From: Deltaproteobacteria bacterium
GTDB lineage: Bacteria > Myxococcota > Kuafuiibacteriia > Kuafuiibacteriales > Kuafuiibacteriaceae
NCBI GenBank assembly: GCA_040218735.1
Contig: JAVJQW010000019.1
Location: 1 to 64,000 of the forward strand
DNA: 64,000 bases
Reading direction: 5' to 3'
The position numbers were made by a program, and so were the translations under genes. Positions 1-64,000 of this stretch are shown here, piece by piece. How positions within the stretch are numbered: position 1 is the stretch's first letter; every line of letters starts with the position of its first letter. The notes under the pieces are model-generated. The model saw nothing but the letters and a program-made list of their open reading frames with translations. It was not told the origin of the DNA and did not search any database.

Positions 1-135
1 GAGGCCGGCGAAGCCGCGAACGCGGAGGCCGGCGAAGCCGCGAACGCGGAGGCCGGCGAAGCCGCGAACGCGGAGGCCGGCGAAGCCGCGAACGCGGAGG
101 CCGGCGAAGCCGCGAACGCGGAGGCCGGCGAAGCC
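1..135 (+). repeat. 24-bp tandem repeat GAGGCCGGCGAAGCCGCGAACGCG, at least 5.5 copies, truncated by the window edge
   Basis: Perfect units at 1, 25, 49, 73, 97 and a partial unit at 121; encodes EAGEAANA. Confidence 0.95.
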
Positions 136-819
136 GAAGCAGCCGAGAACGCCGCGGCGCCGAAGTTCCTCGCGCGCACCTCCACGACCGCGCGGGCGAA
201 GCGCCGCGCCGCGAAGGCCCCCTCGACGCAAACCGCCACCACCGCCCGGCCCGCACCACCCCCCAAGCCCCGCACGCCGCGGGCGCGCCGCCGCTGGATG
301 CCCGCCGAGGACGTCCCCCGCGCGAGCGACGCGGGGCTCCTGGTCACGGGCGGCCTCGGCGGCGCCATCGCGCTGCTCGCGTACCGGCTCCTCTTCTTCT
401 CGCTCGTCACCGGCAGCTTCACGGAGGGGCGCGTCGTCGCGACGGTCCTCGCGGTGGACGGGCTCGTGGCGCCGCTCGTCACGGCCCTGCCCTTCTACGG
501 GCTCATGTCCGGGAGCGACGACTGGGACTACGGCTTCACCGAGACCTACCTGGGCGCCGGCCTCGTGAACCTGCTGCTCCTCGCCGCGGCGCTCGGCGCC
601 GGGCAGAACAGCGAGACCGCCGCGAGCGCGATCCTCTTCGCGGACCTGTTCATCGTGCCGCTCGCCGCGGTGATCACCGGCGCGTGGACCCGGGAGATCG
701 GCGAGGGGGCCCGCCCCGTCTGGTCGGAGGAGGCGCGCAAGATCACGCGGCCGCCCGACGACGCCAGCGCTACGCTCCCGCCTCTGCGAACGCCGTTCGC
801 CGCGCGCTTCAGCTTCTGA
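1..819 (+). CDS. Hypothetical membrane protein, 5' end outside the window; N-terminal EAGEAANA repeats
   Basis: Frame 1 is open from base 1 through ORF 298..819. Several hydrophobic helices; ends in ...ARFSF. Confidence 0.6.
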   Translation, partial: EAGEAANAEAGEAANAEAGEAANAEAGEAANAEAGEAANAEAGEAEAAENAAAPKFLARTSTTARAKRRAAKAPSTQTATTARPAPPPKPRTPRARRRWMPAEDVPRASDAGLLVTGGLGGAIALLAYRLLFFSLVTGSFTEGRVVATVLAVDGLVAPLVTALPFYGLMSGSDDWDYGFTETYLGAGLVNLLLLAAALGAGQNSETAASAILFADLFIVPLAAVITGAWTREIGEGARPVWSEEARKITRPPDDASATLPPLRTPFAARFSF

Positions 820-822
820 CCG

Positions 823-1077
823 TCAGCGCAGCCCTTTGCGCTGGATGCGCGCGGGCTGCGTCCCGGCGTCGTTGCTGTCGCGCCCGTTGGTGTCGACGCC
901 CGGATCGTCGGCCTCCGAGCGCACGGAGATCTTCTTCGCCTCGACCATCTTCTGGAACGCGGCGCGCTCGGTCGCGGCCTGCAAGACGTGGGCGCTCCCG
1001 CGCGGCGCGAGGTGCAGCACCTTGCCCTTCCCCAGCGGGACGCGCAGCGGGCCTTTCGTCTCGTTCGTCACGATCAT
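823..1077 (-). CDS. Small hypothetical protein
   Basis: MIVTNETKGPLRVPLGKGKVLHL... has normal composition and fills the gap between neighbours; ATG at 1077. Confidence 0.6.
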   Translation of the reverse strand: MIVTNETKGPLRVPLGKGKVLHLAPRGSAHVLQAATERAAFQKMVEAKKISVRSEADDPGVDTNGRDSNDAGTQPARIQRKGLR

Positions 1078-1202
1078 CAATCGCACGGATAGGCCACCGC
1101 GCAGCGCCTGTCGACCGCCTGGGGGTTCTCACAGCCACCAAAAGCCCGGGCGCGACGTTGGCGGTTGACTGCGCCCCCACGCCCGCCGAAAAGCGGCGCG
1201 AC

Positions 1203-2792
1203 GTGATCCCGCGCGAAAAAGACAACGTCGTCTACATCGACTCGGACAGCGCTCCCCGCATCATCCACTCGGGCGAGGACTTCCTCTACGAGCACCTGCC
1301 GATCGGCACGCGCGTCATCTACCCGAACCCGCCGATCAAGGGCCTCCCGCACCCCGACGCCGCGATCCGCTACGCGCTGAACCACCCGGAGGAGATGGAG
1401 CCGCTGTACGCGCTCCTCGAGCCGTCGATGCGGGTGTGCATCGTCATGGACGACATCTCGCTGCCGCTCCCGCCGATGCGCCTGCCGGACGTCCGCCAGC
1501 GTGTGCTGGAGATCGTGCTGCAGATCCTCGGCGACCACGGCGTCGACGACATCGACCTCCTCATCGCCAACGCGCTCCACCGCCGCATGACCGCGGACGA
1601 GATGAAGCGGATGGTCGGCTCCAAGATCTTCGAGCGCTTCTACCCGAAGCGCTTCATCAACCACGACGCCGAGGACCCCGAGGTGATGGTCACGCTCGGC
1701 GAGACGGAGCTCGGCGAGGTGGTGAAGACCCACCGGCTGTGCGCGGAGGCCGACCTCACGATCTACATCAACATCAACCTGGTCCCGATGGACGGCGGCC
1801 ACAAGTCGATGGGGATCGGGACGACGGACTACCAGGGGCTGAAGGCCCACCACAACCCGAAGACCATGCTCGAGGTCGACTCGTACATGGACCCGGAGAA
1901 CTCGGAGCTCGCGAACAGCGGCAACCGAATCGGCAAGATCCTCGACCAGCACGTCAAGGTCTTCCACATCGAGACGGCGCTCAACAACCGCATGTACGAC
2001 CGCTCGATGGAGTTCCTCGGCAAGAACGAGGACGACTTCACGGAGCTGGATCGCCTCGCGTTCCAGTCGCTGCGCTGGACGCTCAAGAAGCTCCCGCAGT
2101 CCGCGAAGCGCGCCATCTTCCAGAAGGTACCGGCGCCCTACGATCTCATCGCCGTGCACGCCGGCGCGACGGAGCCGGTGCACGACAAGATCCTCGAGAA
2201 GAACTACGAGCAGTACTGCGTCCCGGTGCGCGGGCAGGCCGACGTGCTCCTCATGGGCATCCCGTTCATCAGCCCGTACAACGTCAACGCGGTGTTGAAC
2301 CCGCTCCTCGTACAGGTCATGGCGCTCGGCTACCTGTACAACCTCTACCGCGGCGCGCCGCTGGTGAAGGACGGCGGCGTCATGATCATCGCGCACCCGC
2401 TGCACGACGACTTCGACCAGCGCTTCCACCCGAGCTACATCGAGTTCTTCCACCGCTGCCTCCCCGAGACGCGCGACAGCTTCGAGCTGCACAAGCGCTT
2501 CGAGAAGGAGTTCGCGACGAACCCGACGTACATCGAGATGTACCGCCGCGGGAACGCCTTCCACGGCGCCCACCCCTTCTACATGTGGTACTGGGGCGAC
2601 GCCGGTCGCAAGCGCGTCGGCAAGGTCATCTGCGTCGGCGCGAAGAACGAACACGTCGCGCGCATCCTCGGCTGGGAGACCGCCGACACCCTGACGGATG
2701 CGATCGAGCGCGCGAAGGACCTGACGCGCCCGAACCCGGACATCACGATGCTGCACATCCCGCCGATCCTGATGACCGACGTGACGAAGTAA
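1203..2792 (+). CDS. Lactate racemase (LarA/DUF2088) domain protein
   Basis: Motifs DDISLPLPP, ANALHRRMT, INHDAED and DGGHKS. GTG start at 1203; the upstream part of ORF 684 is Arg/Ala noise. Confidence 0.75.
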   Translation: MIPREKDNVVYIDSDSAPRIIHSGEDFLYEHLPIGTRVIYPNPPIKGLPHPDAAIRYALNHPEEMEPLYALLEPSMRVCIVMDDISLPLPPMRLPDVRQRVLEIVLQILGDHGVDDIDLLIANALHRRMTADEMKRMVGSKIFERFYPKRFINHDAEDPEVMVTLGETELGEVVKTHRLCAEADLTIYININLVPMDGGHKSMGIGTTDYQGLKAHHNPKTMLEVDSYMDPENSELANSGNRIGKILDQHVKVFHIETALNNRMYDRSMEFLGKNEDDFTELDRLAFQSLRWTLKKLPQSAKRAIFQKVPAPYDLIAVHAGATEPVHDKILEKNYEQYCVPVRGQADVLLMGIPFISPYNVNAVLNPLLVQVMALGYLYNLYRGAPLVKDGGVMIIAHPLHDDFDQRFHPSYIEFFHRCLPETRDSFELHKRFEKEFATNPTYIEMYRRGNAFHGAHPFYMWYWGDAGRKRVGKVICVGAKNEHVARILGWETADTLTDAIERAKDLTRPNPDITMLHIPPILMTDVTK

Positions 2793-2845
2793 CTTCGTCT
2801 GACAGATCCACCCGACAGCTTCGACGGGCCCGTCCGACGAAGCTG
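2783..2845 (+). terminator. Two adjacent hairpins at the larA-like stop codon
   Basis: GACGAAGT-A-ACTTCGTC (2783-2799) contains the TAA. CAGCTTCG...CGAAGCTG spans 2816-2845. No U-tract. Confidence 0.35.
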
Positions 2846-2974
2846 ACAGGTCCAGCCTTCGCCTCTGGTTTCCGCGAGTTACGTGCGCCCGCCGCGCGCG
2901 TGGCACGTGGGTTGCTCTTCCCTCGGGCAACCATGACGGCGCCCTGGCGCCATGCACCAAGAAGGGAACACACC

Positions 2975-3301
2975 ATGAAGAAGACGATCATCACCCTCGC
3001 CACCTCCTTCGCGCTCGGCTTCGCGCTCGCGGCCTGCGGCGGTCCGGACGAGGGGGTCGAGTACGACGAGACCGGCGCAGAGATCACCGTGCAGGTCGGC
3101 GGGAGTCAGTCCGATCGCGTCGAGGGCGGGCGCGAGCCGATCGCGCCGGTGGGGAACAACGGCTACTGCTGCAATACGAGCACCGGGCTCGTCTCCAAGA
3201 CGCAGTCGCACGGCTGCGACGCGAGCGACGAGACGTGGCACAGCACCTACGCCGACTGCGTGAACAACTCGATCTGCGGCTCCAACTGCAACATCAACTG
3301 A
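2975..3301 (+). CDS. Small Cys-rich lipoprotein
   Basis: Lipobox MKKTIITLATSFALGFALAA-C, AAGGGA RBS, 6 Cys in the C-terminal 45 aa. Confidence 0.8.
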   Translation: MKKTIITLATSFALGFALAACGGPDEGVEYDETGAEITVQVGGSQSDRVEGGREPIAPVGNNGYCCNTSTGLVSKTQSHGCDASDETWHSTYADCVNNSICGSNCNIN

Positions 3302-3413
3302 CGGCGTGGGGACTTCCGACCCACTTCGGTAGTAGGATGTAAGTATCCGATTACACTAAAGTTTTTCGTTCGATTCGCGCAACACGACTCGACGCCTACC
3401 GATAACCTCGATC

Positions 3414-3827
3414 GTGAAAGTCCGCTTCGAACGGGCCGTGCACGGAGCGCTCCTGCCAGGAGGGCAAGAGCGCTTCGAGCTGCCGCAGCACGCGCTGCCG
3501 TGGCTGACCTCCGTGCTTGCACGAGCGGCGACCTCTTCGAACGCGGACCTCGAGATCGAACGCGGGCTCCGGCTGATCTGTGCGCTGAAGGGGACGCTCG
3601 CGTCGCCGACGGCCGCGGAGCGACTCCGCTCCGTGATGCGCTCCGTGCCCGAGGTGAAGGCGCACCTCAAAGCCAAGCGCAGGAAGAAGGGCGGCATCGA
3701 CGCGACCCGCGGCTTCCTCGCGCGGGAGGGGCGACAGCAACGGCTCTGTGCACCCCAGCTCGCCCCGCGCCGGGCCGCCTCGCTCACGATCTCGAGCTTC
3801 TACCGCACCAAGGATCGACGGTGCTGA
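3414..3827 (+). CDS. Hypothetical protein
   Basis: 137-aa ORF co-directional with its neighbours. Confidence 0.5.
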   Translation: MKVRFERAVHGALLPGGQERFELPQHALPWLTSVLARAATSSNADLEIERGLRLICALKGTLASPTAAERLRSVMRSVPEVKAHLKAKRRKKGGIDATRGFLAREGRQQRLCAPQLAPRRAASLTISSFYRTKDRRC

Positions 3828-3863
3828 TCCGCGACTTCTTTCCAGGACGAAAGAGAGTGAACC

Positions 3864-5360
3864 ATGGCAGGTGATGGCGTTTCCAACGATGGCGGACCGG
3901 GCGGACCTTCCGGCGTAGACAGCTCCCGAGACACCGGCGGCGTCAACGACACGGATGCAGCCGACGTCTCGAGCGCCACCGACGCCGTCGACAGCGCGGA
4001 CGTCGACGCCGAAGCCGACGCGATCGCCGGCCCCGACGACGACGGCTACGAAGCCGCCGCGCCGACCGGCGTCGACGGTGACGATGTCGCGGTCGACGAA
4101 GCGGCCGAGGAAGCCGCGATCGACGACGCGGCCGACGTCGACGAGGCCAAGCGCGCCGAGGAAGCCGCGCTCGAGGCCGCGCTCGCCGCGAACCCGGCGG
4201 CGCCCCTCGCGAACCCCGATCTCTCCCGCGCAGATCTCGACGCCCACCTGCAGGGCCTCACCACGCCGGAGCTGACCGGCGTCGTGAAGGGCGTCGACCA
4301 GCCGGAGATGGGTTACGGCGAGAAGGTCACCGAGCAGGGCTGGGAGGCGCTCCGCGCCGAGGTCGACGCGCGCTTCGAACGCGCCCGCGAAGAAGAAGAC
4401 TGGGCGAACCCGGACCTCGCCGAGCTCTCCGTCGAGACGGTGCGTCAGCGTGACTTCGGCGGGCTCGGTCCGTCGCAGGCGGAGCGCGACTACCGAACCA
4501 TCGCGAGCGGCTTCACGGGGATCTCGGCCGACCCGGCCGCGATGGAGGTCAGCGCCAAGCTCGAGCACGCGACGCGCCTCGAGCAGTACCAGATCATGGG
4601 GGACATGCCGGTCACGGAGATGACGAACCGGCAGCTCATCGACAGCGTCGCGGGCGCGAACGGTCTTCGCACCGCGGGCAACATCATGTCGGTCGCCGGC
4701 ATCCCGGGCCTCGTCGCGGGGATGATGGCGGAGGGCAAGGTCAACGAGCGCACCACCGAGCTCGCGGCGCGCCTCGAAGACGGGCGCATCACCAACATCG
4801 ATCCGAACCTCGGCGAGGTCAACAACACGACGCGGGTGGTCGGCGGCGTCGTCGCGGCGGCGGAGATCGCAGCGATGGCGCACCCGAAGAGCTGGGCCGG
4901 CGGCATGTTCGACGCGGTCCGCGCGGCGTTCCGTCGCGGGGACGACGTGGCGAGCGCGTTGAACAAGACGTTCACGAACGTCCCGGTCGGCGAGCTACGC
5001 GCACCGAACGCGGCGCGCCATTTCGTGGATCGCATCGGTCCGAAGTCGTGGACGAAGGGCACCAACACGGTGGTCGAGAACCCGCAGCTCGTCGCCGACG
5101 ACGTCGCGGCGATCCGGCGCGGCGAGGGTGTGATCGACGGCGACCGCATCACGATCAACGGCCGCACCTACGGCGCGCACGACGGGACGCTCTTCCCGGT
5201 CGAAGGCCCCGGCTTCCACCAGCTCGACCGCGGCGGCTTCAAGGCGATCCAAGAGATCAAACGCGCCGGGAGCCTGGAGGGCGCGCAGCAAGCCCTGGAC
5301 GGGATGGGCATCCCGCAGGCGACCCGCGAGCTCGCCGCGCGACTTCTGGGATTGAACTGA
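3864..5360 (+). CDS. Putative polymorphic toxin: acidic low-complexity N-terminus and Rhs/CdiA-like C-terminal tip
   Basis: D/A/E-rich N-half, a hydrophobic GGVVAAAEIAAM linker, and a basic C-terminal domain with DVAAIRRG..INGRTYGAHDGTLFP..GFHQLDRG. Confidence 0.55.
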   Translation: MAGDGVSNDGGPGGPSGVDSSRDTGGVNDTDAADVSSATDAVDSADVDAEADAIAGPDDDGYEAAAPTGVDGDDVAVDEAAEEAAIDDAADVDEAKRAEEAALEAALAANPAAPLANPDLSRADLDAHLQGLTTPELTGVVKGVDQPEMGYGEKVTEQGWEALRAEVDARFERAREEEDWANPDLAELSVETVRQRDFGGLGPSQAERDYRTIASGFTGISADPAAMEVSAKLEHATRLEQYQIMGDMPVTEMTNRQLIDSVAGANGLRTAGNIMSVAGIPGLVAGMMAEGKVNERTTELAARLEDGRITNIDPNLGEVNNTTRVVGGVVAAAEIAAMAHPKSWAGGMFDAVRAAFRRGDDVASALNKTFTNVPVGELRAPNAARHFVDRIGPKSWTKGTNTVVENPQLVADDVAAIRRGEGVIDGDRITINGRTYGAHDGTLFPVEGPGFHQLDRGGFKAIQEIKRAGSLEGAQQALDGMGIPQATRELAARLLGLN

Positions 5361-5370
5361 GGACGCTACG

Positions 5371-5790
5371 ATGCACATGAGGACGCCCACCGTGAAGCAA
5401 CGCGAAATCCTGGAGGTCGCGCTCGCCGCCGACGTCGCCGACGTGAAGTCGCTGCTCGCCCCGCTCTTCGCGCTCGACGCAAACGACATCGCCGAGCTGC
5501 GCACCGACGTCGGCGAGTCGGCCGTGCGCTACGAGCTGGAGAAGATGCCCGGGAGCTTCAGCACGAAGCTCACCCTCTACATCGACCCGGACCGCACCAA
5601 CGGCATCGACACCGACGCGGCCCTCGCCGAGGCCCTGGTCGGCGCGACGCAGGATCGCGCCGTCGCCTCGCTCCCGGCGGATCACCCGCAGGCCGCGAAC
5701 CCGGCCGCCTGGATGCTGTACGCGCCCGGCGCCCCGCCGAAGCTGGTGCACCAAAAGGCCCGCGACGACGACGGCATCGACCTCGCGTAG
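5371..5790 (+). CDS. Putative immunity protein
   Basis: Small acidic ORF 10 bp after the toxin-like gene; GAGGA RBS. Confidence 0.5.
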   Translation: MHMRTPTVKQREILEVALAADVADVKSLLAPLFALDANDIAELRTDVGESAVRYELEKMPGSFSTKLTLYIDPDRTNGIDTDAALAEALVGATQDRAVASLPADHPQAANPAAWMLYAPGAPPKLVHQKARDDDGIDLA

Positions 5791-5833
5791 CCCCCGGGAA
5801 CCTTCTTCGGCGCTCGTTTGTTAGGGTCGGGTC

Positions 5834-6856
5834 ATGGCCGGACCCATCCTCCGCATCGCCCAACTCCAGTTCGTCTGGGAGACGCAGGACCCGTTCCTCT
5901 TCTGCGTCCACCACGACGACGCCTACCCGAAGGGCAACCCACAGCTCGGTCCGGACGCGTCCCTGAAGGGGCGTAACATCGGGATGGACTTCGAGGGGAT
6001 CGACGGTTGGCGCATGTACCACGGCGACGTCGTGCCCGGGTTCCCGTCGCACCCGCACCGCGGCTTCGAGACCGTGACGGTGGTGCGTGACGGGCTCGTC
6101 GATCACTGTGACTCCCTCGGCGCGGCCGGGCGCTACGGCCAGGGCGACGTGCAGTGGATGACGGCGGGCGCCGGCATCGTGCACTCCGAGATGTTCCCGT
6201 GCCTGAACCAGGACGCCCCCAACCACTGCGAGCTGTTCCAGATCTGGTTGAACCTCCCGGCGAAGAACAAGATGGCGAAGCCGCACTTCAAGATGCTGTG
6301 GGGGCCGACGATCCCGCACGGCTGGGAGAAGGACGACGCCGGCAAGAAGATCCACCTGCGCGCGTACGCCGGTCAGCTCGCGGGGCTGCCGAAGCCGCCG
6401 ACGCCGCCGCCCGAGTCATGGGCGTCGCAGCCGAACGCGGACGTGGTCATCGCGACGATCAAACTCGAAGCCGGCGCGAAGTGGACGCTCCCCGCCGGAC
6501 CGAAGGGGGTGAACCGCACGCTGTACCCGTTCAGCGGCGTGGACCTCACGATCGCCGGCGAGCGCGTGACGCCGCCCGTCGGTGTGTTCCTGAAGGGCGA
6601 CGCGGACGTCGAGATCGTCAACGGCCACCACGAATCGGAGCTGCTCCTGCTCCAGGGCCGCCCGATCGGCGAGCCCGTCGTGCAGCACGGCCCGTTCGTG
6701 ATGAACACCCGCGAAGAGATCGCGCAGGCGTTCCGTGACTACCAGCGCACGCAGTTCGGCGGCTGGCCGTGGAAGCGGAACGACCCGGTCCACCCCGAGA
6801 ACGAGGGCCGCTTCGCGAAGGACGCGAGCGGCAAGGTCACGAAGCCCGACGTCTGA
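5834..6856 (+). CDS. Pirin family protein
   Basis: GFPSHPHRGFETVT, QWMTAGAGIVHSE, FQIWLNLP, GPFVMNT. Confidence 0.95.
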   Translation: MAGPILRIAQLQFVWETQDPFLFCVHHDDAYPKGNPQLGPDASLKGRNIGMDFEGIDGWRMYHGDVVPGFPSHPHRGFETVTVVRDGLVDHCDSLGAAGRYGQGDVQWMTAGAGIVHSEMFPCLNQDAPNHCELFQIWLNLPAKNKMAKPHFKMLWGPTIPHGWEKDDAGKKIHLRAYAGQLAGLPKPPTPPPESWASQPNADVVIATIKLEAGAKWTLPAGPKGVNRTLYPFSGVDLTIAGERVTPPVGVFLKGDADVEIVNGHHESELLLLQGRPIGEPVVQHGPFVMNTREEIAQAFRDYQRTQFGGWPWKRNDPVHPENEGRFAKDASGKVTKPDV

Positions 6857-6949
6857 CACGCCTGTCACGGGCTGACATCGGTGTCCGGCGGAGGGCGCCC
6901 CGAGCGCGTCGATCGGGGTCGGCACGATCGCTGCTATCCCCTCCCGCCG

Positions 6950-7945
6950 ATGCTGAAACAAACGACGCCGATCTTCCTCTCCTTCCTCACCGCCTGCGCC
7001 GCCGCCGACCTCGCCTCGGGCGACGGCGTCAGCACGGGCCCAGGCCCCGGCGCAGGTACCATCGAAGCCGGCACACTCACGGCCGGCGTGTGGGACGACA
7101 ACTTCAACTACGCGACGTTCGACGCGTACGTCGACAAGACCGCCAACCTCGACGGCCTGCCCGACATCTCCCAGGCCCAGCGCGACGAAGCGAACCGGCA
7201 CTGGGCCCAGCGCGGCAAACGCGACCGCCTCGACATCGCGTTCGTGCTCGATACGACCGGCAGCATGTGGGACGAGCTCGACTACCTGCGCGCGGAGTTC
7301 GCGGCGCTCGCGGAGCAGATCGAACGCAACAACCCGAACGCCGACCCGCGCTACGCGCTCGTGGCCTACGGCGACGAAGGCGAAGCGTTCGTCACCGACG
7401 TCACCGACTTCACCGCCGACACGGCCGAGTTCCAACGCACGATCGACGAGCAAGCCACGACGGGCGGCGGCGACTACCCGGAGGCCCCCGACCGCGGACT
7501 CGAAGACGCGCTGAAGCTCGAGTGGCGCAAGGGCAGCGTAGCGCGGATGATCTTCTGGATCGCGGACGCGCCGCACCACCGCGAAGACAGCGACCGCCTC
7601 ACCCGCGCGATCCACGGCGCGCGCGAGAACGACATCCACATCTACCCGGTCGCCGCGAGCGGCGCCGACGAGCGCACCGAACGCTCGATGCGCGGCGCAG
7701 CGCAGTACACCGGCGGGCGCTACATCTTCATCACCGACGACTCCGGCGTCGGCGGCGCCCACAAGGAGCCGACGGTCCCGTGTTACTTCGTCACCAAGCT
7801 GGACGCCGCCGTCCGCCGCATGGTCGACATCGAGCTGACGGGCGTCTACCGCGAGCCCTCGTCCGACGAGGTCATCCGCACCGGCGGCAACCCGAACGAC
7901 GGCGCGTGTGTCATGGAGGACGGCGAGGAGCTACTCGTCTTCTGA
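6950..7945 (+). CDS. VWA-domain lipoprotein
   Basis: Lipobox FLTA-C; MIDAS motif DTTGSM; GGGDYPEA; IADAPHH. Confidence 0.85.
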   Translation: MLKQTTPIFLSFLTACAAADLASGDGVSTGPGPGAGTIEAGTLTAGVWDDNFNYATFDAYVDKTANLDGLPDISQAQRDEANRHWAQRGKRDRLDIAFVLDTTGSMWDELDYLRAEFAALAEQIERNNPNADPRYALVAYGDEGEAFVTDVTDFTADTAEFQRTIDEQATTGGGDYPEAPDRGLEDALKLEWRKGSVARMIFWIADAPHHREDSDRLTRAIHGARENDIHIYPVAASGADERTERSMRGAAQYTGGRYIFITDDSGVGGAHKEPTVPCYFVTKLDAAVRRMVDIELTGVYREPSSDEVIRTGGNPNDGACVMEDGEELLVF

Positions 7946-7957
7946 CGGACGTCCAAG

Positions 7958-8374
7958 CTACGGCGACGCATGGAGGACGATGGCCTCGGCCGTCGCGGCG
8001 TCGAGGGGGGCCGACAACTTCACCCCGTTGGCATCGAGCGCAAACGCCATGATCGCAAGGTACTCTTCGTCCGTCAGGCTCCCGGGGTCTTCGCCGGGCA
8101 TCGTCCGCTTCACCCAGGTGAACACGTCGAGGGCCGTCCGGAAGTTGATGTCGCGTTGAGAATCCGCGCGCGGCGCGTACGGAAGGGCCCCCTCGCCCAC
8201 GACGCGAGGTCCGCGGTCGGTGCCTTGGCCGCCGTCGCCGTGGCAATGCGCGCACTCCTCGCCGTACAACGCAGCGCCGCGCTGGATCATCGTCGGTGCG
8301 TCGGTCGTGGTTTGGGTCGTCGACCCGCACGCGGCGCAAGCGAGGATAGAGAGAAGCAGAGTCAGTTTGTTCAT
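7958..8374 (-). CDS. Monoheme cytochrome c lipoprotein
   Basis: Lipoprotein signal, CAHCH heme motif, distal Met in RTMP. Confidence 0.9.
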   Translation of the reverse strand: MNKLTLLLSILACAACGSTTQTTTDAPTMIQRGAALYGEECAHCHGDGGQGTDRGPRVVGEGALPYAPRADSQRDINFRTALDVFTWVKRTMPGEDPGSLTDEEYLAIMAFALDANGVKLSAPLDAATAEAIVLHASP

Positions 8375-8398
8375 CGTTTCGTGAAACCTCCGCGCGTC

Positions 8399-8430
8399 GG
8401 ATGCGCGACGGTCACGAAGCGTTACGAGAA
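8399..8430 (-). promoter_or_regulatory. Probable ECF promoter for the cytochrome c gene
   Basis: Minus strand TTCTCGTAACG-N13-GCGCATCC; the same motif lies upstream of the sigma gene. Confidence 0.7.
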
Positions 8431-9060
8431 TCCGAGCTGCCGTGCGACGGCGGCGACGATTCGATCGCAGCGTTCCCCGTCGAAACGGAACGCGTGCGGC
8501 GCCGCCTCGAGCACCCCCGAGAGCCGCTCCCGGAGCAGCCGACGACCGCGGTGGAGTCGTACCCGCACGGCCTCCTCCGAGAGACCGAGGCAGTCGGCGG
8601 TCTGGGCCGTAGACATCTCCTCGACGTCCCGGAGCACGAAGACGGTGCGGAGCGACTCTGGCATCCCGTCCACGTAGACCTCGAGGAGCTTCGCGACTTC
8701 GGCTCGATACACTTCCGCCTCCGGGGTCGTCGGATCCGCCTCACCTTCGATGACTTCGAACGGTCGCTCACGCCGCCGACGCTGGAGCGCCTCGTTGATC
8801 GCGATACGCGTGAGCCACGTCGAGAACCGAGCGTCCCCGCGAAACTGCGACAGCTTCGCGAACGCAGAGACGTACGCCTGCTGGACGATGTCCTCGGCTT
8901 CCGCGTCGGAGGTCGCAATGGAACGAATCGAGCGAAATACCCGCTGGTTGTAGCGGCGCATCAGGATCGCGAACTCGGCCGGGCGGCCGGCGACGATACG
9001 CGCGACGATCTCGCGATCGGACGCTGTCTCTTCGGCGGGGAGGGCTGGAAGCTGCGGCAT
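8422..9060 (-). CDS. ECF sigma-70 factor with a C-terminal RCD extension
   Basis: Region 2 (AEDIVQQAY, FSTWLTRIAINEA), region 4 (VRVRLHRGR) and tail FDGERCDRIV. ATG 9060 is preferred because the promoter overlaps GTG 9078. Confidence 0.92.
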   Translation of the reverse strand: MPQLPALPAEETASDREIVARIVAGRPAEFAILMRRYNQRVFRSIRSIATSDAEAEDIVQQAYVSAFAKLSQFRGDARFSTWLTRIAINEALQRRRRERPFEVIEGEADPTTPEAEVYRAEVAKLLEVYVDGMPESLRTVFVLRDVEEMSTAQTADCLGLSEEAVRVRLHRGRRLLRERLSGVLEAAPHAFRFDGERCDRIVAAVARQLGFS

Positions 9061-9067
9061 GACCGTT

Positions 9068-9098
9068 GGATGCGCCACGCTGCGATCCGTTACGAGAA
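9068..9098 (-). promoter_or_regulatory. Probable autoregulatory ECF promoter
   Basis: Minus strand TTCTCGTAACG-N12-GCGCATCC, ending 7 nt before the ATG. Confidence 0.7.
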
Positions 9099-9111
9099 AT
9101 GCGGCGCCCGC

Positions 9112-9306
9112 CTAGGGGTCGTGCCGGGGCTGACCCTCGTCGTCGTAGACCTGCTGGACCTCGTCGAGGTTCATCGGCCGCGAGACGACGAACTCTTCGC
9201 CGAACCACTTGCCGAGATCGACGTCCTTGCAGCGCGCCGAGCAGAACGGTCGGTGCTCCGCTGCCGCGGGCACGGGGGCTTCGCAGGTCGGGCACTTTTG
9301 CGTCAT
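9112..9306 (-). CDS. yacG: DNA gyrase inhibitor YacG
   Basis: CPTC...RPFCSARCKDVDLGKW. Confidence 0.92.
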   Translation of the reverse strand: MTQKCPTCEAPVPAAAEHRPFCSARCKDVDLGKWFGEEFVVSRPMNLDEVQQVYDDEGQPRHDP

Positions 9307-9460
9307 CGCCGACACTGTAGCGCATCCGTTGGCGGACGCGAGCGTCAATGACGTAGCGAGTCGGTAGGGCTCGGGCCGGCCTTCGTTACGTCCCGGAAAC
9401 GCCGCAGGGCGGATCACGTCACCGACTGCGGCAGGCACCGAAGTTGCTCGCGGAGGGGGG

Positions 9461-12999
<3,539 letters not shown>

Positions 13000-13003
<4 letters not shown>

Positions 13004-14007
13004 TCGACCTCAGCACGCGCTACCTGGGCCTGGAGCTCGCGAACCCGATCGTCGCGTCGGCGTCGCCGTTGACGGGGCACGTCGAGACGCTGCGACGCCT
13101 GGAGGAGGCGGGCGTCTCGGCGGTGGTGTTGCCGTCGCTGTTCGAGGAGCAGATCGAGCACGAGCAGATGGAGGCGTACGCGCTCGACAACCTCGGCTCG
13201 GAGGCGTTCGCGGAGGCGATGTCCGGCTACTTCCCGGAGCTCCCGGCGACGGTGTCACGGAGCGAGAAGCAGCTGCAGCTGATCACCGACGCGAAGCGTG
13301 CGCTGTCGGTGCCGGTGATCGCGAGCCTGAACGGCACGACGACGGGCGGCTGGCTCGCGTACGCGAAGTTGATGGAGGACGCGGGCGCCGACGCGATCGA
13401 GCTCAACGTGTACTTCGTACCCGCGGATCCGACGGAGACGAGCGCGCACGTCGAGGCCCGGTACGTCCACCTGGTGGAGACACTCGCGTCGAAGATCTCG
13501 ATCCCGCTCACGGTGAAGATGTCGCCGTTCTTCAGCGCACCGGCGAACATGGCGATGCGGCTGGTGGAGGCCGGCGCGCACGGCATCGTGATGTTCAACC
13601 GCTTCATGCAGCCGGACATCGACCTCGAGACGCTGACGGTCACCCCGCACGTGCAGCTGAGCACCCCGGCGGAGGTGCGGCTGCCGCTGCGGTGGATCGC
13701 GATCCTGCGCCACCACGTGCAGGCCTCGATCGCCGCGACGACCGGCGCGCACACGAGCGAAGACGTGCTGAAGCTCCTCCTCGCCGGCGCGGACGCGGTG
13801 TGCCTGGCTTCGGCGCTGCTGCGCAACGGCCCGGGCCACGCGGAGCGCCTGCTGAGCGGCGTGCGCGCGTGGATGGAGGAGCGCGAGTATGCGTCGGTGG
13901 AACAGCTCAAGGGGAGCGTGGCGCAGCGGTCGATCCAGGACCCGAACGCCTACGAGCGCGCGAACTACATGAGCGCGCTGACGAGCTACACGCCGACCGT
14001 GACCTGA
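13000..14007 (+). CDS. Dihydroorotate dehydrogenase-like flavoprotein
   Basis: MIDLSTRYLGLELANPIVASASP, SLFEEQI, FNRFMQPDID, YERANY; ATGA overlap with nifJ. Confidence 0.9.
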
Positions 14008-14014
14008 AAGGGAC

Positions 14015-14168
14015 ACAGGAGACGGGAGCGCGGGAGGGGCCGTGCCCAGACGCCACCGTTCGACGAGAATTCAACGCCAACTCATTGGGTTCGCGCCGAG
14101 GTCACGCGATGCATCGATGACAGGAGCGAAGCGTCGGAATCTCCCGAACTCACCGTCTCCCTGTTCAC
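14015..14168. mobile_element. MITE-like inverted-repeat element, copy 1
   Basis: ACAGGAGACGGGAGCGCGGGAG...CTCCCGAACTCACCGTCTCCCTGT; similar along its length to copy 2. Confidence 0.7.
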
Positions 14169-14222
14169 CCAGACGGAGCGCGCACGTGCTGACGGCCTAC
14201 GCGACAGCGCTGACCTGATGGA

Positions 14223-14372
14223 TGAACAGGAGACGGGAGCGCAGAAGGGGCCGTGCCCAGCCGCCGCCGTTCAACGAAGACTCAACCCCACCCCACACAC
14301 GCCGAGGTCACGCGCCACCTCGATGACGAGAGCGAAGCGTCGGCACCTCCCGCGCTCCCGTCTCCCTGTTCA
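14223..14372. mobile_element. MITE-like inverted-repeat element, copy 2 (150 bp)
   Basis: TGAACAGGAGACGGGAGCGC...GCGCTCCCGTCTCCCTGTTCA; both copies are followed by CCCAGACGGAGC. Confidence 0.75.
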
Positions 14373-14397
14373 CCCCAGACGGAGCAACGCCCATCCG

Positions 14398-15543
14398 CTA
14401 GCGGTCACCCAAAAGCACGGCGAGCCGATCCACATCCTCAGAAGAATGCGCCGCCGAGAGCGTCACGCGCAGCCGCGAGGTCCCCTCGGGCACCGTCGGC
14501 GGCCGCACGCCCGCGACGAGGACGCCCGCTTCGAACAGACGCTCACGCTCGCGGATCGTCGCGTCCGGAGCGCCGATGATCACCGGGACGATGGGCCCGA
14601 CGAGCTCACGATCGAGGTGGACCGCGAGACGCGCGACGTTGGCGCCGAGGCGGGCGCGCAGCTCCGTACGATCGAGCCGAAGCGCCGCGCGGATCGCCGC
14701 GACGATCGGCAGTGGCATCGCCGTCGAGAACACGTACGCGCGCCCGCGGTTCCTCAGCAGTCGCACCGTCGCTTCGTCGGCGGCGACGAACCCACCGACC
14801 GCGCCGAACGCCTTGCTCGCGGTGCCGACGTGGACGTCCACCGCGACGCCCTGCGCCTCTGCGATCCCCGCGCCGCGTGCGCCGAACAGCAGCGTCGCGT
14901 GGCCTTCGTCGGTGACGAGCGTGAAGTCCCGGCGCGCCTTCAACGCCGCGATCGCGGCGAGCGGCGCGACGTCGCCGTCCATGCTGAACACCGTCTCGGT
15001 CACCACCAACAACCGCGCGCGGTCCGAGGCGAGGAGGCGCCGCTCGAGGTCTTCGACGTCGGCGTGCCGATAGATCTCTACCCGCGCCCCGCGACGCTTC
15101 GCGCGAGCGCACCCGTCGACGATCGACGCGTGGTTCAACGCATCGGAGAACACGTGGAGGTCCTCGCCCGCGAACGCGTCGAGCACCGCGAGGTTCGCGG
15201 CGTACCCGGTCGGCGTGAGCATCGCGGCGGGCTGCGCGACGAACGCCGCGAGCTCGGCTTCGAGCGCCTCGTGCTCGGTCGTGTGTCCGCAGATCAGCGC
15301 CGACGCACGCGGCCCGAGCCCGTGCTCGAGCACCGCCGCGGCGGCCGCTTCGCGGATCGCAGGGTGGGACGACAGGCCGAGGTAGTCGTTGCTCGCGAAC
15401 GACAGGACGCGTCGCCCGTCGACCACGAACGCCACGGGGCCGTCGGGCCGCACCGCGCGAACATCCCGCAGGTGCCCCGCGGCCTGCAGCTCGGCCAACG
15501 CCTCGTCGACGAAGCGCGGGCGCTGCCGAGCGGGGAGGCTCAC
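14398..15543 (-). CDS. bioF: 8-amino-7-oxononanoate synthase
   Basis: FASNDYLGL, DALNHASIVDG, ETVFSMDGD, GTASKAFG, RPPTVP; GTGA overlap with bioD. Confidence 0.95.
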   Translation of the reverse strand: MSLPARQRPRFVDEALAELQAAGHLRDVRAVRPDGPVAFVVDGRRVLSFASNDYLGLSSHPAIREAAAAAVLEHGLGPRASALICGHTTEHEALEAELAAFVAQPAAMLTPTGYAANLAVLDAFAGEDLHVFSDALNHASIVDGCARAKRRGARVEIYRHADVEDLERRLLASDRARLLVVTETVFSMDGDVAPLAAIAALKARRDFTLVTDEGHATLLFGARGAGIAEAQGVAVDVHVGTASKAFGAVGGFVAADEATVRLLRNRGRAYVFSTAMPLPIVAAIRAALRLDRTELRARLGANVARLAVHLDRELVGPIVPVIIGAPDATIRERERLFEAGVLVAGVRPPTVPEGTSRLRVTLSAAHSSEDVDRLAVLLGDR

Positions 15544-16178
15544 GCCTCCGCCATCCAGTGCGCGACGGCGCGCGCGTCGCCGTCGCGACGCACCGAGACC
15601 ATGGGCCGCGGGTCGAGGCGTCGGAGGACTTCGAGGTTCGTGTCGGTCGCGACGCTGTCCTCGTCGGTGTCGCTCAACACGACGCCGAGGGTGTTGATGC
15701 GCGCGGTGTCGAGCGCGCGCAGCGTCAGGAGCGTGTGGTTGATCGCCCCGAGCCGATTCGCCGCGACGACGATCGTCTTCGCGGAGAGCTGCACCGCGAG
15801 GTCGATCGCGTTGTACGTCCACGTCATCGGCGACAGCACGCCGCCCGCGCTCTCCACCACGACGATGTCGTGTTTCTCCTCGAGCGCGCGGATCGTCTGA
15901 CACCACCGCTCCGGATCGAGCGGGACGTCTTCTTGCTCCGCGGCGAGCGCGGGGGTGACCGGAGTCTTCAACCGCTGAAGCGCCGCGGTCGGCGCCGCCT
16001 GACGTGCGGCGTGCGCGAGCTGCGTCCCATCTTCGGGGAGCTCACTGCCGCACCCGGACTCGACCGGCTTCACGGCGACCACGTCGTGCCCGTCCGCGAC
16101 GAGCGCCTCCACCGCGCGGCACGCGACGTACGTCTTGCCGACCTCCGTGTCCGTTCCGATCACCAACACCACCGTCAT
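15540..16178 (-). CDS. bioD: Dethiobiotin synthase
   Basis: GTDTEVGKT, KPVESG, VESAGG, LGAINHTLLT. Confidence 0.95.
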   Translation of the reverse strand: MTVVLVIGTDTEVGKTYVACRAVEALVADGHDVVAVKPVESGCGSELPEDGTQLAHAARQAAPTAALQRLKTPVTPALAAEQEDVPLDPERWCQTIRALEEKHDIVVVESAGGVLSPMTWTYNAIDLAVQLSAKTIVVAANRLGAINHTLLTLRALDTARINTLGVVLSDTDEDSVATDTNLEVLRRLDPRPMVSVRRDGDARAVAHWMAEA

Positions 16179-16198
16179 GGCTCACCCCCGCGTCTGTT

Positions 16199-17836
16199 TC
16201 ACCCGCCATCTTCCACGGATTCGAGGCCGTACGCGATGGCGTCGACGATGCGGTCGATCTCCTCCGTGGAGACGGTGAGCGGCGGCATGATCACGAGCAC
16301 GTCCCCCAGCGGGCGCAGGAACACCCCCTTGTCGCGCGCGCGCAGACACACACGGATGCCGGTGCGGTCGTTGGGGTCGAAGGGCCCGTCGGGCCGCCCC
16401 AGCTCGATCCCCGCCGCGAGCCCGTAGCTCCGAACGTCCTGCACACCCGGCTTACCGGCGAGGCGACGCGCCGCGGACGCGAGGTGCTCGACCTTCGCGG
16501 GGAGCGCGTCGAGCACGCCCTCCTGCTCGAACACGTCGAGCGTCGCGAGCGCCGCAGCGCAGCCCAGCGCGTTCCCGGTGTACGTGTGGCCGTGGAAGAA
16601 CGTCTTCTTGTCGCCCGGCGGCGCGACGAACGCATCGAACACCGTCTGCGTCGTCAGCGTCGCCGCGAGCGGCAGGTAACCCGCGGTGAGTCCCTTCGCG
16701 ATGCAGAGGAAGTCGGGCGTAACGCCTTCGCGTTCGCAGCAGAACATCGCGCCGGAGCGCCCCATCCCGACCGCGACCTCGTCGAACACCACGAGCGTGC
16801 CGTGGTTCTTCGCGATCTGCACCGCTTCGGCGAGGAAGCCGTTCGGGAGCGGGAGGATGCCGCCGGCGCCCTGGAAGCCGGGCTCGATGACGAGCGCGCC
16901 GATCTCCCCTTCGTGACGATCGAACAGCTCCGCGAGCGCGGTGAGCGACGCTTCCGGCTGGCCGTACGGGGACGGCGCGCGGAGCACGTCGAAGAGCATC
17001 GGGTGGAAGATGCGGTGGAAGAGGTCGATGCCGCCGACCGACACCGCGCCGATCGTGTCGCCGTTGTATGCGGCGTCGAACGCGAGGAACCGCGTGCGCT
17101 TCGTTTCGCCGACCTGCTGCCAATACTGGTAGGTCATCTTCAGCGCGATCTCGACGGCGGTGCTGCCGTTGTCGGAGTAGAAGACCTTCGTCAGCGGATC
17201 GGGCGCGAGGTCCGCGAGGCGCTTCGCGAGCTGAACCGACGGCACCGTCGCGTGGCCGAGCAGCGTCGCGTGCGCGATGCGATCGAGCTGCGCGCGGATC
17301 GCGGCGTCGATCTTGTCGTGCCGGTGGCCGAAGGTGTTGCACCAGATCGAAGCGACACCATCGAGGTAGCGGTTGCCGTCGACGTCGATCAGGTCGTGGC
17401 CTTCGCCGCGTTCGATCAGGAGCGGCTGCTCGTCGCGGTAGACGGCGTGCGGCGTGAAGGGGTGCCAGAGGTGGGCGTCGTCCCAGGCCTCGAGTACCCG
17501 GCCGTCGACGCGGCTTCGCCGCGCCCCCTGGGCACCTCGTCGGCTTTCCCCCTCCCGGGGGGGCGCCTCCTCGAGTACCCGGCCGTCGACGCGGCTTCGC
17601 CGCGTCCCCTGGGCACCTCGTCGGCTTTCCCCCTCCCGGGGGGACGCCTCCTCGAGTACCCGGCCGTCGACGCGGCTTCGCCGCGTCCCCTGGGCACCTC
17701 GTCGGCTTTCCCCCTCCCGGGGGTGCGCCTCCTCGAGCACCCGGCCGTCGACGCGGCTTCGCCGCGTCCCCTGGGCACCTCGTCGGCTTTCCCCCTCCCG
17801 GGGGTGCGCCTCCTCGAGCTGCTTTTGGTCAGCCAT
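16199..17836 (-). CDS. bioA: DAPA aminotransferase with a 108-aa repeat insertion near the N-terminus
   Basis: LWHPFT, YLDGVASIW, DNGSTAVEIALK, DEVAVGMGRSG, AKGLTAGYLP, HGHTYTGN. Confidence 0.95.
   Translation of the reverse strand: MADQKQLEEAHPREGESRRGAQGTRRSRVDGRVLEEAHPREGESRRGAQGTRRSRVDGRVLEEASPREGESRRGAQGTRRSRVDGRVLEEAPPREGESRRGAQGARRSRVDGRVLEAWDDAHLWHPFTPHAVYRDEQPLLIERGEGHDLIDVDGNRYLDGVASIWCNTFGHRHDKIDAAIRAQLDRIAHATLLGHATVPSVQLAKRLADLAPDPLTKVFYSDNGSTAVEIALKMTYQYWQQVGETKRTRFLAFDAAYNGDTIGAVSVGGIDLFHRIFHPMLFDVLRAPSPYGQPEASLTALAELFDRHEGEIGALVIEPGFQGAGGILPLPNGFLAEAVQIAKNHGTLVVFDEVAVGMGRSGAMFCCEREGVTPDFLCIAKGLTAGYLPLAATLTTQTVFDAFVAPPGDKKTFFHGHTYTGNALGCAAALATLDVFEQEGVLDALPAKVEHLASAARRLAGKPGVQDVRSYGLAAGIELGRPDGPFDPNDRTGIRVCLRARDKGVFLRPLGDVLVIMPPLTVSTEEIDRIVDAIAYGLESVEDGG
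17488..17818. mobile_element. Four tandem 81-bp two-hairpin elements inserted in frame in bioA
   Basis: CTCGAG recurs at 17489, 17570, 17651, 17732 and 17813; flanking direct repeat CCTCGAG; unit peptide EAHPREGESRRGAQGTRRSRVDGRVLE. Confidence 0.92.
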
Positions 17837-18806
17837 CGCGTCGGCCTTCGAAGCCGCTCTCGCGGATCATTCGGAAGTCGGCGTCTTCGCCTTGGCCGAG
17901 GGTGGTGAGGTAGCCGTTGGCGAAGATCGAGTTGGCGACGTGCAGGGCGAGGGGCTGCAGGCTCCCGAGCGTGACCTCGCGACCGCCGGCGGCGCGGAGG
18001 TCCTGCGACGGGTGCACGAAGCGGAACATCGCGAGCGTGCGTAGCGCGTCGTTCGGGCTGAGGCGCTTCGCTTGTTGCAGCGGCGTACCAGGGCGCGGGT
18101 CGAGGAAGTTCACCGGCACCGATTCGACGCCGAGCTCCGAGAGCGCGAAGGCGAGCTCGACGCGGTCCTCGATCGTCTCGCCCATCCCGACGATTCCGCC
18201 GGAGCACGCTTCGAGGCCGGCGGCCCGCGCGGACTGAACGGTGGTGAGGCGGTCCTCGTACTGGTGGGTGCTGACGACCTCGCCGAAGAAGCGCTGCGAC
18301 GTCTCGAGGTTGTGGTTGTAACGGGTGACCCCCGCGTCGGCGAGCGCCTCGGCCTGGCCGGGTTTGAGCAGGCCCAGGGAAGTGCAGATGCCGAGCGTGG
18401 GAAATTCAGAGCGGATCGTTTGGACCGCGTCGCAGATTTCCCTCAGCTCCTTCGCCGAGGGCCCCCTTGTCGCGGTGACCATGCAATACGTGGACGCGCC
18501 GGCCCGTACCGCGCGACGCGCTGCCGTCACGAGGGTCTCTGCGGATTGCATTGCGTACGTGTCGACCTGCGTTTCGAATTTCGTCGACTGACTGCAGAAG
18601 CCACAGTCCTCGGGGCACGCGTCGCTCTTGGCGTTCTGGAGGACGTGCACCTTCACGAGCGTGCCGTGGTGGTGGCGCCGCACCCGCGACGCCGCGTGGA
18701 GCAACAGGAGCAGGTCTTCGTCGGGGCTCTTCAGCAGGTCGGTCGCTTCGGCGCGTGTGATTCGTTCTCCGCCGAGGACCCGTTCCGCGAGGGCTTCGTA
18801 CTGCAT
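17829..18806 (-). CDS. bioB: Biotin synthase
   Basis: Radical SAM motif CPEDCGFC, YNHNLETS, CSGGIVGMGE, SVPVNF, AGGRE, GYLTT. Confidence 0.96.
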   Translation of the reverse strand: MQYEALAERVLGGERITRAEATDLLKSPDEDLLLLLHAASRVRRHHHGTLVKVHVLQNAKSDACPEDCGFCSQSTKFETQVDTYAMQSAETLVTAARRAVRAGASTYCMVTATRGPSAKELREICDAVQTIRSEFPTLGICTSLGLLKPGQAEALADAGVTRYNHNLETSQRFFGEVVSTHQYEDRLTTVQSARAAGLEACSGGIVGMGETIEDRVELAFALSELGVESVPVNFLDPRPGTPLQQAKRLSPNDALRTLAMFRFVHPSQDLRAAGGREVTLGSLQPLALHVANSIFANGYLTTLGQGEDADFRMIRESGFEGRRDG

Positions 18807-18894
18807 CGCGGCCCCGTACTCCGGGGTGGGGACGACGGTCAACGCGAGTCCCGGCGCGAAAAATCATGAAGGTCGGGGCCGCGCCCGGCGACCC

Positions 18895-19920
18895 ATGGGC
18901 GTGCATCGCTGGGTCCTCGCATGGCTTGTTCTCATGGGCGCCGCTTGCGGCACGGAGCCCCTGACGGCGCTCGAAATGTGCGACGTGCCAGGGGGCTGCG
19001 CTCCGCCGGTCGACGACGGCGGACGGGACGACCCGCCGGGCAGCGGACGGGTGTACGTGGTCGACACCTTGGCGATCGGCGAGCCGGAGGTCGGCTTCGA
19101 CGTCGACGAGCGGTGCCAACCCGACTGCGTGGACAACGCGCTCACCGGGCTCGGGCGCTTCGCCAACCCCACGCTGCAGTCCGGGGTGCAGTTCTCACAC
19201 GACGTCCTCCTCTTCGAGGTGCTCGGGATCGACGAGGGCTTCGCGGGGGACGACGAAGCCGTGACCTTGGCCGTCTACCGAGGCCTGGACGTCGACGACG
19301 ACCGCACCAATAACTTCGACGGCGCGGGACGGCTCCTCCTGGACCGCGCCTCGCTCACCGCCGACGGCCTCGCACGAACGCGGGTCCCCGCGAAGATCCG
19401 TGACGGCCGGCTCGCCACGGAGGTTCCGTTCGACGCCGCGATCACGATGTCGCTGAGCCTGATGCAACGGCCCGCGCTCCCGTTCCGCGAAGTGCGGGTG
19501 GCGTTCGATCTCGACCGGGACACGTTCGCAAACGGCGTCCTCGGAGGTGCCGTCCCGGCCGAGGCGCTCTTCGCGCTGGAGGAGCCGTTCTGCAAGACCG
19601 TGAGCGCGCGTTGTCCGGCGCCCATCTTCGACCCGACGCTCCTGGACTTCGTCGCCCAGACCCTCGGCGGACAGCCGGACATCGACCTCGACGGCGACGG
19701 CGCGGAGTGTGTCGTGGACGGCGACGGCGACGGGAAACTCGACGTCTGCTGCGACGCGCTCCCCGACGGGTTCTGTTCGCCGATGTGCGCCAACCAAGCA
19801 CCGCCCCTCGACGCGGCGAACCCGGCGAGCTGCGTAGGCCACGAGGCGATCGCGGACGGGTACTCGATCGGGCTCGAGGTGACGGGCGTCGCCGCGACGA
19901 TCGTGGGGGTCGCCGAGTGA
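18895..19920 (+). CDS. Hypothetical Cys/Asp-rich lipoprotein
   Basis: Lipobox MGAA-C; DxDxDG motifs (DLDGDG, DGDGDG); ends DGYSIGLEVTGVAATI. Confidence 0.75.
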   Translation: MGVHRWVLAWLVLMGAACGTEPLTALEMCDVPGGCAPPVDDGGRDDPPGSGRVYVVDTLAIGEPEVGFDVDERCQPDCVDNALTGLGRFANPTLQSGVQFSHDVLLFEVLGIDEGFAGDDEAVTLAVYRGLDVDDDRTNNFDGAGRLLLDRASLTADGLARTRVPAKIRDGRLATEVPFDAAITMSLSLMQRPALPFREVRVAFDLDRDTFANGVLGGAVPAEALFALEEPFCKTVSARCPAPIFDPTLLDFVAQTLGGQPDIDLDGDGAECVVDGDGDGKLDVCCDALPDGFCSPMCANQAPPLDAANPASCVGHEAIADGYSIGLEVTGVAATIVGVAE

Positions 19921-20034
19921 GCCAGAACGGTTCGTCGCGGCGCGAGCACCGGCCGGCGACGCAGCGCCACCCGACGAGCGGCGGTGGTTTTCGACGGCCG
20001 GGCCGGCGACCGAAGGCCCGACGGCCGTACGCAT

Positions 20035-20868
20035 TCAGACGTAGAGCTTCGCGATCGCGTTGATGTTCTCTTCGCCGTACCCCGCGTCGACCGCCAGATC
20101 GTACGCGGCGCGGGTAGCGCGGAGGAGCGGGGCCTCGGCGCCCTTCGCCATCGCACACGCGTAGCCGAGGTCCTTGGCGACGAGCTCGACCGGGAACATC
20201 GGCGCGAACTTCGCCGCGGCGACGGCGCGCATGACGTTTGCGGCGGCCGGGCTCGTGACCGGGAGGTCCGCCAGCAGCTCGACGGCTTCGCCCGTCGTGA
20301 CACCCTGTCGCGCGAGCACGCCGATCAGCTCCGACCACAGCGCCGCCTGCGCGGCGAACGCCGCGTTGACGACGAGCTTCGCGCGCGCGCCGGCGCCGAC
20401 CGGTCCAAGGTGGACGACCTTCGTCGCGAGCACGTCGAGGAGCGGGCGCACGCGCTCGAGGTGCGCCGACTCGCCGCCTGCGAGGACGGTCAACTGGCCG
20501 CCTTCGGCGTGCGGTCGCGTGCCGACGACGGGGGCCTCGACGAACGCGCGCTCCACGAACGCGGAGGCCAGCTCCACGACCCCCGCGAGCGACAACGTGC
20601 TGTGCTCGACCGCGACCGCGTCGGCGGGCATCGCCGCGAGCGCGCCGGCTTCGCCGAGCCAGACCTCGCGCGAAGCGGCGTCGTCGCGGACCATCGACAG
20701 GACCACCTCCGCGTCGGCGACGGCCTCCGCGGGCGTCGCTGCGGCGGTCGCGCCGTCGAGCTCCCGAGGCGTTCGGTTGTACACCGTGACCGTGTGACCG
20801 GCGGCGACCAGGCGCGCCGCCATCCGTGAACCCATCGCGCCCAACCCGAGCACTGCAATCTTCGTCAT
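20035..20868 (-). CDS. NAD(P)-dependent beta-hydroxyacid dehydrogenase family protein
   Basis: GLGAMG Rossmann motif, VYNRT, EAPVVG, AKLVVN, KDLGY. Confidence 0.92.
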   Translation of the reverse strand: MTKIAVLGLGAMGSRMAARLVAAGHTVTVYNRTPRELDGATAAATPAEAVADAEVVLSMVRDDAASREVWLGEAGALAAMPADAVAVEHSTLSLAGVVELASAFVERAFVEAPVVGTRPHAEGGQLTVLAGGESAHLERVRPLLDVLATKVVHLGPVGAGARAKLVVNAAFAAQAALWSELIGVLARQGVTTGEAVELLADLPVTSPAAANVMRAVAAAKFAPMFPVELVAKDLGYACAMAKGAEAPLLRATRAAYDLAVDAGYGEENINAIAKLYV

Positions 20869-20918
20869 GGGGGGAGCGTGGCTCATTCCAGGATCCGGTA
20901 TCGACACCAGACTTGGCC

Positions 20919-20935
20919 TATCATTGATGCTGATA
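20919..20935. promoter_or_regulatory. LysR-type T-N11-A dyad site
   Basis: TATCA-TTGATGC-TGATA between the divergent dehydrogenase and lysR genes. Confidence 0.6.
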
Positions 20936-20948
20936 TGGAATAGGCGTC

Positions 20949-21848
20949 ATGGACCGCATCGAAGCGATGAACGCGTTCGTCCGCGTCGTCGACACCGGCA
21001 GCTTCTCCCGCGCGGCGAGGGCGCTCCGCGTGGAGCAGTCGACCGTGAGCAAGTGGATCCAGCGGCTCGAGGCCGAGCTCGCGTGCACGCTGATCCAACG
21101 TACGACGCGCCAACAGCAAATCACGGACGCGGGGCGCCTCTTCTACACCCGCGCACGCGAGCTGCTCGCGCTCTACGACGCCACGACGGCGGAGCTGACG
21201 AACGACACCACGATCCGGGGTCACCTGACGGTCAGCGTCCCGGTGGTGTTCGGGCAGCGGCACGTCGTGCCGTTCGTGGCGAAGTTCTTGCGGCAGCACC
21301 CCGAGATCGATCTGGAGCTCCGGTTCTCCGACCGCTACGTGAACCTCGTCGACGACAACGTCGACGTCGCGATCCGCGTCGGCACGCCCGTTGACTCGTC
21401 GTTCCGCGCGCGGACGATCGCGAGGGCGGGGCGCGTGCTCGTGGCTTCACCCGGCTACCTGAAGAAACACGGAACGCCGCGCTCGCCGGAGCAGCTCGGC
21501 AAACACGAGTGCCTACGTCACAGCGGCGTGGCGGCGGCGGTGTGGACGTTCGAGCGCGACGGCGCGGAGGTGCGCGCACGCGTGCACGGGCGCTTCACCG
21601 CGAACCACAGCGAGGCGCTCCTCGCGCTCGCGCGCGGCGGACACGGGATCGCGCTGCTCGCGACGTGGTTGGTCGCCGAGGACGTGAAACGCGGGCGCCT
21701 GGTCCCGGTGTTCGGAGCGCGCAGCGTGTACCAAACGACGCCGGCCCCCGTGCAGGCGGTGTTCCCGCCCGCGGGACGCCCGCACCCGAGGGTCAGGGCG
21801 TTCGTCGATGCGGTGGAGCTGCACTTGGAAGCGACCCTGCCGCGCTGA
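20949..21848 (+). CDS. LysR family regulator (CrgA/DmlR-like)
   Basis: HTH GSFSRAAR...LIQRTTR; DVAIRVG; ASPGYL. Confidence 0.95.
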   Translation: MDRIEAMNAFVRVVDTGSFSRAARALRVEQSTVSKWIQRLEAELACTLIQRTTRQQQITDAGRLFYTRARELLALYDATTAELTNDTTIRGHLTVSVPVVFGQRHVVPFVAKFLRQHPEIDLELRFSDRYVNLVDDNVDVAIRVGTPVDSSFRARTIARAGRVLVASPGYLKKHGTPRSPEQLGKHECLRHSGVAAAVWTFERDGAEVRARVHGRFTANHSEALLALARGGHGIALLATWLVAEDVKRGRLVPVFGARSVYQTTPAPVQAVFPPAGRPHPRVRAFVDAVELHLEATLPR

Positions 21849-21920
21849 CACAAAGGTCGCGTGCCAACGCTCCCGCCTCGACGCGAAGGACGGCGGGCAG
21901 TTCGAGCCAACGACCGTGCG

Positions 21921-22691
21921 TCACGGAGCCCCGTGCGCCGCCGCCGTCCTCGCGCGCAGCTCGCGCAGCGCGGTCAGCTCCGCCTCCGTCGGCGCCGGTG
22001 ACACCGCGAGATCCGGAGCCACCGCCAACGGCCACGCCGTCTTCGCGCGGGCCTCCTCCACCGAGACGCCCGGGTGCAGGTGCGTCAGGACCAGCGCCCG
22101 GGTCTCGGCATCCGGCTGAAGGACTCCCAGGTCCGTGATCACCGCGCGCGGCCCGGCGCCGGTGACACCCAAGCCCTCACGAGAATCGCCACCGCGGTGA
22201 AAGCCCACCGTCGTCACGAAGTCCAAGCGCTCCACGAAGGTCCGCGGCGAGTGCTTCGTCACCAGCACTACCTCCTTCGCGTGCGCGGCGATCTCCGGCG
22301 CGCCGCCCGCGCCCGGCAGCCGCACGCGCGGCGCGCCATAGTCACCGATCACCGTCGTGTTGATGTTGGCGAATCGATCGATCTGCGCCGCGCCCAGGAA
22401 ACCGACGTCGATGCGTCCGCCCTGCAGCCAGTACCTGAAGACCTCGTGCGTCGGCACCACGGCGTCGGCGGTCTCCGCCAACTCACCGTCGCCGATCGAG
22501 AGCGGGAGCACCGAAGGCTTCGCGCCGATCGTGCCCGACTCGTAGATCAACACCACCTTCGGCGCGTGCGTCAGCCGCGCGAGGTTCGCCGCCGCGCTCG
22601 GTAGGCCGATCCCCACGAAACACACCGCGCCGTCCTTCAGGCGACGCGACGCCGCGATCGTCATCATCTCGTCGGGGGTGTACTCAGCCAT
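21921..22691 (-). CDS. pcaJ: 3-oxoadipate/glutaconate-type CoA-transferase subunit B
   Basis: FVGIGLPS, LIYESG, LGAAQIDRFANINTT, RLPGAGGAPEI, ITDLG. Confidence 0.88.
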   Translation of the reverse strand: MAEYTPDEMMTIAASRRLKDGAVCFVGIGLPSAAANLARLTHAPKVVLIYESGTIGAKPSVLPLSIGDGELAETADAVVPTHEVFRYWLQGGRIDVGFLGAAQIDRFANINTTVIGDYGAPRVRLPGAGGAPEIAAHAKEVVLVTKHSPRTFVERLDFVTTVGFHRGGDSREGLGVTGAGPRAVITDLGVLQPDAETRALVLTHLHPGVSVEEARAKTAWPLAVAPDLAVSPAPTEAELTALRELRARTAAAHGAP

Positions 22692-23532
22692 CCGCCAAAC
22701 TCCTCCGGTAGGCTTCGAAGTCCGCCGTGTTCAACACGTGGCGATCCATCCACGCCCGGAACCGATCCCGGTCGCGCGAGATCTCATCCCACGCCTGATA
22801 GAAACGGTTGTCCCGCTCCGAGTACCCGTGCGCGTACGACGGGTGCGCCCCGCCGGGCACCAGCGCCACCGCGTTCACCGTCCAGGACGGCAAGATCACT
22901 CCGGTCGGCACCGGGACGATTCGCTCCACGACCTCCTCCACCGTCACGATCACACGCCGCGCCGCGAGCGCCGCTTCCTTCTGCACGCCCGCGATGCCCC
23001 ACAGCTGCACGTTCCCCGCGAGGTCCGCCTGCTGGGCGTGGATGATCGTTACGTCAGGTCGAATCGAAGGCACCGCCGTCAGCACCTCGCCGGTGAACGG
23101 ACAGGTCACCGTCCGAATCCGATCGTTGTGCTTCGGCAGATCCGATCCAGCGTACCCGCGCAGCACCGCGAACGGCAGCCCGCTCGCGCCCGCGACGTAC
23201 GCGTTGGCGATGTCCGCGTGGCTCCGCTCCTCGATCTCGATCGGGTGCGGATGACCGCGCTCCACCGCGTCCCGCAGGCGGTGCAGCGATCCGACGCCGG
23301 GGTTGCCACCCCACGAGAACACCACGCGCTTCGCGGCGCCCATCCCGATCAGCTGGTCGTACACGACGTCCGGGGTCATCCGGTACAGCGTGAGGTCGCG
23401 CCGGCCCTGCCGGACGAGCTCGTGGCCCGCCGCGTGAGGGATGAGGTGCGTGAATCCTTCAAGCGCCACCGCGTCGCCGTCGTGGACGTGCTCCGCGATC
23501 GCCTCCTTCAGGGATATGTGTTTGTTCACCAT
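22684..23532 (-). CDS. pcaI: 3-oxoadipate/glutaconate-type CoA-transferase subunit A
   Basis: LEGFTHLIP, RMTPD, GGNPGVGSL, GAHPSYAHGY. Confidence 0.88.
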   Translation of the reverse strand: MVNKHISLKEAIAEHVHDGDAVALEGFTHLIPHAAGHELVRQGRRDLTLYRMTPDVVYDQLIGMGAAKRVVFSWGGNPGVGSLHRLRDAVERGHPHPIEIEERSHADIANAYVAGASGLPFAVLRGYAGSDLPKHNDRIRTVTCPFTGEVLTAVPSIRPDVTIIHAQQADLAGNVQLWGIAGVQKEAALAARRVIVTVEEVVERIVPVPTGVILPSWTVNAVALVPGGAHPSYAHGYSERDNRFYQAWDEISRDRDRFRAWMDRHVLNTADFEAYRRSLADG

Positions 23533-23557
23533 ACGAACACTTGTTTGTATTGTGAAC
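23523..23557. promoter_or_regulatory. Two PcaR/IclR-type boxes
   Basis: TGTTC-ACCATAC-GAACA overlaps the pcaI ATG, followed by GTTTGTATTGTGAAC; both resemble the GTTCG-N5-CGAAC IclR/PcaR dyad. Confidence 0.7.
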
Positions 23558-23579
23558 CCGAGCTAGAAAAGGTGTCAAC

Positions 23580-24332
23580 GTGAGCACGACCTTCGTCGCT
23601 GCCTTCGCCAAGGGCCTCCGCGTCATCGCAGCGTTCGACGCGCAACACCGCCGCATGACGCTCTCCGAGGTCGCCGAACGCACCGGCTTCGACCGCGCCG
23701 CCGCGCGGCGGTTCCTGCTGACGCTGGTCGAGGTCGGCTACGCGAAGCAGGACGGCAAACACTTCCAGCTCACGCCGAAGGTGCTTGAGCTCGGCTTCGC
23801 CTACCTCGCATCGCTCGGGCTCCCGTCCATCATGGAGCCGATACTCGAGCGCGTGAGCGACGCCCTCGACGAGTCGTCGAGCGTCGCCGTCCTGGACGAC
23901 CTCGACGTCGTCTACGTCGCGCGCGTGCAGACGCAGCGGATCATGTCGGTGGGGCTCGGCGTCGGTTCGCGGCTCCCGGCGGCCACCACTTCGATGGGAC
24001 GGGTGTTGCTCGCGCAGCTCGATCCGAAGGACCTCGCCGAGCGCCTCGGGCGCTGCCGACTCGAAGCCCACACGCCGCGCACGCTCACCAAGAAGCGCGA
24101 CCTCCTCCGCACCATCGAGCAGATCCGAAAGGACGGCTTCGCGGTGGTCGACCAGGAGCTCGAAGAGGGCCTACGGTCCATCGCGGTGCCGATCACGAAC
24201 CGCAGCGGGGAGGTCGTCGCCGCCATCAACGTGGGCACGCTGGCCAGCCGCGTCCCGAAGCAGACGCTGTTGAAGCACCATCTCGCCGTGCTCCGCGAGG
24301 CCGCTGCCTCCGCGCGCGAAGCGCTGGTCTGA
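23580..24332 (+). CDS. pcaR: IclR family regulator (PcaR/PobR-like)
   Basis: AKGLRVI, RAAARRFLLTL, GSRLPAATTSMGRVLLA, VDQELEEGLRSIAVP. Confidence 0.9.
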   Translation: MSTTFVAAFAKGLRVIAAFDAQHRRMTLSEVAERTGFDRAAARRFLLTLVEVGYAKQDGKHFQLTPKVLELGFAYLASLGLPSIMEPILERVSDALDESSSVAVLDDLDVVYVARVQTQRIMSVGLGVGSRLPAATTSMGRVLLAQLDPKDLAERLGRCRLEAHTPRTLTKKRDLLRTIEQIRKDGFAVVDQELEEGLRSIAVPITNRSGEVVAAINVGTLASRVPKQTLLKHHLAVLREAAASAREALV

Positions 24333-24341
24333 GGAGACACC

Positions 24342-27300
24342 ATGAGCCGAGTCGAATTCACCACGAACGCCGCCGCCGTCCTCGCCGAGGCTCTCGCCGA
24401 CCGATCGCGCGTCCTCCTGATCACGAACCCGTCCCGGCGCTTCGAAGAACAGATCCGCGCCGCGCTCGGGGACGCCACGATCGAGGTCTTCGACGGCGCC
24501 CGCGTGCACGTCCCCGCGGACGTGGTGCGCGCAGCGAAGGAGCGGCTCGACACCTTCCAACCGGACGCCGTCGTCACCCTCGGCGGGGGCGCGGCGACCG
24601 GCCTCGGGAAGATGCTGAAACGCGAGGCCTCGTTCTTCTTCGTCGCCGTCCCCACGACCTACGCCGGCTCCGAGATGACGAACATCTGGGGCACCACGGA
24701 CGGAGGGAACAAACAGACCGGCCGCGACGACGTCGTCCGGCCCGACCTCGTCGTCTACGACCCGGCGTTCACCGCCACGCTCCCGCCGAAGCTCACGATG
24801 CAGAGCCTCTTCAACGCGCTCGCACATCCGATCAGCGCGCTGGAGGCGGGCTCCGAAGATCCCGACGCGCTCCGCGCCATCCGCGAGATCGTCGACGCCG
24901 CCACGCAGCTCGCCGAGTCCCCGCGCCACGCCGGCGCACGCGCCGAAGCGCTCCGCGGCGCCTCCCTCGCCGGCGCCGTCCTCGACGCCGGGCAGCTCGG
25001 CGTACACCACAAACTCGCGCACTTCGTCGGAGGCCGCTTCGACCTCGATCACTCCGCGCTCCACGCCGTGCTCCTCGTGGGCACGGTCCACCGCATCCGC
25101 GCGACCCAGCCCGAGCTCTACGAGCGCATCCGCGACGCCGCGGGCCTCGTCGATCTCCCAGCGCAGCTCTTCGACCTCCTCCGACGCGTCGGCGCACCGA
25201 CCAGCCTCCGCACGCTCGGCGTCGCGTGGGACGATCTGCAAGCCAACTTGCAAGACGCCCCGCTCCCCGACGCCCTCGTGTTCGCGCACCAGGGGCGCCG
25301 CCCGCTCGCAACCACACGCTACGAAGTGGACGGCACGAGCATCGACGGAGACCTCCGCGAGGCCGACACCATCGTCGTCGGCGTCCACGGCCGCGGCGTC
25401 TGCGCCGACGCGATCGTCCGCGCCATCCGCGAGATCGGCGGCCACGAGATCGCCGTCCTCGCGCCGCAGGCCACCGACAACCAGTGGTACGGATGCGGCT
25501 ACCGCGAGCCCTACGGCGAAGCGACCGCCGCCGCCGTCGCCCGGATCGAAGCCGCGCTCCAGCACACTCAGGCCGTCAACCCGCGCGCACGGCGCGTGCT
25601 GTTCGGCTTCTCGCAGGGGGCCTGCCTCGCCCTCGAAGCCGCGGCCCGCACGGAGGTCCCGCTCGACGCCGTCATCGCGATCAACGGTGCGCGCATCGGT
25701 CCGCCCGAGGCCTACGCCGAATCCAAACGCGAGCACGAAGGCACCCCAGCGGCGAGGCCGCTGAGCGCCTCGGAGGGCACCCCATCTTCGGACCTCGCTC
25801 CGCTCGGGCCGAGGGCACGTTCCGTCGGACGCCCAGCGGCGAGGCCGCTGAGCGCCTCGGAGGGCACCCGCGTGCTGGTCGGCGTCGCGGAGGACGACCG
25901 CTGGGTCGCCACCGCCGACGTCGACGCCACCGCGACCTGGTTTTGCGGCGTCGGCGCCGACGTCACCGTGCTGCACGCCCCCGGCGACGCCCACGAGATC
26001 GATGCCCGCCAACGCATCGCCGCCGCCGAGCTCCTGACCGGGCGCTCGATTCGCGAAGGCCAGTCCGGCTTCGGCAACGCCCACGAAACCGAAGCGCTCC
26101 CCGGCGCCGTGCCGCGCCGAATGAACAGCCCGCGCCACGTCCGCTACGGCCTGTACGCCGAGCAGATCAACGGCACCGGCTTCGTCGCCGACCGCGAGCA
26201 CAACCTGAGGACGTGGACCTACCGCGTGCGCCCGACCGCGCAGCACACGCCGTTCGCGCCCCTCGACCACACCGGCGTCACCGCCGACTTCGCGACGCCC
26301 CCCGAGCCCAACCTCGCCGGCTGGGGCCCCGTCCCCGCGCCGAAGGAGGCGCGCGACTTCGTCGATGGGCTCATCACCTTCGGCGGCGCCGGGCACCCCT
26401 CACTCCGCCGCGGGTTCGCCGTGCACCTCTACGCCGCGAACCGGAGCATGAACCATCGCGCGTTCTCGAACGCGGACGGCGACCTGCTCATCGTCCCGCA
26501 GGAAGGTCGCCTCACGCTGCTCACGGAGCTCGGGGTGTTGGAGGCCCCGCCCGGGCACATCGCGATCGTGCCGCGCGGCATTCGGTTTTCGGTGCTCGTC
26601 GACGGGTTCGCGCGCGGGTACGTCGCGGAGGTCTACGGGCGCCACTTCGAGCTCCCACCGCGCGGCCCGGTCGGCGCCAACGGGCTGACGGACCCACGCC
26701 ACTTCAAAGCGCCGACGGCCTGGTACGAGGACCGCGTCGACCCCGGCTACCGCCTCGCGAACAAGTTCGGCGGGCGGCTCTTCGAAGCGACGCAGGACTA
26801 CGCGCCGCACGACGTCGTCGGGTGGCACGGCAACTACACGCCGTACGTCTACGACCTCCTCGACTTCAGCCCGGTGTCGGCGGCGCGCTTCGATCACCCC
26901 GACCCGTCGATCTTCACGGTGCTGACCTGCCCGCTCGACGAACCCGGCGCGCACACCCTCGACTTCGTGTTCTTCCCACCGCGATGGGACGTCAGCGAGG
27001 GCACGTTCCGCCCGCCGTTCTTCCACCGCAACGCGACGACCGAGATCAACGGCATCATCAAGGACCCCGGCGGCGACCGCCCGCCGTTCTACGCGGGCGG
27101 CGTCTTCGTCACGCCGAACATGACGCCGCACGGCGTCCGGAACCGCGCGGTGCACCGCATCCTCTCGACCGACGCCGAAGACGAACCGCGCCGCACCACG
27201 GAGGACTCGATGTGGTTCCAGTTCGAGTCGGCGCTGCCACTTCAGCTCACCCGCTGGGCGGCGAGCACCCGGACGCGCCTCGACGACTGGACGGACATGT

Positions 27301-27359
27301 GGGGCACCTACCGGACCTTCTTCAACGCAGGTGACCCCAACCGTCCGGGAGACGTTTGA
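24342..27359 (+). CDS. Three-domain fusion: maleylacetate reductase, phospholipase/carboxylesterase-type hydrolase, homogentisate 1,2-dioxygenase-like
   Basis: MAR: PTTYAGSEMT, NALAH, HHKLAH. Hydrolase: HGRG, GFSQGA, AHEI. HGD: LYAEQINGTGF, WHGNYTPY, DHPDPSIFTVLT, FHRN...E, MTPHG. One open 1005-aa frame with a GAGGAG RBS. Confidence 0.9.
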   Translation: MSRVEFTTNAAAVLAEALADRSRVLLITNPSRRFEEQIRAALGDATIEVFDGARVHVPADVVRAAKERLDTFQPDAVVTLGGGAATGLGKMLKREASFFFVAVPTTYAGSEMTNIWGTTDGGNKQTGRDDVVRPDLVVYDPAFTATLPPKLTMQSLFNALAHPISALEAGSEDPDALRAIREIVDAATQLAESPRHAGARAEALRGASLAGAVLDAGQLGVHHKLAHFVGGRFDLDHSALHAVLLVGTVHRIRATQPELYERIRDAAGLVDLPAQLFDLLRRVGAPTSLRTLGVAWDDLQANLQDAPLPDALVFAHQGRRPLATTRYEVDGTSIDGDLREADTIVVGVHGRGVCADAIVRAIREIGGHEIAVLAPQATDNQWYGCGYREPYGEATAAAVARIEAALQHTQAVNPRARRVLFGFSQGACLALEAAARTEVPLDAVIAINGARIGPPEAYAESKREHEGTPAARPLSASEGTPSSDLAPLGPRARSVGRPAARPLSASEGTRVLVGVAEDDRWVATADVDATATWFCGVGADVTVLHAPGDAHEIDARQRIAAAELLTGRSIREGQSGFGNAHETEALPGAVPRRMNSPRHVRYGLYAEQINGTGFVADREHNLRTWTYRVRPTAQHTPFAPLDHTGVTADFATPPEPNLAGWGPVPAPKEARDFVDGLITFGGAGHPSLRRGFAVHLYAANRSMNHRAFSNADGDLLIVPQEGRLTLLTELGVLEAPPGHIAIVPRGIRFSVLVDGFARGYVAEVYGRHFELPPRGPVGANGLTDPRHFKAPTAWYEDRVDPGYRLANKFGGRLFEATQDYAPHDVVGWHGNYTPYVYDLLDFSPVSAARFDHPDPSIFTVLTCPLDEPGAHTLDFVFFPPRWDVSEGTFRPPFFHRNATTEINGIIKDPGGDRPPFYAGGVFVTPNMTPHGVRNRAVHRILSTDAEDEPRRTTEDSMWFQFESALPLQLTRWAASTRTRLDDWTDMWGTYRTFFNAGDPNRPGDV
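25737..25869. mobile_element. In-frame hairpin-element insertion (36 + 87 bp) in the hydrolase domain
   Basis: GA(A/G)GGCACCC recurs at 25737, 25773 and 25860; hairpin CAGCGGC-GAG-GCCGCTG occurs twice; peptide PAARPLSASEGT is duplicated. Confidence 0.85.
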
Positions 27360-28809
27360 TCGTGCAGTTCGCCGCGCCGCCGCCCGCGAGCAGGCTCCGC
27401 GCCGCGGCGTCGGGCATCGCGAAGTAGACGCGCACGGGGACGTCCTGCGGGAGCGAGGTGAGGAACGCGTCTTCGAAGGCGCGCGGGCCGCGTTGCGTGA
27501 TGAAGTACGCTTCCCCGTGGGTGTTGCTGCCGGCTTCGCCGTTCATGAAGTTGGCGACGTCGAGGGACCGCCCCCTCGAATCGAACCCGACGAAGCGCCC
27601 CGGCACACGGATGACCTCGAAACCCGCGGCCTTCAGTTCTTCCGCGGTGCGCGCCTCGAGCACGGATCGCCGCGCGCCCTCGGTGCGGATCCGCTGGGCC
27701 TCCGCCGACCCCGGATCCAGACCCTGCGCCTGGATCTGCGCCTCGGCCGCGGCGCGCGCGTCGTTGAGGAGCATCTGCCCCTCGCCCCACGGGGCCATCG
27801 CGACGTCGAGGTGGAAGTCGGCCGGCTGCTCGACGAAGTGCAGGTCCTCGGGGGCGACGCCGAGGTCCTTCGCCATCGCCGCCCGCACCCCGGCCTCGTC
27901 GGTGCCGAGGAGCTCCTTGTTGCGCGCGAGCGCGTCGGCGCCGACGACGGCGTACGGACGCCCGTCGCGCATGCCGTTGATGATGTTGCCGCCCTCGACG
28001 AACGTCGTCCCGCGGCGGGCCTCGCCACCGAGCGCAGCGACGGCTGCGGCCGAGGGTTCGGCGGCCCCCTCCTTGATCGTCATGCCGGAGCCCGCGTAGT
28101 GCAGCACCGGATGCGCGGCGAACGACTGCTTCGGGTCGTCGGGGACCGCGCCGACGAAGCGCTCCACGCGGCCTGACATGATCGGGAGGGTCATCGCTCG
28201 GTAGTCATGGTCGCGCGGAACGACCGCGCGGCCGTCCGTGTAGAAGTGCAGGCTGTCCTCGGGCCACGCGTACCCTTCGCCGATCATGGGGATGACGTTT
28301 TCGGCGTCCCCCGTCGCGGCGCGGAGCTGGTCGGCGACCGCCTCGCTCGGCACGGTGACGACCACGTTGAAGCCCTCGGCGCGCCCGATCTCCGCCATGC
28401 GCTGGATGTACGTGAGGCGGGCCGGGTCGCCGGCCCCGTTGTAGTCCATGAGGAACTGCCCGCTCGTCGCCGCGAAGTCCTCGGGCATCGCGACCGCCGC
28501 GCCGAAGCCGCCGTGGCTTCGTCCGTCGCCCGGCGTGACCTCGCTCCAGGCCTCGTGCTCCAACATCTTCGCGGCCTCGCCGTTCGGGACGTGACGAACG
28601 TCCGGCGGGGGCGGCGGCGTCAGCCCGATCGCCTCCGCTGCGGCGCCGCCGAGGGGCTCGACGCGGATCGCGTCGGGGGAGGGCCGCGGCACCGGCTCCG
28701 GGGCCTGCAGCGGGTCGGGGCGGCTCGGTCTACGGGGAGGCAGCGGGGCGCGTTCGACGGCTCCGGGGCCGATTCGGGGGGATACGGATCCTGCGGCGGG
28801 GGCGACCAT
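27322..28809 (-). CDS. Pentein-superfamily (agmatine/peptidyl-arginine deiminase-like) protein with a Pro-rich leader
   Basis: WPED, FVEGGN, FHLD, NFMN and C-terminal GGGAANC, in the order expected for guanidino-modifying enzymes. Confidence 0.6.
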   Translation of the reverse strand: MVAPAAGSVSPRIGPGAVERAPLPPRRPSRPDPLQAPEPVPRPSPDAIRVEPLGGAAAEAIGLTPPPPPDVRHVPNGEAAKMLEHEAWSEVTPGDGRSHGGFGAAVAMPEDFAATSGQFLMDYNGAGDPARLTYIQRMAEIGRAEGFNVVVTVPSEAVADQLRAATGDAENVIPMIGEGYAWPEDSLHFYTDGRAVVPRDHDYRAMTLPIMSGRVERFVGAVPDDPKQSFAAHPVLHYAGSGMTIKEGAAEPSAAAVAALGGEARRGTTFVEGGNIINGMRDGRPYAVVGADALARNKELLGTDEAGVRAAMAKDLGVAPEDLHFVEQPADFHLDVAMAPWGEGQMLLNDARAAAEAQIQAQGLDPGSAEAQRIRTEGARRSVLEARTAEELKAAGFEVIRVPGRFVGFDSRGRSLDVANFMNGEAGSNTHGEAYFITQRGPRAFEDAFLTSLPQDVPVRVYFAMPDAAARSLLAGGGAANCTIKRLPDGWGHLR

Positions 28810-28940
28810 TCGGGTTGGGCTTCGCAAACCACGTGCCGAGAGCGCCCTGCCGTCGAACCGCGCGCCGGGGTCGGCGATCACCAACACATGGCCGTATGCC
28901 TTCGCCGACCTCGCATCGACCGCAGTACACAAGGGACAAG

Positions 28941-29159
28941 ATGCGAATCGCGATCTTCGTCGCGCTCGCGATGTTCTTCGGGAGCACCGCCTGGGCGCTG
29001 AGCTGTCTGTATCAAGACGTCGAGGTCGTCGCCCTGCGCACGGCGGACGGGGAGCTCGACGGGCGATGCCTGTTCCTGCTCGGCAAGGGCGAGGACTTCG
29101 TGCACCTCTTCGACTGCGACGACACGTTCATCTACGACGACGCGGAGTTCTCGCGATGA
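28941..29159 (+). CDS. Small secreted protein
   Basis: Signal peptide MRIAIFVALAMFFGSTAWA; AAGGGA RBS; ATGA coupling to the next gene. Confidence 0.65.
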   Translation: MRIAIFVALAMFFGSTAWALSCLYQDVEVVALRTADGELDGRCLFLLGKGEDFVHLFDCDDTFIYDDAEFSR

Positions 29160-29728
29160 AGCGCGCTGCGCTCCTGCTCCTGCTCACCGGCTGCGGCACG
29201 GGCTTCTACGACGACGACGGCGGTTGCGGGGAGCCGACGTACCGCGGCCTGTTCACCGCACAAGACGGCCGCACCGCGCTGGTCTCCGCGGAGCAGGTCC
29301 TCCTCACGCACCCGGACGGCACGACCGAGGAGCTGTTCTTCGACCGCTTCCAGCGGCCCGCGCCGACCCTCCCGACGTTCTGCGGCGCGCGCTCGCCCGC
29401 GGACGGGTTCCGTCGCGTTCGCCTGCAGGGAGGCTCCAAGGCCGCGTTCGGGTCGATCTGGCTGGAGGCCCTCGAGGGGGCGACGATCGTGAGCCACGAG
29501 GTCGACTTCACCTTCGACCAAACCCGCGCCGAGAACCGCTACACGGTGACCGCGACCGCGACCCGCGTCGCGATCGACTACATGAGCCCCGGCCCGATCG
29601 AGGCCGACGTCCGCATCCGTCACGCCCTGAGGCTCGCGGAGGGCTCGACGGTCGCCGAGACCCTCGACCTGCGCTTGGAGCGGGACGGCGACACGTTCAT
29701 CAAGCTGACCGGTACGCCCTGCCGGTGA
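29156..29728 (+). CDS. Hypothetical lipoprotein
   Basis: Lipobox MKRAALLLLLTG-C. Confidence 0.75.
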   Translation: MKRAALLLLLTGCGTGFYDDDGGCGEPTYRGLFTAQDGRTALVSAEQVLLTHPDGTTEELFFDRFQRPAPTLPTFCGARSPADGFRRVRLQGGSKAAFGSIWLEALEGATIVSHEVDFTFDQTRAENRYTVTATATRVAIDYMSPGPIEADVRIRHALRLAEGSTVAETLDLRLERDGDTFIKLTGTPCR

Positions 29729-29791
29729 AGAGATTCGGGGCAAACCAAACGTGACGGAATGCCAGCGCTCGTGGAAGGTTGAACCTTCCGC

Positions 29792-30781
29792 GTGACGTGC
29801 ACACGGACAGCCTGGCTCCTCGCCGCCGCGGTCATGATGCCGCGGATCGCCGCAGCGCACGGAGGCGCCGAGGCGGCCGCTTTCATCCTGGACCCCGTAA
29901 CCCACGACGTCGTGGTCGACGACGCCTACACCTTCACCTGGACCGACTTCGACACCGACGGCGAGGGCGGCGTCGCCTTCCAGGACTTCTACTTCACGAC
30001 GGAGCGCCCGCCGCCCTGGCCGATCTGGAGCGGTCCGGCGTTCCTCGAAGGCGCCCCGATCGCCGCAGACATCCGCCTCGCCGACACCACCAACCAGCTC
30101 ACGTGGGACACCTCCACGGTCGCCGCCGGCGCCTACTGGCTGTGGTCCATCGCGCGCGACCCGGACATCCTCAACGACGCGACCACGATCCGCTTCTCGC
30201 CCTTCCCCGTATCCGTAGCGCACGCCGGGGACGAGGTCGCCCCGTCCGTCGTGCTGACGAGCCCCGCGGATGCGTTCGACATCGCCGACGACACCTACGC
30301 CATCACCTGGTCCGCGTTCGACCCGGACGGCTCCGCGACGGTCACCCTGGAGGCCGGCACGAGCACCGACGGGTCCGCGCTCGACGTCATCACGACCGAG
30401 GTCGCGGCTGCGGACGGATCGTACGCCTGGGACACGTCGGCCCTGCCGGAAGGGGACTACCTGCTGCGCATCCGGCTCGAGGACGCGCGCGGGATGACCT
30501 TCACCGCGTACGCACCGAACCTGCTCCTGGTCGCCCACCGCACCATCCCGCGGGACGGCGGCGTCGCGACGCCCGACGCGGGATTTGCGGACGCCGGCGC
30601 GACGACGCCCGCGCCGACCCCGGAGGAACCCGACGGATGCCGCTGCGCCGGCACGAACGGTCCCCGCGGGCGCTGGGCGTGGCTGATCTTCGGGGCGCTT
30701 GCGCTCCTGACCCGGCGACATTCGACTGGACGCACCCGGAGCGTCCCCACTAGCTTCGCATCCGGGACGACGGAGGACTGA
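29792..30781 (+). CDS. Surface protein with Ig-like repeats and a MYXO-CTERM-type tail
   Basis: Two WDTS..(A/E)G.Y repeats; tail DGCRCAG...WAWLIFGALALLTRR. Confidence 0.75.
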   Translation: MTCTRTAWLLAAAVMMPRIAAAHGGAEAAAFILDPVTHDVVVDDAYTFTWTDFDTDGEGGVAFQDFYFTTERPPPWPIWSGPAFLEGAPIAADIRLADTTNQLTWDTSTVAAGAYWLWSIARDPDILNDATTIRFSPFPVSVAHAGDEVAPSVVLTSPADAFDIADDTYAITWSAFDPDGSATVTLEAGTSTDGSALDVITTEVAAADGSYAWDTSALPEGDYLLRIRLEDARGMTFTAYAPNLLLVAHRTIPRDGGVATPDAGFADAGATTPAPTPEEPDGCRCAGTNGPRGRWAWLIFGALALLTRRHSTGRTRSVPTSFASGTTED

Positions 30782-32097
30782 TGACAGACCGAACCTTGAG
30801 CTTTGCCCTGCGCGCCAGCGCCATCTTCGCGCTCGCGCTCTCGACCGCCTGTGCGGGCGGGGACGACGACGACACCAGCATCGTGACCCCGCGCGACGGC
30901 GGCGCCCCCCGTGACGGCGGGCCCGAGTTCGAGTGCACGGTCAACCTCGACTGCGACGCCGCGACGCCGTTCTGCGACGGAAACCGCATCTGCGCCCAGC
31001 CGCCGGCCGGCTTCGAGATCGGCTACGGCGACCAGACGGCGCAGTCCGTCGACCTCACGCTGATCCACGAGCCGACTCGGAACGTGCAGACCACGGACCT
31101 GGAGTTCCACCCCACGCGCACCAACGAGCTGTGGGTCCTGCACCGCTGGGCCTACCAGGCGCGCCCCTGCACCCAGGCGGACAACAGCGGCTGCGGCTCG
31201 CTCGACGGGAGCACGACGACGATCTCGAACGTCGGCACCCAGGACCAGGTCGCCGAGTGGAAGACCGACGGCAACGCGTGGCACTTCATGCGCCGTCCGC
31301 CGGCCCTCGCGTTCAGCGCCGACAACGACAACTTCGCGACCTGCGGCGAAGCGTGGTCCGGCAACTTCCTCCCCGTGCCGTGGGACGACAGTGTCACCTT
31401 CATCGGGCCGTCGCTGTGGTCGTCGGATCCGGCGGTCTACGCGATCACCCCGCCGGGCGGGAACGGCTCCCACCTCGACATGCTCCACGAGACGCCGCTG
31501 TGCACCGGCATCGCCTGGGAGCCGGGCAACACGAGCGGCAACGTCTTCTGGCTGATCAACGGCGAGACCGGCTCGCTCGACCGCTACGACTTCCAGAACG
31601 ACCACGGCCCCGGCAACGACGACCACTCGGACGGCGAGCTCCTCCGGTACGCGCCGGGGACGATCGCGCGCGTCGAGCACGTGCCGAGCCACATGGTCTT
31701 CGACGCGTCGAACGGCCTCCTCTTCGTCGCCGACACCGGCAACAAGCGCATCGTCGCGCTCGACACCACGACCGGCTCGCGCGGCGGCGGCATCAACCCC
31801 GTCTGGGAGCCGCTGGCCGTGGACGCGATGATGAACAACGCGATGGTCTACGAGATCGTGCCCCCGGGGCTCCTCGAGGCGCCGAGCGGCCTCGAGCTGC
31901 ACAACGACCTGCTCTACGTCTCGGACACCACCCAGTCGCGCATCTACGTGTTCGACCGCGGCGGCAACGAGATCAACCGCCTCGACACCGGCCTCGCCGC
32001 GGGTGAGCTCGGCGGCATGGCGTTCGGCCCGGACGGGAAGCTCTACCTCGGGCTCGTCAACTCGGGCGACGTCTACCGCATCGACCCCAAGCAATAG
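30781..32097 (+). CDS. Beta-propeller (NHL-like) lipoprotein
   Basis: Lipobox STA-C; LFVADTGNKRI, PSGLEL..LYVSD, GMAFGPDGKLY. Confidence 0.8.
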   Translation: MTDRTLSFALRASAIFALALSTACAGGDDDDTSIVTPRDGGAPRDGGPEFECTVNLDCDAATPFCDGNRICAQPPAGFEIGYGDQTAQSVDLTLIHEPTRNVQTTDLEFHPTRTNELWVLHRWAYQARPCTQADNSGCGSLDGSTTTISNVGTQDQVAEWKTDGNAWHFMRRPPALAFSADNDNFATCGEAWSGNFLPVPWDDSVTFIGPSLWSSDPAVYAITPPGGNGSHLDMLHETPLCTGIAWEPGNTSGNVFWLINGETGSLDRYDFQNDHGPGNDDHSDGELLRYAPGTIARVEHVPSHMVFDASNGLLFVADTGNKRIVALDTTTGSRGGGINPVWEPLAVDAMMNNAMVYEIVPPGLLEAPSGLELHNDLLYVSDTTQSRIYVFDRGGNEINRLDTGLAAGELGGMAFGPDGKLYLGLVNSGDVYRIDPKQ

Positions 32098-32155
32098 CCC
32101 CTACCCGCCTCGAAACCTTGACTCCCCTCGCCCGAGCCTCTTTGTAGGGCGGGCG

Positions 32156-32827
32156 ATGGGGGAGCGTAAGGCCGCCGCGTTCTTCGACATGGACGGGACC
32201 CTGGTGAGCACGAACCTCGTGCACTCCTACCTGTTCATGGCGGCCCACGAGCCGTCGATCGCCGGCAGCGTCGTCAGCACCGCGAAGGGGCTCGCCAAGA
32301 TCCCCGCGTTCTTCGCCGTCGACCAGTTCAGCCGCCTCGCGTTCAACGACCTCCTCTTCGCGGGGTACGCCGGCTCCTACGAGGACCGGCTGATCGACTA
32401 CGCCGAAGACCACTTCGAGAAGGTGCTCAAGCCGAACATCTTCCCCGGGTCCTACGACCTCGTCGCGAACGGGAAGAAGAAGGGCCTTCGGCAGGTCATC
32501 GTGTCCGGCAGCCTCGACTTCATGGTCGCGCCGCTCGCCCGGCACCTCGGCATCGACGACATCATCACGAACCGCCTGGAGATGAAGAACGGCGTGGCGA
32601 CGGGGAAGCTCCTCAAGCCGATCGTCGCGGGCGCCAACAAGGCGCGCATCATCCAGGAGTACGCCCGCGACTACGACATCGACCTGCTCGACAGCTACGG
32701 CTTCTCCGACAGCTATTCGGACTATTCGATGCTGGCCGTCGTCGGCCGCCCGGCCGCGGTGAATCCGGACCGCCGTCTGCGCCGCTCCGCCAAGGAGCTG
32801 AACTGGCCGATCCTCGACGTGCGCTGA
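32156..32827 (+). CDS. HAD-IB family hydrolase
   Basis: FFDMDGTL, IVSGS, GANKA, FSDSYSD, VNPD. Confidence 0.93.
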   Translation: MGERKAAAFFDMDGTLVSTNLVHSYLFMAAHEPSIAGSVVSTAKGLAKIPAFFAVDQFSRLAFNDLLFAGYAGSYEDRLIDYAEDHFEKVLKPNIFPGSYDLVANGKKKGLRQVIVSGSLDFMVAPLARHLGIDDIITNRLEMKNGVATGKLLKPIVAGANKARIIQEYARDYDIDLLDSYGFSDSYSDYSMLAVVGRPAAVNPDRRLRRSAKELNWPILDVR

Positions 32828-32847
32828 CTTGTGTTAGTGATCGAGGG

Positions 32848-33717
32848 ATGTGCCGGCTGTTCGGCTTTCGGAGCGTCATCCCGAGCATGGTCCACCGCTC
32901 GCTGATCGACGCGGACAACGCGCTCGGCGTGCAGAGCGAGAACCACCCCGACGGCTGGGGCGTCGCCTACTACATCGACAACGCGCCGCACGTGATGAAG
33001 AGCGTGTCGACGGCGCTGACCGATCAGCTGTTTCAGCGGGTGAGCGGCATCGTGTCGTCGGAGACCGTCGTCGCGCACGTGCGCAAGGCGACGCAGGGTG
33101 ACCTGTCCGTCCTCAACGCGCACCCGTTCCAGTACGGGCGCTGGGTGTTCGCGCACAACGGCGACATCCCGGAGTTCGGCGAGGTGCGCAAGACACTGCT
33201 GAACGAGGTCGCGCCGCGCCTGCGCCGCTTCGTCCTCGGCGACACCGACAGCGAAGTCATCTTCTTCATGTTCCTCTCCGAGCTGCAGCGGCACGGCGCG
33301 CTCGCCAACAACCACGGCACCGACGAGGTCTTCGCCGCGCTCAGCACGACGGTCGAGCGCGTGCGCGAGATCTGCGACACGAAGCAGCGCGGACACACCT
33401 CGCTGCTCACGCTCCTCGCGACGAACGGCGCGACGCTCGCGGCGACGCGCGGCGGTAAGGAGCTGTACTGGTCGTCGTACAAGACGCGCTGCGCGGACCG
33501 CGACACGTGCCCATCGCTATCCGACGAGTGTGAAGCGCCGACGCTCACCGGATTCGTGAACCACCTGATCCTCTCGAGTGAGCCGCTCGGCGGTGAAAAC
33601 GTCTGGCACGAGCTCGACGACGGCGGGCTCATCGGCGTCGACTGGCGGATGCGGTTGGTTCACCGCGGGCTCGACGAGTCGCGCTCCCTCCCGATCGTCC
33701 ACGACGCGGCGAGCTGA
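32848..33717 (+). CDS. Class II glutamine amidotransferase (YafJ/EgtC-like)
   Basis: N-terminal MCRLFG, HPDGWG, AHVRKAT, HPF, FAHNG, GDTDSE. Confidence 0.92.
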   Translation: MCRLFGFRSVIPSMVHRSLIDADNALGVQSENHPDGWGVAYYIDNAPHVMKSVSTALTDQLFQRVSGIVSSETVVAHVRKATQGDLSVLNAHPFQYGRWVFAHNGDIPEFGEVRKTLLNEVAPRLRRFVLGDTDSEVIFFMFLSELQRHGALANNHGTDEVFAALSTTVERVREICDTKQRGHTSLLTLLATNGATLAATRGGKELYWSSYKTRCADRDTCPSLSDECEAPTLTGFVNHLILSSEPLGGENVWHELDDGGLIGVDWRMRLVHRGLDESRSLPIVHDAAS

Positions 33718-33722
33718 ATCGA

Positions 33723-34751
33723 ATGGTCACCATCGCCGTCGACGCCATGGGAGGCGACAACGCCCCCGACGCGATCGTGCGCGGAGCCGCCGAGGCTTCG
33801 CTGGCGATCGACGGCGAGGTGTTGCTCGTCGGCGACGAAGCGAAGATCGCTCCGCTCCTGGAGAACGCGAAACACGATCCGGAGCGCATCCGCATCCACC
33901 ACGCCCCGCAGGCGATACCGATGGACTGCAAACCGCGGGCGGCGCTCGACGCGATGCCGGAGTCGTCGCTGTGCGTGGCGACGAAGCTCGTCGCCGCGGA
34001 GGGTCACGCGGACGCGCTGGTCAGCGCCGGCAACACCGGCGCGGTGATCCTCGCGTGCGCCGACGCGTTCGAGTGCATCCCGGGCGTACGCCGTACGGCG
34101 CTGGCGGCGGTGATCCCGACGGAGCGCCGACGCGGCAAGAAGCAGGACCCCTTCACGTTGCTGCTCGACGCGGGCGCGACGCTGCGGGTGTCGGCGGAGG
34201 ACCTCGTCGGCTTCGCGTTGATGGGCGCGGCGTACGCTTCGATCGTCTCGAAGAACGACCGCCCGCGCGTCGCGCTGCTGTCGAACGGCACCGAGCCGAC
34301 GAAGGGCACGCCGGAGATCGTCGAGGCGCACCAGCTGCTGCTGACGGCGGACGGGATCGACTTCGTCGGCAACCTCGAGGGCATCGACATCCCGCGCGGC
34401 AAAGCCGACGTCATCGTGTGCGACGGCTTCACCGGGAACATCACGCTGAAGATGCTCGAGGGCGTCTCCCAGACCGTGAAGAACCTCGCGCGCTACGCGT
34501 ACCGGCGGAAGGTGTCGTGGAAGCTCGCGATGTGGCTGCTGTCGAGCGGCATCAAGCGCATCAAGGAAGTCACCGACTGGCAGCAGTACGGCGGCGCGCC
34601 GATCCTCGGGTTCGATCGGCTCTGCATCAAGGCGCACGGCCGCAGCGGTCCGCGCGCGATCCGCAACGCGATCAAGGTGGCGGAGCGCTGCGTGAATCAG
34701 GACCTGGCGGGGCGGATCGAGAAGTACGTCGCGTCGGTCGACCGAAGCTGA
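33723..34751 (+). CDS. plsX: Phosphate acyltransferase
   Basis: IAVDAMGGDNAP, VSAGNTGA, CDGFTGNI.LK..EG, YGGAPILG, KAHGRS. Confidence 0.95.
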   Translation: MVTIAVDAMGGDNAPDAIVRGAAEASLAIDGEVLLVGDEAKIAPLLENAKHDPERIRIHHAPQAIPMDCKPRAALDAMPESSLCVATKLVAAEGHADALVSAGNTGAVILACADAFECIPGVRRTALAAVIPTERRRGKKQDPFTLLLDAGATLRVSAEDLVGFALMGAAYASIVSKNDRPRVALLSNGTEPTKGTPEIVEAHQLLLTADGIDFVGNLEGIDIPRGKADVIVCDGFTGNITLKMLEGVSQTVKNLARYAYRRKVSWKLAMWLLSSGIKRIKEVTDWQQYGGAPILGFDRLCIKAHGRSGPRAIRNAIKVAERCVNQDLAGRIEKYVASVDRS

Positions 34752-35162
34752 CTACGCGAGCGCGGTCTTCGCGACCGTGCCTTCGGTCGGTGCATTCGCG
34801 GCGTCGAGTCGGCGGGAGGCCGGACGCAAGATGTAGGACGCGACGGCGACGGACAGCACGACGAGCGGCGCGAGCGAGTCGGCGACGGGATCGCCGGAGG
34901 CGAGGTGCGAGACGAACGCGCCGGTGAGCAGGAATCCGATCCCGGCGTACGCCCACTCCTTGATGCGCGCGAAGCCCGGGACGAGGAGAGCGACCGCAGC
35001 GCCGACCTTCCAGATGCCGAGGAGCGGGAGGATGTAGGCGGGGTAGCCGAGGCGGGCCATGTTCTGCTGCATCTCTTCGCTCCCGCTGAGCTGACCGACA
35101 CCGCCGCCGAGCAGCGCGAGCGCGACCAGGACCGTGAGCACCCAATAGATCTTCTTGTTCAT
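34752..35162 (-). CDS. DoxX-like membrane protein
   Basis: LGYPAY, KEWAYAG, four TM segments. Confidence 0.9.
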   Translation of the reverse strand: MNKKIYWVLTVLVALALLGGGVGQLSGSEEMQQNMARLGYPAYILPLLGIWKVGAAVALLVPGFARIKEWAYAGIGFLLTGAFVSHLASGDPVADSLAPLVVLSVAVASYILRPASRRLDAANAPTEGTVAKTALA

Positions 35163-35237
35163 GGCACCACCCTAAGAATCGACTCATAAGTGGACAAGAC
35201 GTCGACTTCGGGCACCACCTGAACGAAAATCGAGCAG

Positions 35238-36143
35238 ATGATTGCGGATGCGCTGCGGGAGTTCGTCACCATCGTGGAGCAGGGCTCCGTGTCGAAGGCG
35301 GCCCGATCGCTGGAGCTTCCGCGGGCGACGCTCTCCCGCCACCTCGCGGCGATGGAGGACGACCTCGGCGTGACCCTCCTGCACCGGCAGACGCGCCGCC
35401 TCACGCTGACCGCGGCCGGCGAGACGTTGTACCGGCGCGCGCTCAAGCTCGTCGCCGATGCGCAGGCGTTGGAGGTCGCGGTGCGGGAGCTCGACGGGGT
35501 GCCGCGCGGCGTGCTGCGGGTCTCCCTGCCGCCCGCGATCGGAGCCCGCGGCGGTGAGCTGCTGGGGCGCTACCTCGACAAGTACCCTCAGGTGTCGATC
35601 GACGTGGTCTCGACCGCGCGACACGTGGACCTCGTCGGCGAGGGGATCGACGTCGCGCTGCGCGGCGGGCTCGTCCGCGATCCGTCGTTGATGGTGCGGC
35701 AGCTGATGCCATCACGCATTCGCCTCGTGGCGGCGCCCGCGTTGCTGGAGGTGACCGGCCCGATCGAATCGGTGGAGGACCTCGCGCGGCTCCCGTGCGT
35801 GCGGATGTACGAAGGGGGCTGGCGGCCGATCGATCACTACCCGCTCACGGCCGGCGGCGCGGTGCAGGTCGACGGGCGGCTTCGCTGCAACGACGTGGTG
35901 CTCGCGCGTTCGTTTGTGTTGGAGGGGCGCGCGGCGGCGTTGCTCCCGGACGAGTTCACCGTGCACGACCTCGAGCGCGGGGCGATGGTCGAAGTGCTCC
36001 CCGAAGTGATCGGCGCTCGGGGCGCCGTGTCGGTGGTGTGGCCGCAGCAAGACCACCTCGACCCGAAGGTACGTGCGTTCATCGACGAGGCGGTCGCGTA
36101 CTTCGCCGAGTGGAAGTCGGGCGACCTGATGCGTCACCAGTAG
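35238..36143 (+). CDS. LysR family regulator
   Basis: GSVSKAARSL, LLHRQTRRLTLT, DLVGEGIDVALR; divergent from doxX. Confidence 0.93.
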   Translation: MIADALREFVTIVEQGSVSKAARSLELPRATLSRHLAAMEDDLGVTLLHRQTRRLTLTAAGETLYRRALKLVADAQALEVAVRELDGVPRGVLRVSLPPAIGARGGELLGRYLDKYPQVSIDVVSTARHVDLVGEGIDVALRGGLVRDPSLMVRQLMPSRIRLVAAPALLEVTGPIESVEDLARLPCVRMYEGGWRPIDHYPLTAGGAVQVDGRLRCNDVVLARSFVLEGRAAALLPDEFTVHDLERGAMVEVLPEVIGARGAVSVVWPQQDHLDPKVRAFIDEAVAYFAEWKSGDLMRHQ

Positions 36144-36808
36144 AGCTGCCAGACGCCGTCGTCGAGGACGCCGTGGCCCTGGAACGTGACGCGCTCCTCG
36201 CCCGGTTCGAGCGGGCGGTCGGCGGCGATCTGGTGGAGGTGCGCGCCGTCGTGCACGAACAGATCGCCGAGCGCGTAGGGGTGGTAGGTCGCGTCGGCTT
36301 CGGTGGGGCGGTGGTCCTCGCCGTGGAGGATCGGCCAAGTGTAGAGGCCGGCGCCGGCGGCGGGGATCGCGATCGGGACGGTGAAGGAGAAGCGGCGCGA
36401 CGGGTCCGCGTTCGGGGAGACGTTCCAGTCGAGGTGCTCGTGCTGGAGGTCGTAGTGCAACTTGGGTTGCAAGTCACCGAGGCGGTCGTGGTGTTGGAAC
36501 AGGTGGAAGCCGGGCGGCGCGTAGACGTTGGTAATGGCGGCCGGAGCTCCGAGCGCGCCTTCGACGGCGATGACGAGGCGGTCGTAGAGCCAGCCGAGCT
36601 CCCGGTGCAACGCGCGTCGCGCGCGGGTCGCGCGAGTGTAGTACTGGCGGACGCCGTCGGTGGGGATGTCGAGGTAGGCCGCGGCGCCGATCGTGAAGGA
36701 CGGCAGCTCGGGGTGACGCGGGATCCAGTAGCGCTTCAACGCGTCGACGGCGGCGCGCGCGCGGGTGCAGTCGGCGGCGTCGAGGAATCGGTGCGCGGTG
36801 GGCTGCAT
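36134..36808 (-). CDS. Hypothetical protein, possible 2OG-Fe(II) oxygenase fold
   Basis: LHYD...HLHQI...RVTFQGH fits an HxD...H...R pattern. Confidence 0.6.
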   Translation of the reverse strand: MQPTAHRFLDAADCTRARAAVDALKRYWIPRHPELPSFTIGAAAYLDIPTDGVRQYYTRATRARRALHRELGWLYDRLVIAVEGALGAPAAITNVYAPPGFHLFQHHDRLGDLQPKLHYDLQHEHLDWNVSPNADPSRRFSFTVPIAIPAAGAGLYTWPILHGEDHRPTEADATYHPYALGDLFVHDGAHLHQIAADRPLEPGEERVTFQGHGVLDDGVWQLYW

Positions 36809-36864
36809 GAGGAGCGATCTTGTCCGACGCGGCGTTTTCGGTCGAGCCGCGGTACCCTTCGGTG

Positions 36865-37557
36865 ATGGACGATCTGACGCGCGATCGACTCGAAGAGCTC
36901 CTGGACCGGCGAGGCACGTTCTTCGAGGCGCGCTGGCGAGGCGTCGACTTCCTCGTGCTCGACACGCTCGCTTTCGGCGCGGGCGAGAAACGGTGGGACG
37001 AGGAGATCGGCTACCTGCTCGTCGACCTTCCGCGCCCGAACCCGTGTGATCTCCTCCTCGACTCGCGGCGCGAGGCGGACGACGGAGCGGGAGACGATCT
37101 ACATCGTTACTTCACGTGGTCGGCGACGAACGACCAGCTCGTGACGTCGCAGATCTGCGGCGCGCTCCTCGACGTGATGCTGTCGCTGCGCGAGCGCTAC
37201 AAGCGCGTCACCGTCACGGACGACTGGGTGGGCTTCGGGCCGATCGCCCGTGCGCCGTCGGAGTTGGTGGACGACCTCGACCGCGTCGTACAGCTCGCGC
37301 TCGCGTCGCGCGGCGAGGACTTCGACGCCGGCCCGCCCGGATGGGAGACGAAGGGGAGCTTCCCGACCCGGCGCCGATCCGCCGAGGCGCAGTTCGTCGC
37401 ACCGCCGGTGGGGTGGTCCACGGACAGCGCACCGGACGGCCCGAACGCCGAACCGGCGGAGGGCGCCGAGCTCCCGTTCTGTTACTTCTGCGGCGCCGCG
37501 ATGGAGCGCGTCGCACGCGTGTGCCCGGAGTGCGGCGCGGACCTCAGCGACGACTGA
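36865..37557 (+). CDS. Protein with a C-terminal zinc ribbon
   Basis: CYFCG...CPECG at the C-terminus. Confidence 0.75.
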   Translation: MDDLTRDRLEELLDRRGTFFEARWRGVDFLVLDTLAFGAGEKRWDEEIGYLLVDLPRPNPCDLLLDSRREADDGAGDDLHRYFTWSATNDQLVTSQICGALLDVMLSLRERYKRVTVTDDWVGFGPIARAPSELVDDLDRVVQLALASRGEDFDAGPPGWETKGSFPTRRRSAEAQFVAPPVGWSTDSAPDGPNAEPAEGAELPFCYFCGAAMERVARVCPECGADLSDD

Positions 37558-37592
37558 ACACACTCCGCGCCGAGCAGTGGTATCTTCGCGGC

Positions 37593-38618
37593 GTGGGCAA
37601 ACGCGCTTGGGGCTCCGCTGGCGTGGTGTTCGCGCTGCTCGCGACCGCGGCGGCCCGCGCGGAGGAGCCCGGGGCCCCCGAGCTCACCCCGACCGCCGCG
37701 AGCCTCGACGTCCTGATCCCCATCATCACGCACGTCGGCACGTTCGTGGAGTATCGGCGGGTGATGGTTGCGCGGGGTCGGCCGCCCTTGATCCCAATCG
37801 TGACGCCGCACGGGACGCTGGTGCACCCTACCGGTACCGGTACCGGTCCGGGTCCCGACGGCGGCGCCGCGATTGAGGCACGAGGGGTGGGCGCCGCTTC
37901 CGTTTCCGCGTCCGTTTCCGCTTCCGCTTCCGAGTCCGCTTCCGAGTCCGTCACCAGCTTCGGTTCCGGCTCCGCGTCCGCCTCGGAATCCGGCTCTGTC
38001 CCCCCGCCGCGTAGCGCGGATCGCGGAGCTTCGTCGAAGGGCGAGGGTAGCGTCGCCGGCTCCGCCGCGACCGCGGGCGCGAAGGTCGCCGCCCCGACGG
38101 CGCGGCCCCGCTCCGCGCTCTCCCTCGCGCTCCACTACGAGGCCGGCTACTTCGGCCCCGCCGACGTGAACGCCGAGCTCACGGCCCGGGCGGGCGTCGA
38201 GCGTAACTTCGTCCTCTTCGGGGGCCTCGGCCTCGGGCTCGAGGTTCGTCCGCACCCTTGGGTCGGGCTGTCGGCGACGACGAGTTACCTCCTCGCGCCG
38301 CCGGAGACGATCAACCTCGAGGTCCACTATCTGCACGCGTTCGCGGGCACGGTCGCGGCGCGGCTCTACGTCCCCACGGTCGACGCGCTCGACATCGCGA
38401 TGGGCGTCGAGGGCTCGATCCACTGGGCCGGCTACCAGGACACCAGCGCCGTAGGCCCCGGGTTCGTGTGGCGCTTCGGCGTCCAGCTCCTCGACCCGGA
38501 CCTCCCCGCCGTGCTCGCCACGATCTACGTCCGCCGCGCCAAGCTCCGCGACGACGACGGCTTCGAGCTCGACCTCTCCGGGATCGGCGCGATGGCCGAC
38601 TTCTCGTTCGACCTATAA
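37593..38618 (+). CDS. Secreted or outer-membrane protein with an S/A/G hexamer-repeat linker
   Basis: Signal peptide ending AARA-EE; alternating beta-strand C-terminal half ending FSFDL. Confidence 0.65.
   Translation: MGKRAWGSAGVVFALLATAAARAEEPGAPELTPTAASLDVLIPIITHVGTFVEYRRVMVARGRPPLIPIVTPHGTLVHPTGTGTGPGPDGGAAIEARGVGAASVSASVSASASESASESVTSFGSGSASASESGSVPPPRSADRGASSKGEGSVAGSAATAGAKVAAPTARPRSALSLALHYEAGYFGPADVNAELTARAGVERNFVLFGGLGLGLEVRPHPWVGLSATTSYLLAPPETINLEVHYLHAFAGTVAARLYVPTVDALDIAMGVEGSIHWAGYQDTSAVGPGFVWRFGVQLLDPDLPAVLATIYVRRAKLRDDDGFELDLSGIGAMADFSFDL
37828..38000. repeat. Degenerate hexamer tracts (ACCGGT)n and (TCCGNN)n inside a CDS
   Basis: ACCGGTACCGGTACCGGT and TCCGTTTCCGCGTCCGTTTCCGCTTCCGCTTCCGAGTCCGCTTCCGAGTCCG. 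Confidence 0.8.
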
Positions 38619-38867
38619 CGCGTCGGTCGACGCGAGCAGCTCGGGACGGAAGTCCCCACGCACCCGCACCAGCGGGGCGAACCGCGTCTTCCGTCGCACC
38701 CGCACCAGCGTCGCGCTCGGTTTGACGAGCTCCCCGGACAGCCGCACCTCCGAGAACTCGATGACCGTCTTCTTCTTGAAGGCCTCCTGAGGCGCCTCCT
38801 CCTCCGCGAACGCGACGCCGGGGACCGTGAGCATCAGGGTCAGCAACCCCGTGAACCATCTGTTCAT
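38613..38867 (-). CDS. cglF: CglF/GltF-like gliding motility protein
   Basis: Signal peptide followed by KKKTVIEFSEVRLSGELVKP...F..L..VRGDFRPEL..S.D.L, the myxobacterial GltF pattern. Confidence 0.75.
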   Translation of the reverse strand: MNRWFTGLLTLMLTVPGVAFAEEEAPQEAFKKKTVIEFSEVRLSGELVKPSATLVRVRRKTRFAPLVRVRGDFRPELLASTDAL

Positions 38868-38887
38868 GTTCCTTCGGTGCTTCGAAG

Positions 38888-39904
38888 GTGGCGAAGCCTT
38901 ACAGAATGAAGTTGACTACGGCTCCGGTGGCCAAGAAATCGGATGTCATCTGGAACGAGCTCAGCCTCGTTCTGCAGGCGGGCAAGCCCAAGGAGATCGC
39001 CCGCCACCTGCACCTGCTCTCGAAGCAGCAGCTGCACCCGCTCTTCCGCGCCGCCCTCGACGCGCAGATCCTCTGGAACGAAGGCGCGATCGCGCAGGCC
39101 TGCGAGGAGCTCGAGAACGCGCAGAAGACCCGCAAGCTCGGGCCGCACGAGATCCTGATGCTCGGCCTCATCCTCTACGAGAAAGAGGAGTTCGACGAGG
39201 CCGAGAAGCAGCTCGACTTCGCGTTCGAGAAGGGCGTCCTCGACAGTCGCCTCGTCCTCGCGCGCGCCGGGGTCCAGATCGCGAAAGAGAAGTACACCGT
39301 CGCGCGGAAGATCCTCCACACGTCGCTCAAGGCCGAGATGAACCAGTGGCGCGCGTGGCTGCTGCTCGGCGAGGTGGAGATCCTCCGCAAGGATCTCCGC
39401 GCCGCCGCCGACGCTTTCCTCGCCGTCACGCGCCTCGCCCCGAACTTCGAGCCCGGCTGGACCCACGCCGCCGGCGTGCTCGTCGACCTCGGCTACCCCG
39501 AGCGCGCCGCCGAGCTGCTCCGCCGCATCTGCAGCGTGCGTCCGAGCTTCGTCGCCGCGCAGCTCGCCTTCGCGCAGGTGCTCCAGAACCTCGGGCAGTT
39601 CAAAGAGGCCCTCCACTGTCTCCGCACCGTCGGCCGCTACGCGATGGAGCCGACGATGCTCATGGAGATCGCGGAGATGATGTTCAAGCTGCAGGAGTAC
39701 CAGGACTGCGCGAACATCCTGAACCGCGCGCAAGAGCAGGCGCAGCACCTCCCCAAGCTCTGGTTCCTCCGCGGCGAGCTCGCCAACGCCGCCGGACTCG
39801 AAGGTCGCGCCAACGCGATCCAACACTACCGAGAAGCCCTGCTCCGCGACCGCGAGTTCAAACCCGCACGCGAGCGCCTCGACGCCCTCCTCGCCCAGAT
39901 CTGA
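38888..39904 (+). CDS. Tetratricopeptide repeat protein
   Basis: Repeated AWLLLGE, LWFLRGE and AIQHYREAL..D TPR-like helices; the start may be ATG 38906. Confidence 0.85.
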   Translation: MAKPYRMKLTTAPVAKKSDVIWNELSLVLQAGKPKEIARHLHLLSKQQLHPLFRAALDAQILWNEGAIAQACEELENAQKTRKLGPHEILMLGLILYEKEEFDEAEKQLDFAFEKGVLDSRLVLARAGVQIAKEKYTVARKILHTSLKAEMNQWRAWLLLGEVEILRKDLRAAADAFLAVTRLAPNFEPGWTHAAGVLVDLGYPERAAELLRRICSVRPSFVAAQLAFAQVLQNLGQFKEALHCLRTVGRYAMEPTMLMEIAEMMFKLQEYQDCANILNRAQEQAQHLPKLWFLRGELANAAGLEGRANAIQHYREALLRDREFKPARERLDALLAQI

Positions 39905-39978
39905 AGCGGGCCTGACGCAACGCGACGTCGACAATAGGTGTAGCGACCGGCTCGCCGGGCCCGTAGGCTCCGCGCCGC

Positions 39979-41994
39979 ATGGGCCGCCGCCGCAAGTACG
40001 CCAGCGCATCCCCCCCCGCGCCGATCGACCTCAACCCGATCTCCGAGCCCGTCCTCGACTTCCCCGACCGCGACCTCGCGGACATGACGCCCGACGACTA
40101 CGCCCGCCTCGGCTTCATCTGCGGGCTCGAGGTGCACCAGCAGCTCCTCACGCAGCGCAAGCTCTTCTGCCGCTGCCCCGCCGGCGTGCGCACGCGCGAG
40201 GTCGACGCCGAGGTCCTCCGCCACATGCGCCCCACCCTCTCCGAGCTCGGCGAGTACGACGGCTGCGCGCTGATGGAGTTCAAGACGAAGAAGGAGATCC
40301 TGTATCTCCTCGCGCACGGCCTCGTCTGCACCTACGAGATGGACGACACGCCGCCGTTCGAGATCGACCCGCTCGCCGTGAAGCGCGCGCTCGAGGTCTC
40401 GGCGATGTTCGACATGAACCTCGTCTCCGAGCTGCAGGTCATGCGGAAGCAATACCTCGACGGCTCGATCCCCACCGGCTTCCAACGCACCGCGATGGTC
40501 GCGCTCGGCGGACAGATCCCCATGCGCGAGAGTGAGCTCGGTCCGGACCGTGTGCTCCGCATCCGCCAACTCACGCTCGAAGAAGACAGCTGCCGCGAAG
40601 TCCGCGACCACGGCCACAACATCATCTTCCGCACTGACCGCCTCGGCACGCCGCTCATCGAGACCGTCACGGAGCCGGACCTCGTCACGCCCCACGACGT
40701 CGCGGTCGGCGGGCGCCTAATCGCCTCCGTCGCGCGCGCGTCGAACAAGGTACGACGCGGGCCGGGCGCCGCGCGTCAGGACGTGAACGTCTCGATCGCC
40801 GGCAGCCGCCGCGTCGAGATCAAGGGCGTCCCGAACCACCGCATCCTCCCGCGCCTCGTGCACAACGAAGCGTTCCGGCACCTCAACCTGCTGCGCATCC
40901 GCGACCTGATGCACAAACGCGAGCTCGCGGAGAGGGACTTCCAGATCGACGACAGCGAAGACGCGTGGACGTCGAGCCTCGTCGTCGACGCGCGGCGACT
41001 GCTCCGCGGCTCCGCGTTCCTCCCGATCGTGGAGGCGCGCGCGCAGGGCGAGATGGTCTGCGCCGTTCGCATCCCGCGCTGCGCGGGCCTGCTCGCGCAC
41101 CGCACCCAACCCGGGCACGTCTTCCTGCAGGAGCTGTCGGAGCGCGTGCGGGTGATCGCCTGCCTGACGCCGCCGTTCATGATCTCGTCGGACACCCACG
41201 CGGACGCGCTGTCGAGCGTGGTGTGGCAGCAGCTCCGCTCCGCGACCGGCGCGACGCGCGACGACGCGATCGTCGTGGTGTGGGGCCCCGAGGACGACGT
41301 CGACACCGCCGCGCGCGAGATCCTGACCCGCGCCGCCGACGCGACCGTCGGCGTCCCCTCCGAGACACGCCAGGCCCACGGCGACGCCTCGACCGGCTTC
41401 GAGCGCATCCTCCCCGGCCCCGAGCGCATGTACCCGGACACCGACACGCCGCCCCTCCCGATCCCCGACGTGTGGCTCGAGGACAACGCGGCACACATGG
41501 CGCCGCGTCCGTGGGAGCGCGAGGACCGCTACCTCGCGGACGGCGTCACACCGGCGCTCGCAAGGCAGCTTGCATCTTCGGTGCACGCGCCCACCTACGA
41601 AGCGCTCGCGCCGAAGACGAAGGACGCCGCGGTGCGTGTCGCCGCGATCCTCGTCGGGCGGCTGCGGCGGTTGAACACGATCGAACCGGAGCGCGTCGCG
41701 CCGCTGGTTCGTGCGGTGGAGGCGGGGACGCTGCTCCCCGAAGCGCTCGACCTCGCGTTCCTCCGCGTGCGGGACGGCGAGAAGGCCGAGACGGTGCTGC
41801 GTGACTTCGAGGTCGCGCGTGATCCCGACGCGCGCCTGTCGGAGGCCGTGGCGAAGGTCGAAGCCGCGAAGAAGGCCGTCCTCACGAAGGACGTCGAAGC
41901 GCGTTGCCGGTGGGCGATGGGCTTGGTGATGCCGGACCTGATCGGGCGCGTCGCGCGCACGACGGTCGAGGCGCGCGTGCGGGAGGTCCTGTGA
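39979..41994 (+). CDS. gatE: Glu-tRNA(Gln) amidotransferase subunit E (archaeal type)
   Basis: GLEVHQQL..RKLFCRCP, DGSIPTGFQRT, LEEDS, RLGTPLIE, RQDVNVSI, an AspRS-like insertion, RMYPDTD. Confidence 0.92.
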   Translation: MGRRRKYASASPPAPIDLNPISEPVLDFPDRDLADMTPDDYARLGFICGLEVHQQLLTQRKLFCRCPAGVRTREVDAEVLRHMRPTLSELGEYDGCALMEFKTKKEILYLLAHGLVCTYEMDDTPPFEIDPLAVKRALEVSAMFDMNLVSELQVMRKQYLDGSIPTGFQRTAMVALGGQIPMRESELGPDRVLRIRQLTLEEDSCREVRDHGHNIIFRTDRLGTPLIETVTEPDLVTPHDVAVGGRLIASVARASNKVRRGPGAARQDVNVSIAGSRRVEIKGVPNHRILPRLVHNEAFRHLNLLRIRDLMHKRELAERDFQIDDSEDAWTSSLVVDARRLLRGSAFLPIVEARAQGEMVCAVRIPRCAGLLAHRTQPGHVFLQELSERVRVIACLTPPFMISSDTHADALSSVVWQQLRSATGATRDDAIVVVWGPEDDVDTAAREILTRAADATVGVPSETRQAHGDASTGFERILPGPERMYPDTDTPPLPIPDVWLEDNAAHMAPRPWEREDRYLADGVTPALARQLASSVHAPTYEALAPKTKDAAVRVAAILVGRLRRLNTIEPERVAPLVRAVEAGTLLPEALDLAFLRVRDGEKAETVLRDFEVARDPDARLSEAVAKVEAAKKAVLTKDVEARCRWAMGLVMPDLIGRVARTTVEARVREVL

Positions 41995-43385
41995 GCGATC
42001 CGAAAGAAGACTTCAAGGGCTACCGCGATCCGACGCGGAGCGTGATGCAGAAGTTCGGCGTGACTGTCTGGAGCCAGGTCGTCGCGAAGACGACGCGAGG
42101 GACCTTCGAAGGTCTCGTGCTCCCGCGCTCGGAGACGTCGGACGCCGACCACCTCGTGCTGAAGATGTGGACCGGCTACAACATCGGGATCCGCCACGAC
42201 ACGATCGAGTCGCTCGACAAACGCGGGTACAAGAAGGCCGAGTACAAGATCCCGGAGGAGGAGTTCCCGAAGGATCCCGAGAAGCCGCGCGTGATGTTGT
42301 TCGGCACCGGCGGCACGATCGCTTCGCGCCTCGACTACCGCACCGGCGCCGTCATCCCCGCGTTCAGCCCCGGCGAGCTCTACGGCTCGGTCCCCGAGCT
42401 CGCGGACGTCTGCAACCTCGATACGGAGAAGCTGTTCGGCGTCTTCTCGGAGAACATGGGCGCCGAGCAGTACCGCGTGCTGGCGGCGCGATGCGGCGAG
42501 GCGATCGAAGCCGGCTACGACGGCATCGTCATCGGCCATGGCACCGACACGATGCACCACACGGCGGCGGCGCTGACGTACATGGTGCAGGACACGCCCA
42601 TCCCGATCGTGATGGTCGGGAGTCAGCGTTCGTCGGACCGGCCGTCGTCGGACGCCGCGCGCAACCTGATCGCGGCGGCGAACGCGGCGGCGCACGGGAA
42701 GATCGCCGAGGTGATGGTCTGTATGTTCGGGCCGACCTCGGATCAGTACAACCTGCTCCACCGCGGCCCGCGCGTGCGCAAGATGCACAGCTCCTACCGG
42801 AGCACGTTCCGCACGCTCGGTGATCTACCGCTGGCGATGATCGAGGACGGGAAGCTCACGCCGATCAAGAAGGAGTTCCGTCAGCGCGATCCGCTGCGCA
42901 AGGCGAAGGTGACGCCGGTCTTCGAGGAGCGCGTCACGATCCTCTACTACTACCCGAACATGCAGCCCGACGTGATCGATGCGCTGGTCGACTGCGGCTA
43001 CAAGGGCATCGTCATCGCGGGCACCGGCCTCGGCCACGTGAACCGCCTCGTGTACCCCGCGCTCGAACGCGCGCGCGACAAGGGCGTGCAGGTGTACATG
43101 ACGCTGCAGACGCTGTGGGGCTTCGTGCAAATGCACGTCTACGAGACGGGCCGCGAGATCCTGCAGCTCGGCGTCGTCCCGCTCGCGAACATGCTGCCGG
43201 AGGTCGGGTACATCAAACTCGGCTGGGCGCTCGGCCGGCACCCCGACGATCCGGAAGCCGTGCGGGCGCTGATGCAGACCCCGATCGGCGACGACATGAC
43301 GGAGCGCGAGCCCTTCGGCGGCTACCTGGTGTTCCAGGGCGGCGTCCCGGAGATCACGGGGTTCGTGAAGAAGATCCTGTCGTAA
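41991..43385 (+). CDS. gatD: Glu-tRNA(Gln) amidotransferase subunit D (archaeal type)
   Basis: N-terminal extension (GYNIGI), TGGTIASRLDYRTGAV, HGTDTM, GSQRSSDRPSSD, RKMHS, GTGLGH, MLPEV; GTGA overlap with gatE. Confidence 0.93.
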   Translation: MSDPKEDFKGYRDPTRSVMQKFGVTVWSQVVAKTTRGTFEGLVLPRSETSDADHLVLKMWTGYNIGIRHDTIESLDKRGYKKAEYKIPEEEFPKDPEKPRVMLFGTGGTIASRLDYRTGAVIPAFSPGELYGSVPELADVCNLDTEKLFGVFSENMGAEQYRVLAARCGEAIEAGYDGIVIGHGTDTMHHTAAALTYMVQDTPIPIVMVGSQRSSDRPSSDAARNLIAAANAAAHGKIAEVMVCMFGPTSDQYNLLHRGPRVRKMHSSYRSTFRTLGDLPLAMIEDGKLTPIKKEFRQRDPLRKAKVTPVFEERVTILYYYPNMQPDVIDALVDCGYKGIVIAGTGLGHVNRLVYPALERARDKGVQVYMTLQTLWGFVQMHVYETGREILQLGVVPLANMLPEVGYIKLGWALGRHPDDPEAVRALMQTPIGDDMTEREPFGGYLVFQGGVPEITGFVKKILS

Positions 43386-43448
43386 TCTTACACGCCCGCG
43401 TAATCCAACGGAGCACAACGCTGGGATGCGGCGACCGATAAGACCGGT

Positions 43449-44936
43449 ATGACGCGGCAGGTACCATTGGGCAGCCCCGTGCTGTTCCAGAAGCCGGGCG
43501 TCGAGCGCTTCGACGCCGACGGCGACCAGCACGTCTCGACGGACGAGCTCGACCTCGCCGAGAAGGCGGCGCGCGGGGCCCTCTCGGGGCTTCGGCTCGA
43601 GAACGCACTGCGCCAGCTCGACGAGCTGCGCGACAAAGTCGATGCGCAGGGCACCCCGGGCACGCCGCTGCCCGCGGACGCGGTTCCGACACCCGAGATC
43701 GTCGAAGGCGTAGAGCTGCTCGCCGGGCCGCTCGGGATCCTCGTCCCGCTCGAGCTGCACGTACGGCCCGAGGTGGTCCTCGCGACCTCCAACGCACAGC
43801 GAACCTCGGCGCGTCTCGAGCTGCACTTCCCGCTCGAAGATCTCGGGTTGCCGGACGACGACGCGAAGATCCTCCTCGAAGGCAGCGGTGCATGGGGCGC
43901 CGGCCCGAGCACACGCGTCGACGACGACGCATCGGTGAAGCTCACGCTGCACACGCGCGACGACGGAGGAATCGTGGCTTCGCTCGAAGCCGACCGCGTG
44001 CTCATCGCGAGCCTCGGCAAGCTGCAGTTCGTCTACGAGACCGAAGGCGGGACGGACCGCGCCCTCCGCGTGACCCCCGAAGAGGTTCGGCTCGACGACT
44101 CGGCGGGTCACCGCGTGGACCTTCGCGATCGAATCGAGCGATCCCAAAGCCAGCTCGCGAAACTCGAGGATCGCGTCGCGCGGCTGCGCGACCCGGCGAT
44201 CGACACCGACGTGGAGGCCTACTACGTGGAGCTCACCGCGGAGCAACGGACGCTGAGCGGGCGGGTAGCGACGCTCGAGGGCGAGCTCACCCGGGTGAAG
44301 ACCGCGTACGCCGAAGCACAGGGCGCGGCGATCGAACGTCTGGACGCGGGCGACCTCCCGGCGGCGTTGATGTCGCGCGTCGGCGCGGATCTATTGCCGC
44401 CGGCGTGCCTGGATGATCTGAACGTCATCACCGCGGCCGACGCGACGCGCGCGGAGGCGGAGGAGCGTGCGACGCTCTTGAAGCAGATGCTCGACGTGCT
44501 CAGCGCCGCGCCACCCGATCAAACCGAAGAGATGGCGCGCGAGCTGCGGGAGGTCGAGGCGAAGGCGGCGGACGCTGCGGCGACCGCGGCGGCGCGCTGG
44601 GCGCAGGTGAAGGGGGCGATCACCGACCTCGCGGGCACGCCCGAGGTCGACGACTTCCTCGTGCGCATCGAAGGCTACGGGCGGGATCGTCCGCTCGCGA
44701 CGCTCCGGTCGGAGCGGAGCGCGATCGAGTCGGACCACGCCAACGTTTCTCGCGAGCTGCGTGAGGTCGAAGCAGACCTGGGGAATCGCGACGTTACGAT
44801 CGAAGCCATCGCGCAGCGAACCGCCGACAAGTGCGCGGAGGTTTCGGATCGCATCGTCGCGCTCCAAGCGGAGCTCGACAGCGGCGCGACCCGAATCGTG
44901 ACACGCCGGTTCGACGCCGACGGCCAGCCGGTCTGA
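43449..44936 (+). CDS. Hypothetical coiled-coil protein
   Basis: EF-hand-like DADGDQHVSTDE; heptad-rich C-terminal half. Confidence 0.65.
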   Translation: MTRQVPLGSPVLFQKPGVERFDADGDQHVSTDELDLAEKAARGALSGLRLENALRQLDELRDKVDAQGTPGTPLPADAVPTPEIVEGVELLAGPLGILVPLELHVRPEVVLATSNAQRTSARLELHFPLEDLGLPDDDAKILLEGSGAWGAGPSTRVDDDASVKLTLHTRDDGGIVASLEADRVLIASLGKLQFVYETEGGTDRALRVTPEEVRLDDSAGHRVDLRDRIERSQSQLAKLEDRVARLRDPAIDTDVEAYYVELTAEQRTLSGRVATLEGELTRVKTAYAEAQGAAIERLDAGDLPAALMSRVGADLLPPACLDDLNVITAADATRAEAEERATLLKQMLDVLSAAPPDQTEEMARELREVEAKAADAAATAAARWAQVKGAITDLAGTPEVDDFLVRIEGYGRDRPLATLRSERSAIESDHANVSRELREVEADLGNRDVTIEAIAQRTADKCAEVSDRIVALQAELDSGATRIVTRRFDADGQPV

Positions 44937-44942
44937 GCTCGG

Positions 44943-46670
44943 TCAGAGTGTCTCGAGGAACGTGACGAGATCGTCGCGCTGAGCTGCGTCGAGCCCTTCG
45001 ACGTCGCCGTGCTCGCGGCCGCCGCACGTCCAGTCGAAGCGTTGGTGCAGCGTCGCCGCGCAGCCGTCGTGCATGTAGGGCGCGCGAGAGCGTACGCCGC
45101 GGAGGCTCGGCACTTGGAACGCCGCGCCGGTGCCGACGTGGACCGTCTCGTTGTTCGTGAGCGCGTCGCCGCTGTGGCAGTCGCCGCATCGTGCCTGCTG
45201 GAAGACGGCGCGACCGCGATCGATCGCGGCGTGGTCGGTCGGGCGTCGAGTCTCGAGCGGCGCGAGCGTTTCGAGCCATCGTTCGAGGAGCTCCGTGTCG
45301 ATGCCCTCCACGGGACCGCTGCCCATGCGGCCCACCATCACGACCGACATGATGTGGCCGAGGTCTTCCATGTCGCCGTCCCAGTGGAACGGTTCGGTGC
45401 CCGCGAGGCCGCGTACGGTCTGCGTGCGTCGCAGGCCGATGTCGGCGAAGTTCCAAGTGTGTCCGTCGTCCCGGCCTTCGGGGTGGCAGTGCGCACAGGC
45501 GACGCCTCCGCTCTGCGCGCGATGGAACATGTCGTGGCCCGTGTCGCGAACGTTCGCGCCGGCGAGGTCGACGTGTCGGTCGCCGATCGAGAGCTGCGGC
45601 GGCTCGCGAGAGAACGCGATCAGCTTGCCGGTCTTCCCCATCTCGACGGCGACCGCCTGACCGCCTTCGCGACCGGTCTCGGGGTCGATCATGAACGGGC
45701 GTTGCAACACGCTGCCGCGGGCGAACTCGAACTCGATCAGCGTCGACGTGCTTCGGTGAGCCCCGGGTGCGGCGAGGAACGCCCAGCCCTCTTGGGGTCG
45801 CAGGACGAAGTCGACGGCCAGCCCGTCGGTCGAGCCGGACGTCACGTACGTGAGGTCGGGCGCGAACTGCGTGATGTTCGTCGTGACCAGCGGCGCGAAC
45901 CCGCCGCCCCCGTACGGGGAGCCGCGCTGCGGCCCTGGAGCGGGCTCAGTTTCGACGACGGCGGTCGTGGCCATCTGGTGGAGCACGAGGACGCCGCCTT
46001 CGGGTGCGGCGCGCATGCGCCAGGCGGTGCTCGCCTCGAAGTCCCGGTGGAACAAGGTGCGCACCGGCCGAACGCGCCCGACGGGTGCGTCGCTCTCCAG
46101 CCGTAGCAGCTCGGCGCGGCGGAAGGTCGACACCCACGTGCGTCCGCCTTCGACGACGATGTCGCGCAGGTCGTCGGCGACGTAGACCGAAGTCGTCGGA
46201 CGTTCGCCGCGCGGATCGATGCGGAACATCTCGCCGCCGACGCAGACCACGAGCACGAGCACGCGGTCGGGATCGAATGCGATCCCGCGCGGCGCCGGGC
46301 AGACGTCGAGGCGTTCGACGAGGCGCTCTTCGATCGGATCGATCGCGGCGACCGCGCCCGCCGAACGCAAGACCACGAAGAGCGAGCCGTCGGGGAGGAA
46401 GAGCGCGCGACCGGGGTCGTCGCCTTGCGTCAGCGCGATCGTGCGCGGCGGACGCGTTTCACCGAGCGAGACGATGTGGACGACGTCGCGATCGCTGTCC
46501 GCGACGGCGACGAGCCCGCGTGCTTCGTCGAGCGCCATCGTGCCGCCGGAGATCGGTTTGGGGATCGGATCCGCCTTCACACGCTGGCCGAAGGACCCTG
46601 TGCCCAGGTCGTCCGAGCACGCCCACGGGGCGCAGCACATCGCCGCGGTGATGATCGAAAGTCGTCGCAC
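44943..46670 (-). CDS. Beta-propeller plus diheme cytochrome c (peroxidase/MauG-like) lipoprotein
   Basis: CAHCH, CGDCH, PFHWDG, VPSLRGV...APYMHDG; GGAGG RBS before GTG 46670. Confidence 0.85.
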   Translation of the reverse strand: MRRLSIITAAMCCAPWACSDDLGTGSFGQRVKADPIPKPISGGTMALDEARGLVAVADSDRDVVHIVSLGETRPPRTIALTQGDDPGRALFLPDGSLFVVLRSAGAVAAIDPIEERLVERLDVCPAPRGIAFDPDRVLVLVVCVGGEMFRIDPRGERPTTSVYVADDLRDIVVEGGRTWVSTFRRAELLRLESDAPVGRVRPVRTLFHRDFEASTAWRMRAAPEGGVLVLHQMATTAVVETEPAPGPQRGSPYGGGGFAPLVTTNITQFAPDLTYVTSGSTDGLAVDFVLRPQEGWAFLAAPGAHRSTSTLIEFEFARGSVLQRPFMIDPETGREGGQAVAVEMGKTGKLIAFSREPPQLSIGDRHVDLAGANVRDTGHDMFHRAQSGGVACAHCHPEGRDDGHTWNFADIGLRRTQTVRGLAGTEPFHWDGDMEDLGHIMSVVMVGRMGSGPVEGIDTELLERWLETLAPLETRRPTDHAAIDRGRAVFQQARCGDCHSGDALTNNETVHVGTGAAFQVPSLRGVRSRAPYMHDGCAATLHQRFDWTCGGREHGDVEGLDAAQRDDLVTFLETL

Positions 46671-46767
46671 ACATACCTCCCCGCGCTTCGGCCCGATCGG
46701 GTTCGACCCGACCGGCACCGGCACGCAGGAGATACGTTGCCGCCTCGCCCGAAAACTTCCGTTCTTT

Positions 46768-48099
46768 CTAGCGGACCTCGACGACGCGCTGCGCGGTGCC
46801 GACGTGCACGCCGTCGTCGACCGTCACCTCGACCACGTAGGTTCCGGCTTCGCGCGGGCGCCAGCTCACCGCGCGGCGGGCGGTCTCGGGGCCGACGCGT
46901 TCGCCGTCGACGCGGAAGCGGTGCCCGACGATCGCCGAGTCGAGGTCGTGCGCGACGGTGAGTTGGATCTCCTCTTCGGCGCGAACGACGTCCGGCACCT
47001 CGAGGGCGACGTCGACCGCCTGCGGGGCGGGCGCTTCGATCGCACAACCGTGCATCGCGAACTCGTGCTCGTACTGCACGGCGAGGTTCGCGTGGTCCGG
47101 CGTGAACGCGACACTCACGGGGAGCGCCGGGCCCGGCACGTGCGCGCGCTCCGACATCGGGCGCGGTGGCAACGCGATGATCTCCTCACCGCGGGCCTCG
47201 ACGATGAGCTCCCCGTCGGCGCGCAGGTACGCGAACATCGAACCGTCGGGCGACCACGCGACGGGCGTGACCTGCACGAGCGGCGCATAGATGTTCTCGT
47301 TGACTTGCACGACGAGTCCGCCGCGCTGCGGCTCGAGCTCGGAGAAGTCGTTCGAGTCGAGGAGGAAGATTCGACCTTCGTCGGTGGTGACGGCGAGGCG
47401 CGTCGCGTCGGGGGACAGCACCACGTTGACGAGCAGCTCGTTGTTCGAAACGAGCTGCGGGGAGCGCCGGGACGCGCCGGTCTCGACGTCGACGACGACG
47501 ATCTCCTGCGGCGCGGTGATGAACACCGAGGTGTCGGAGACGACGTCGAGGTGGGCGCTGTACAGGCCTTCCTCGGCGAAGAGCCGCGTGACCTCGCCGC
47601 GCTCGTTCCAGCGTTCGACGACGGTCTCGCCGTAGCCGCGGAGCGTGATGACGTAGCGGCCGTCCGGCGTGAGCGCGACGTCGCGCACGCCGTCTTCGCC
47701 GAGCGTCGCGATCGTGTCGCCGGTGGCGAAGTCGAAGAGCGTGGGGATCTCGTTCGCCACGCGCACGGCGCGCGTGCGGTCGCGGTCGACGCTCACGATC
47801 TCGGCACCGTCCACGATGACGACCTGCCCGTCGTGCGCGCGGAGGAACGCGGTCGTACCGAAGTAGATCGCGCGGCCGCGCGCGACGAGGCCTTGGCTAT
47901 CGACGAACCACGGCGTGCGCGGGTCGAGGCCGTAGGTGCCGAGCACCTGGTTCGCCCACTGCTCTGTGCCGCCGCACTCCTCGAGGCGCGACGTCGTGGT
48001 CTCGACCTCGGGCGGCGGCGTCTTCTCGGGACCCAGCTCCATGGTCGCGGGCTCCGCGCAGGCGACGGTGAGGAGCAGGGCGAGCAGACGGCGATCCAT
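46768..48099 (-). CDS. WD40-like lipoprotein with a C-terminal Ig-like domain
   Basis: Lipobox TVA-C; repeats LTPDGRY, LSPDATRL, WSPDGSM; GTYVVEVTVDDG. Confidence 0.75.
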   Translation of the reverse strand: MDRRLLALLLTVACAEPATMELGPEKTPPPEVETTTSRLEECGGTEQWANQVLGTYGLDPRTPWFVDSQGLVARGRAIYFGTTAFLRAHDGQVVIVDGAEIVSVDRDRTRAVRVANEIPTLFDFATGDTIATLGEDGVRDVALTPDGRYVITLRGYGETVVERWNERGEVTRLFAEEGLYSAHLDVVSDTSVFITAPQEIVVVDVETGASRRSPQLVSNNELLVNVVLSPDATRLAVTTDEGRIFLLDSNDFSELEPQRGGLVVQVNENIYAPLVQVTPVAWSPDGSMFAYLRADGELIVEARGEEIIALPPRPMSERAHVPGPALPVSVAFTPDHANLAVQYEHEFAMHGCAIEAPAPQAVDVALEVPDVVRAEEEIQLTVAHDLDSAIVGHRFRVDGERVGPETARRAVSWRPREAGTYVVEVTVDDGVHVGTAQRVVEVR

Positions 48100-48185
48100 G
48101 CTGACGATGGTCGCCGAATCCGTCCCTCGCGACAAACCGAACGTTCCGTATTCGATTGTATCGCTGGGCCGTTCAATTTGCGACG

Positions 48186-49007
48186 ATGACGGCTGTGGAG
48201 ATCCAACGCATCGCGGCGTTCGCGGACGCGACCCACGCCGGCAACCCCGCGGGCGTGTGCCTGCTCGACGATTGGTCGCCCTGGCCCGACGACGCCGTGC
48301 TGCTGCGGATCGCGGCGGCGGTCGGGCTCTCCGAGACGGCGTTCCTGCGCGGGCGGGCTCTGCGTTGGTTCACGCCGGCGGTCGAGATGCCGCTGTGCGG
48401 CCACGCGACCCTCGCGACGGCGTTCGTCCTCGGCGAAGCGCACGTCGCGTTCGAGACCCGCGAGGCGGGCGTGCTCACGGCGGACATCGACGGCGCCGAC
48501 GTCACGATGGACTTCCCGGCCCACCCGCCCACGCCTCGTGCGATCGACGACGCGATGATCGCCGCGCTCGGCGCGCGACCGGACGCGGCGTTCGACGGCT
48601 TCAAAGGCCTCGTACGCTTCGGCAGCGAAGCGGAGGTCGCCGCACTCGAGCCCGATTTCGAACGCATGGCGGCGCTCGACGTGAACGGCGTCATCGCCAC
48701 GGCGCCGGGGCGCGACGTGGACTTCGTCTCCCGCTTCTTCGCCCCGAAGCTCGGCGTTCCCGAGGACCCGGTGACGGGATCGGCGCACACCGTGCTCGCG
48801 CCGTACTGGGCCCAGGCGCTCGGCCGCGACGACGTGGTCGGCCGGCAGATCCCGCGCGACCCACCGCCCGAGGGCGGCCTCGCGTGGGAGGACGTGGCGC
48901 CGATGAGCGCGCGCCCGGGCGGCGTGGTCCGGTGCACGGTGCGGGGGGAGCGCGTCGTGATGCGCGGGAGCGCGCGGAGGACCGGGAGAGGGCGCGTGGT
49001 GGGCTGA
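48186..49007 (+). CDS. PhzF family isomerase with an 18-aa insertion
   Basis: GNPAGV, LSETAF, RWFTP..E.PLCGHATLA, SRFFAP..G..EDPVTGSAH. Confidence 0.93.
   Translation: MTAVEIQRIAAFADATHAGNPAGVCLLDDWSPWPDDAVLLRIAAAVGLSETAFLRGRALRWFTPAVEMPLCGHATLATAFVLGEAHVAFETREAGVLTADIDGADVTMDFPAHPPTPRAIDDAMIAALGARPDAAFDGFKGLVRFGSEAEVAALEPDFERMAALDVNGVIATAPGRDVDFVSRFFAPKLGVPEDPVTGSAHTVLAPYWAQALGRDDVVGRQIPRDPPPEGGLAWEDVAPMSARPGGVVRCTVRGERVVMRGSARRTGRGRVVG
48848..48904. mobile_element. 54-bp palindromic in-frame insertion in the phzF-family gene
   Basis: TCCCGCGCGA..CCGCCC-GA-GGGCGG..TCGCGTGGGA; GAT at 48848 and 48902; it splits the usual RQxSxRGG motif. Confidence 0.65.
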
Positions 49008-49021
49008 GCGCGGGGGCGGGC

Positions 49022-49290
49022 GGGCTCGTTGGGGTCGACAGGAGGCGGGGAGGTTGGGAGGGCCATGCGCCGAGACCGAATCCGAATCCGAGTCCGAATC
49101 CGATTCCGATTCCACGCCCGCGTTTCGTGCGGAGCACGGCGCGCCGGAATCGGGACCGGGACCGGAACCGGGACCGGGACCGGGTGGGGGGGCCGAAACC
49201 AACGGCGAGCATCGTGAACGACCACGAGGCGTCGGACTCGGCGCATGGCCCTCCCGGCCTCCCCGCCTCCTGTTGATCCCCAACGAGCCC
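49022..49290. mobile_element. MITE-like element with ~58-bp imperfect terminal inverted repeats
   Basis: GGGCTCGTTGGGGTCGACAGGAGGCGGGGAGGTTGGGAGGGCCATGCGCCGAGACCGA (49022-49079) pairs with 49232-49290. Confidence 0.8.
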
Positions 49291-49344
49291 CGCGCCGGAT
49301 TCGGGACCGGAACCGGGACCGGGACCGGGACCGGGTGGGGGGCC
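49076..49344. repeat. Hexamer tracts (CCGAAT)n and (GGGACC)n; a ~54-bp block is duplicated
   Basis: CGCGCCGGA..(CGGGAC)n..GGGTGGGGGGCC at 49140-49194 and 49291-49344. Confidence 0.85.
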
Positions 49345-49450
49345 TGACAGATCGGCGCACCGCGGAGCCTCACCCCGACAATTCGGCAGCCCTCGACCCG
49401 GACCACGCCAGCGCGGCGCGTGGCCTGGCCCGTGCAATCGGCTCCCCACG

Positions 49451-50578
49451 ATGCTCACCGCCCTCTTCGTCGTCAGCTGCATCTCCTTTGCGCTCGCGCT
49501 CGGCTGCCACGCCGCGCGCGTCCGCATGCCCGTGCTCGAAGAGCTCCGTCCGCCCGACCCCGACGTGTGGCCCACGGTCTCCGTCGTCATCGCGGCGCGC
49601 GACGAGATCGATGGCATCGAAGCCGCCATCCAGTCGCGCCTCGCCGACGACTACCCCGCGCTCAGAATCATCATCGTCGACGACCGATCCACCGACGGCA
49701 CGAGCGCCGTCGCGGATCGACTCGCCGAGGATCCGCGGGTCACCGCGGTGCACGTCGACGCGCTCCCCGACGGTTGGCTCGGGAAGGTGCACGCGATGCA
49801 CCGCGGGATCGAGGCGGCGCGCGGAGAGTGGATCCTGCTCTCCGACGCCGACGTGCACCTCGAACCCGGGGCGCTCCGCACGGTCGTCGCGCACGCGGAG
49901 GCCAACGGCATCGACCACGTCGGCGTGCTCCCGACGGTGTGGCCGAAGGGGGTCGTGTTCGACGCGGTGCTCGCCGCGTTCGTTCGGCTCATGTCGGTGG
50001 CGACGCTCGTGACGCCGATCGGCGTTGGCGCGTTCAACCTCGTGCGGCGGCGCGCGTACGACGCGTCGCCCGGGATGCCCGCGCTGCGGATGGAGGTGGG
50101 CGACGACGTGGAGCTCGCGCGCCTCCTCGTGCGATCCGGCGCGAAGAGCGTCGGGCTCAACGGGCGTCGCGTCGTGCACCTGGAGTTCTATCGATCGCTG
50201 CGCTCGATGGCGAAACACATGGAGAAGGTCGCCGGGATCCAAGGGGGGCACCCGCTGGGGCTCGTCGTGGCTTCCTGCGTGTTCGCGCTCGTGGAGATCG
50301 CGCCGTTCGTCGGCGCGCTGTTCGAACCGTGGCGCGTCCCCTCGCTCGCGATCGGCGCGTTCGTGCTGCTCACCTCGGTCGTCATGAACCGCGCGTTCGC
50401 GCAGCCCGGTCCGGCCGCGCTGCTGTCACCGTTCGGCGCGCTGATCGGCGCCGCGTTCCTCGCGCGCGCCGGCTTGCTCGCGCTGTGGCGCGGCGGCATC
50501 GAGTGGCGCGGGACGTTCTACCCGCAGTCCACCCTTCAACGCGCGGCGACACACCAACGACGCACCCGCGACGCGTAG
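49451..50578 (+). CDS. Family 2 glycosyltransferase (HpnB-like)
   Basis: VIAARDE, VDDRSTDGT, LPDGWLGK, SDAD, GDDVELA, IEWRG. Confidence 0.9.
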   Translation: MLTALFVVSCISFALALGCHAARVRMPVLEELRPPDPDVWPTVSVVIAARDEIDGIEAAIQSRLADDYPALRIIIVDDRSTDGTSAVADRLAEDPRVTAVHVDALPDGWLGKVHAMHRGIEAARGEWILLSDADVHLEPGALRTVVAHAEANGIDHVGVLPTVWPKGVVFDAVLAAFVRLMSVATLVTPIGVGAFNLVRRRAYDASPGMPALRMEVGDDVELARLLVRSGAKSVGLNGRRVVHLEFYRSLRSMAKHMEKVAGIQGGHPLGLVVASCVFALVEIAPFVGALFEPWRVPSLAIGAFVLLTSVVMNRAFAQPGPAALLSPFGALIGAAFLARAGLLALWRGGIEWRGTFYPQSTLQRAATHQRRTRDA

Positions 50579-51789
50579 GACGCCGCCGGCGAACGCGGCG
50601 CGAGGCGCTCCACGCGAGAGAGATCCGCGAGCGCATCCCGACAACGCTCCGCCTCGACGCGCAACGCACCGCGGAGCGCGATGACGTCGGGATCGTCGAT
50701 CGCGATCCGATCGAGCTGCGCGAGCATCGAACGCCGATCCGTGAGCGCGAGGATCCGACGCACCTCCGCCGTGAGCTCCCGCTCCGCGAGCCGCTGCGTC
50801 CCGAGCTCCACGAGCTCCCGCACCGCGCGCGGCCGGTACGCGGGCAACGTTCGACGCAGGCCCTTCGGACGCGAACGCCGCGAATCACGGAACGAAGGCG
50901 CGACCGCCGCGGGCGGCGACACCGCCGACTCCGAGCCACCGGAAGCCAACGCACCCGAAGCGGACTCCGAGCCGCCGAAAGCCAACGCACCCGAAGCGGA
51001 CTCCGAGCCACCGACGGCAACCGCACGCGACACCGACTCCGAGCCACCGGAAGCCAACGCACCCGAAGCGGACTCCGAGCCGCCGGACACGACCGCACGC
51101 GACGCCGACTCCGAGCTACCGGAAGCCACCGCAGCCGACGCCAACTCCGAGCCACCTGAAGCCAACGCACCCGAAGCGAACTCCGCGCCACCGACGGCAA
51201 CCGCACCCGAAGCGGACTCCGAGCCACCGACCACAACCGCACCCGACACCGACTCCACGCCGCCGGACGCAACCGCGCCCGACGCGGCTCCCGAACCTTC
51301 GTCCCCGGCCGCACCGGACGCGGCCGTCGGAACCTCGAACGCGGCCCCTTCGGACGGCGACGCGGCACTCGCGTCGAGCACGTGGCCGGGCCGCGACGAC
51401 TCGGCACCGCGTCGGCTCCCCGACGCCCGTGGGGGCACCGCCTCGCGTGCGCGTCGCGAGCGACCCGCCCCTTCGATCTCCGCTCCGCGCGACGACGGCT
51501 CTTCGGGTCCCGCCGCCCGCGCGATCTCCACCGCACCATCAACGGCCGGGCCGAGGGTCGGCGAGTGGGCCGGGACCGTTCGAACCGCGACGGGCTTCGG
51601 CGTACGCACCGACGTCCGCGACTGCACCAAGACCACGCCGCCTGCGATGACCATCGCAACCGCGAAGACCCACCGTCGCTGCGCGCCCCGGGCCTCGGGC
51701 GGCCCGCGACGCTCGATGCGCGCGAGCGCCTCCGGCGTCACCGGCTCGGACCGTCGCGCCGACTCGAACAACCGCTCCATCGGTGTCAT
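50536..51789 (-). CDS. Putative anti-sigma-type membrane protein with 12-aa repeats
   Basis: ATGA-coupled to the ECF sigma; one TM helix (WVFAVAMVIAGGVVLV); TPR-like C-terminus. Confidence 0.6.
   Translation of the reverse strand: MTPMERLFESARRSEPVTPEALARIERRGPPEARGAQRRWVFAVAMVIAGGVVLVQSRTSVRTPKPVAVRTVPAHSPTLGPAVDGAVEIARAAGPEEPSSRGAEIEGAGRSRRAREAVPPRASGSRRGAESSRPGHVLDASAASPSEGAAFEVPTAASGAAGDEGSGAASGAVASGGVESVSGAVVVGGSESASGAVAVGGAEFASGALASGGSELASAAVASGSSESASRAVVSGGSESASGALASGGSESVSRAVAVGGSESASGALAFGGSESASGALASGGSESAVSPPAAVAPSFRDSRRSRPKGLRRTLPAYRPRAVRELVELGTQRLAERELTAEVRRILALTDRRSMLAQLDRIAIDDPDVIALRGALRVEAERCRDALADLSRVERLAPRSPAASYASRVRRWCVAAR
50915..51286. repeat. 36-bp coding minisatellite, about 10 copies (GGSESASGALAS-like)
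   Basis: GACTCCGAGCC-type core every 36 bp from 50927 to 51251. Confidence 0.9.
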
Positions 51790-52355
51790 CGCTCCGCCTC
51801 CAGCACCCGGGCGAGCTTCTTCTTCGCGCGGTGCAATCGCACCCAAACGACGTTCGGCTCCACCTCCAACAGCGCCGCGATCTCCGGCCCGGTGAGCCCT
51901 TCGATCTCGTGCAGGATCACCACGGTGCGCAGCCGCTCACTCAGGCGATCCAGCGCCCGGTACAACCGCGCCACGTCCTGCCTCCGCGCCGCGACGACCT
52001 CGGGATCGTCGCGCTCGTCCGCGAAGTCGAGCCCCTCGTCGGAGCGCCACCACCGCCCCCACCGCGCACGACGGCGCTCCCGGCGGACGACGTTCTCCGT
52101 GATGCGGAAGAGCCAGGTGGTGATCGGCGCGTCGCCCCGGAAGTCGGCGAGCCGCGGCCGCACCACGACGAAGACCTCGTGCACCAGGTCCTCGACGTCG
52201 AGCTCCGGACCGGCGAGGCGCCCCGCCCACCGCGCGACGTCGGCGGCGTGCGCGCGGTACAGGTCTTCGAGCGCCCACGCGACGGGCGCCTCCCGGGCTC
52301 GGGGGACAGCTGCGTCCACGAGGGCTCGTGCGTCGACCCCGCCCGAACCTTTCAC
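51786..52355 (-). CDS. ECF sigma-70 factor
   Basis: VEDLVHEVF, TTWLFRIT, EGLTGPEIA, VWVRLHRAK; start uncertain (52355 or 52319). Confidence 0.9.
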   Translation of the reverse strand: MKGSGGVDARALVDAAVPRAREAPVAWALEDLYRAHAADVARWAGRLAGPELDVEDLVHEVFVVVRPRLADFRGDAPITTWLFRITENVVRRERRRARWGRWWRSDEGLDFADERDDPEVVAARRQDVARLYRALDRLSERLRTVVILHEIEGLTGPEIAALLEVEPNVVWVRLHRAKKKLARVLEAER

Positions 52356-52393
52356 GCTTTTTTCAGGGTGGCCGATCCGGGCCGCGGAGCCAA

Positions 52394-52912
52394 TCAGTCC
52401 TGCGAGCGCTGCGCCCAGGTGAAGTAGAAGTTCGACACCAGGTTCCAGGCCATCGCGACGCCGATGCCCACCAGCTGCGCCGGGTACTTCCAGATGCCAA
52501 CGTCGTCGAGCTCGAACATCCGCACGAACATGGCGGAGAGGGCCACGAACGCCGCGAGCTGGATCACCAGCCCCACCAGGCTCACCACGTTGTAACGCAC
52601 CATCCGCGCGAGGAAGCCGGCGCTCGCCTGGGCGTTGCGGTCGGAGAACGTCCACGCGTTGTTGAGCAGGAAGTTCCAGATGATGCTCACCTCGATCGCG
52701 AGCGCCGAGCTGAGCGTGCTCTTCACCCCGAACACGGCGAGCGGTTGTTTCAACGCGGCCGCGACGCGCTCGTCGACGTGCAGGACGTCCGCGAACAACC
52801 ACAGCATCCCGAGGTTGATGAACACCCCGGAGAATCCAACCGCCGCGAAGCGCCACAGGCGCGGCGACTTCAGTCGCTGGATGAAGTTCGCGAGCAAGGC
52901 CGCCCCCCGCAT
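52394..52912 (-). CDS. GtrA family membrane protein
   Basis: RFAAVGFSG, AIEVSIIWNFLLNNAWTF, WNLVSNFYFTW. Confidence 0.88.
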   Translation of the reverse strand: MRGAALLANFIQRLKSPRLWRFAAVGFSGVFINLGMLWLFADVLHVDERVAAALKQPLAVFGVKSTLSSALAIEVSIIWNFLLNNAWTFSDRNAQASAGFLARMVRYNVVSLVGLVIQLAAFVALSAMFVRMFELDDVGIWKYPAQLVGIGVAMAWNLVSNFYFTWAQRSQD

Positions 52913-52978
52913 AGGTCGGTTCGCGCTCGCGCGCCAGTCCCACGACGGGCCGCGCGGTGATACCTTCGGAGCCGCCCC

Positions 52979-54361
52979 GTGAAGATCCTGTTTTCCGCCA
53001 AGACCTGGTTCTTCCTCTGCGCGCTGTTCATCTTCTACGCGACGACGATCCCTTGGGACATCGCCCACGCCCCCACCCTCGAAGGGATCTCCTGGATTCC
53101 CGGGTGGGATGCGAAGCGGGATCGCATCTGGTCGATCCCCGACATGGTGCAAAACGTCGTGCTGTTCGGCCCGTTCGGTTTCTTCGGCTTCGTCGGCCTC
53201 GGGTTCATCCGTCGGCGCGGCGCGATCGTCGGCGCGGTGGCGATGGGTTTCCTGGGGCTCGCGTTGTCCCTCTCCGTCGAAGCGCTCCAGACGATGAGCG
53301 CCACCCGCTCACCCTCCACGACGGACCTCCTCACCAACTTCCTGGGCGCGCTCGGCGGCGGCATCGCTGCGGCGATCTACGTCGTCCACCTCGAAGCGCG
53401 CCTCGTCCGCGCGCTCCGCGAGACGGCGCGCGAACGACCGGGCCTGTTGATCCTCCTCGCGTACTTCGCGGCCATTACCCTCGGCTCGCTCGCGCCGTTC
53501 ATCCCCACCCTCGACCTGTCTACGGTGTGGGAGAACGTGAAGGCCTTTCGTGCCGATCCGTGGGGCGCCAAACCGTTCGGCGCGCTCATCACCGATGGCC
53601 TCCTCTTCGGCGCGCTCGCGTACCTCACCGCGAAGGAGCTGCCCCCTTACCTGTCGAGCAAACGTTGGATGTTCAAGTCGCAGCCGATCGCGCCCGCGAG
53701 CGCCGCGATCTTTGCGTTTGTCCTCGTCTCCGCCCTCGCCCTCGCGCTCGAAGCCGCGCAGATGATCATCATCGGCCACAGCCCGGGCCTGCAGGACGCG
53801 GTCGTCGGGATGCTGCTCGCGGGCGTCGGCGCCGGGCTCGCCGCGGGCCTCCCCGGCGGGATTCGCCCCGCCACGGAGCTCGGCGAGCTCACGCGTCGGA
53901 CGCCGTGGTTGGTGCTCGCGTTTGCGATCCTCGCGCCCACGACGCGTGCGATGTCGCCGTTCATCTTCCAGACGGTCGGGCAGGGCCTGGAGGAGATCAC
54001 CGTGTGGCAGTGGGTGCCGTTCTGGGCGCTCTTTCAGAACATCAACGTGTCCACGTTCCGGAACGTCTTCGAAGCCGCCGCCTTCTACCTCCCCCTCGGC
54101 TACGCCGTGCACGCGCTCGGCCGTCGCCCGCGCGTGGGGTTCGTGGTGTGCCTCGTGCTCGGCGAGGCGCTCGAGCTGCTGCAGATCCCCGTGGTCGGCC
54201 GGGTCTTCGACATCACCGAAGGGCTCTACGCGGGCTTGATGGGACTCGTCGGGGCGTGGATCCTCACGTCACTGTCGACCCCCGACGCCCCGACGAGACC
54301 GGCGATGAACATCGACGACGCCAAGACGATCCCGCTGCAGGCCCCCCCGATCGCGCGATGA
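52979..54361 (+). CDS. VanZ-domain membrane protein
   Basis: DMVQNVVLFGPFG, VEALQ...RSPSTTDLLTN; the VanZ-like unit recurs near the C-terminus. Confidence 0.85.
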   Translation: MKILFSAKTWFFLCALFIFYATTIPWDIAHAPTLEGISWIPGWDAKRDRIWSIPDMVQNVVLFGPFGFFGFVGLGFIRRRGAIVGAVAMGFLGLALSLSVEALQTMSATRSPSTTDLLTNFLGALGGGIAAAIYVVHLEARLVRALRETARERPGLLILLAYFAAITLGSLAPFIPTLDLSTVWENVKAFRADPWGAKPFGALITDGLLFGALAYLTAKELPPYLSSKRWMFKSQPIAPASAAIFAFVLVSALALALEAAQMIIIGHSPGLQDAVVGMLLAGVGAGLAAGLPGGIRPATELGELTRRTPWLVLAFAILAPTTRAMSPFIFQTVGQGLEEITVWQWVPFWALFQNINVSTFRNVFEAAAFYLPLGYAVHALGRRPRVGFVVCLVLGEALELLQIPVVGRVFDITEGLYAGLMGLVGAWILTSLSTPDAPTRPAMNIDDAKTIPLQAPPIAR

Positions 54362-55989
54362 CCGACGTCGACGACACGCAGACCCGCCAGGGCATCGGGC
54401 CCGGCTCCGTGGTCGACGGCCGCTACCGCGTCGTCGAGCGCCTCGGCGAGGGGGGCGTCGGCTCCGTCTTCGTCGTGGAGCACGAGCGCATGGCGAAGCG
54501 GATGGCGATGAAGATCCTCCGCCCCGAGCTCTCCGCGATCACCGAAGTCCAGGAGCGGTTCGAACGCGAAGCCCGCTCCGCGTCGCGCCTCGACGATCCG
54601 CGCATCGTCCGCGCCACCGACTTCGGCCGCGACGCCGGCGGACAGCTCTACTTCGTGATGGAGCTGGTCGACGGCAAGCCGTTGTCCGAAGCGCTGCGCG
54701 CGTCGATACCAAAAGACGAGGTGCTCGATGTCATCGACGACCTCCTCGGCGCGGTCGGCCACGCGCACGACTGCGACGTCATCCACCGCGACCTCAAACC
54801 CGACAACGTCATGGTCGTCGCGCCGGGCGGTCCGGTGCGCGTAAAGGTGCTCGACTTCGGCCTCGCGAAGATCACCGAGACCGGCGCCGACCAGACGCTC
54901 ACGCAGGCGGGCGCCGTGTTCGGGACGCCGCGTTACATGTCGCCCGAGCAGGCGGCGGCCGAGCCGGCGGATCATCGCGCGGATCTCTATGCGGTGGGCG
55001 TGATCCTCTACGAGGCGCTCGCGGGCCGCCCGCCGTTCACGGGCGCGAGCGCGATCGACGTGCTGCGCTCGCACATCACGCAGCCACCGCCGGCGATCGA
55101 CGATCTCCCCGCACCGCTGTCCGCGGTCGTGGAGCGCGCGCTCGCGAAGCGGCCCGGCGAACGGTTCCAGTCCGCGGCGGCCTTCGCCGAAGCGCTGCGC
55201 GCGGCGCGCGACACGAAGGCGGTCGCGCCCGCGCCCAAGACGAAGTCGATGCGCGCACCGGCGCCGCGTGAGCAGAGCCACGCCGTGGAGCCGAAGCAAC
55301 GTCACCCGTTGTTACTCGCTGGCATCGCGCTGTTCGGCGTGTTGGTCGCCGCGATGTTGATGATGGGCGGCGGCCCCGAGACGGTCGAGGCGGCGCTCGA
55401 CCGCGGCGACATCGCGGAGGCGCGCAAGGCCGCCGACCGCCTGGCCGCGGAGCACCCGAACGATCCCACGACGTACCTCGCGCTCGGCCACGTCGCACTC
55501 GCGGAGAAGGCGCCGAACCAGGCGCGCGACGCGTTTGCGAAGGCGCTCGACCTCGACCAGGAGATCGCGAGTGAGATCCGCTTCGCGACGACGATGATGA
55601 AGCTCGTCGAAACGGACACACCGCCGTCGAGCGACGTCGTGAAAGACATCGCCGCGACCGGCGGCCTCGGCTCGGTCCCGTTCCTCGCGGAGGTGTTCGC
55701 CAAGAGCCCGTCGGCGTCGGTGCGCCGCCGCGCCTACGCGGGCCTCGAACGCCTCGAGTCCGCCGCGCAGGCCCCGAAGCGCATCGCCACGCTGATCGAC
55801 GACCTCGCGAAGGTCCCCACCCGAAGCTGCGAAGTCCGCCGCTGGTACGTGCGGCGCCTCCTCGACATCGAGGACCCGAAGGTCGACGAAGCGATCGAAA
55901 GGGAGCGCAACCGCAGCGGCGCGCTCCCGTTCATCCCGGTGAACGGCTGCATGGAAAAAGAGCTCCGCGCCGGCGTCAAGAAAGAGTAG
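54358..55989 (+). CDS. Membrane Ser/Thr protein kinase with a TPR/HEAT-like C-terminus
   Basis: LGEGGVG, HRDLKPDN, DFGLAK, GTPRYMSPEQ, TM helix; ATGA overlap with vanZ. Confidence 0.95.
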   Translation: MTDVDDTQTRQGIGPGSVVDGRYRVVERLGEGGVGSVFVVEHERMAKRMAMKILRPELSAITEVQERFEREARSASRLDDPRIVRATDFGRDAGGQLYFVMELVDGKPLSEALRASIPKDEVLDVIDDLLGAVGHAHDCDVIHRDLKPDNVMVVAPGGPVRVKVLDFGLAKITETGADQTLTQAGAVFGTPRYMSPEQAAAEPADHRADLYAVGVILYEALAGRPPFTGASAIDVLRSHITQPPPAIDDLPAPLSAVVERALAKRPGERFQSAAAFAEALRAARDTKAVAPAPKTKSMRAPAPREQSHAVEPKQRHPLLLAGIALFGVLVAAMLMMGGGPETVEAALDRGDIAEARKAADRLAAEHPNDPTTYLALGHVALAEKAPNQARDAFAKALDLDQEIASEIRFATTMMKLVETDTPPSSDVVKDIAATGGLGSVPFLAEVFAKSPSASVRRRAYAGLERLESAAQAPKRIATLIDDLAKVPTRSCEVRRWYVRRLLDIEDPKVDEAIERERNRSGALPFIPVNGCMEKELRAGVKKE

Positions 55990-56127
55990 AGCCCGCAGCC
56001 GGCATTCACACTCCGCCGCCGCGGCAAAGTCGGAGCGCCTCTTCCTGCGAGCTGCAACCTGCCGCCTGCAGGCCCCGGCGGTAGCCCCTCGCCGACGCCG
56101 GGCGCGACCATCGCGCTGCGCCCGAAG

Positions 56128-56928
56128 CTACACGTCAGGCTTCTTCGCCCGCATCCCGATCCAGCCTTCGCCGTTGATCCACGGCGTCCGCTTCACCAGC
56201 GGGTGCAGCGCCGGGTCCGTGCGCAGCGGCTCCACCAACCCGGCGCGCTGCAACCAGGCATGCACCTCCGGCTCGCGGTACTGGTAGCGGTACGGCGTGT
56301 ACATCGCGTCGAGCACTTCGTAGCGGCGCAGCGGCGGGAAGCGCAGCAGGTCGAGCACCTTTCGCGTCGTCGTCTCGGGGATGATCTTGCGAAACGCACG
56401 AGCGCCCGGGATCAGGAATCCACTGAGTAGACCGCCCGCGCCGTACAGCCCGATCCACACGATGCCCCCCGGCTTGAGGATGCGGATCAGCTCGCGGAAG
56501 CCGCCCTCGGGATCCTCCGTGTGGTGCAGGACGCCGGCGGAGTAGACGACGTCGAACGTCGCGTCCTCGTACGGCAGCTCCAACACACTCGCGTGGCGCA
56601 GCTCCATCCGCTCCGCACGGTCCGGCGCGAAGCGCTCGACGAGCCTGCGCGTGTGCCCCAGCGCCTGCTCCGACAGGTCGACCCCGACCACGCGGCTCGC
56701 GCCTTCCAGCAACGACGTGTAGACCAACGCGCCGCCGCCGCACCCGGCGTCGAGGACGGCGGCGTCCTTCATGAAGCGGCCGACGGGCTCGGAGAGCTTG
56801 TAGTAGTCGAACCACATCCACTTGGCGAAGCGCTCGTATTCCTCGTCGGTAAAGAGCTCCCAAAGACCCCCGTACAGCTTCTGCGCGGCGTCTTCGTTTT
56901 CGGTCAGATTCAAGGTCGAGTCGGTCAC
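56128..56928 (-). CDS. Class I SAM-dependent methyltransferase
   Basis: VLDAGCGGG, GVDLS, FDVVYSAGVLHH, LKPGG. Confidence 0.92.
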   Translation of the reverse strand: MTDSTLNLTENEDAAQKLYGGLWELFTDEEYERFAKWMWFDYYKLSEPVGRFMKDAAVLDAGCGGGALVYTSLLEGASRVVGVDLSEQALGHTRRLVERFAPDRAERMELRHASVLELPYEDATFDVVYSAGVLHHTEDPEGGFRELIRILKPGGIVWIGLYGAGGLLSGFLIPGARAFRKIIPETTTRKVLDLLRFPPLRRYEVLDAMYTPYRYQYREPEVHAWLQRAGLVEPLRTDPALHPLVKRTPWINGEGWIGMRAKKPDV

Positions 56929-57029
56929 GAGAGCGGGAAGCCTAACCCGAGAATGGGGGACGGTCCCATGTGCGACCGAATTCTACGGGTGTTCATTCGA
57001 ACGCGATTTGTGAAAGACTAGGCCCGCCG

Positions 57030-58136
57030 ATGGTCGCGCCCAACCCGGCAATCGACGCGGTCCAACCTCAGCCCTGGGGCCGGAACTTCCTCGCGCGCCC
57101 CATCCCGCTCGCGCTCATCTTCGGCGCGTTCTTCTTCATGACGATTCCGCTGATCGTCCTGGAATCTGCGGGCGCGTTCGAAGGCTGGCGCCTCTCCCCC
57201 ACGTTCCTGTTCGTGGCGGTCTTCGGGATGAGCCACTTCCTCATCACGTTCCCGATCTACCTCAACAAGACGAACATCGAGCACTTCGTCAGCCGGCCGC
57301 GCTACTTCGTCCTGCACTTCGTGGTGCCCGTCGCGCTGATCGGCGTCATCGCGCTCGGCTACTACCTACAGACCTGGAACCGCGGTTACAGCGCCGTCGC
57401 CATCTTCGGGTTCTGGCTCTTCCTCGGGCTACGCGGGCTCGACTTCTACCACGTCGTCCGCCAGAGCTTCGGCGTCCTCGAGCTCACGAAGGGTCAAGCG
57501 AAGCTGAAGATCCCACCGCACACCAAGGTCATGGCGAAGGCCCTCTTCATGACGTTCTTCTGCCTGCAGATGCACACGTTCATGAACGGCAAGACGTTCA
57601 CGGCCGAACCGCTCTCCGTCGGGCTGTGCGTCCTCGCCGGCGCCCTCTTCCTCGGGCTCCTCGCCTACTACGTTCGAAACCTCCTGGCGGTCGACGCGGA
57701 GGACCGAAGCTACGCGCTGATCCCGATCGCGTACCTCGTCTGCCAAGGCAGCTGCGCCGCGCTCGCGGTGTGGCGCACCGAGTTCTACCTGGCCGCGCTC
57801 GGGATGCATTACATGGAGTACCACATCCTCATGCAGCCCCGCGTCTTCGCGCACCTCCGCGAAGACGAGTCCGTCGGCGATCGTCTGATGGGGATGTTCA
57901 AGCGCAACCAGTGGGTCTTCTACGTCGGCCTGATCGCGCTGAGCCTGTTCATCTACTGCGGCCCCCGCGTCGCGAACGGCTTCGAGCATCCGCTCGGCGG
58001 CAGCGGCTGGATCTACTGGGTCTTCGTCATCCAATCGATCATCGGCTCACTCCACTTCTACGTGGATTCACTGCTGTGGCGCTTCTCGAACCCCTTCTAC
58101 CGAAAGACGCTCGGCCCCCTCTACTTCACGGGATGA
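57030..58136 (+). CDS. Polytopic membrane protein with spaced conserved His
   Basis: SHF, YHVVRQSFG, HYMEYH, LHFYVD..LWRF. Confidence 0.8.
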   Translation: MVAPNPAIDAVQPQPWGRNFLARPIPLALIFGAFFFMTIPLIVLESAGAFEGWRLSPTFLFVAVFGMSHFLITFPIYLNKTNIEHFVSRPRYFVLHFVVPVALIGVIALGYYLQTWNRGYSAVAIFGFWLFLGLRGLDFYHVVRQSFGVLELTKGQAKLKIPPHTKVMAKALFMTFFCLQMHTFMNGKTFTAEPLSVGLCVLAGALFLGLLAYYVRNLLAVDAEDRSYALIPIAYLVCQGSCAALAVWRTEFYLAALGMHYMEYHILMQPRVFAHLREDESVGDRLMGMFKRNQWVFYVGLIALSLFIYCGPRVANGFEHPLGGSGWIYWVFVIQSIIGSLHFYVDSLLWRFSNPFYRKTLGPLYFTG

Positions 58137-58200
58137 GACACACCTTTCGGGCCGTGTCATACAAGTTGATCGCTCGCGATCGGATCATTACGCTGCTGTC

Positions 58201-59379
58201 GTGCAGAGCAACGTTTGGTTGAGGTCGCGCGCCTACGACCTGTTCTTCCTCCACGCCGGCCTGTGGACGATGTTGATCGTGATTCCCCTCGCGGGGAACG
58301 ACGTCCTCAAACCGTTCCACTTCACGCTCGGCGTGCTCTTCTGGATCGGCCACCGCCTCGCGACCGCGTACCTCGCGTTCTGCCAGCAGGCGTATCAGGA
58401 GCTGCTCGTCGAACAACGCACACGCTTCGTCACGGTGCCGCTCGTGTTCACCGTCGTCGTGTTCGTGATGCTCCTGATCCCGGAGTCGATCCTCCCGATC
58501 CCGCTGTTGTACCGCGTGCTCCCGCTCGCCGTGCTCGACTTCGCCTGGGAGTTCTATCACTTCACGATGCAGCACTACGGCGTCGTGTCCGTGTACCGCA
58601 TTCGCGCGCAGCAAGATCCCGGCGCCGTCCAGGAGAAACGCCTCGAGAAGATCTTCTGCATGACCGTGTTCGGCGGCGGCATCCCCGCGGCCGTCGTCTA
58701 CCACTCGCTCGTCACGCTCTCCGCGAACAACGCCGACTTCATCGTCCCCGGCTGGGCCATCCAGACGTTCCGCTTCCTCGCGATCGCGTTTGCGCTCGGC
58801 TTCACCGCGCGCATGGTGATCAAGGAGCTGTCGATCGCCAACACGTCGATGCCGAAGATCATGTACATGATCGCCGTCGGCGTCCCGGTGTCGCTCGCGC
58901 TCATCCTCGACAGCATGGCGCCCGCGCTCCTCGTGCTCGCCATCCAGCACTGGCTCGTCGCGGTCGGCATCAGCGCGCACATGGCGTCGGGCACCGGCCC
59001 GGTCCGCAAGGCGCCGAACGCCTGGTACCGCTTCTGGGGCTTCGTGAACCGCACGCCGTTCCGCGTGCTCGTGGTGATGTGCATCTTCTCCGCGGTGCTC
59101 GCGCCGGTCATGGAGTTCTCGGACGTCGAGCGCCGACTCGCCGTGAAGACATGGCGCGGCATGTTCTCGCCGACGATGACCGAGCGCTCGTACGTGTACT
59201 GGGGCGAGATGTACCTCGACTGGTTCTCGGGCCTCGGCGAGCACACCGTCCTGATGTTCTTCGTCGCCGCGGGCTTCTCGTTCGGCTTCGTCCACTACCT
59301 GATGGACCGCGCGATCTTCCGCTTCTCGAACGCCGCCACGCGCCGGAGCAGCCTCCCCCTCCTCCTCGGCCGCGGCTGA
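58201..59379 (+). CDS. Polytopic membrane protein, distant paralog of the preceding gene
   Basis: GHR, YHFTMQHYG, QHWL, VHYLMD..IFRF. Confidence 0.8.
   Translation: MQSNVWLRSRAYDLFFLHAGLWTMLIVIPLAGNDVLKPFHFTLGVLFWIGHRLATAYLAFCQQAYQELLVEQRTRFVTVPLVFTVVVFVMLLIPESILPIPLLYRVLPLAVLDFAWEFYHFTMQHYGVVSVYRIRAQQDPGAVQEKRLEKIFCMTVFGGGIPAAVVYHSLVTLSANNADFIVPGWAIQTFRFLAIAFALGFTARMVIKELSIANTSMPKIMYMIAVGVPVSLALILDSMAPALLVLAIQHWLVAVGISAHMASGTGPVRKAPNAWYRFWGFVNRTPFRVLVVMCIFSAVLAPVMEFSDVERRLAVKTWRGMFSPTMTERSYVYWGEMYLDWFSGLGEHTVLMFFVAAGFSFGFVHYLMDRAIFRFSNAATRRSSLPLLLGRG

Positions 59380-64000: not shown

Follow-up and report, generated by a model that had tools for sequence, protein, structure and literature searches.

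A single gene at positions 24342 to 27359 (plus strand) of the window, the 64,000-nucleotide stretch of DNA analysed here, encodes a 1005-amino-acid protein that joins a maleylacetate reductase (MAR)-type reductase, a carboxylesterase-type hydrolase and a dioxygenase of the homogentisate dioxygenase (HGD) family. Judged from sequence comparison, there is about an even chance that this fusion is a self-contained three-step enzyme, converting a substituted hydroquinone other than homogentisate to 3-oxoadipate as a bacterial counterpart of the methoxyhydroquinone route. That route is known so far only as separate fungal enzymes, and the gene would be its fused bacterial form. The first-pass annotation knew of no description of this architecture, and none was found in the literature searched. 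The automatic names currently in use are 'homogentisate 1,2-dioxygenase' and 'iron-containing alcohol dehydrogenase'.

A genuine three-domain gene

The reading frame begins with an ATG and has a GGAGA sequence 5 nt upstream of it. Its GC content by codon position (0.72/0.51/0.92) resembles that of the neighbouring genes, and this coding-like pattern rules out a chance ORF in GC-rich DNA. In contrast, a long open frame around the canonical hmgA gene of another locus (L107) has a codon-position GC that is not coding-like. The three domains recognised in the first-pass annotation are confirmed by Pfam and PDB matches and by the best 120 relatives listed, which share the architecture without exception (120/120; 881-1019 aa, 49-69% identity). 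All fused relatives with a named source are from Myxococcota. The fusion occurs in 24 distinct loci, no pair of which is 97% identical or more, and both domain junctions are conserved and ungapped across the homologs. The worry that the junctions might be sequencing errors is thereby removed, since recurrence in 24 distinct loci and in 120/120 listed proteins rules out a sequencing or assembly artefact. A structure model has an overall pLDDT of 87.9 and a pTM of 0.88, with the junctions at pLDDT 81-97. The region 24342-27359 is one genuine three-domain gene. Conservation, counted in the best 120 fused homologs listed, extends to the catalytic residues of all three domains (118-120 of 120), and the earlier observation that the Fe ligands, a Ser-Asp-His triad and the MAR histidines are kept thus holds throughout this set.

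Domain 1 (24342 to 25301, plus strand; aa 1 to ~320) has the Fe-ADH fold of the maleylacetate-reductase type. It matches Pfam Fe-ADH over aa 3-141 (65 bits) and ADH_Fe_C over aa 173-306 (56 bits), and the best solved relatives of aa 1-333 are the MARs 3jzd, 3hl0 and 3w5s (E 2e-53 to 1.5e-49). Both 3hl0 (E 1e-52) and 3w5s (E 1.5e-49) are named maleylacetate reductase; the next match outside the MARs has an E-value of 5.5e-17. The histidines H223, H227, H237 and H241, with catalytic roles predicted by alignment, are each present in 120/120 fused homologs. Fold, closest solved relatives and these histidines of the C-terminal helical domain together mark domain 1 as MAR-type.

Domain 2 (25302 to 26051, plus strand; aa ~321-570) is a carboxylesterase-type hydrolase of the Abhydrolase_2 family. 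The Pfam match (PF02230, aa 400-454) is marginal, at 25.3 bits against a cut-off of 23, and the best solved relative of aa 321-583 is the carboxylesterase 4h0c (E 2.3e-14). Family membership follows from this above-cut-off match and from a Ser-Asp-His triad with the G-x-S-x-G context: S424 (in GFSQGAC, 119/120 fused homologs), D519 (120/120) and H551 (119/120). A loop of this domain carries a 41-codon in-frame insert (25743 to 25865, plus strand) that is unique to this genome and modelled as disordered (pLDDT ~30). Overlapping the insert are the two copies of a perfect direct repeat of 38 nt, at 25745-25782 and at 25832-25869; the latter extends 4 nt past the end of the insert. Tandem Repeats Finder reported no repeat in the insert.

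Domain 3 (26052 to 27359, plus strand; aa ~571-1005) is a dioxygenase of the HGD family, matching HgmA_N over aa 574-839 (351 bits) and HgmA_C over aa 842-991 (128 bits). The best solved relative of aa 560-1005 is human HGD 1ey2 (E 1.8e-118), and the Fe(II) ligands H895, E901 and H930 are retained in 119/120, 119/120 and 118/120 fused homologs, respectively. By domains and metal ligands it thus belongs with HmgA.

A variant subfamily within the HGD family

The specific features of HmgA are a different matter. Against the HmgA equivalog model TIGR01015 the fusion scores 487.9, below the cut-off of 510.75, whereas the phylum's canonical genes reach 626-716. In the HGD of P. putida, the active site is closed when the lid residue Tyr346 makes contact with homogentisate, as described in an excerpt of PMC6337169. 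The alignment made here equates this Tyr with human Tyr350, where the window protein has Gly; at the position of human His365 it has Thr. A residue other than Tyr combined with Thr is found in 116/120 of the listed fused proteins and the Tyr and His combination in 0/120, while among the closest 120 shorter HGDs listed the Tyr and His combination occurs in 73/120 and the variant pattern in 46/120. In an unrooted tree of the HGD family a single split with support of 0.98-0.995 divides the canonical from the variant type; the split was taken from the unrooted tree, as midpoint rooting is misleading. On these sequence grounds the HGD domain of the fusion is a separate, well-supported subfamily with a signature consisting of the absent lid Tyr, Thr in place of His365 and an 'RWD' motif. 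Human Tyr333 was considered as a discriminating residue and discarded, the position being Phe or Tyr in fused proteins and Trp in canonical bacterial HGDs. The HGD-like structure PDB 9PZ4 likewise has no lid Tyr.

The fusion shares with the HGDs of the canonical HmgA-MaiA-FahA pathway (human 1ey2, P. putida 3zds) the fold, the Fe ligands and the equivalent of His292. It differs in falling below the equivalog cut-off, in lacking the lid Tyr, His365 and the hppD/maiA/fahA partners, and in being joined to a reductase and an esterase. The dioxygenase domain is therefore unlikely to be a homogentisate enzyme.

Possible fungal counterparts and the proposed pathway

In A. niger, methoxyhydroquinone is converted to 3-oxoadipate by a dioxygenase of the HGD family together with a MAR-like reductase and a carboxylesterase, according to excerpts of PMC8336404. 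The dioxygenase MhdA, annotated as an HGD, produces maleylacetate methyl ester; the candidate reductase is the MAR homolog NRRL3_4956 and the carboxylesterase is OmeA. Compared by enzyme kind, and as far as these excerpts go, the A. niger route resembles the fusion in placing three enzyme kinds in series between a hydroquinone and 3-oxoadipate, and MhdA is of the HGD family yet not a homogentisate enzyme, as proposed for the fusion. In contrast, the fungal route comprises separate genes and the fusion is one bacterial polypeptide. The HGD-like enzymes PcMHQD1 and PcMHQD2 of P. chrysosporium are methoxy- and dimethoxy-hydroquinone dioxygenases (Kato 2024, via PMC11634970 and PMC12420386). Both prefer methoxyhydroquinone in the excerpts of PMC11634970. 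In PcMHQD2 the lid Tyr is changed to Phe and homogentisate is not converted; PcMHQD1 retains the Tyr yet has the same preference, so the lid Tyr is an imperfect marker. Like the fusion, these enzymes are of the HGD family, keep the Fe ligands and, on this partial account, have an altered active-site lid. They differ in being standalone proteins, and the excerpts of the published text on them do not mention the Thr-for-His change.

In the proposed pathway, the C-terminal HGD-family domain would cleave the ring, with Fe(II) and O2, between the carbon that bears the hydroxyl and the one that bears the substituent; an alkoxy substituent would lead to a maleylacetate ester. In either order, the MAR-type domain would then reduce the C=C bond with NAD(P)H and the central Abhydrolase_2 esterase would remove the alcohol, which would make 3-oxoadipate the logical product. 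The leading candidate substrate is methoxyhydroquinone, with dimethoxy- or halo-hydroquinones as alternatives, and the hydroquinone is probably plant- or lignin-derived. A hydrolase fits where ring cleavage yields an ester (from an alkoxy-hydroquinone), an acyl halide or a lactone. Judging by gene neighbors, an adjacent CoA-transferase would take 3-oxoadipate further under the control of the PcaR-type regulator; elsewhere a beta-keto-acid cleavage enzyme or an acyl-CoA ligase would replace it. The first-pass annotation had proposed one polypeptide leading from a hydroquinone-type ring to 3-oxoadipate. That remains the best-supported reading, with a substrate that is probably not homogentisate. 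Its picture of a joined HmgA and MAR pathway is less apt, because the HGD domain is probably not a homogentisate enzyme. By chemical reasoning, hydrolysis of maleylacetoacetate cannot yield maleylacetate.

Gene neighborhood

The gene directly preceding the fusion (23580 to 24332, plus strand) ends 9 nt upstream and encodes an IclR regulator (Pfam IclR_C and HTH_IclR). Its score of 328.7 on TIGR02431 (cut-off 284.75) assigns it to the PcaR/PcaU/PobR family, in agreement with its earlier designation as pcaR. Divergent from it are genes for CoA-transferase subunits A (22684 to 23532, minus strand) and B (21921 to 22691, minus strand), both matching Pfam CoA_trans. A divergent CoA-transferase pair was thus rightly noted, but these are not the pcaIJ-type genes they were taken for. 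The subunits are of the glutaconate-CoA-transferase type (1poi_A, E 4.2e-37; 1poi_B, E 1.2e-39), and with 32.7 bits for subunit A on pcaI/scoA TIGR02429 (cut-off 128.5) and 52.6 bits for subunit B on pcaJ/scoB TIGR02428 (cut-off 243.6) the pair at 21921-23532 is outside the PcaIJ/ScoAB family by NCBIfam score. The AT-rich divergent intergenic region of 47 bp (23533 to 23579) contains a palindrome and two promoter-like consensus matches, and on those matches alone is a candidate operator. The ORFs directly downstream of the fused gene have no Pfam match. Elsewhere in the window are genes for biotin synthesis, PFOR, PlsX and others, none of them for aromatic catabolism. The genome as a whole has one weak intradiol dioxygenase match (37 bits), so the classical upper branches into 3-oxoadipate are apparently missing.

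A setting with PcaR and a CoA-transferase is not the rule: of 24 distinct fused loci, 3 have CoA-transferase genes next to the fusion, and in L017 and L113 a pair follows immediately downstream. In L018, L112 and L124 the gene immediately upstream of the fusion is BKACE (PF05853), which adjoins it in these 3 loci only. The BKACE neighbors, like PcaR and the CoA-transferase, point to the handling of 3-oxoadipate or beta-keto acids. The commonest neighbors, to which no role is assigned, are acyl-CoA ligase (5 loci), GST (~6 of 24) and pirin (3). No methoxyhydroquinone-producing enzyme was found adjoining any fusion.

The enzyme combination also exists in unfused form. Tight operons of a VOC-type dioxygenase, an Abhydrolase_2 protein and a MAR occur in L033, L083, L051 and L058, and operons of this type are hosted by Burkholderia, Paraburkholderia, Gemmatimonadaceae and Acidobacteria. 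Two metagenome loci are related: L141 has a VOC dioxygenase with an esterase and a CoA-transferase, and in L159 an esterase/MAR-family ORF lies ~1.5 kb from a VOC dioxygenase. The dioxygenases of the four operons are PcpA/LinE/MhqO-like and accompany the same esterase family and MAR. They differ from the fusion in having the VOC rather than the cupin/HGD fold and in being encoded by separate genes, and the fusion esterase is only 28-34% identical to the esterases of the unfused operons. The flanks of L083 (a LysR regulator, an acyl-CoA ligase and citryl-CoA-lyase-like genes) are common to the fused loci L016, L018 and L020. Two-domain MAR-esterase fusions are found in L119 and in nine representatives. 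No characterisation of the VOC dioxygenase/Abhydrolase_2/MAR operons was found in the literature.

Alternative functions

The fusion could instead carry a glutathione-independent homogentisate pathway that replaces MaiA and FahA, which is unlikely but has genomic evidence on its side. The HGD domain would form maleylacetoacetate, the MAR-type domain would reduce its double bond to succinylacetoacetate, and the hydrolase would cleave a C-C bond to give succinate and acetoacetate, the latter to be activated by the neighboring CoA-transferase. Sequence identity between the domain and canonical HGDs of plants, animals and bacteria is 47-51%. No HGD-family gene other than the fusion is present in the genome (11.6 Mb, 96.5% complete), which has no fahA match and no maiA above its cut-off; the absence of both genes noted for the window thus extends to the whole genome, and a canonical hmgA-maiA-fahA set, for which a search had been advised, is not present elsewhere in it. 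In the family fahA (TIGR01266) is found in 0/20 genomes. This is weak evidence, because G110, a genome of the phylum with canonical hmgA, lacks TIGR01266 too. Canonical hmgA and the fusion occur together in none of 401 sampled genomes of the phylum, a mutual exclusion also to be expected if the fusion were the homogentisate dioxygenase of its host. Of 8 fusion-bearing genomes sampled, 7 have an HPPD-type match (E <= 1e-10), above the HPPD cut-off in 5. The genome studied here, however, has nothing beyond one 23-bit HPPD match, and HPPD was found in 0/25 fused loci (tblastn, 438,630 bases; positive controls recovered), whereas in L102 the gene immediately before canonical hmgA is hppD. The genus g108 has standalone variant-type HGDs and a 356-bit HPPD with neither canonical hmgA nor a MAR homolog (E <= 1e-20), and the variant enzyme may act on homogentisate there. 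Its gene neighbors (a VWA protein, PEPCK and a histidine kinase) are uninformative. The altered lid and His365 positions of the fused proteins speak against homogentisate, as do the BKACE and PcaR neighbors. To our knowledge, Abhydrolase_2 enzymes are esterases and thioesterases, none being known as a C-C hydrolase, and the esterase-MAR pair also adjoins VOC-type dioxygenases, which we do not know to use homogentisate.

A halo-hydroquinone variant of the proposed logic is highly unlikely. Cleavage of a chloro- or bromo-hydroquinone would give an acyl halide, and its cyclisation a dienelactone-like ester, which the hydrolase would convert to maleylacetate and the MAR to 3-oxoadipate. The model is dienelactone hydrolase (DLH) with MAR in chlorocatechol pathways. 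The lower pathways of chlorocatechol and chlorohydroquinone degradation (DLH with MAR; LinE/PcpA with LinF) likewise reach 3-oxoadipate through a hydrolase and then MAR, but with a hydrolase of the DLH family, other dioxygenases and unfused genes. GSTs dehalogenate chlorohydroquinones in the Pcp and Lin pathways, which lends interest to the GST genes near the fusion, and several fused homologs also match the dienelactone hydrolase family PF01738. In known pathways MAR is found together with VOC dioxygenases of the PcpA and LinE type (PMC3204407, in part). Against this, no halogen-specific gene was identified and the window protein matches Abhydrolase_2, not DLH. The acyl-halide product reportedly hydrolyses without an enzyme, and we know of no HGD-family enzyme that cleaves halo-hydroquinones.

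It is hardly probable at all that the esterase acts before ring cleavage, freeing a hydroquinone for the dioxygenase and MAR from an aryl ester such as that formed by Baeyer-Villiger oxidation of an acetophenone (compare HapB in the 4-hydroxyacetophenone pathway): the Hap pathway does have an upstream aryl esterase, and Burkholderia L033 combines an FAD_binding_3 monooxygenase, two hydrolases, an aldehyde dehydrogenase and MAR, but cleavage of plain hydroquinone gives a semialdehyde that needs an aldehyde dehydrogenase ahead of MAR. The fusion has none, none is among the neighbors shared between fused loci (single-locus neighbors are mostly unannotated), and no Baeyer-Villiger monooxygenase was seen adjoining a fusion.

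Implications

If the fusion did act on homogentisate, it would constitute a new tyrosine/homogentisate catabolic pathway on one polypeptide, independent of glutathione, isomerase and fumarylacetoacetase. If it converts a substituted hydroquinone to 3-oxoadipate, as preferred here, it would be the first HGD-family enzyme from bacteria to act on a compound other than homogentisate, and its signature (no lid Tyr, Thr for His365, 'RWD') could correct the current automatic names. It would also provide a compact engineering part for converting lignin aromatics to 3-oxoadipate. The fusion further hints at the function of the uncharacterised esterase-MAR pairs that adjoin VOC-type hydroquinone dioxygenases in several phyla. 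Bacteria would then possess, in a single gene, a route for methoxylated hydroquinones from lignin that needs no demethylation and has hitherto been credited to fungi.

Architecture of the fusion protein

The fusion gene lies on the forward strand at window positions 24342-27359, a single frame with an ATG start that encodes 1005 amino acids. A GGAGA motif stands directly 5′ of the ATG, and the GC content by codon position (0.72/0.51/0.92) matches that of the surrounding genes. Matches to Pfam and to solved structures confirm the three domains that the first-pass annotation had read in this frame. Residues 3-306 match Fe-ADH and ADH_Fe_C, and the nearest solved structures to this first part are maleylacetate reductases (MAR; 3jzd, 3hl0 and 3w5s, E 2e-53 to 1.5e-49), against a best E of 5.5e-17 for a non-MAR Fe-ADH class. 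The middle part contains an Abhydrolase_2 esterase domain (residues 400-454), weak yet over threshold at 25.3 bits versus a cut-off of 23, and is closest to 4h0c, a structural-genomics 'phospholipase/carboxylesterase' (E 2.3e-14). Residues 574-991 match HgmA_N and HgmA_C, with human homogentisate dioxygenase (HGD) as the nearest solved structure (E 1.8e-118). In an AlphaFold2 model from a 39-sequence alignment (pLDDT 87.9, pTM 0.88) both domain junctions are ordered, the sole long disordered stretch being residues 465-504. A 41-codon in-frame insert (window 25743-25865) falls in an esterase-domain loop modelled as disordered; among the best 120 fused homologues it is seen in the window protein only. 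It probably arose by recent local duplication, and a perfect 38-nt direct repeat (25745-25782 and 25832-25869), with no other copy in the genome, is found at the insert.

Distribution and conservation

A word-indexed protein search with the fusion returned 347 relatives. The best 120 of these, taken for analysis, are 881-1019 amino acids long and 49-69% identical to it, and their precomputed Pfam lists contain Fe-ADH, ADH_Fe_C, HgmA_N and HgmA_C, in most cases with Abhydrolase_2; named sources among the fused relatives are Myxococcota, Sandaracinaceae and Nannocystaceae. An exhaustive search of representatives at 50% identity lists about ten full-length proteins (949-1017 aa) and nine two-domain proteins (539-672 aa) that match fusion residues 1 to ~470 only. 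Such two-domain MAR-esterase proteins may be an intermediate or an alternative architecture. Examples without HGD are encoded at locus L119 (1423-3264) and represented by P0256, P0257, P0261, P0267, P0279, P0317, P0372, P0375 and P0377. Eleven full-length fused loci come from named GTDB genomes, mostly titled as Myxococcota lineages and two titled only generically, with nine further loci from metagenomes and others from related genomes.

Sequencing error at the junctions, a doubt raised by the first-pass annotation, is ruled out by the recurrence of the fusion in 24 distinct loci, no pair of which is at least 97% identical, and by junctions that are conserved and gap-free in the alignment of homologues. 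The residues reported earlier as kept in the window protein (MAR histidines, Ser-Asp-His triad, HGD iron ligands) are conserved in 118-120 of the best 120 fused proteins. The literature search found no description of the three-domain fusion, in line with the novelty first claimed for it, and the database labels of these proteins are automatic only.

The dioxygenase domain

On the hmgA equivalog model (TIGR01015) the fusion scores 487.9 bits, under the cut-off of 510.75; canonical hmgA genes of the same phylum score 626-716 bits. Aligned with the human and P. putida enzymes, the window protein retains the iron ligands and the counterpart of human His292. It has Gly in place of the lid tyrosine (P. 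putida Tyr346, human Tyr350) and Thr in place of human His365. The contact between Tyr346 and homogentisate closes the lid over the active site, according to a passage in PMC6337169 that cites Jeoung 2013. A section of a review of fungal enzymes describes the lid tyrosine as binding the homogentisate carboxylate, and its change to Phe in PcMHQD2 as going with failure to convert homogentisate (PMC11634970).

The best 120 fused proteins combine a non-Tyr lid with Thr in 116 cases and Tyr with His in none, the other four having gaps or other residues. The 120 closest shorter HGDs, a biased sample because they were chosen as best matches to the fused domain, comprise 73 with Tyr and His (including plants, animals, early-diverging fungi and proteobacteria), 46 with the variant pattern and one with neither. 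In a FastTree phylogeny of the family (240 sequences, 436 columns, seven fragments removed) one split with support of 0.98-0.995 divides the canonical from the variant type. All 120 fused proteins fall inside a weakly supported (0.62) subclade of 130 tips, with 33 standalone variants outside.

Proposed reaction and precedent

HGD-type cleavage converts homogentisate to maleylacetoacetate. Judged from its structure, hydrolysis of this diketone would give maleate and acetoacetate, or acetylacrylate and malonate, and not maleylacetate. The proposal of the first-pass annotation, in which one polypeptide would carry out ring cleavage, hydrolysis and reduction to 3-oxoadipate, finds partial support: its outline holds up, and the homogentisate chemistry that it implied probably does not. 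Ring cleavage beside a carbon with an oxygen-linked substituent would yield a maleylacetate ester, and because of this the esterase and MAR would make joint sense: reduction and de-esterification, in either order, would lead to 3-oxoadipate. With a methoxy substituent, methyl maleylacetate would pass through either methyl 3-oxoadipate or maleylacetate to 3-oxoadipate and methanol.

For A. niger, the relevant parts of PMC8336404 describe MhdA, annotated as an HGD and 50.8% identical to HmgA, as the enzyme that turns methoxyhydroquinone into 4-hydroxy-6-methoxy-6-oxohexa-2,4-dienoate. The proposed reductase of this product is a MAR homologue, and the carboxylesterase OmeA is the inferred producer of 3-oxoadipate, with 4-oxo-monomethyl adipate building up on omeA deletion. 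The fungus likewise combines a dioxygenase of the HGD family, a MAR homologue and a carboxylesterase under the same maleylacetate-ester logic (PMC8336404). In the relevant part of a cross-kingdom survey, the methoxyhydroquinone-cleaving reference enzymes among HGD-family proteins are fungal only (PMC12420386). On these grounds the fusion would, with even confidence, act on a hydroquinone with a substituent, most likely a methoxy group, and yield 3-oxoadipate.

Homogentisate genes in the genome, family and phylum

The fusion is the sole HGD-family gene in the source genome (11.6 Mb, 96.5% complete). There, fahA has no match and maiA only generic GSTs (none above 71.5 bits; cut-off 171), so a canonical hmgA-maiA-fahA set, for which the first-pass annotation had advised a check, is not found elsewhere in it. 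HPPD gives nothing above a 23-bit match in this genome, intradiol dioxygenase one weak match (37 bits) and pcaF no thiolase over the cut-off of 597 (best 544.7). A tblastn search that detected its controls gave no HPPD in any of 25 fused loci; hppD immediately precedes canonical hmgA in one of three canonical loci examined.

Among 20 genomes of the same family the fusion occurs in six, canonical hmgA in one and TIGR01266 (fahA) in none. HPPD-type matches are present in five of the six fusion genomes against 6 of the 14 others, which favours an alternative in which homogentisate is converted by a glutathione-independent route, through maleylacetoacetate and succinylacetoacetate, to succinate and acetoacetate. 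Two of these HPPD-positive fusion genomes pair the HPPD-like gene with an HGD-like ORF that is distinct from the fusion and very divergent. Across related genomes, HPPD-like genes (257-283 bits) adjoin divergent HGD-like ORFs (410-636 aa, only 25-39 bits on hmgA) in G010 C84, G015 C11, G018 C16, G014 C152 and G005 C5, and in G003 C21 (L106 8606-10935) an HPPD gene of 414 bits lies beside an HGD-like ORF (388 aa, 85 bits).

A phylum sample of 401 genomes holds canonical hmgA in 85 (one match being from the unpublished genome G181), a fusion-type gene in 8 and a standalone variant HGD in 9, all of genus g108. Canonical hmgA and the fusion never occur together in this sample, a further point for homogentisate, as is the presence of HPPD (356 bits) beside no MAR homologue at E <= 1e-20 in the three g108 genomes examined. 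The standalone g108 genes (L097-L100, Myxococcaceae; e.g., L097 8984-10378, reverse strand) score 392-422 bits; canonical hmgA is absent from g108, and the neighbours (a VWA protein, PEPCK and a histidine kinase) give no substrate clue. The homogentisate route is nevertheless judged unlikely. A chloro- or bromo-hydroquinone substrate, a variant of the substituted-hydroquinone reading, is improbable, and an esterase that frees hydroquinone from an aryl ester before ring cleavage slightly more so; a small share of probability falls to none of these readings.

Gene neighbourhood

A regulator of the PcaR/PcaU/PobR family ends 9 nt upstream of the fusion, as first described; the divergent gene pair 47 bp upstream of the regulator, then taken as pcaIJ-type, encodes CoA-transferase subunits of the glutaconate-CoA-transferase type and is not PcaIJ by score. 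Window 23518-23579, at this 47-bp gap, is AT-rich and contains two sigma-70-like matches as well as the palindrome GTGTTTGTTCACCATACGAACAC; the stretch is a candidate IclR-type operator. The remaining window genes are unrelated to the aromatic route. A biotin-synthesis cluster on the reverse strand (15540-18842) comprises a BioD-like AAA_26 gene, a class-III aminotransferase ORF (545 aa, its Pfam domain beginning only at residue 135) and a radical-SAM BioB-like gene.

Neighbours differ among fused loci. An acyl-CoA ligase is near the fusion in five (L016, L018, L020, L092 and L116), a GST in about six, and a citryl-CoA-lyase-like gene and a pirin in three each. A CoA-transferase pair is found in three (the window, and immediately downstream in L017 and L113) and BKACE (PF05853) immediately upstream in three (L018, L112 and L124, the last cut by the contig end).

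Unfused esterase-MAR pairs

In Burkholderia sp., Paraburkholderia silviterrae, a Gemmatimonadaceae MAG and an Acidobacteria MAG (L033, L083, L051, L058), compact operons encode a two-domain dioxygenase of the VOC (glyoxalase) fold, ~320 aa, with an Abhydrolase_2 esterase and MAR. Their MAR proteins are 39-42% and their esterases 28-34% identical to the fused domains. L033 additionally has a FAD_binding_3 monooxygenase, a second hydrolase, an aldehyde dehydrogenase and transporters. Related clusters occur at two metagenome loci: in L141 the VOC dioxygenase is accompanied by the esterase and by a CoA-transferase; in L159 a VOC dioxygenase lies ~1.5 kb from an esterase/MAR-family ORF. A LysR regulator, a ligase and a citryl-CoA-lyase-like gene flank both L083 and the fused L016, L018 and L020. 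The acyl-CoA ligase and short citrate-synthase-like 'citryl-CoA lyase' (NF004867/NF004868), at L083 6549-8902, L020 5922-8236, L018 15836-18183 and L016 432-4634, are common to fused loci of Myxococcota and an unfused operon of Paraburkholderia. No VOC-type hydroquinone dioxygenase is known to act on homogentisate. Since esterase-MAR pairs also stand beside VOC dioxygenases, dioxygenase, esterase and MAR seem to form a functional unit that recurs with exchangeable dioxygenase folds.

Follow-up and report, generated by a model that had tools for sequence, protein, structure and literature searches.

A translationally coupled gatE-gatD operon of a Myxococcota genome falls within a large clade of bacterial GatDE

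Organization of the gatE-gatD locus

The window analysed here is a stretch of 64,000 nucleotides at the start of a contig (JAVJQW010000019.1) that extends to at least base 322,359, glnS included, in an 11.6 Mb Myxococcota genome. We found that it encodes, on the forward strand, both subunits of a GatDE amidotransferase. The features of the locus are as follows:

38888..39904, forward strand: TPR-repeat gene (Pfam TPR families), upstream context and not part of the enzyme
39979..41994, forward strand: gatE, 671 aa, kinase/transamidase subunit of GatDE
41035..41310, forward strand: predicted AspRS-like (GAD) insertion domain inside GatE, residues 353-444 (Pfam PF02938, Foldseek)
41677..41988, forward strand: helical C-terminal tail of GatE (YqeY-like), residues about 567-670
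41982..41986, forward strand: GGAGG Shine-Dalgarno sequence of gatD, inside the end of gatE, read from the sequence
41991..43385, forward strand: gatD, 464 aa, glutaminase subunit, GatD_N plus type I asparaginase fold

The two genes form an intact, translationally coupled operon under purifying selection. The listed gatD ORF spans 41904-43385 (+), and the start that fits the homologues is the GTG at 41991, which overlaps the gatE TGA (41992-41994) as GTGA; this overlap and the Shine-Dalgarno sequence bear out the coupling proposed in the initial annotation. Comparison of the window with a sister species gave dN/dS of 0.120/0.456 for gatE and 0.049/0.359 for gatD. The codon style, also claimed to resemble that of the neighbours, indeed does so, with GC3 of 0.935 (gatE) and 0.933 (gatD) vs. 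0.86-0.94 in six adjacent genes. The gatE gene is followed by gatD on the same strand in about 67 of the 80 fetched loci, and the GatD and GatE trees yield identical nearest relatives, suggesting that the pair is a unit of inheritance. Apart from these two genes, ORF clustering across the 80 loci revealed no family present in more than six of them.

As for the surroundings, the operon is flanked by bacterial genes, including plsX and a gene for a LysR regulator. The sister species carries the same TPR gene upstream of gatE (86% amino acid identity), which was detected in none of the other fetched loci. No tRNA genes were found within 30000-50000, and a scan around the operon gave no promoter-like sites and four terminator-like sites vs. 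2.8 expected. A look for transcript data turned up no RNA run that contains the operon. In run X3, which belongs to an independent study, a metagenome contig of 10,884 nt (record 18) spans 37831-45500 continuously, with 99 differences and one gap, and both gene ends are bridged by pieces from run X2.

Identity of the GatE and GatD proteins

In profile searches with NCBI models, GatE scored above the equivalog cut-off of TIGR00134 gatE_arch (376.8 bits vs. 319.55) and slightly below that of NF003107 (433.9 bits vs. 456). Full-length phmmer alignments (GatE residues 40-658) reached 269.9 bits with 1zq1_C and 269 bits with 2d6f_C, both archaeal GatE, and at most 66.7 bits with GatB. The AlphaFold model of the protein (pLDDT 91.3) matched archaeal GatE 1zq1_C and 2d6f in Foldseek with TM of 0.80-0.83 on the target. 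The motif DGSIPTGFQRT is present, its TGFQRT part beginning at residue 166, and the protein matches the consensus at every one of the 65 columns with at least 95% conservation among 63 bacterial and archaeal GatE rows; a 30-row GatE alignment contains 56 invariant columns. The residues conserved in the family, including those common to GatB active sites, are thus retained.

In Pfam, GatB_N matches GatE across residues 47-500 with only 276 model positions, which points to a large insertion. An AspRS-like insertion, also proposed initially, is supported by these predictions, weakly by Pfam and better by fold: GAD (PF02938) matched residues 353-444 with 20.4 bits (E 6e-4), below its cut-off of 23.4, close GatE homologues have a precomputed PF02938 match, and the model gave partial Foldseek matches to bacterial AspRS (1c0a_A, E 2.2e-3). 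In turn, the tail has a weak, sub-cut-off Pfam match to GatB_Yqey (12.4 bits, E 0.15), runs colinearly with that of archaeal GatE in the phmmer alignments and is all-helical in the AlphaFold model (pLDDT 85-94). Alignment and model thereby recover the cradle domain, the AspRS-like insertion and the helical, YqeY-like tail of a GatE. GatB of bacterial GatCAB (3IP4, 3KFU) is similar to GatE in the fold of its cradle and of its tail (TM 0.70-0.79 on the target in Foldseek), and both systems take ammonia from a partner glutaminase. Yet, GatB lacks the AspRS-like insertion, and its glutaminase is an amidase, GatA, acting together with GatC, rather than the asparaginase-type GatD. That the protein is itself a GatB is ruled out by the insertion domain and by the score of the top GatB model (115.7 bits vs. 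a cut-off of 338); the genuine gatB (521 bits) is found at another place in the genome.

GatD exceeds two equivalog cut-offs, those of TIGR02153 (472.1 bits vs. 324) and NF003217 (466.5 vs. 310), and contains the Pfam domains GatD_N (PF18195), Asparaginase (PF00710) and Asparaginase_C (PF17763). All motifs named in the initial annotation could be located by residue, namely GTGGTIAS at 105, HGTDTM at 183, SDRPSSD at 215 and VRKMH at 262; those of asparaginase type (105, 183 and 262) align to 1zq1_A. We take the Thr of GTGGTIAS, the Thr-Asp of HGTDTM and the Lys of VRKMH to be the catalytic residues. Among 81 bacterial GatD rows, 178 columns are at least 97% conserved. The protein also passes the subfamily model TIGR00519 (348.3 bits vs. 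260.5), as expected from the asparaginase fold common to both families. AnsA consists of the asparaginase domains alone, about 330 aa, without GatD_N or a GatE partner. A stand-alone AnsA is ruled out here by GatD_N, the higher scores with GatD models, the coupled gatE and the phmmer results (369.1 bits to 1zq1_A and 367.7 to 2d6f_A vs. 134 to the best plain asparaginase in PDB). The reading of the two proteins as true GatE and GatD, rather than GatB and AnsA, thus stands.

Compared with the solved archaeal enzymes (Pyrococcus abyssi, 1ZQ1; Methanothermobacter thermautotrophicus with tRNA(Gln), 2D6F), the encoded GatDE has the same subunits, domain order and conserved motifs. However, its GatE is only 30-34% identical to those of the archaeal structures, and the genes are coupled as gatE-gatD in a bacterium.

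Distribution and phylogeny of bacterial GatE

The initial annotation mentioned scattered bacterial annotations of GatDE. We found instead one large clade in many phyla: relatives are encoded in at least 586 stretches of species genomes, with the 80 best ones all coming from bacteria of at least 10 phyla. In a GatE tree rooted on three GatB rows, the bacterial sequences form a single clade (SH-aLRT 99) comprising all 24 named bacterial rows and none of the seven named archaeal rows, together with eight rows that lack taxon names and were assigned to the bacterial group by their place in an earlier tree. The sister of this clade is a Heimdallarchaeota GatE (SH-aLRT 98), and the two are nested in an Asgard-like group (SH-aLRT 99). 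Among the archaeal sequences of the tree, Asgard GatE (Heimdallarchaeota, Hodarchaeales, Odinarchaeota and Thorarchaeota clusters) are thus nearest to the bacterial clade, with which they share a C-T/S-Y-E-x-D-x-T-P-P-F motif and RKQYLDGS/RKNYLDGS variants, which the other archaeal rows do not have. They are set apart by the tree (SH-aLRT 99) and by the residue at position 123, where 31 of 32 bacterial-clade rows have D and 30 of 31 archaeal rows, the Asgard ones among them, have E. The bacterial clade further differs from archaeal GatE by C205 and T219, located, like D123, beside the active-site motif.

Among 20 genomes of the host family, GatE occurs in the host genus only. It was detected in 19 of the 201 Myxococcota genomes sampled, which is a lower bound since in one further genome, without a GatE match, part of gatD was found at the end of a contig. 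Monophyly of the Myxococcota copies is rejected (AU p 4e-70); they are polyphyletic, which argues that the genus obtained its copy from other bacteria and not directly from archaea. These comparisons support horizontal acquisition of gatE-gatD, and both genes of the operon probably reached the ancestor of the host genus together, with another bacterium as donor. In turn, the whole bacterial clade probably descends from an Asgard-like archaeal GatDE, as its adjoining Asgard sequences argue for a transfer from archaea to bacteria and later spread within the latter. The old horizontal acquisition envisaged in the initial annotation therefore holds as to acquisition, but according to the tree the immediate donor was bacterial and the archaeal origin lies much deeper.

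Glutaminyl- and asparaginyl-tRNA machinery of the host

Profile searches detected GlnRS (723.2 bits) on the same contig as gatE, and GatA, GatB, GatC, AsnRS and nine AsnB-family matches in the host genome. Both tRNA(Gln) genes begin with U1-A72, as does tRNA(Asn). Archaeal GatDE is reported to recognise tRNA(Gln) by its A1:U72 pair and its D-loop (review PMC9499178), so recognition must differ in the host. With this tRNA(Gln), GlnRS, AsnRS, GatCAB and AsnB homologues at hand, GatDE is an extra route and not the sole one, as it is in archaea without GlnRS. The archaeal-style Gln-tRNA formation that the operon had been taken to imply is consequently not borne out.

The one full-length GluRS of the host aligns to Thermus thermophilus GluRS (1j09, 499 bits) and has an Arg aligned with Arg358, described in two papers as a marker of discriminating GluRS (PMC2978374, PMC3927822). 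The same Arg occurs in all 30 other GluRS copies compared, from 28 genomes, including genomes without a GlnRS or GatB match; since it is found in every GluRS compared, the marker says nothing here and was dropped.

A comparable redundancy is reported for Bdellovibrio, Deinococcus and Thermus, which possess GlnRS and AsnRS plus a surplus GatCAB with an established role in Asn synthesis on tRNA (PMC4206432). The host follows the same logic, with both direct synthetases and a tRNA-dependent amidotransferase, but the surplus enzyme in its case is GatDE, which is added to GatCAB and the AsnB homologues.

Possible functions of bacterial GatDE

On balance, we favour the view that the operon encodes a bacterial-clade GatDE serving as an accessory Glu-tRNA(Gln) amidotransferase acquired from another bacterium, which we regard as rather probable. 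Amidation of Glu-tRNA(Gln) is the most likely activity, as judged from sequence. In line with the solved archaeal homologue, GatD would hydrolyse glutamine (or asparagine) to release ammonia, and GatE would phosphorylate the side-chain carboxyl of Glu on tRNA(Gln) and then amidate it to give Gln-tRNA(Gln). Beside GlnRS and GatCAB, such an enzyme would probably convert Glu-tRNA(Gln) arising from GluRS mischarging, and would have to read a bacterial-type tRNA (U1-A72). Against this view, the canonical role is not needed in a host with GlnRS, GatCAB and AsnRS, and the clade-specific D123, C205 and T219 lie beside the active-site motif.

Co-occurrence was assessed in 69 GatE-bearing genomes (68 distinct, as G202 and G092 gave identical places), with 50 of the best 80 loci taken in. 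GlnRS is present in 57 of the 69, AsnRS in 62, AsnB in 52 and AsnA in six. Neither GlnRS nor GatB was found in five (G109, G227, G235, G236 and G241), where GatDE would be the sole route to Gln-tRNA if the absences are real. These genomes, and the adjacency of glnS to gatE at three loci (L026, L040 and G053), appear to count for a link to Gln-tRNA metabolism. GatB is missing from 42/69, an absence count that includes the locus-derived genomes, for which completeness is not reported; this would suit a role like that of GatCAB better than one restricted to Gln.

The latter pattern also raises an alternative, unlikely in our judgement yet the best of those considered, that bacterial GatDE is an Asp-tRNA(Asn) or a dual Glu/Asp amidotransferase standing in for GatCAB, e.g., in tRNA-dependent Asn synthesis. 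In Myxococcota, GatB occurs in 164/182 GatE-negative and 7/19 GatE-positive genomes (one of these 171 GatB-positive genomes, G195, is marked unpublished), and in one family (f3) 12 of 18 genomes have GatE and two have GatB. However, the anticorrelation comes mostly from this family and may reflect one event. Six GatE-bearing genomes (G031, G047, G065, G105, G207 and G230) have GlnRS and AsnRS with no GatB, AsnA or AsnB match, but most GatE-positive, GatB-negative genomes do possess AsnB or AsnA; moreover, absences from metagenome-assembled genomes may stem from incompleteness, and the lineages may import asparagine. The location of asnA beside gatE in one genome (G073) and the U1-A72 pair of the host tRNA(Asn) are consistent with an Asp-directed activity. 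Yet, none of the five genomes searched has an archaeal-type, non-discriminating AspRS over the cut-off, each having one AspRS of bacterial type, a finding that says little by itself, and reviews describe archaeal GatDE as Gln-specific. In the host itself, such a GatDE would duplicate GatCAB.

Less probable still is repurposing, the other option of the initial annotation, whereby the glutaminase and kinase chemistry is kept and directed at a substrate other than the canonical one, be it a different aminoacyl-tRNA or a non-tRNA carboxylate, or used only under stress, e.g., when GlnRS is inhibited. The redundancy in the host, the patchy and transfer-prone distribution of GatDE and the bacterial-specific substitutions adjoining the conserved DxxPP motif would fit this, whereas every residue conserved between archaeal and bacterial GatE is kept, as are the tRNA-binding tail and the insertion domains, no conserved neighbour at the 80 loci suggests another pathway, and the occasional glnS linkage points to tRNA(Gln). 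Finally, an archaeal fragment misassembled or mis-binned, or passed on very recently and directly by an archaeon, has nothing in its favour except the textbook expectation of archaeal GatDE, and is refuted to a practically negligible chance by the run X3 and X2 sequences, the long contig with glnS, the plsX and LysR flanks, a GC3 equal to that of the neighbours, the TPR-gatE arrangement shared with the sister species, and nearest relatives that are bacterial (54-63% identity, vs. 31-37% to archaeal GatE); the contig is thus not chimeric.

Implications

GatDE has classically been called archaea-specific, and reviews of 2021 and 2022 (one being PMC9499178) still place it only in archaea and use it in LUCA scenarios. 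The initial annotation knew of no characterised bacterial GatDE, and our search, conducted largely outside subscription journals, found no paper describing one. Contrary to these reviews, bacterial GatDE form a large clade, and the operon of the window is well supported as one of its members. Purifying selection maintains the enzyme in cells with GlnRS and AsnRS and often no GatCAB, where it may act in quality control of mischarged tRNA, in tRNA-dependent asparagine synthesis or as a back-up route. A GatDE working with bacterial-type tRNA identity elements would also bear on the co-evolution of amidotransferases and tRNAs. More speculatively, and with the chances clearly against it, the bacterial clade may have switched its tRNA reading from A1-U72 to U1-A72 and so gained a GatCAB-like breadth, covering Glu-tRNA(Gln) and Asp-tRNA(Asn). 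If so, whole lineages, such as Myxococcota family f3, could discard GatCAB, and GatDE would be the only asparagine route in a few genera and the only Gln-tRNA route in some FCB-group genomes without GlnRS or GatB.

Identity and Integrity of the gatE-gatD Locus

The window forms the initial 64 kb of contig C41 in a genome of 70 contigs totaling 11.6 Mb (96.5% complete, 4.65% contaminated, ~70% G+C), where the bacterial SSU model is matched over its full length. The two amidotransferase genes are arranged as follows:

39979-41994, + strand: gatE, 671 aa (ORF listing)
41904-43385, + strand: gatD ORF; the start matching homologues is the GTG at 41991, with tblastn alignments beginning at residue 1

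On reading the sequence, we found that the gatD GTG overlaps the gatE stop codon as GTGA, and that GGAGG lies five bases 5' of it; gatE and gatD are therefore translationally coupled, as the initial annotation had held. The same annotation took the products for true GatE and GatD rather than GatB and L-asparaginase, and this is confirmed by equivalog HMM scores and alignments to solved structures. GatE scored 376.8 bits with the GatE equivalog TIGR00134 (cut-off 319.55) and 433.9 bits with NF003107, slightly below its cut-off of 456, while the top GatB model gave just 115.7 bits (cut-off 338). GatD exceeded the cut-offs of both GatD equivalogs (472.1 vs. 324 and 466.5 vs. 310 bits) and possesses the Pfam GatD_N and both asparaginase domains. 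Residues 40-658 of GatE align with the GatE chains of the archaeal GatDE structures 1ZQ1 (269.9 bits) and 2D6F (269 bits), solved GatB structures giving at most 66.7 bits; GatD matches the respective GatD chains with 369.1 and 367.7 bits, the top plain asparaginase reaching 134 bits. The motifs named earlier for the two proteins were all found. An AlphaFold model of GatE built from 30 homologues (pLDDT 91.3, pTM 0.88) has 1zq1_C and 2d6f as top PDB matches (TM 0.80-0.83 on the target), with GatB chains ranking next. Bacterial AspRS was also matched, weakly and partially, which fits the AspRS-like insertion; at the insertion, Pfam GAD scored 20.4 bits, below the Pfam cut-off.

Judging from sequence conservation, the window GatDE looks active. 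At every one of the 65 columns with ≥95% conservation among 63 rows from bacteria and archaea, GatE carries the consensus residue; the conservation of GatD is extreme (178 columns ≥97% conserved in 81 rows), and dN/dS values relative to the sister species G001 are 0.26 for gatE and 0.14 for gatD.

The genes neighboring the pair within the window include plsX, a LysR regulator and TPR and di-haem cytochrome genes. The codon style had been described as that of the neighbors, and indeed the GC3 of gatE (0.935) and gatD (0.933) equals that of six of them (0.86-0.94). Contig support was sought in Logan contigs of four sequencing runs, each from another study. A 10,884-nt contig (run X3, record 18) spans 37831-45500 unbroken, with 99 differences and one gap, and pieces from run X2 bridge 38842-40076, 40768-42333 and 43133-44607. 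In G001, a TPR gene (86% amino acid identity) lies upstream of gatE as in the window. These independent contigs and the shared arrangement exclude a chimeric contig. In addition, a 98% identical GatE in the protein database is named from a 'Deltaproteobacteria bacterium' MAG, and a genome placed in the host's phylum, G092, is the one titled Myxococcota bacterium (L028/G202); the host is accordingly a myxobacterium.

Several other features of the region were recorded. The X3 strain has one additional C at window position 39910, in the 74-nt TPR-gatE spacer. Positions 37894-37975 form a low-complexity GCTTCC/GTTTCC repeat, where the depth of run X10 contigs is ~800 vs. ~5 elsewhere and derives from unrelated organisms; we rejected a mobile element or tRNA here, the high depth being a mapping artefact of simple sequence. 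A 495-aa ORF directly 3' of gatD (43449-44936) and two upstream ORFs (36134-37557) have no Pfam or NCBIfam match, and the 495-aa ORF was not found beside gatD in G001.

Distribution of GatDE Among Bacteria

When a single genome of each species was scanned with GatE, at least 586 stretches were confirmed. The best 80 of these are all titled as bacteria (41-63% identity) and belong to Gemmatimonadota, Acidobacteriota, Planctomycetota, Myxococcota, Ignavibacteriota, Bacteroidota, Chlorobiota, Calditrichota, Aminicenantes, KSB1, Marinimicrobia and others. The order gatE then gatD on the same strand is prevalent (~67 of the 80 loci), and no other gene family recurs near the pair in more than six of them. 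Thousands of relatives are present in the protein database; NCBI or JGI has already given many of them the name GatE, among them one of a named species, Paraliomyxa miuraensis. Passages of reviews from 2021 and 2022 describe GatDE as confined to archaea, and we found no description of bacterial GatDE in the literature searched. The locus is a further member of a large bacterial GatDE variant, annotated by pipelines and undiscussed in that literature.

Among Myxococcota, GatE was detected in 19 of 201 genomes, mainly in families f3 (12/18), f18 (2/2) and f21 (3/4). In the window's family it is restricted to the window's own genus, i.e., its genome and G001, the latter being the one carrier among 19 others.

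Seven MAG records titled 'uncultured Hyphomicrobiales' (L064, L063, L068, L070, L071, L087 and L088) carry a GatE that falls inside the Kapabacteria/Ignavibacteria group, that of L064 being almost identical to row L073, a Kapaibacterium (the two branches measure 0.006 and 0.036); the taxon labels of the seven records look wrong.

Phylogeny and Origin

In a FastTree phylogeny of 98 GatE rows, the window and G001 fall in a starred set of seven rows together with Planctomycetota and 'delta proteobacterium' MAGs, nested in a clade with Acidobacteriota and Gemmatimonadota and apart from the f3 clade. The nearest relatives of GatD are the same. When the ten Myxococcota GatE rows were constrained to monophyly, the log-likelihood fell by 320 units (AU p 4e-70).

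Archaeal rows were sought among 1.84 billion cluster representatives, of which 546 matched at E ≤1e-30. Those under ~325 bits show 31-37% identity, and the named low-scoring clusters are archaeal (Thermoprotei, Ignisphaera, Parvarchaeota, Heimdallarchaeota, Hodarchaeales, Odinarchaeota and Thorarchaeota). We then rooted a tree of 66 rows on three bacterial GatB (IQ-TREE, LG+G4, short search, SH-aLRT). All 24 named bacterial rows and eight unnamed ones form one clade (99). A cluster named Heimdallarchaeota is sister to it (98), and the two are nested in an Asgard-like group (99), itself among other archaeal rows. Bacterial and Asgard rows have the motif forms CTYEMD-x-TPPF and RKQYLDGS, other archaeal rows CLVE-x-DEEPPH and RKIVIDGS instead, and these common variants support the placement. 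The deep placement is provisional because the tree search was short and the outgroup of a single type.

GatDE would accordingly have reached bacteria by a single old transfer from archaea, after which the two-gene unit was probably passed repeatedly among bacteria. Of the old horizontal acquisition initially proposed, the archaeal transfer is retained, as read from the rooted tree, while the window's genus itself would be one recipient of a later, bacterial exchange.

Putative Role of Bacterial GatDE

The initial annotation implied archaeal-style Gln-tRNA formation or a repurposed amidotransferase; the gene content of the genome makes the former dispensable. The genome encodes GlnRS (723 bits; glnS lies on the same contig as gatE), GatA, GatB, GatC, AsnRS and a single full-length GluRS, and nine matches to the AsnB family were found in it. 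Archaeal GatDE is reported, in a passage of PMC9499178, to read A1:U72 and the D-loop of tRNA(Gln), whereas both tRNA(Gln) genes of the window's host have U1-A72. The textbook purpose of GatDE is not needed by this cell.

A wider sample comprised 69 GatE-bearing genomes (68 distinct, as G092 equals L028/G202). GlnRS was found in 57 of the 69 and AsnRS in 62, GatB in just 27. Neither GlnRS nor GatB was found in five, an archaeal-like layout that, if these absences are real, speaks for the clade having a true Glu-tRNA(Gln) role. Moreover, glnS directly adjoins gatE in three loci (L026:3665-8031, L040:1-7860 and G053:C53:16835-20340), the hosts being a Planctomycetota MAG, a 'delta proteobacterium' MAG and a Myxococcota genome (G053, divergent orientation).

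It is rather unlikely that bacterial GatDE has instead a GatCAB-like activity on Asp-tRNA(Asn). Such a role would agree with the presence of GatB in 164 of 182 GatE-negative Myxococcota genomes vs. 7 of 19 GatE-positive ones, yet this anticorrelation comes mostly from one family. It would also agree with six carriers that have GlnRS and AsnRS with no GatB, AsnA or AsnB found, and with one f3 genome in which asnA (AsnA 415.9 bits) adjoins gatE divergently (G073:C540:6-2555, L132), but gene absences in MAGs are unreliable and the majority of GatB-less carriers possess AsnB or AsnA. GatE residue 123, next to the conserved DxxPP motif, is Asp in bacterial rows and Glu in archaeal rows, a candidate for a change of specificity.

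Two further observations concern amidotransferase and synthetase genes. Both GatB and GatE went unfound in all six genomes of Myxococcota family f10 (G028, G037, G044, G051, G058 and G063), and AsnB homologues occur in 5/5 searched; the family seems to be without any tRNA-dependent amidotransferase. The GatE carriers G241, G250 and G220 have two full-length GluRS genes each, one of which adjoins glnS in G250, and G241 gave no GlnRS or GatB match.

Based on the carrier counts, the five genomes with neither GlnRS nor GatB and the glnS linkage, we therefore moderately favor amidation of Glu-tRNA(Gln), as an accessory or corrective route, as the likeliest function of the enzyme. The function of GatDE in bacteria is amenable to direct test.
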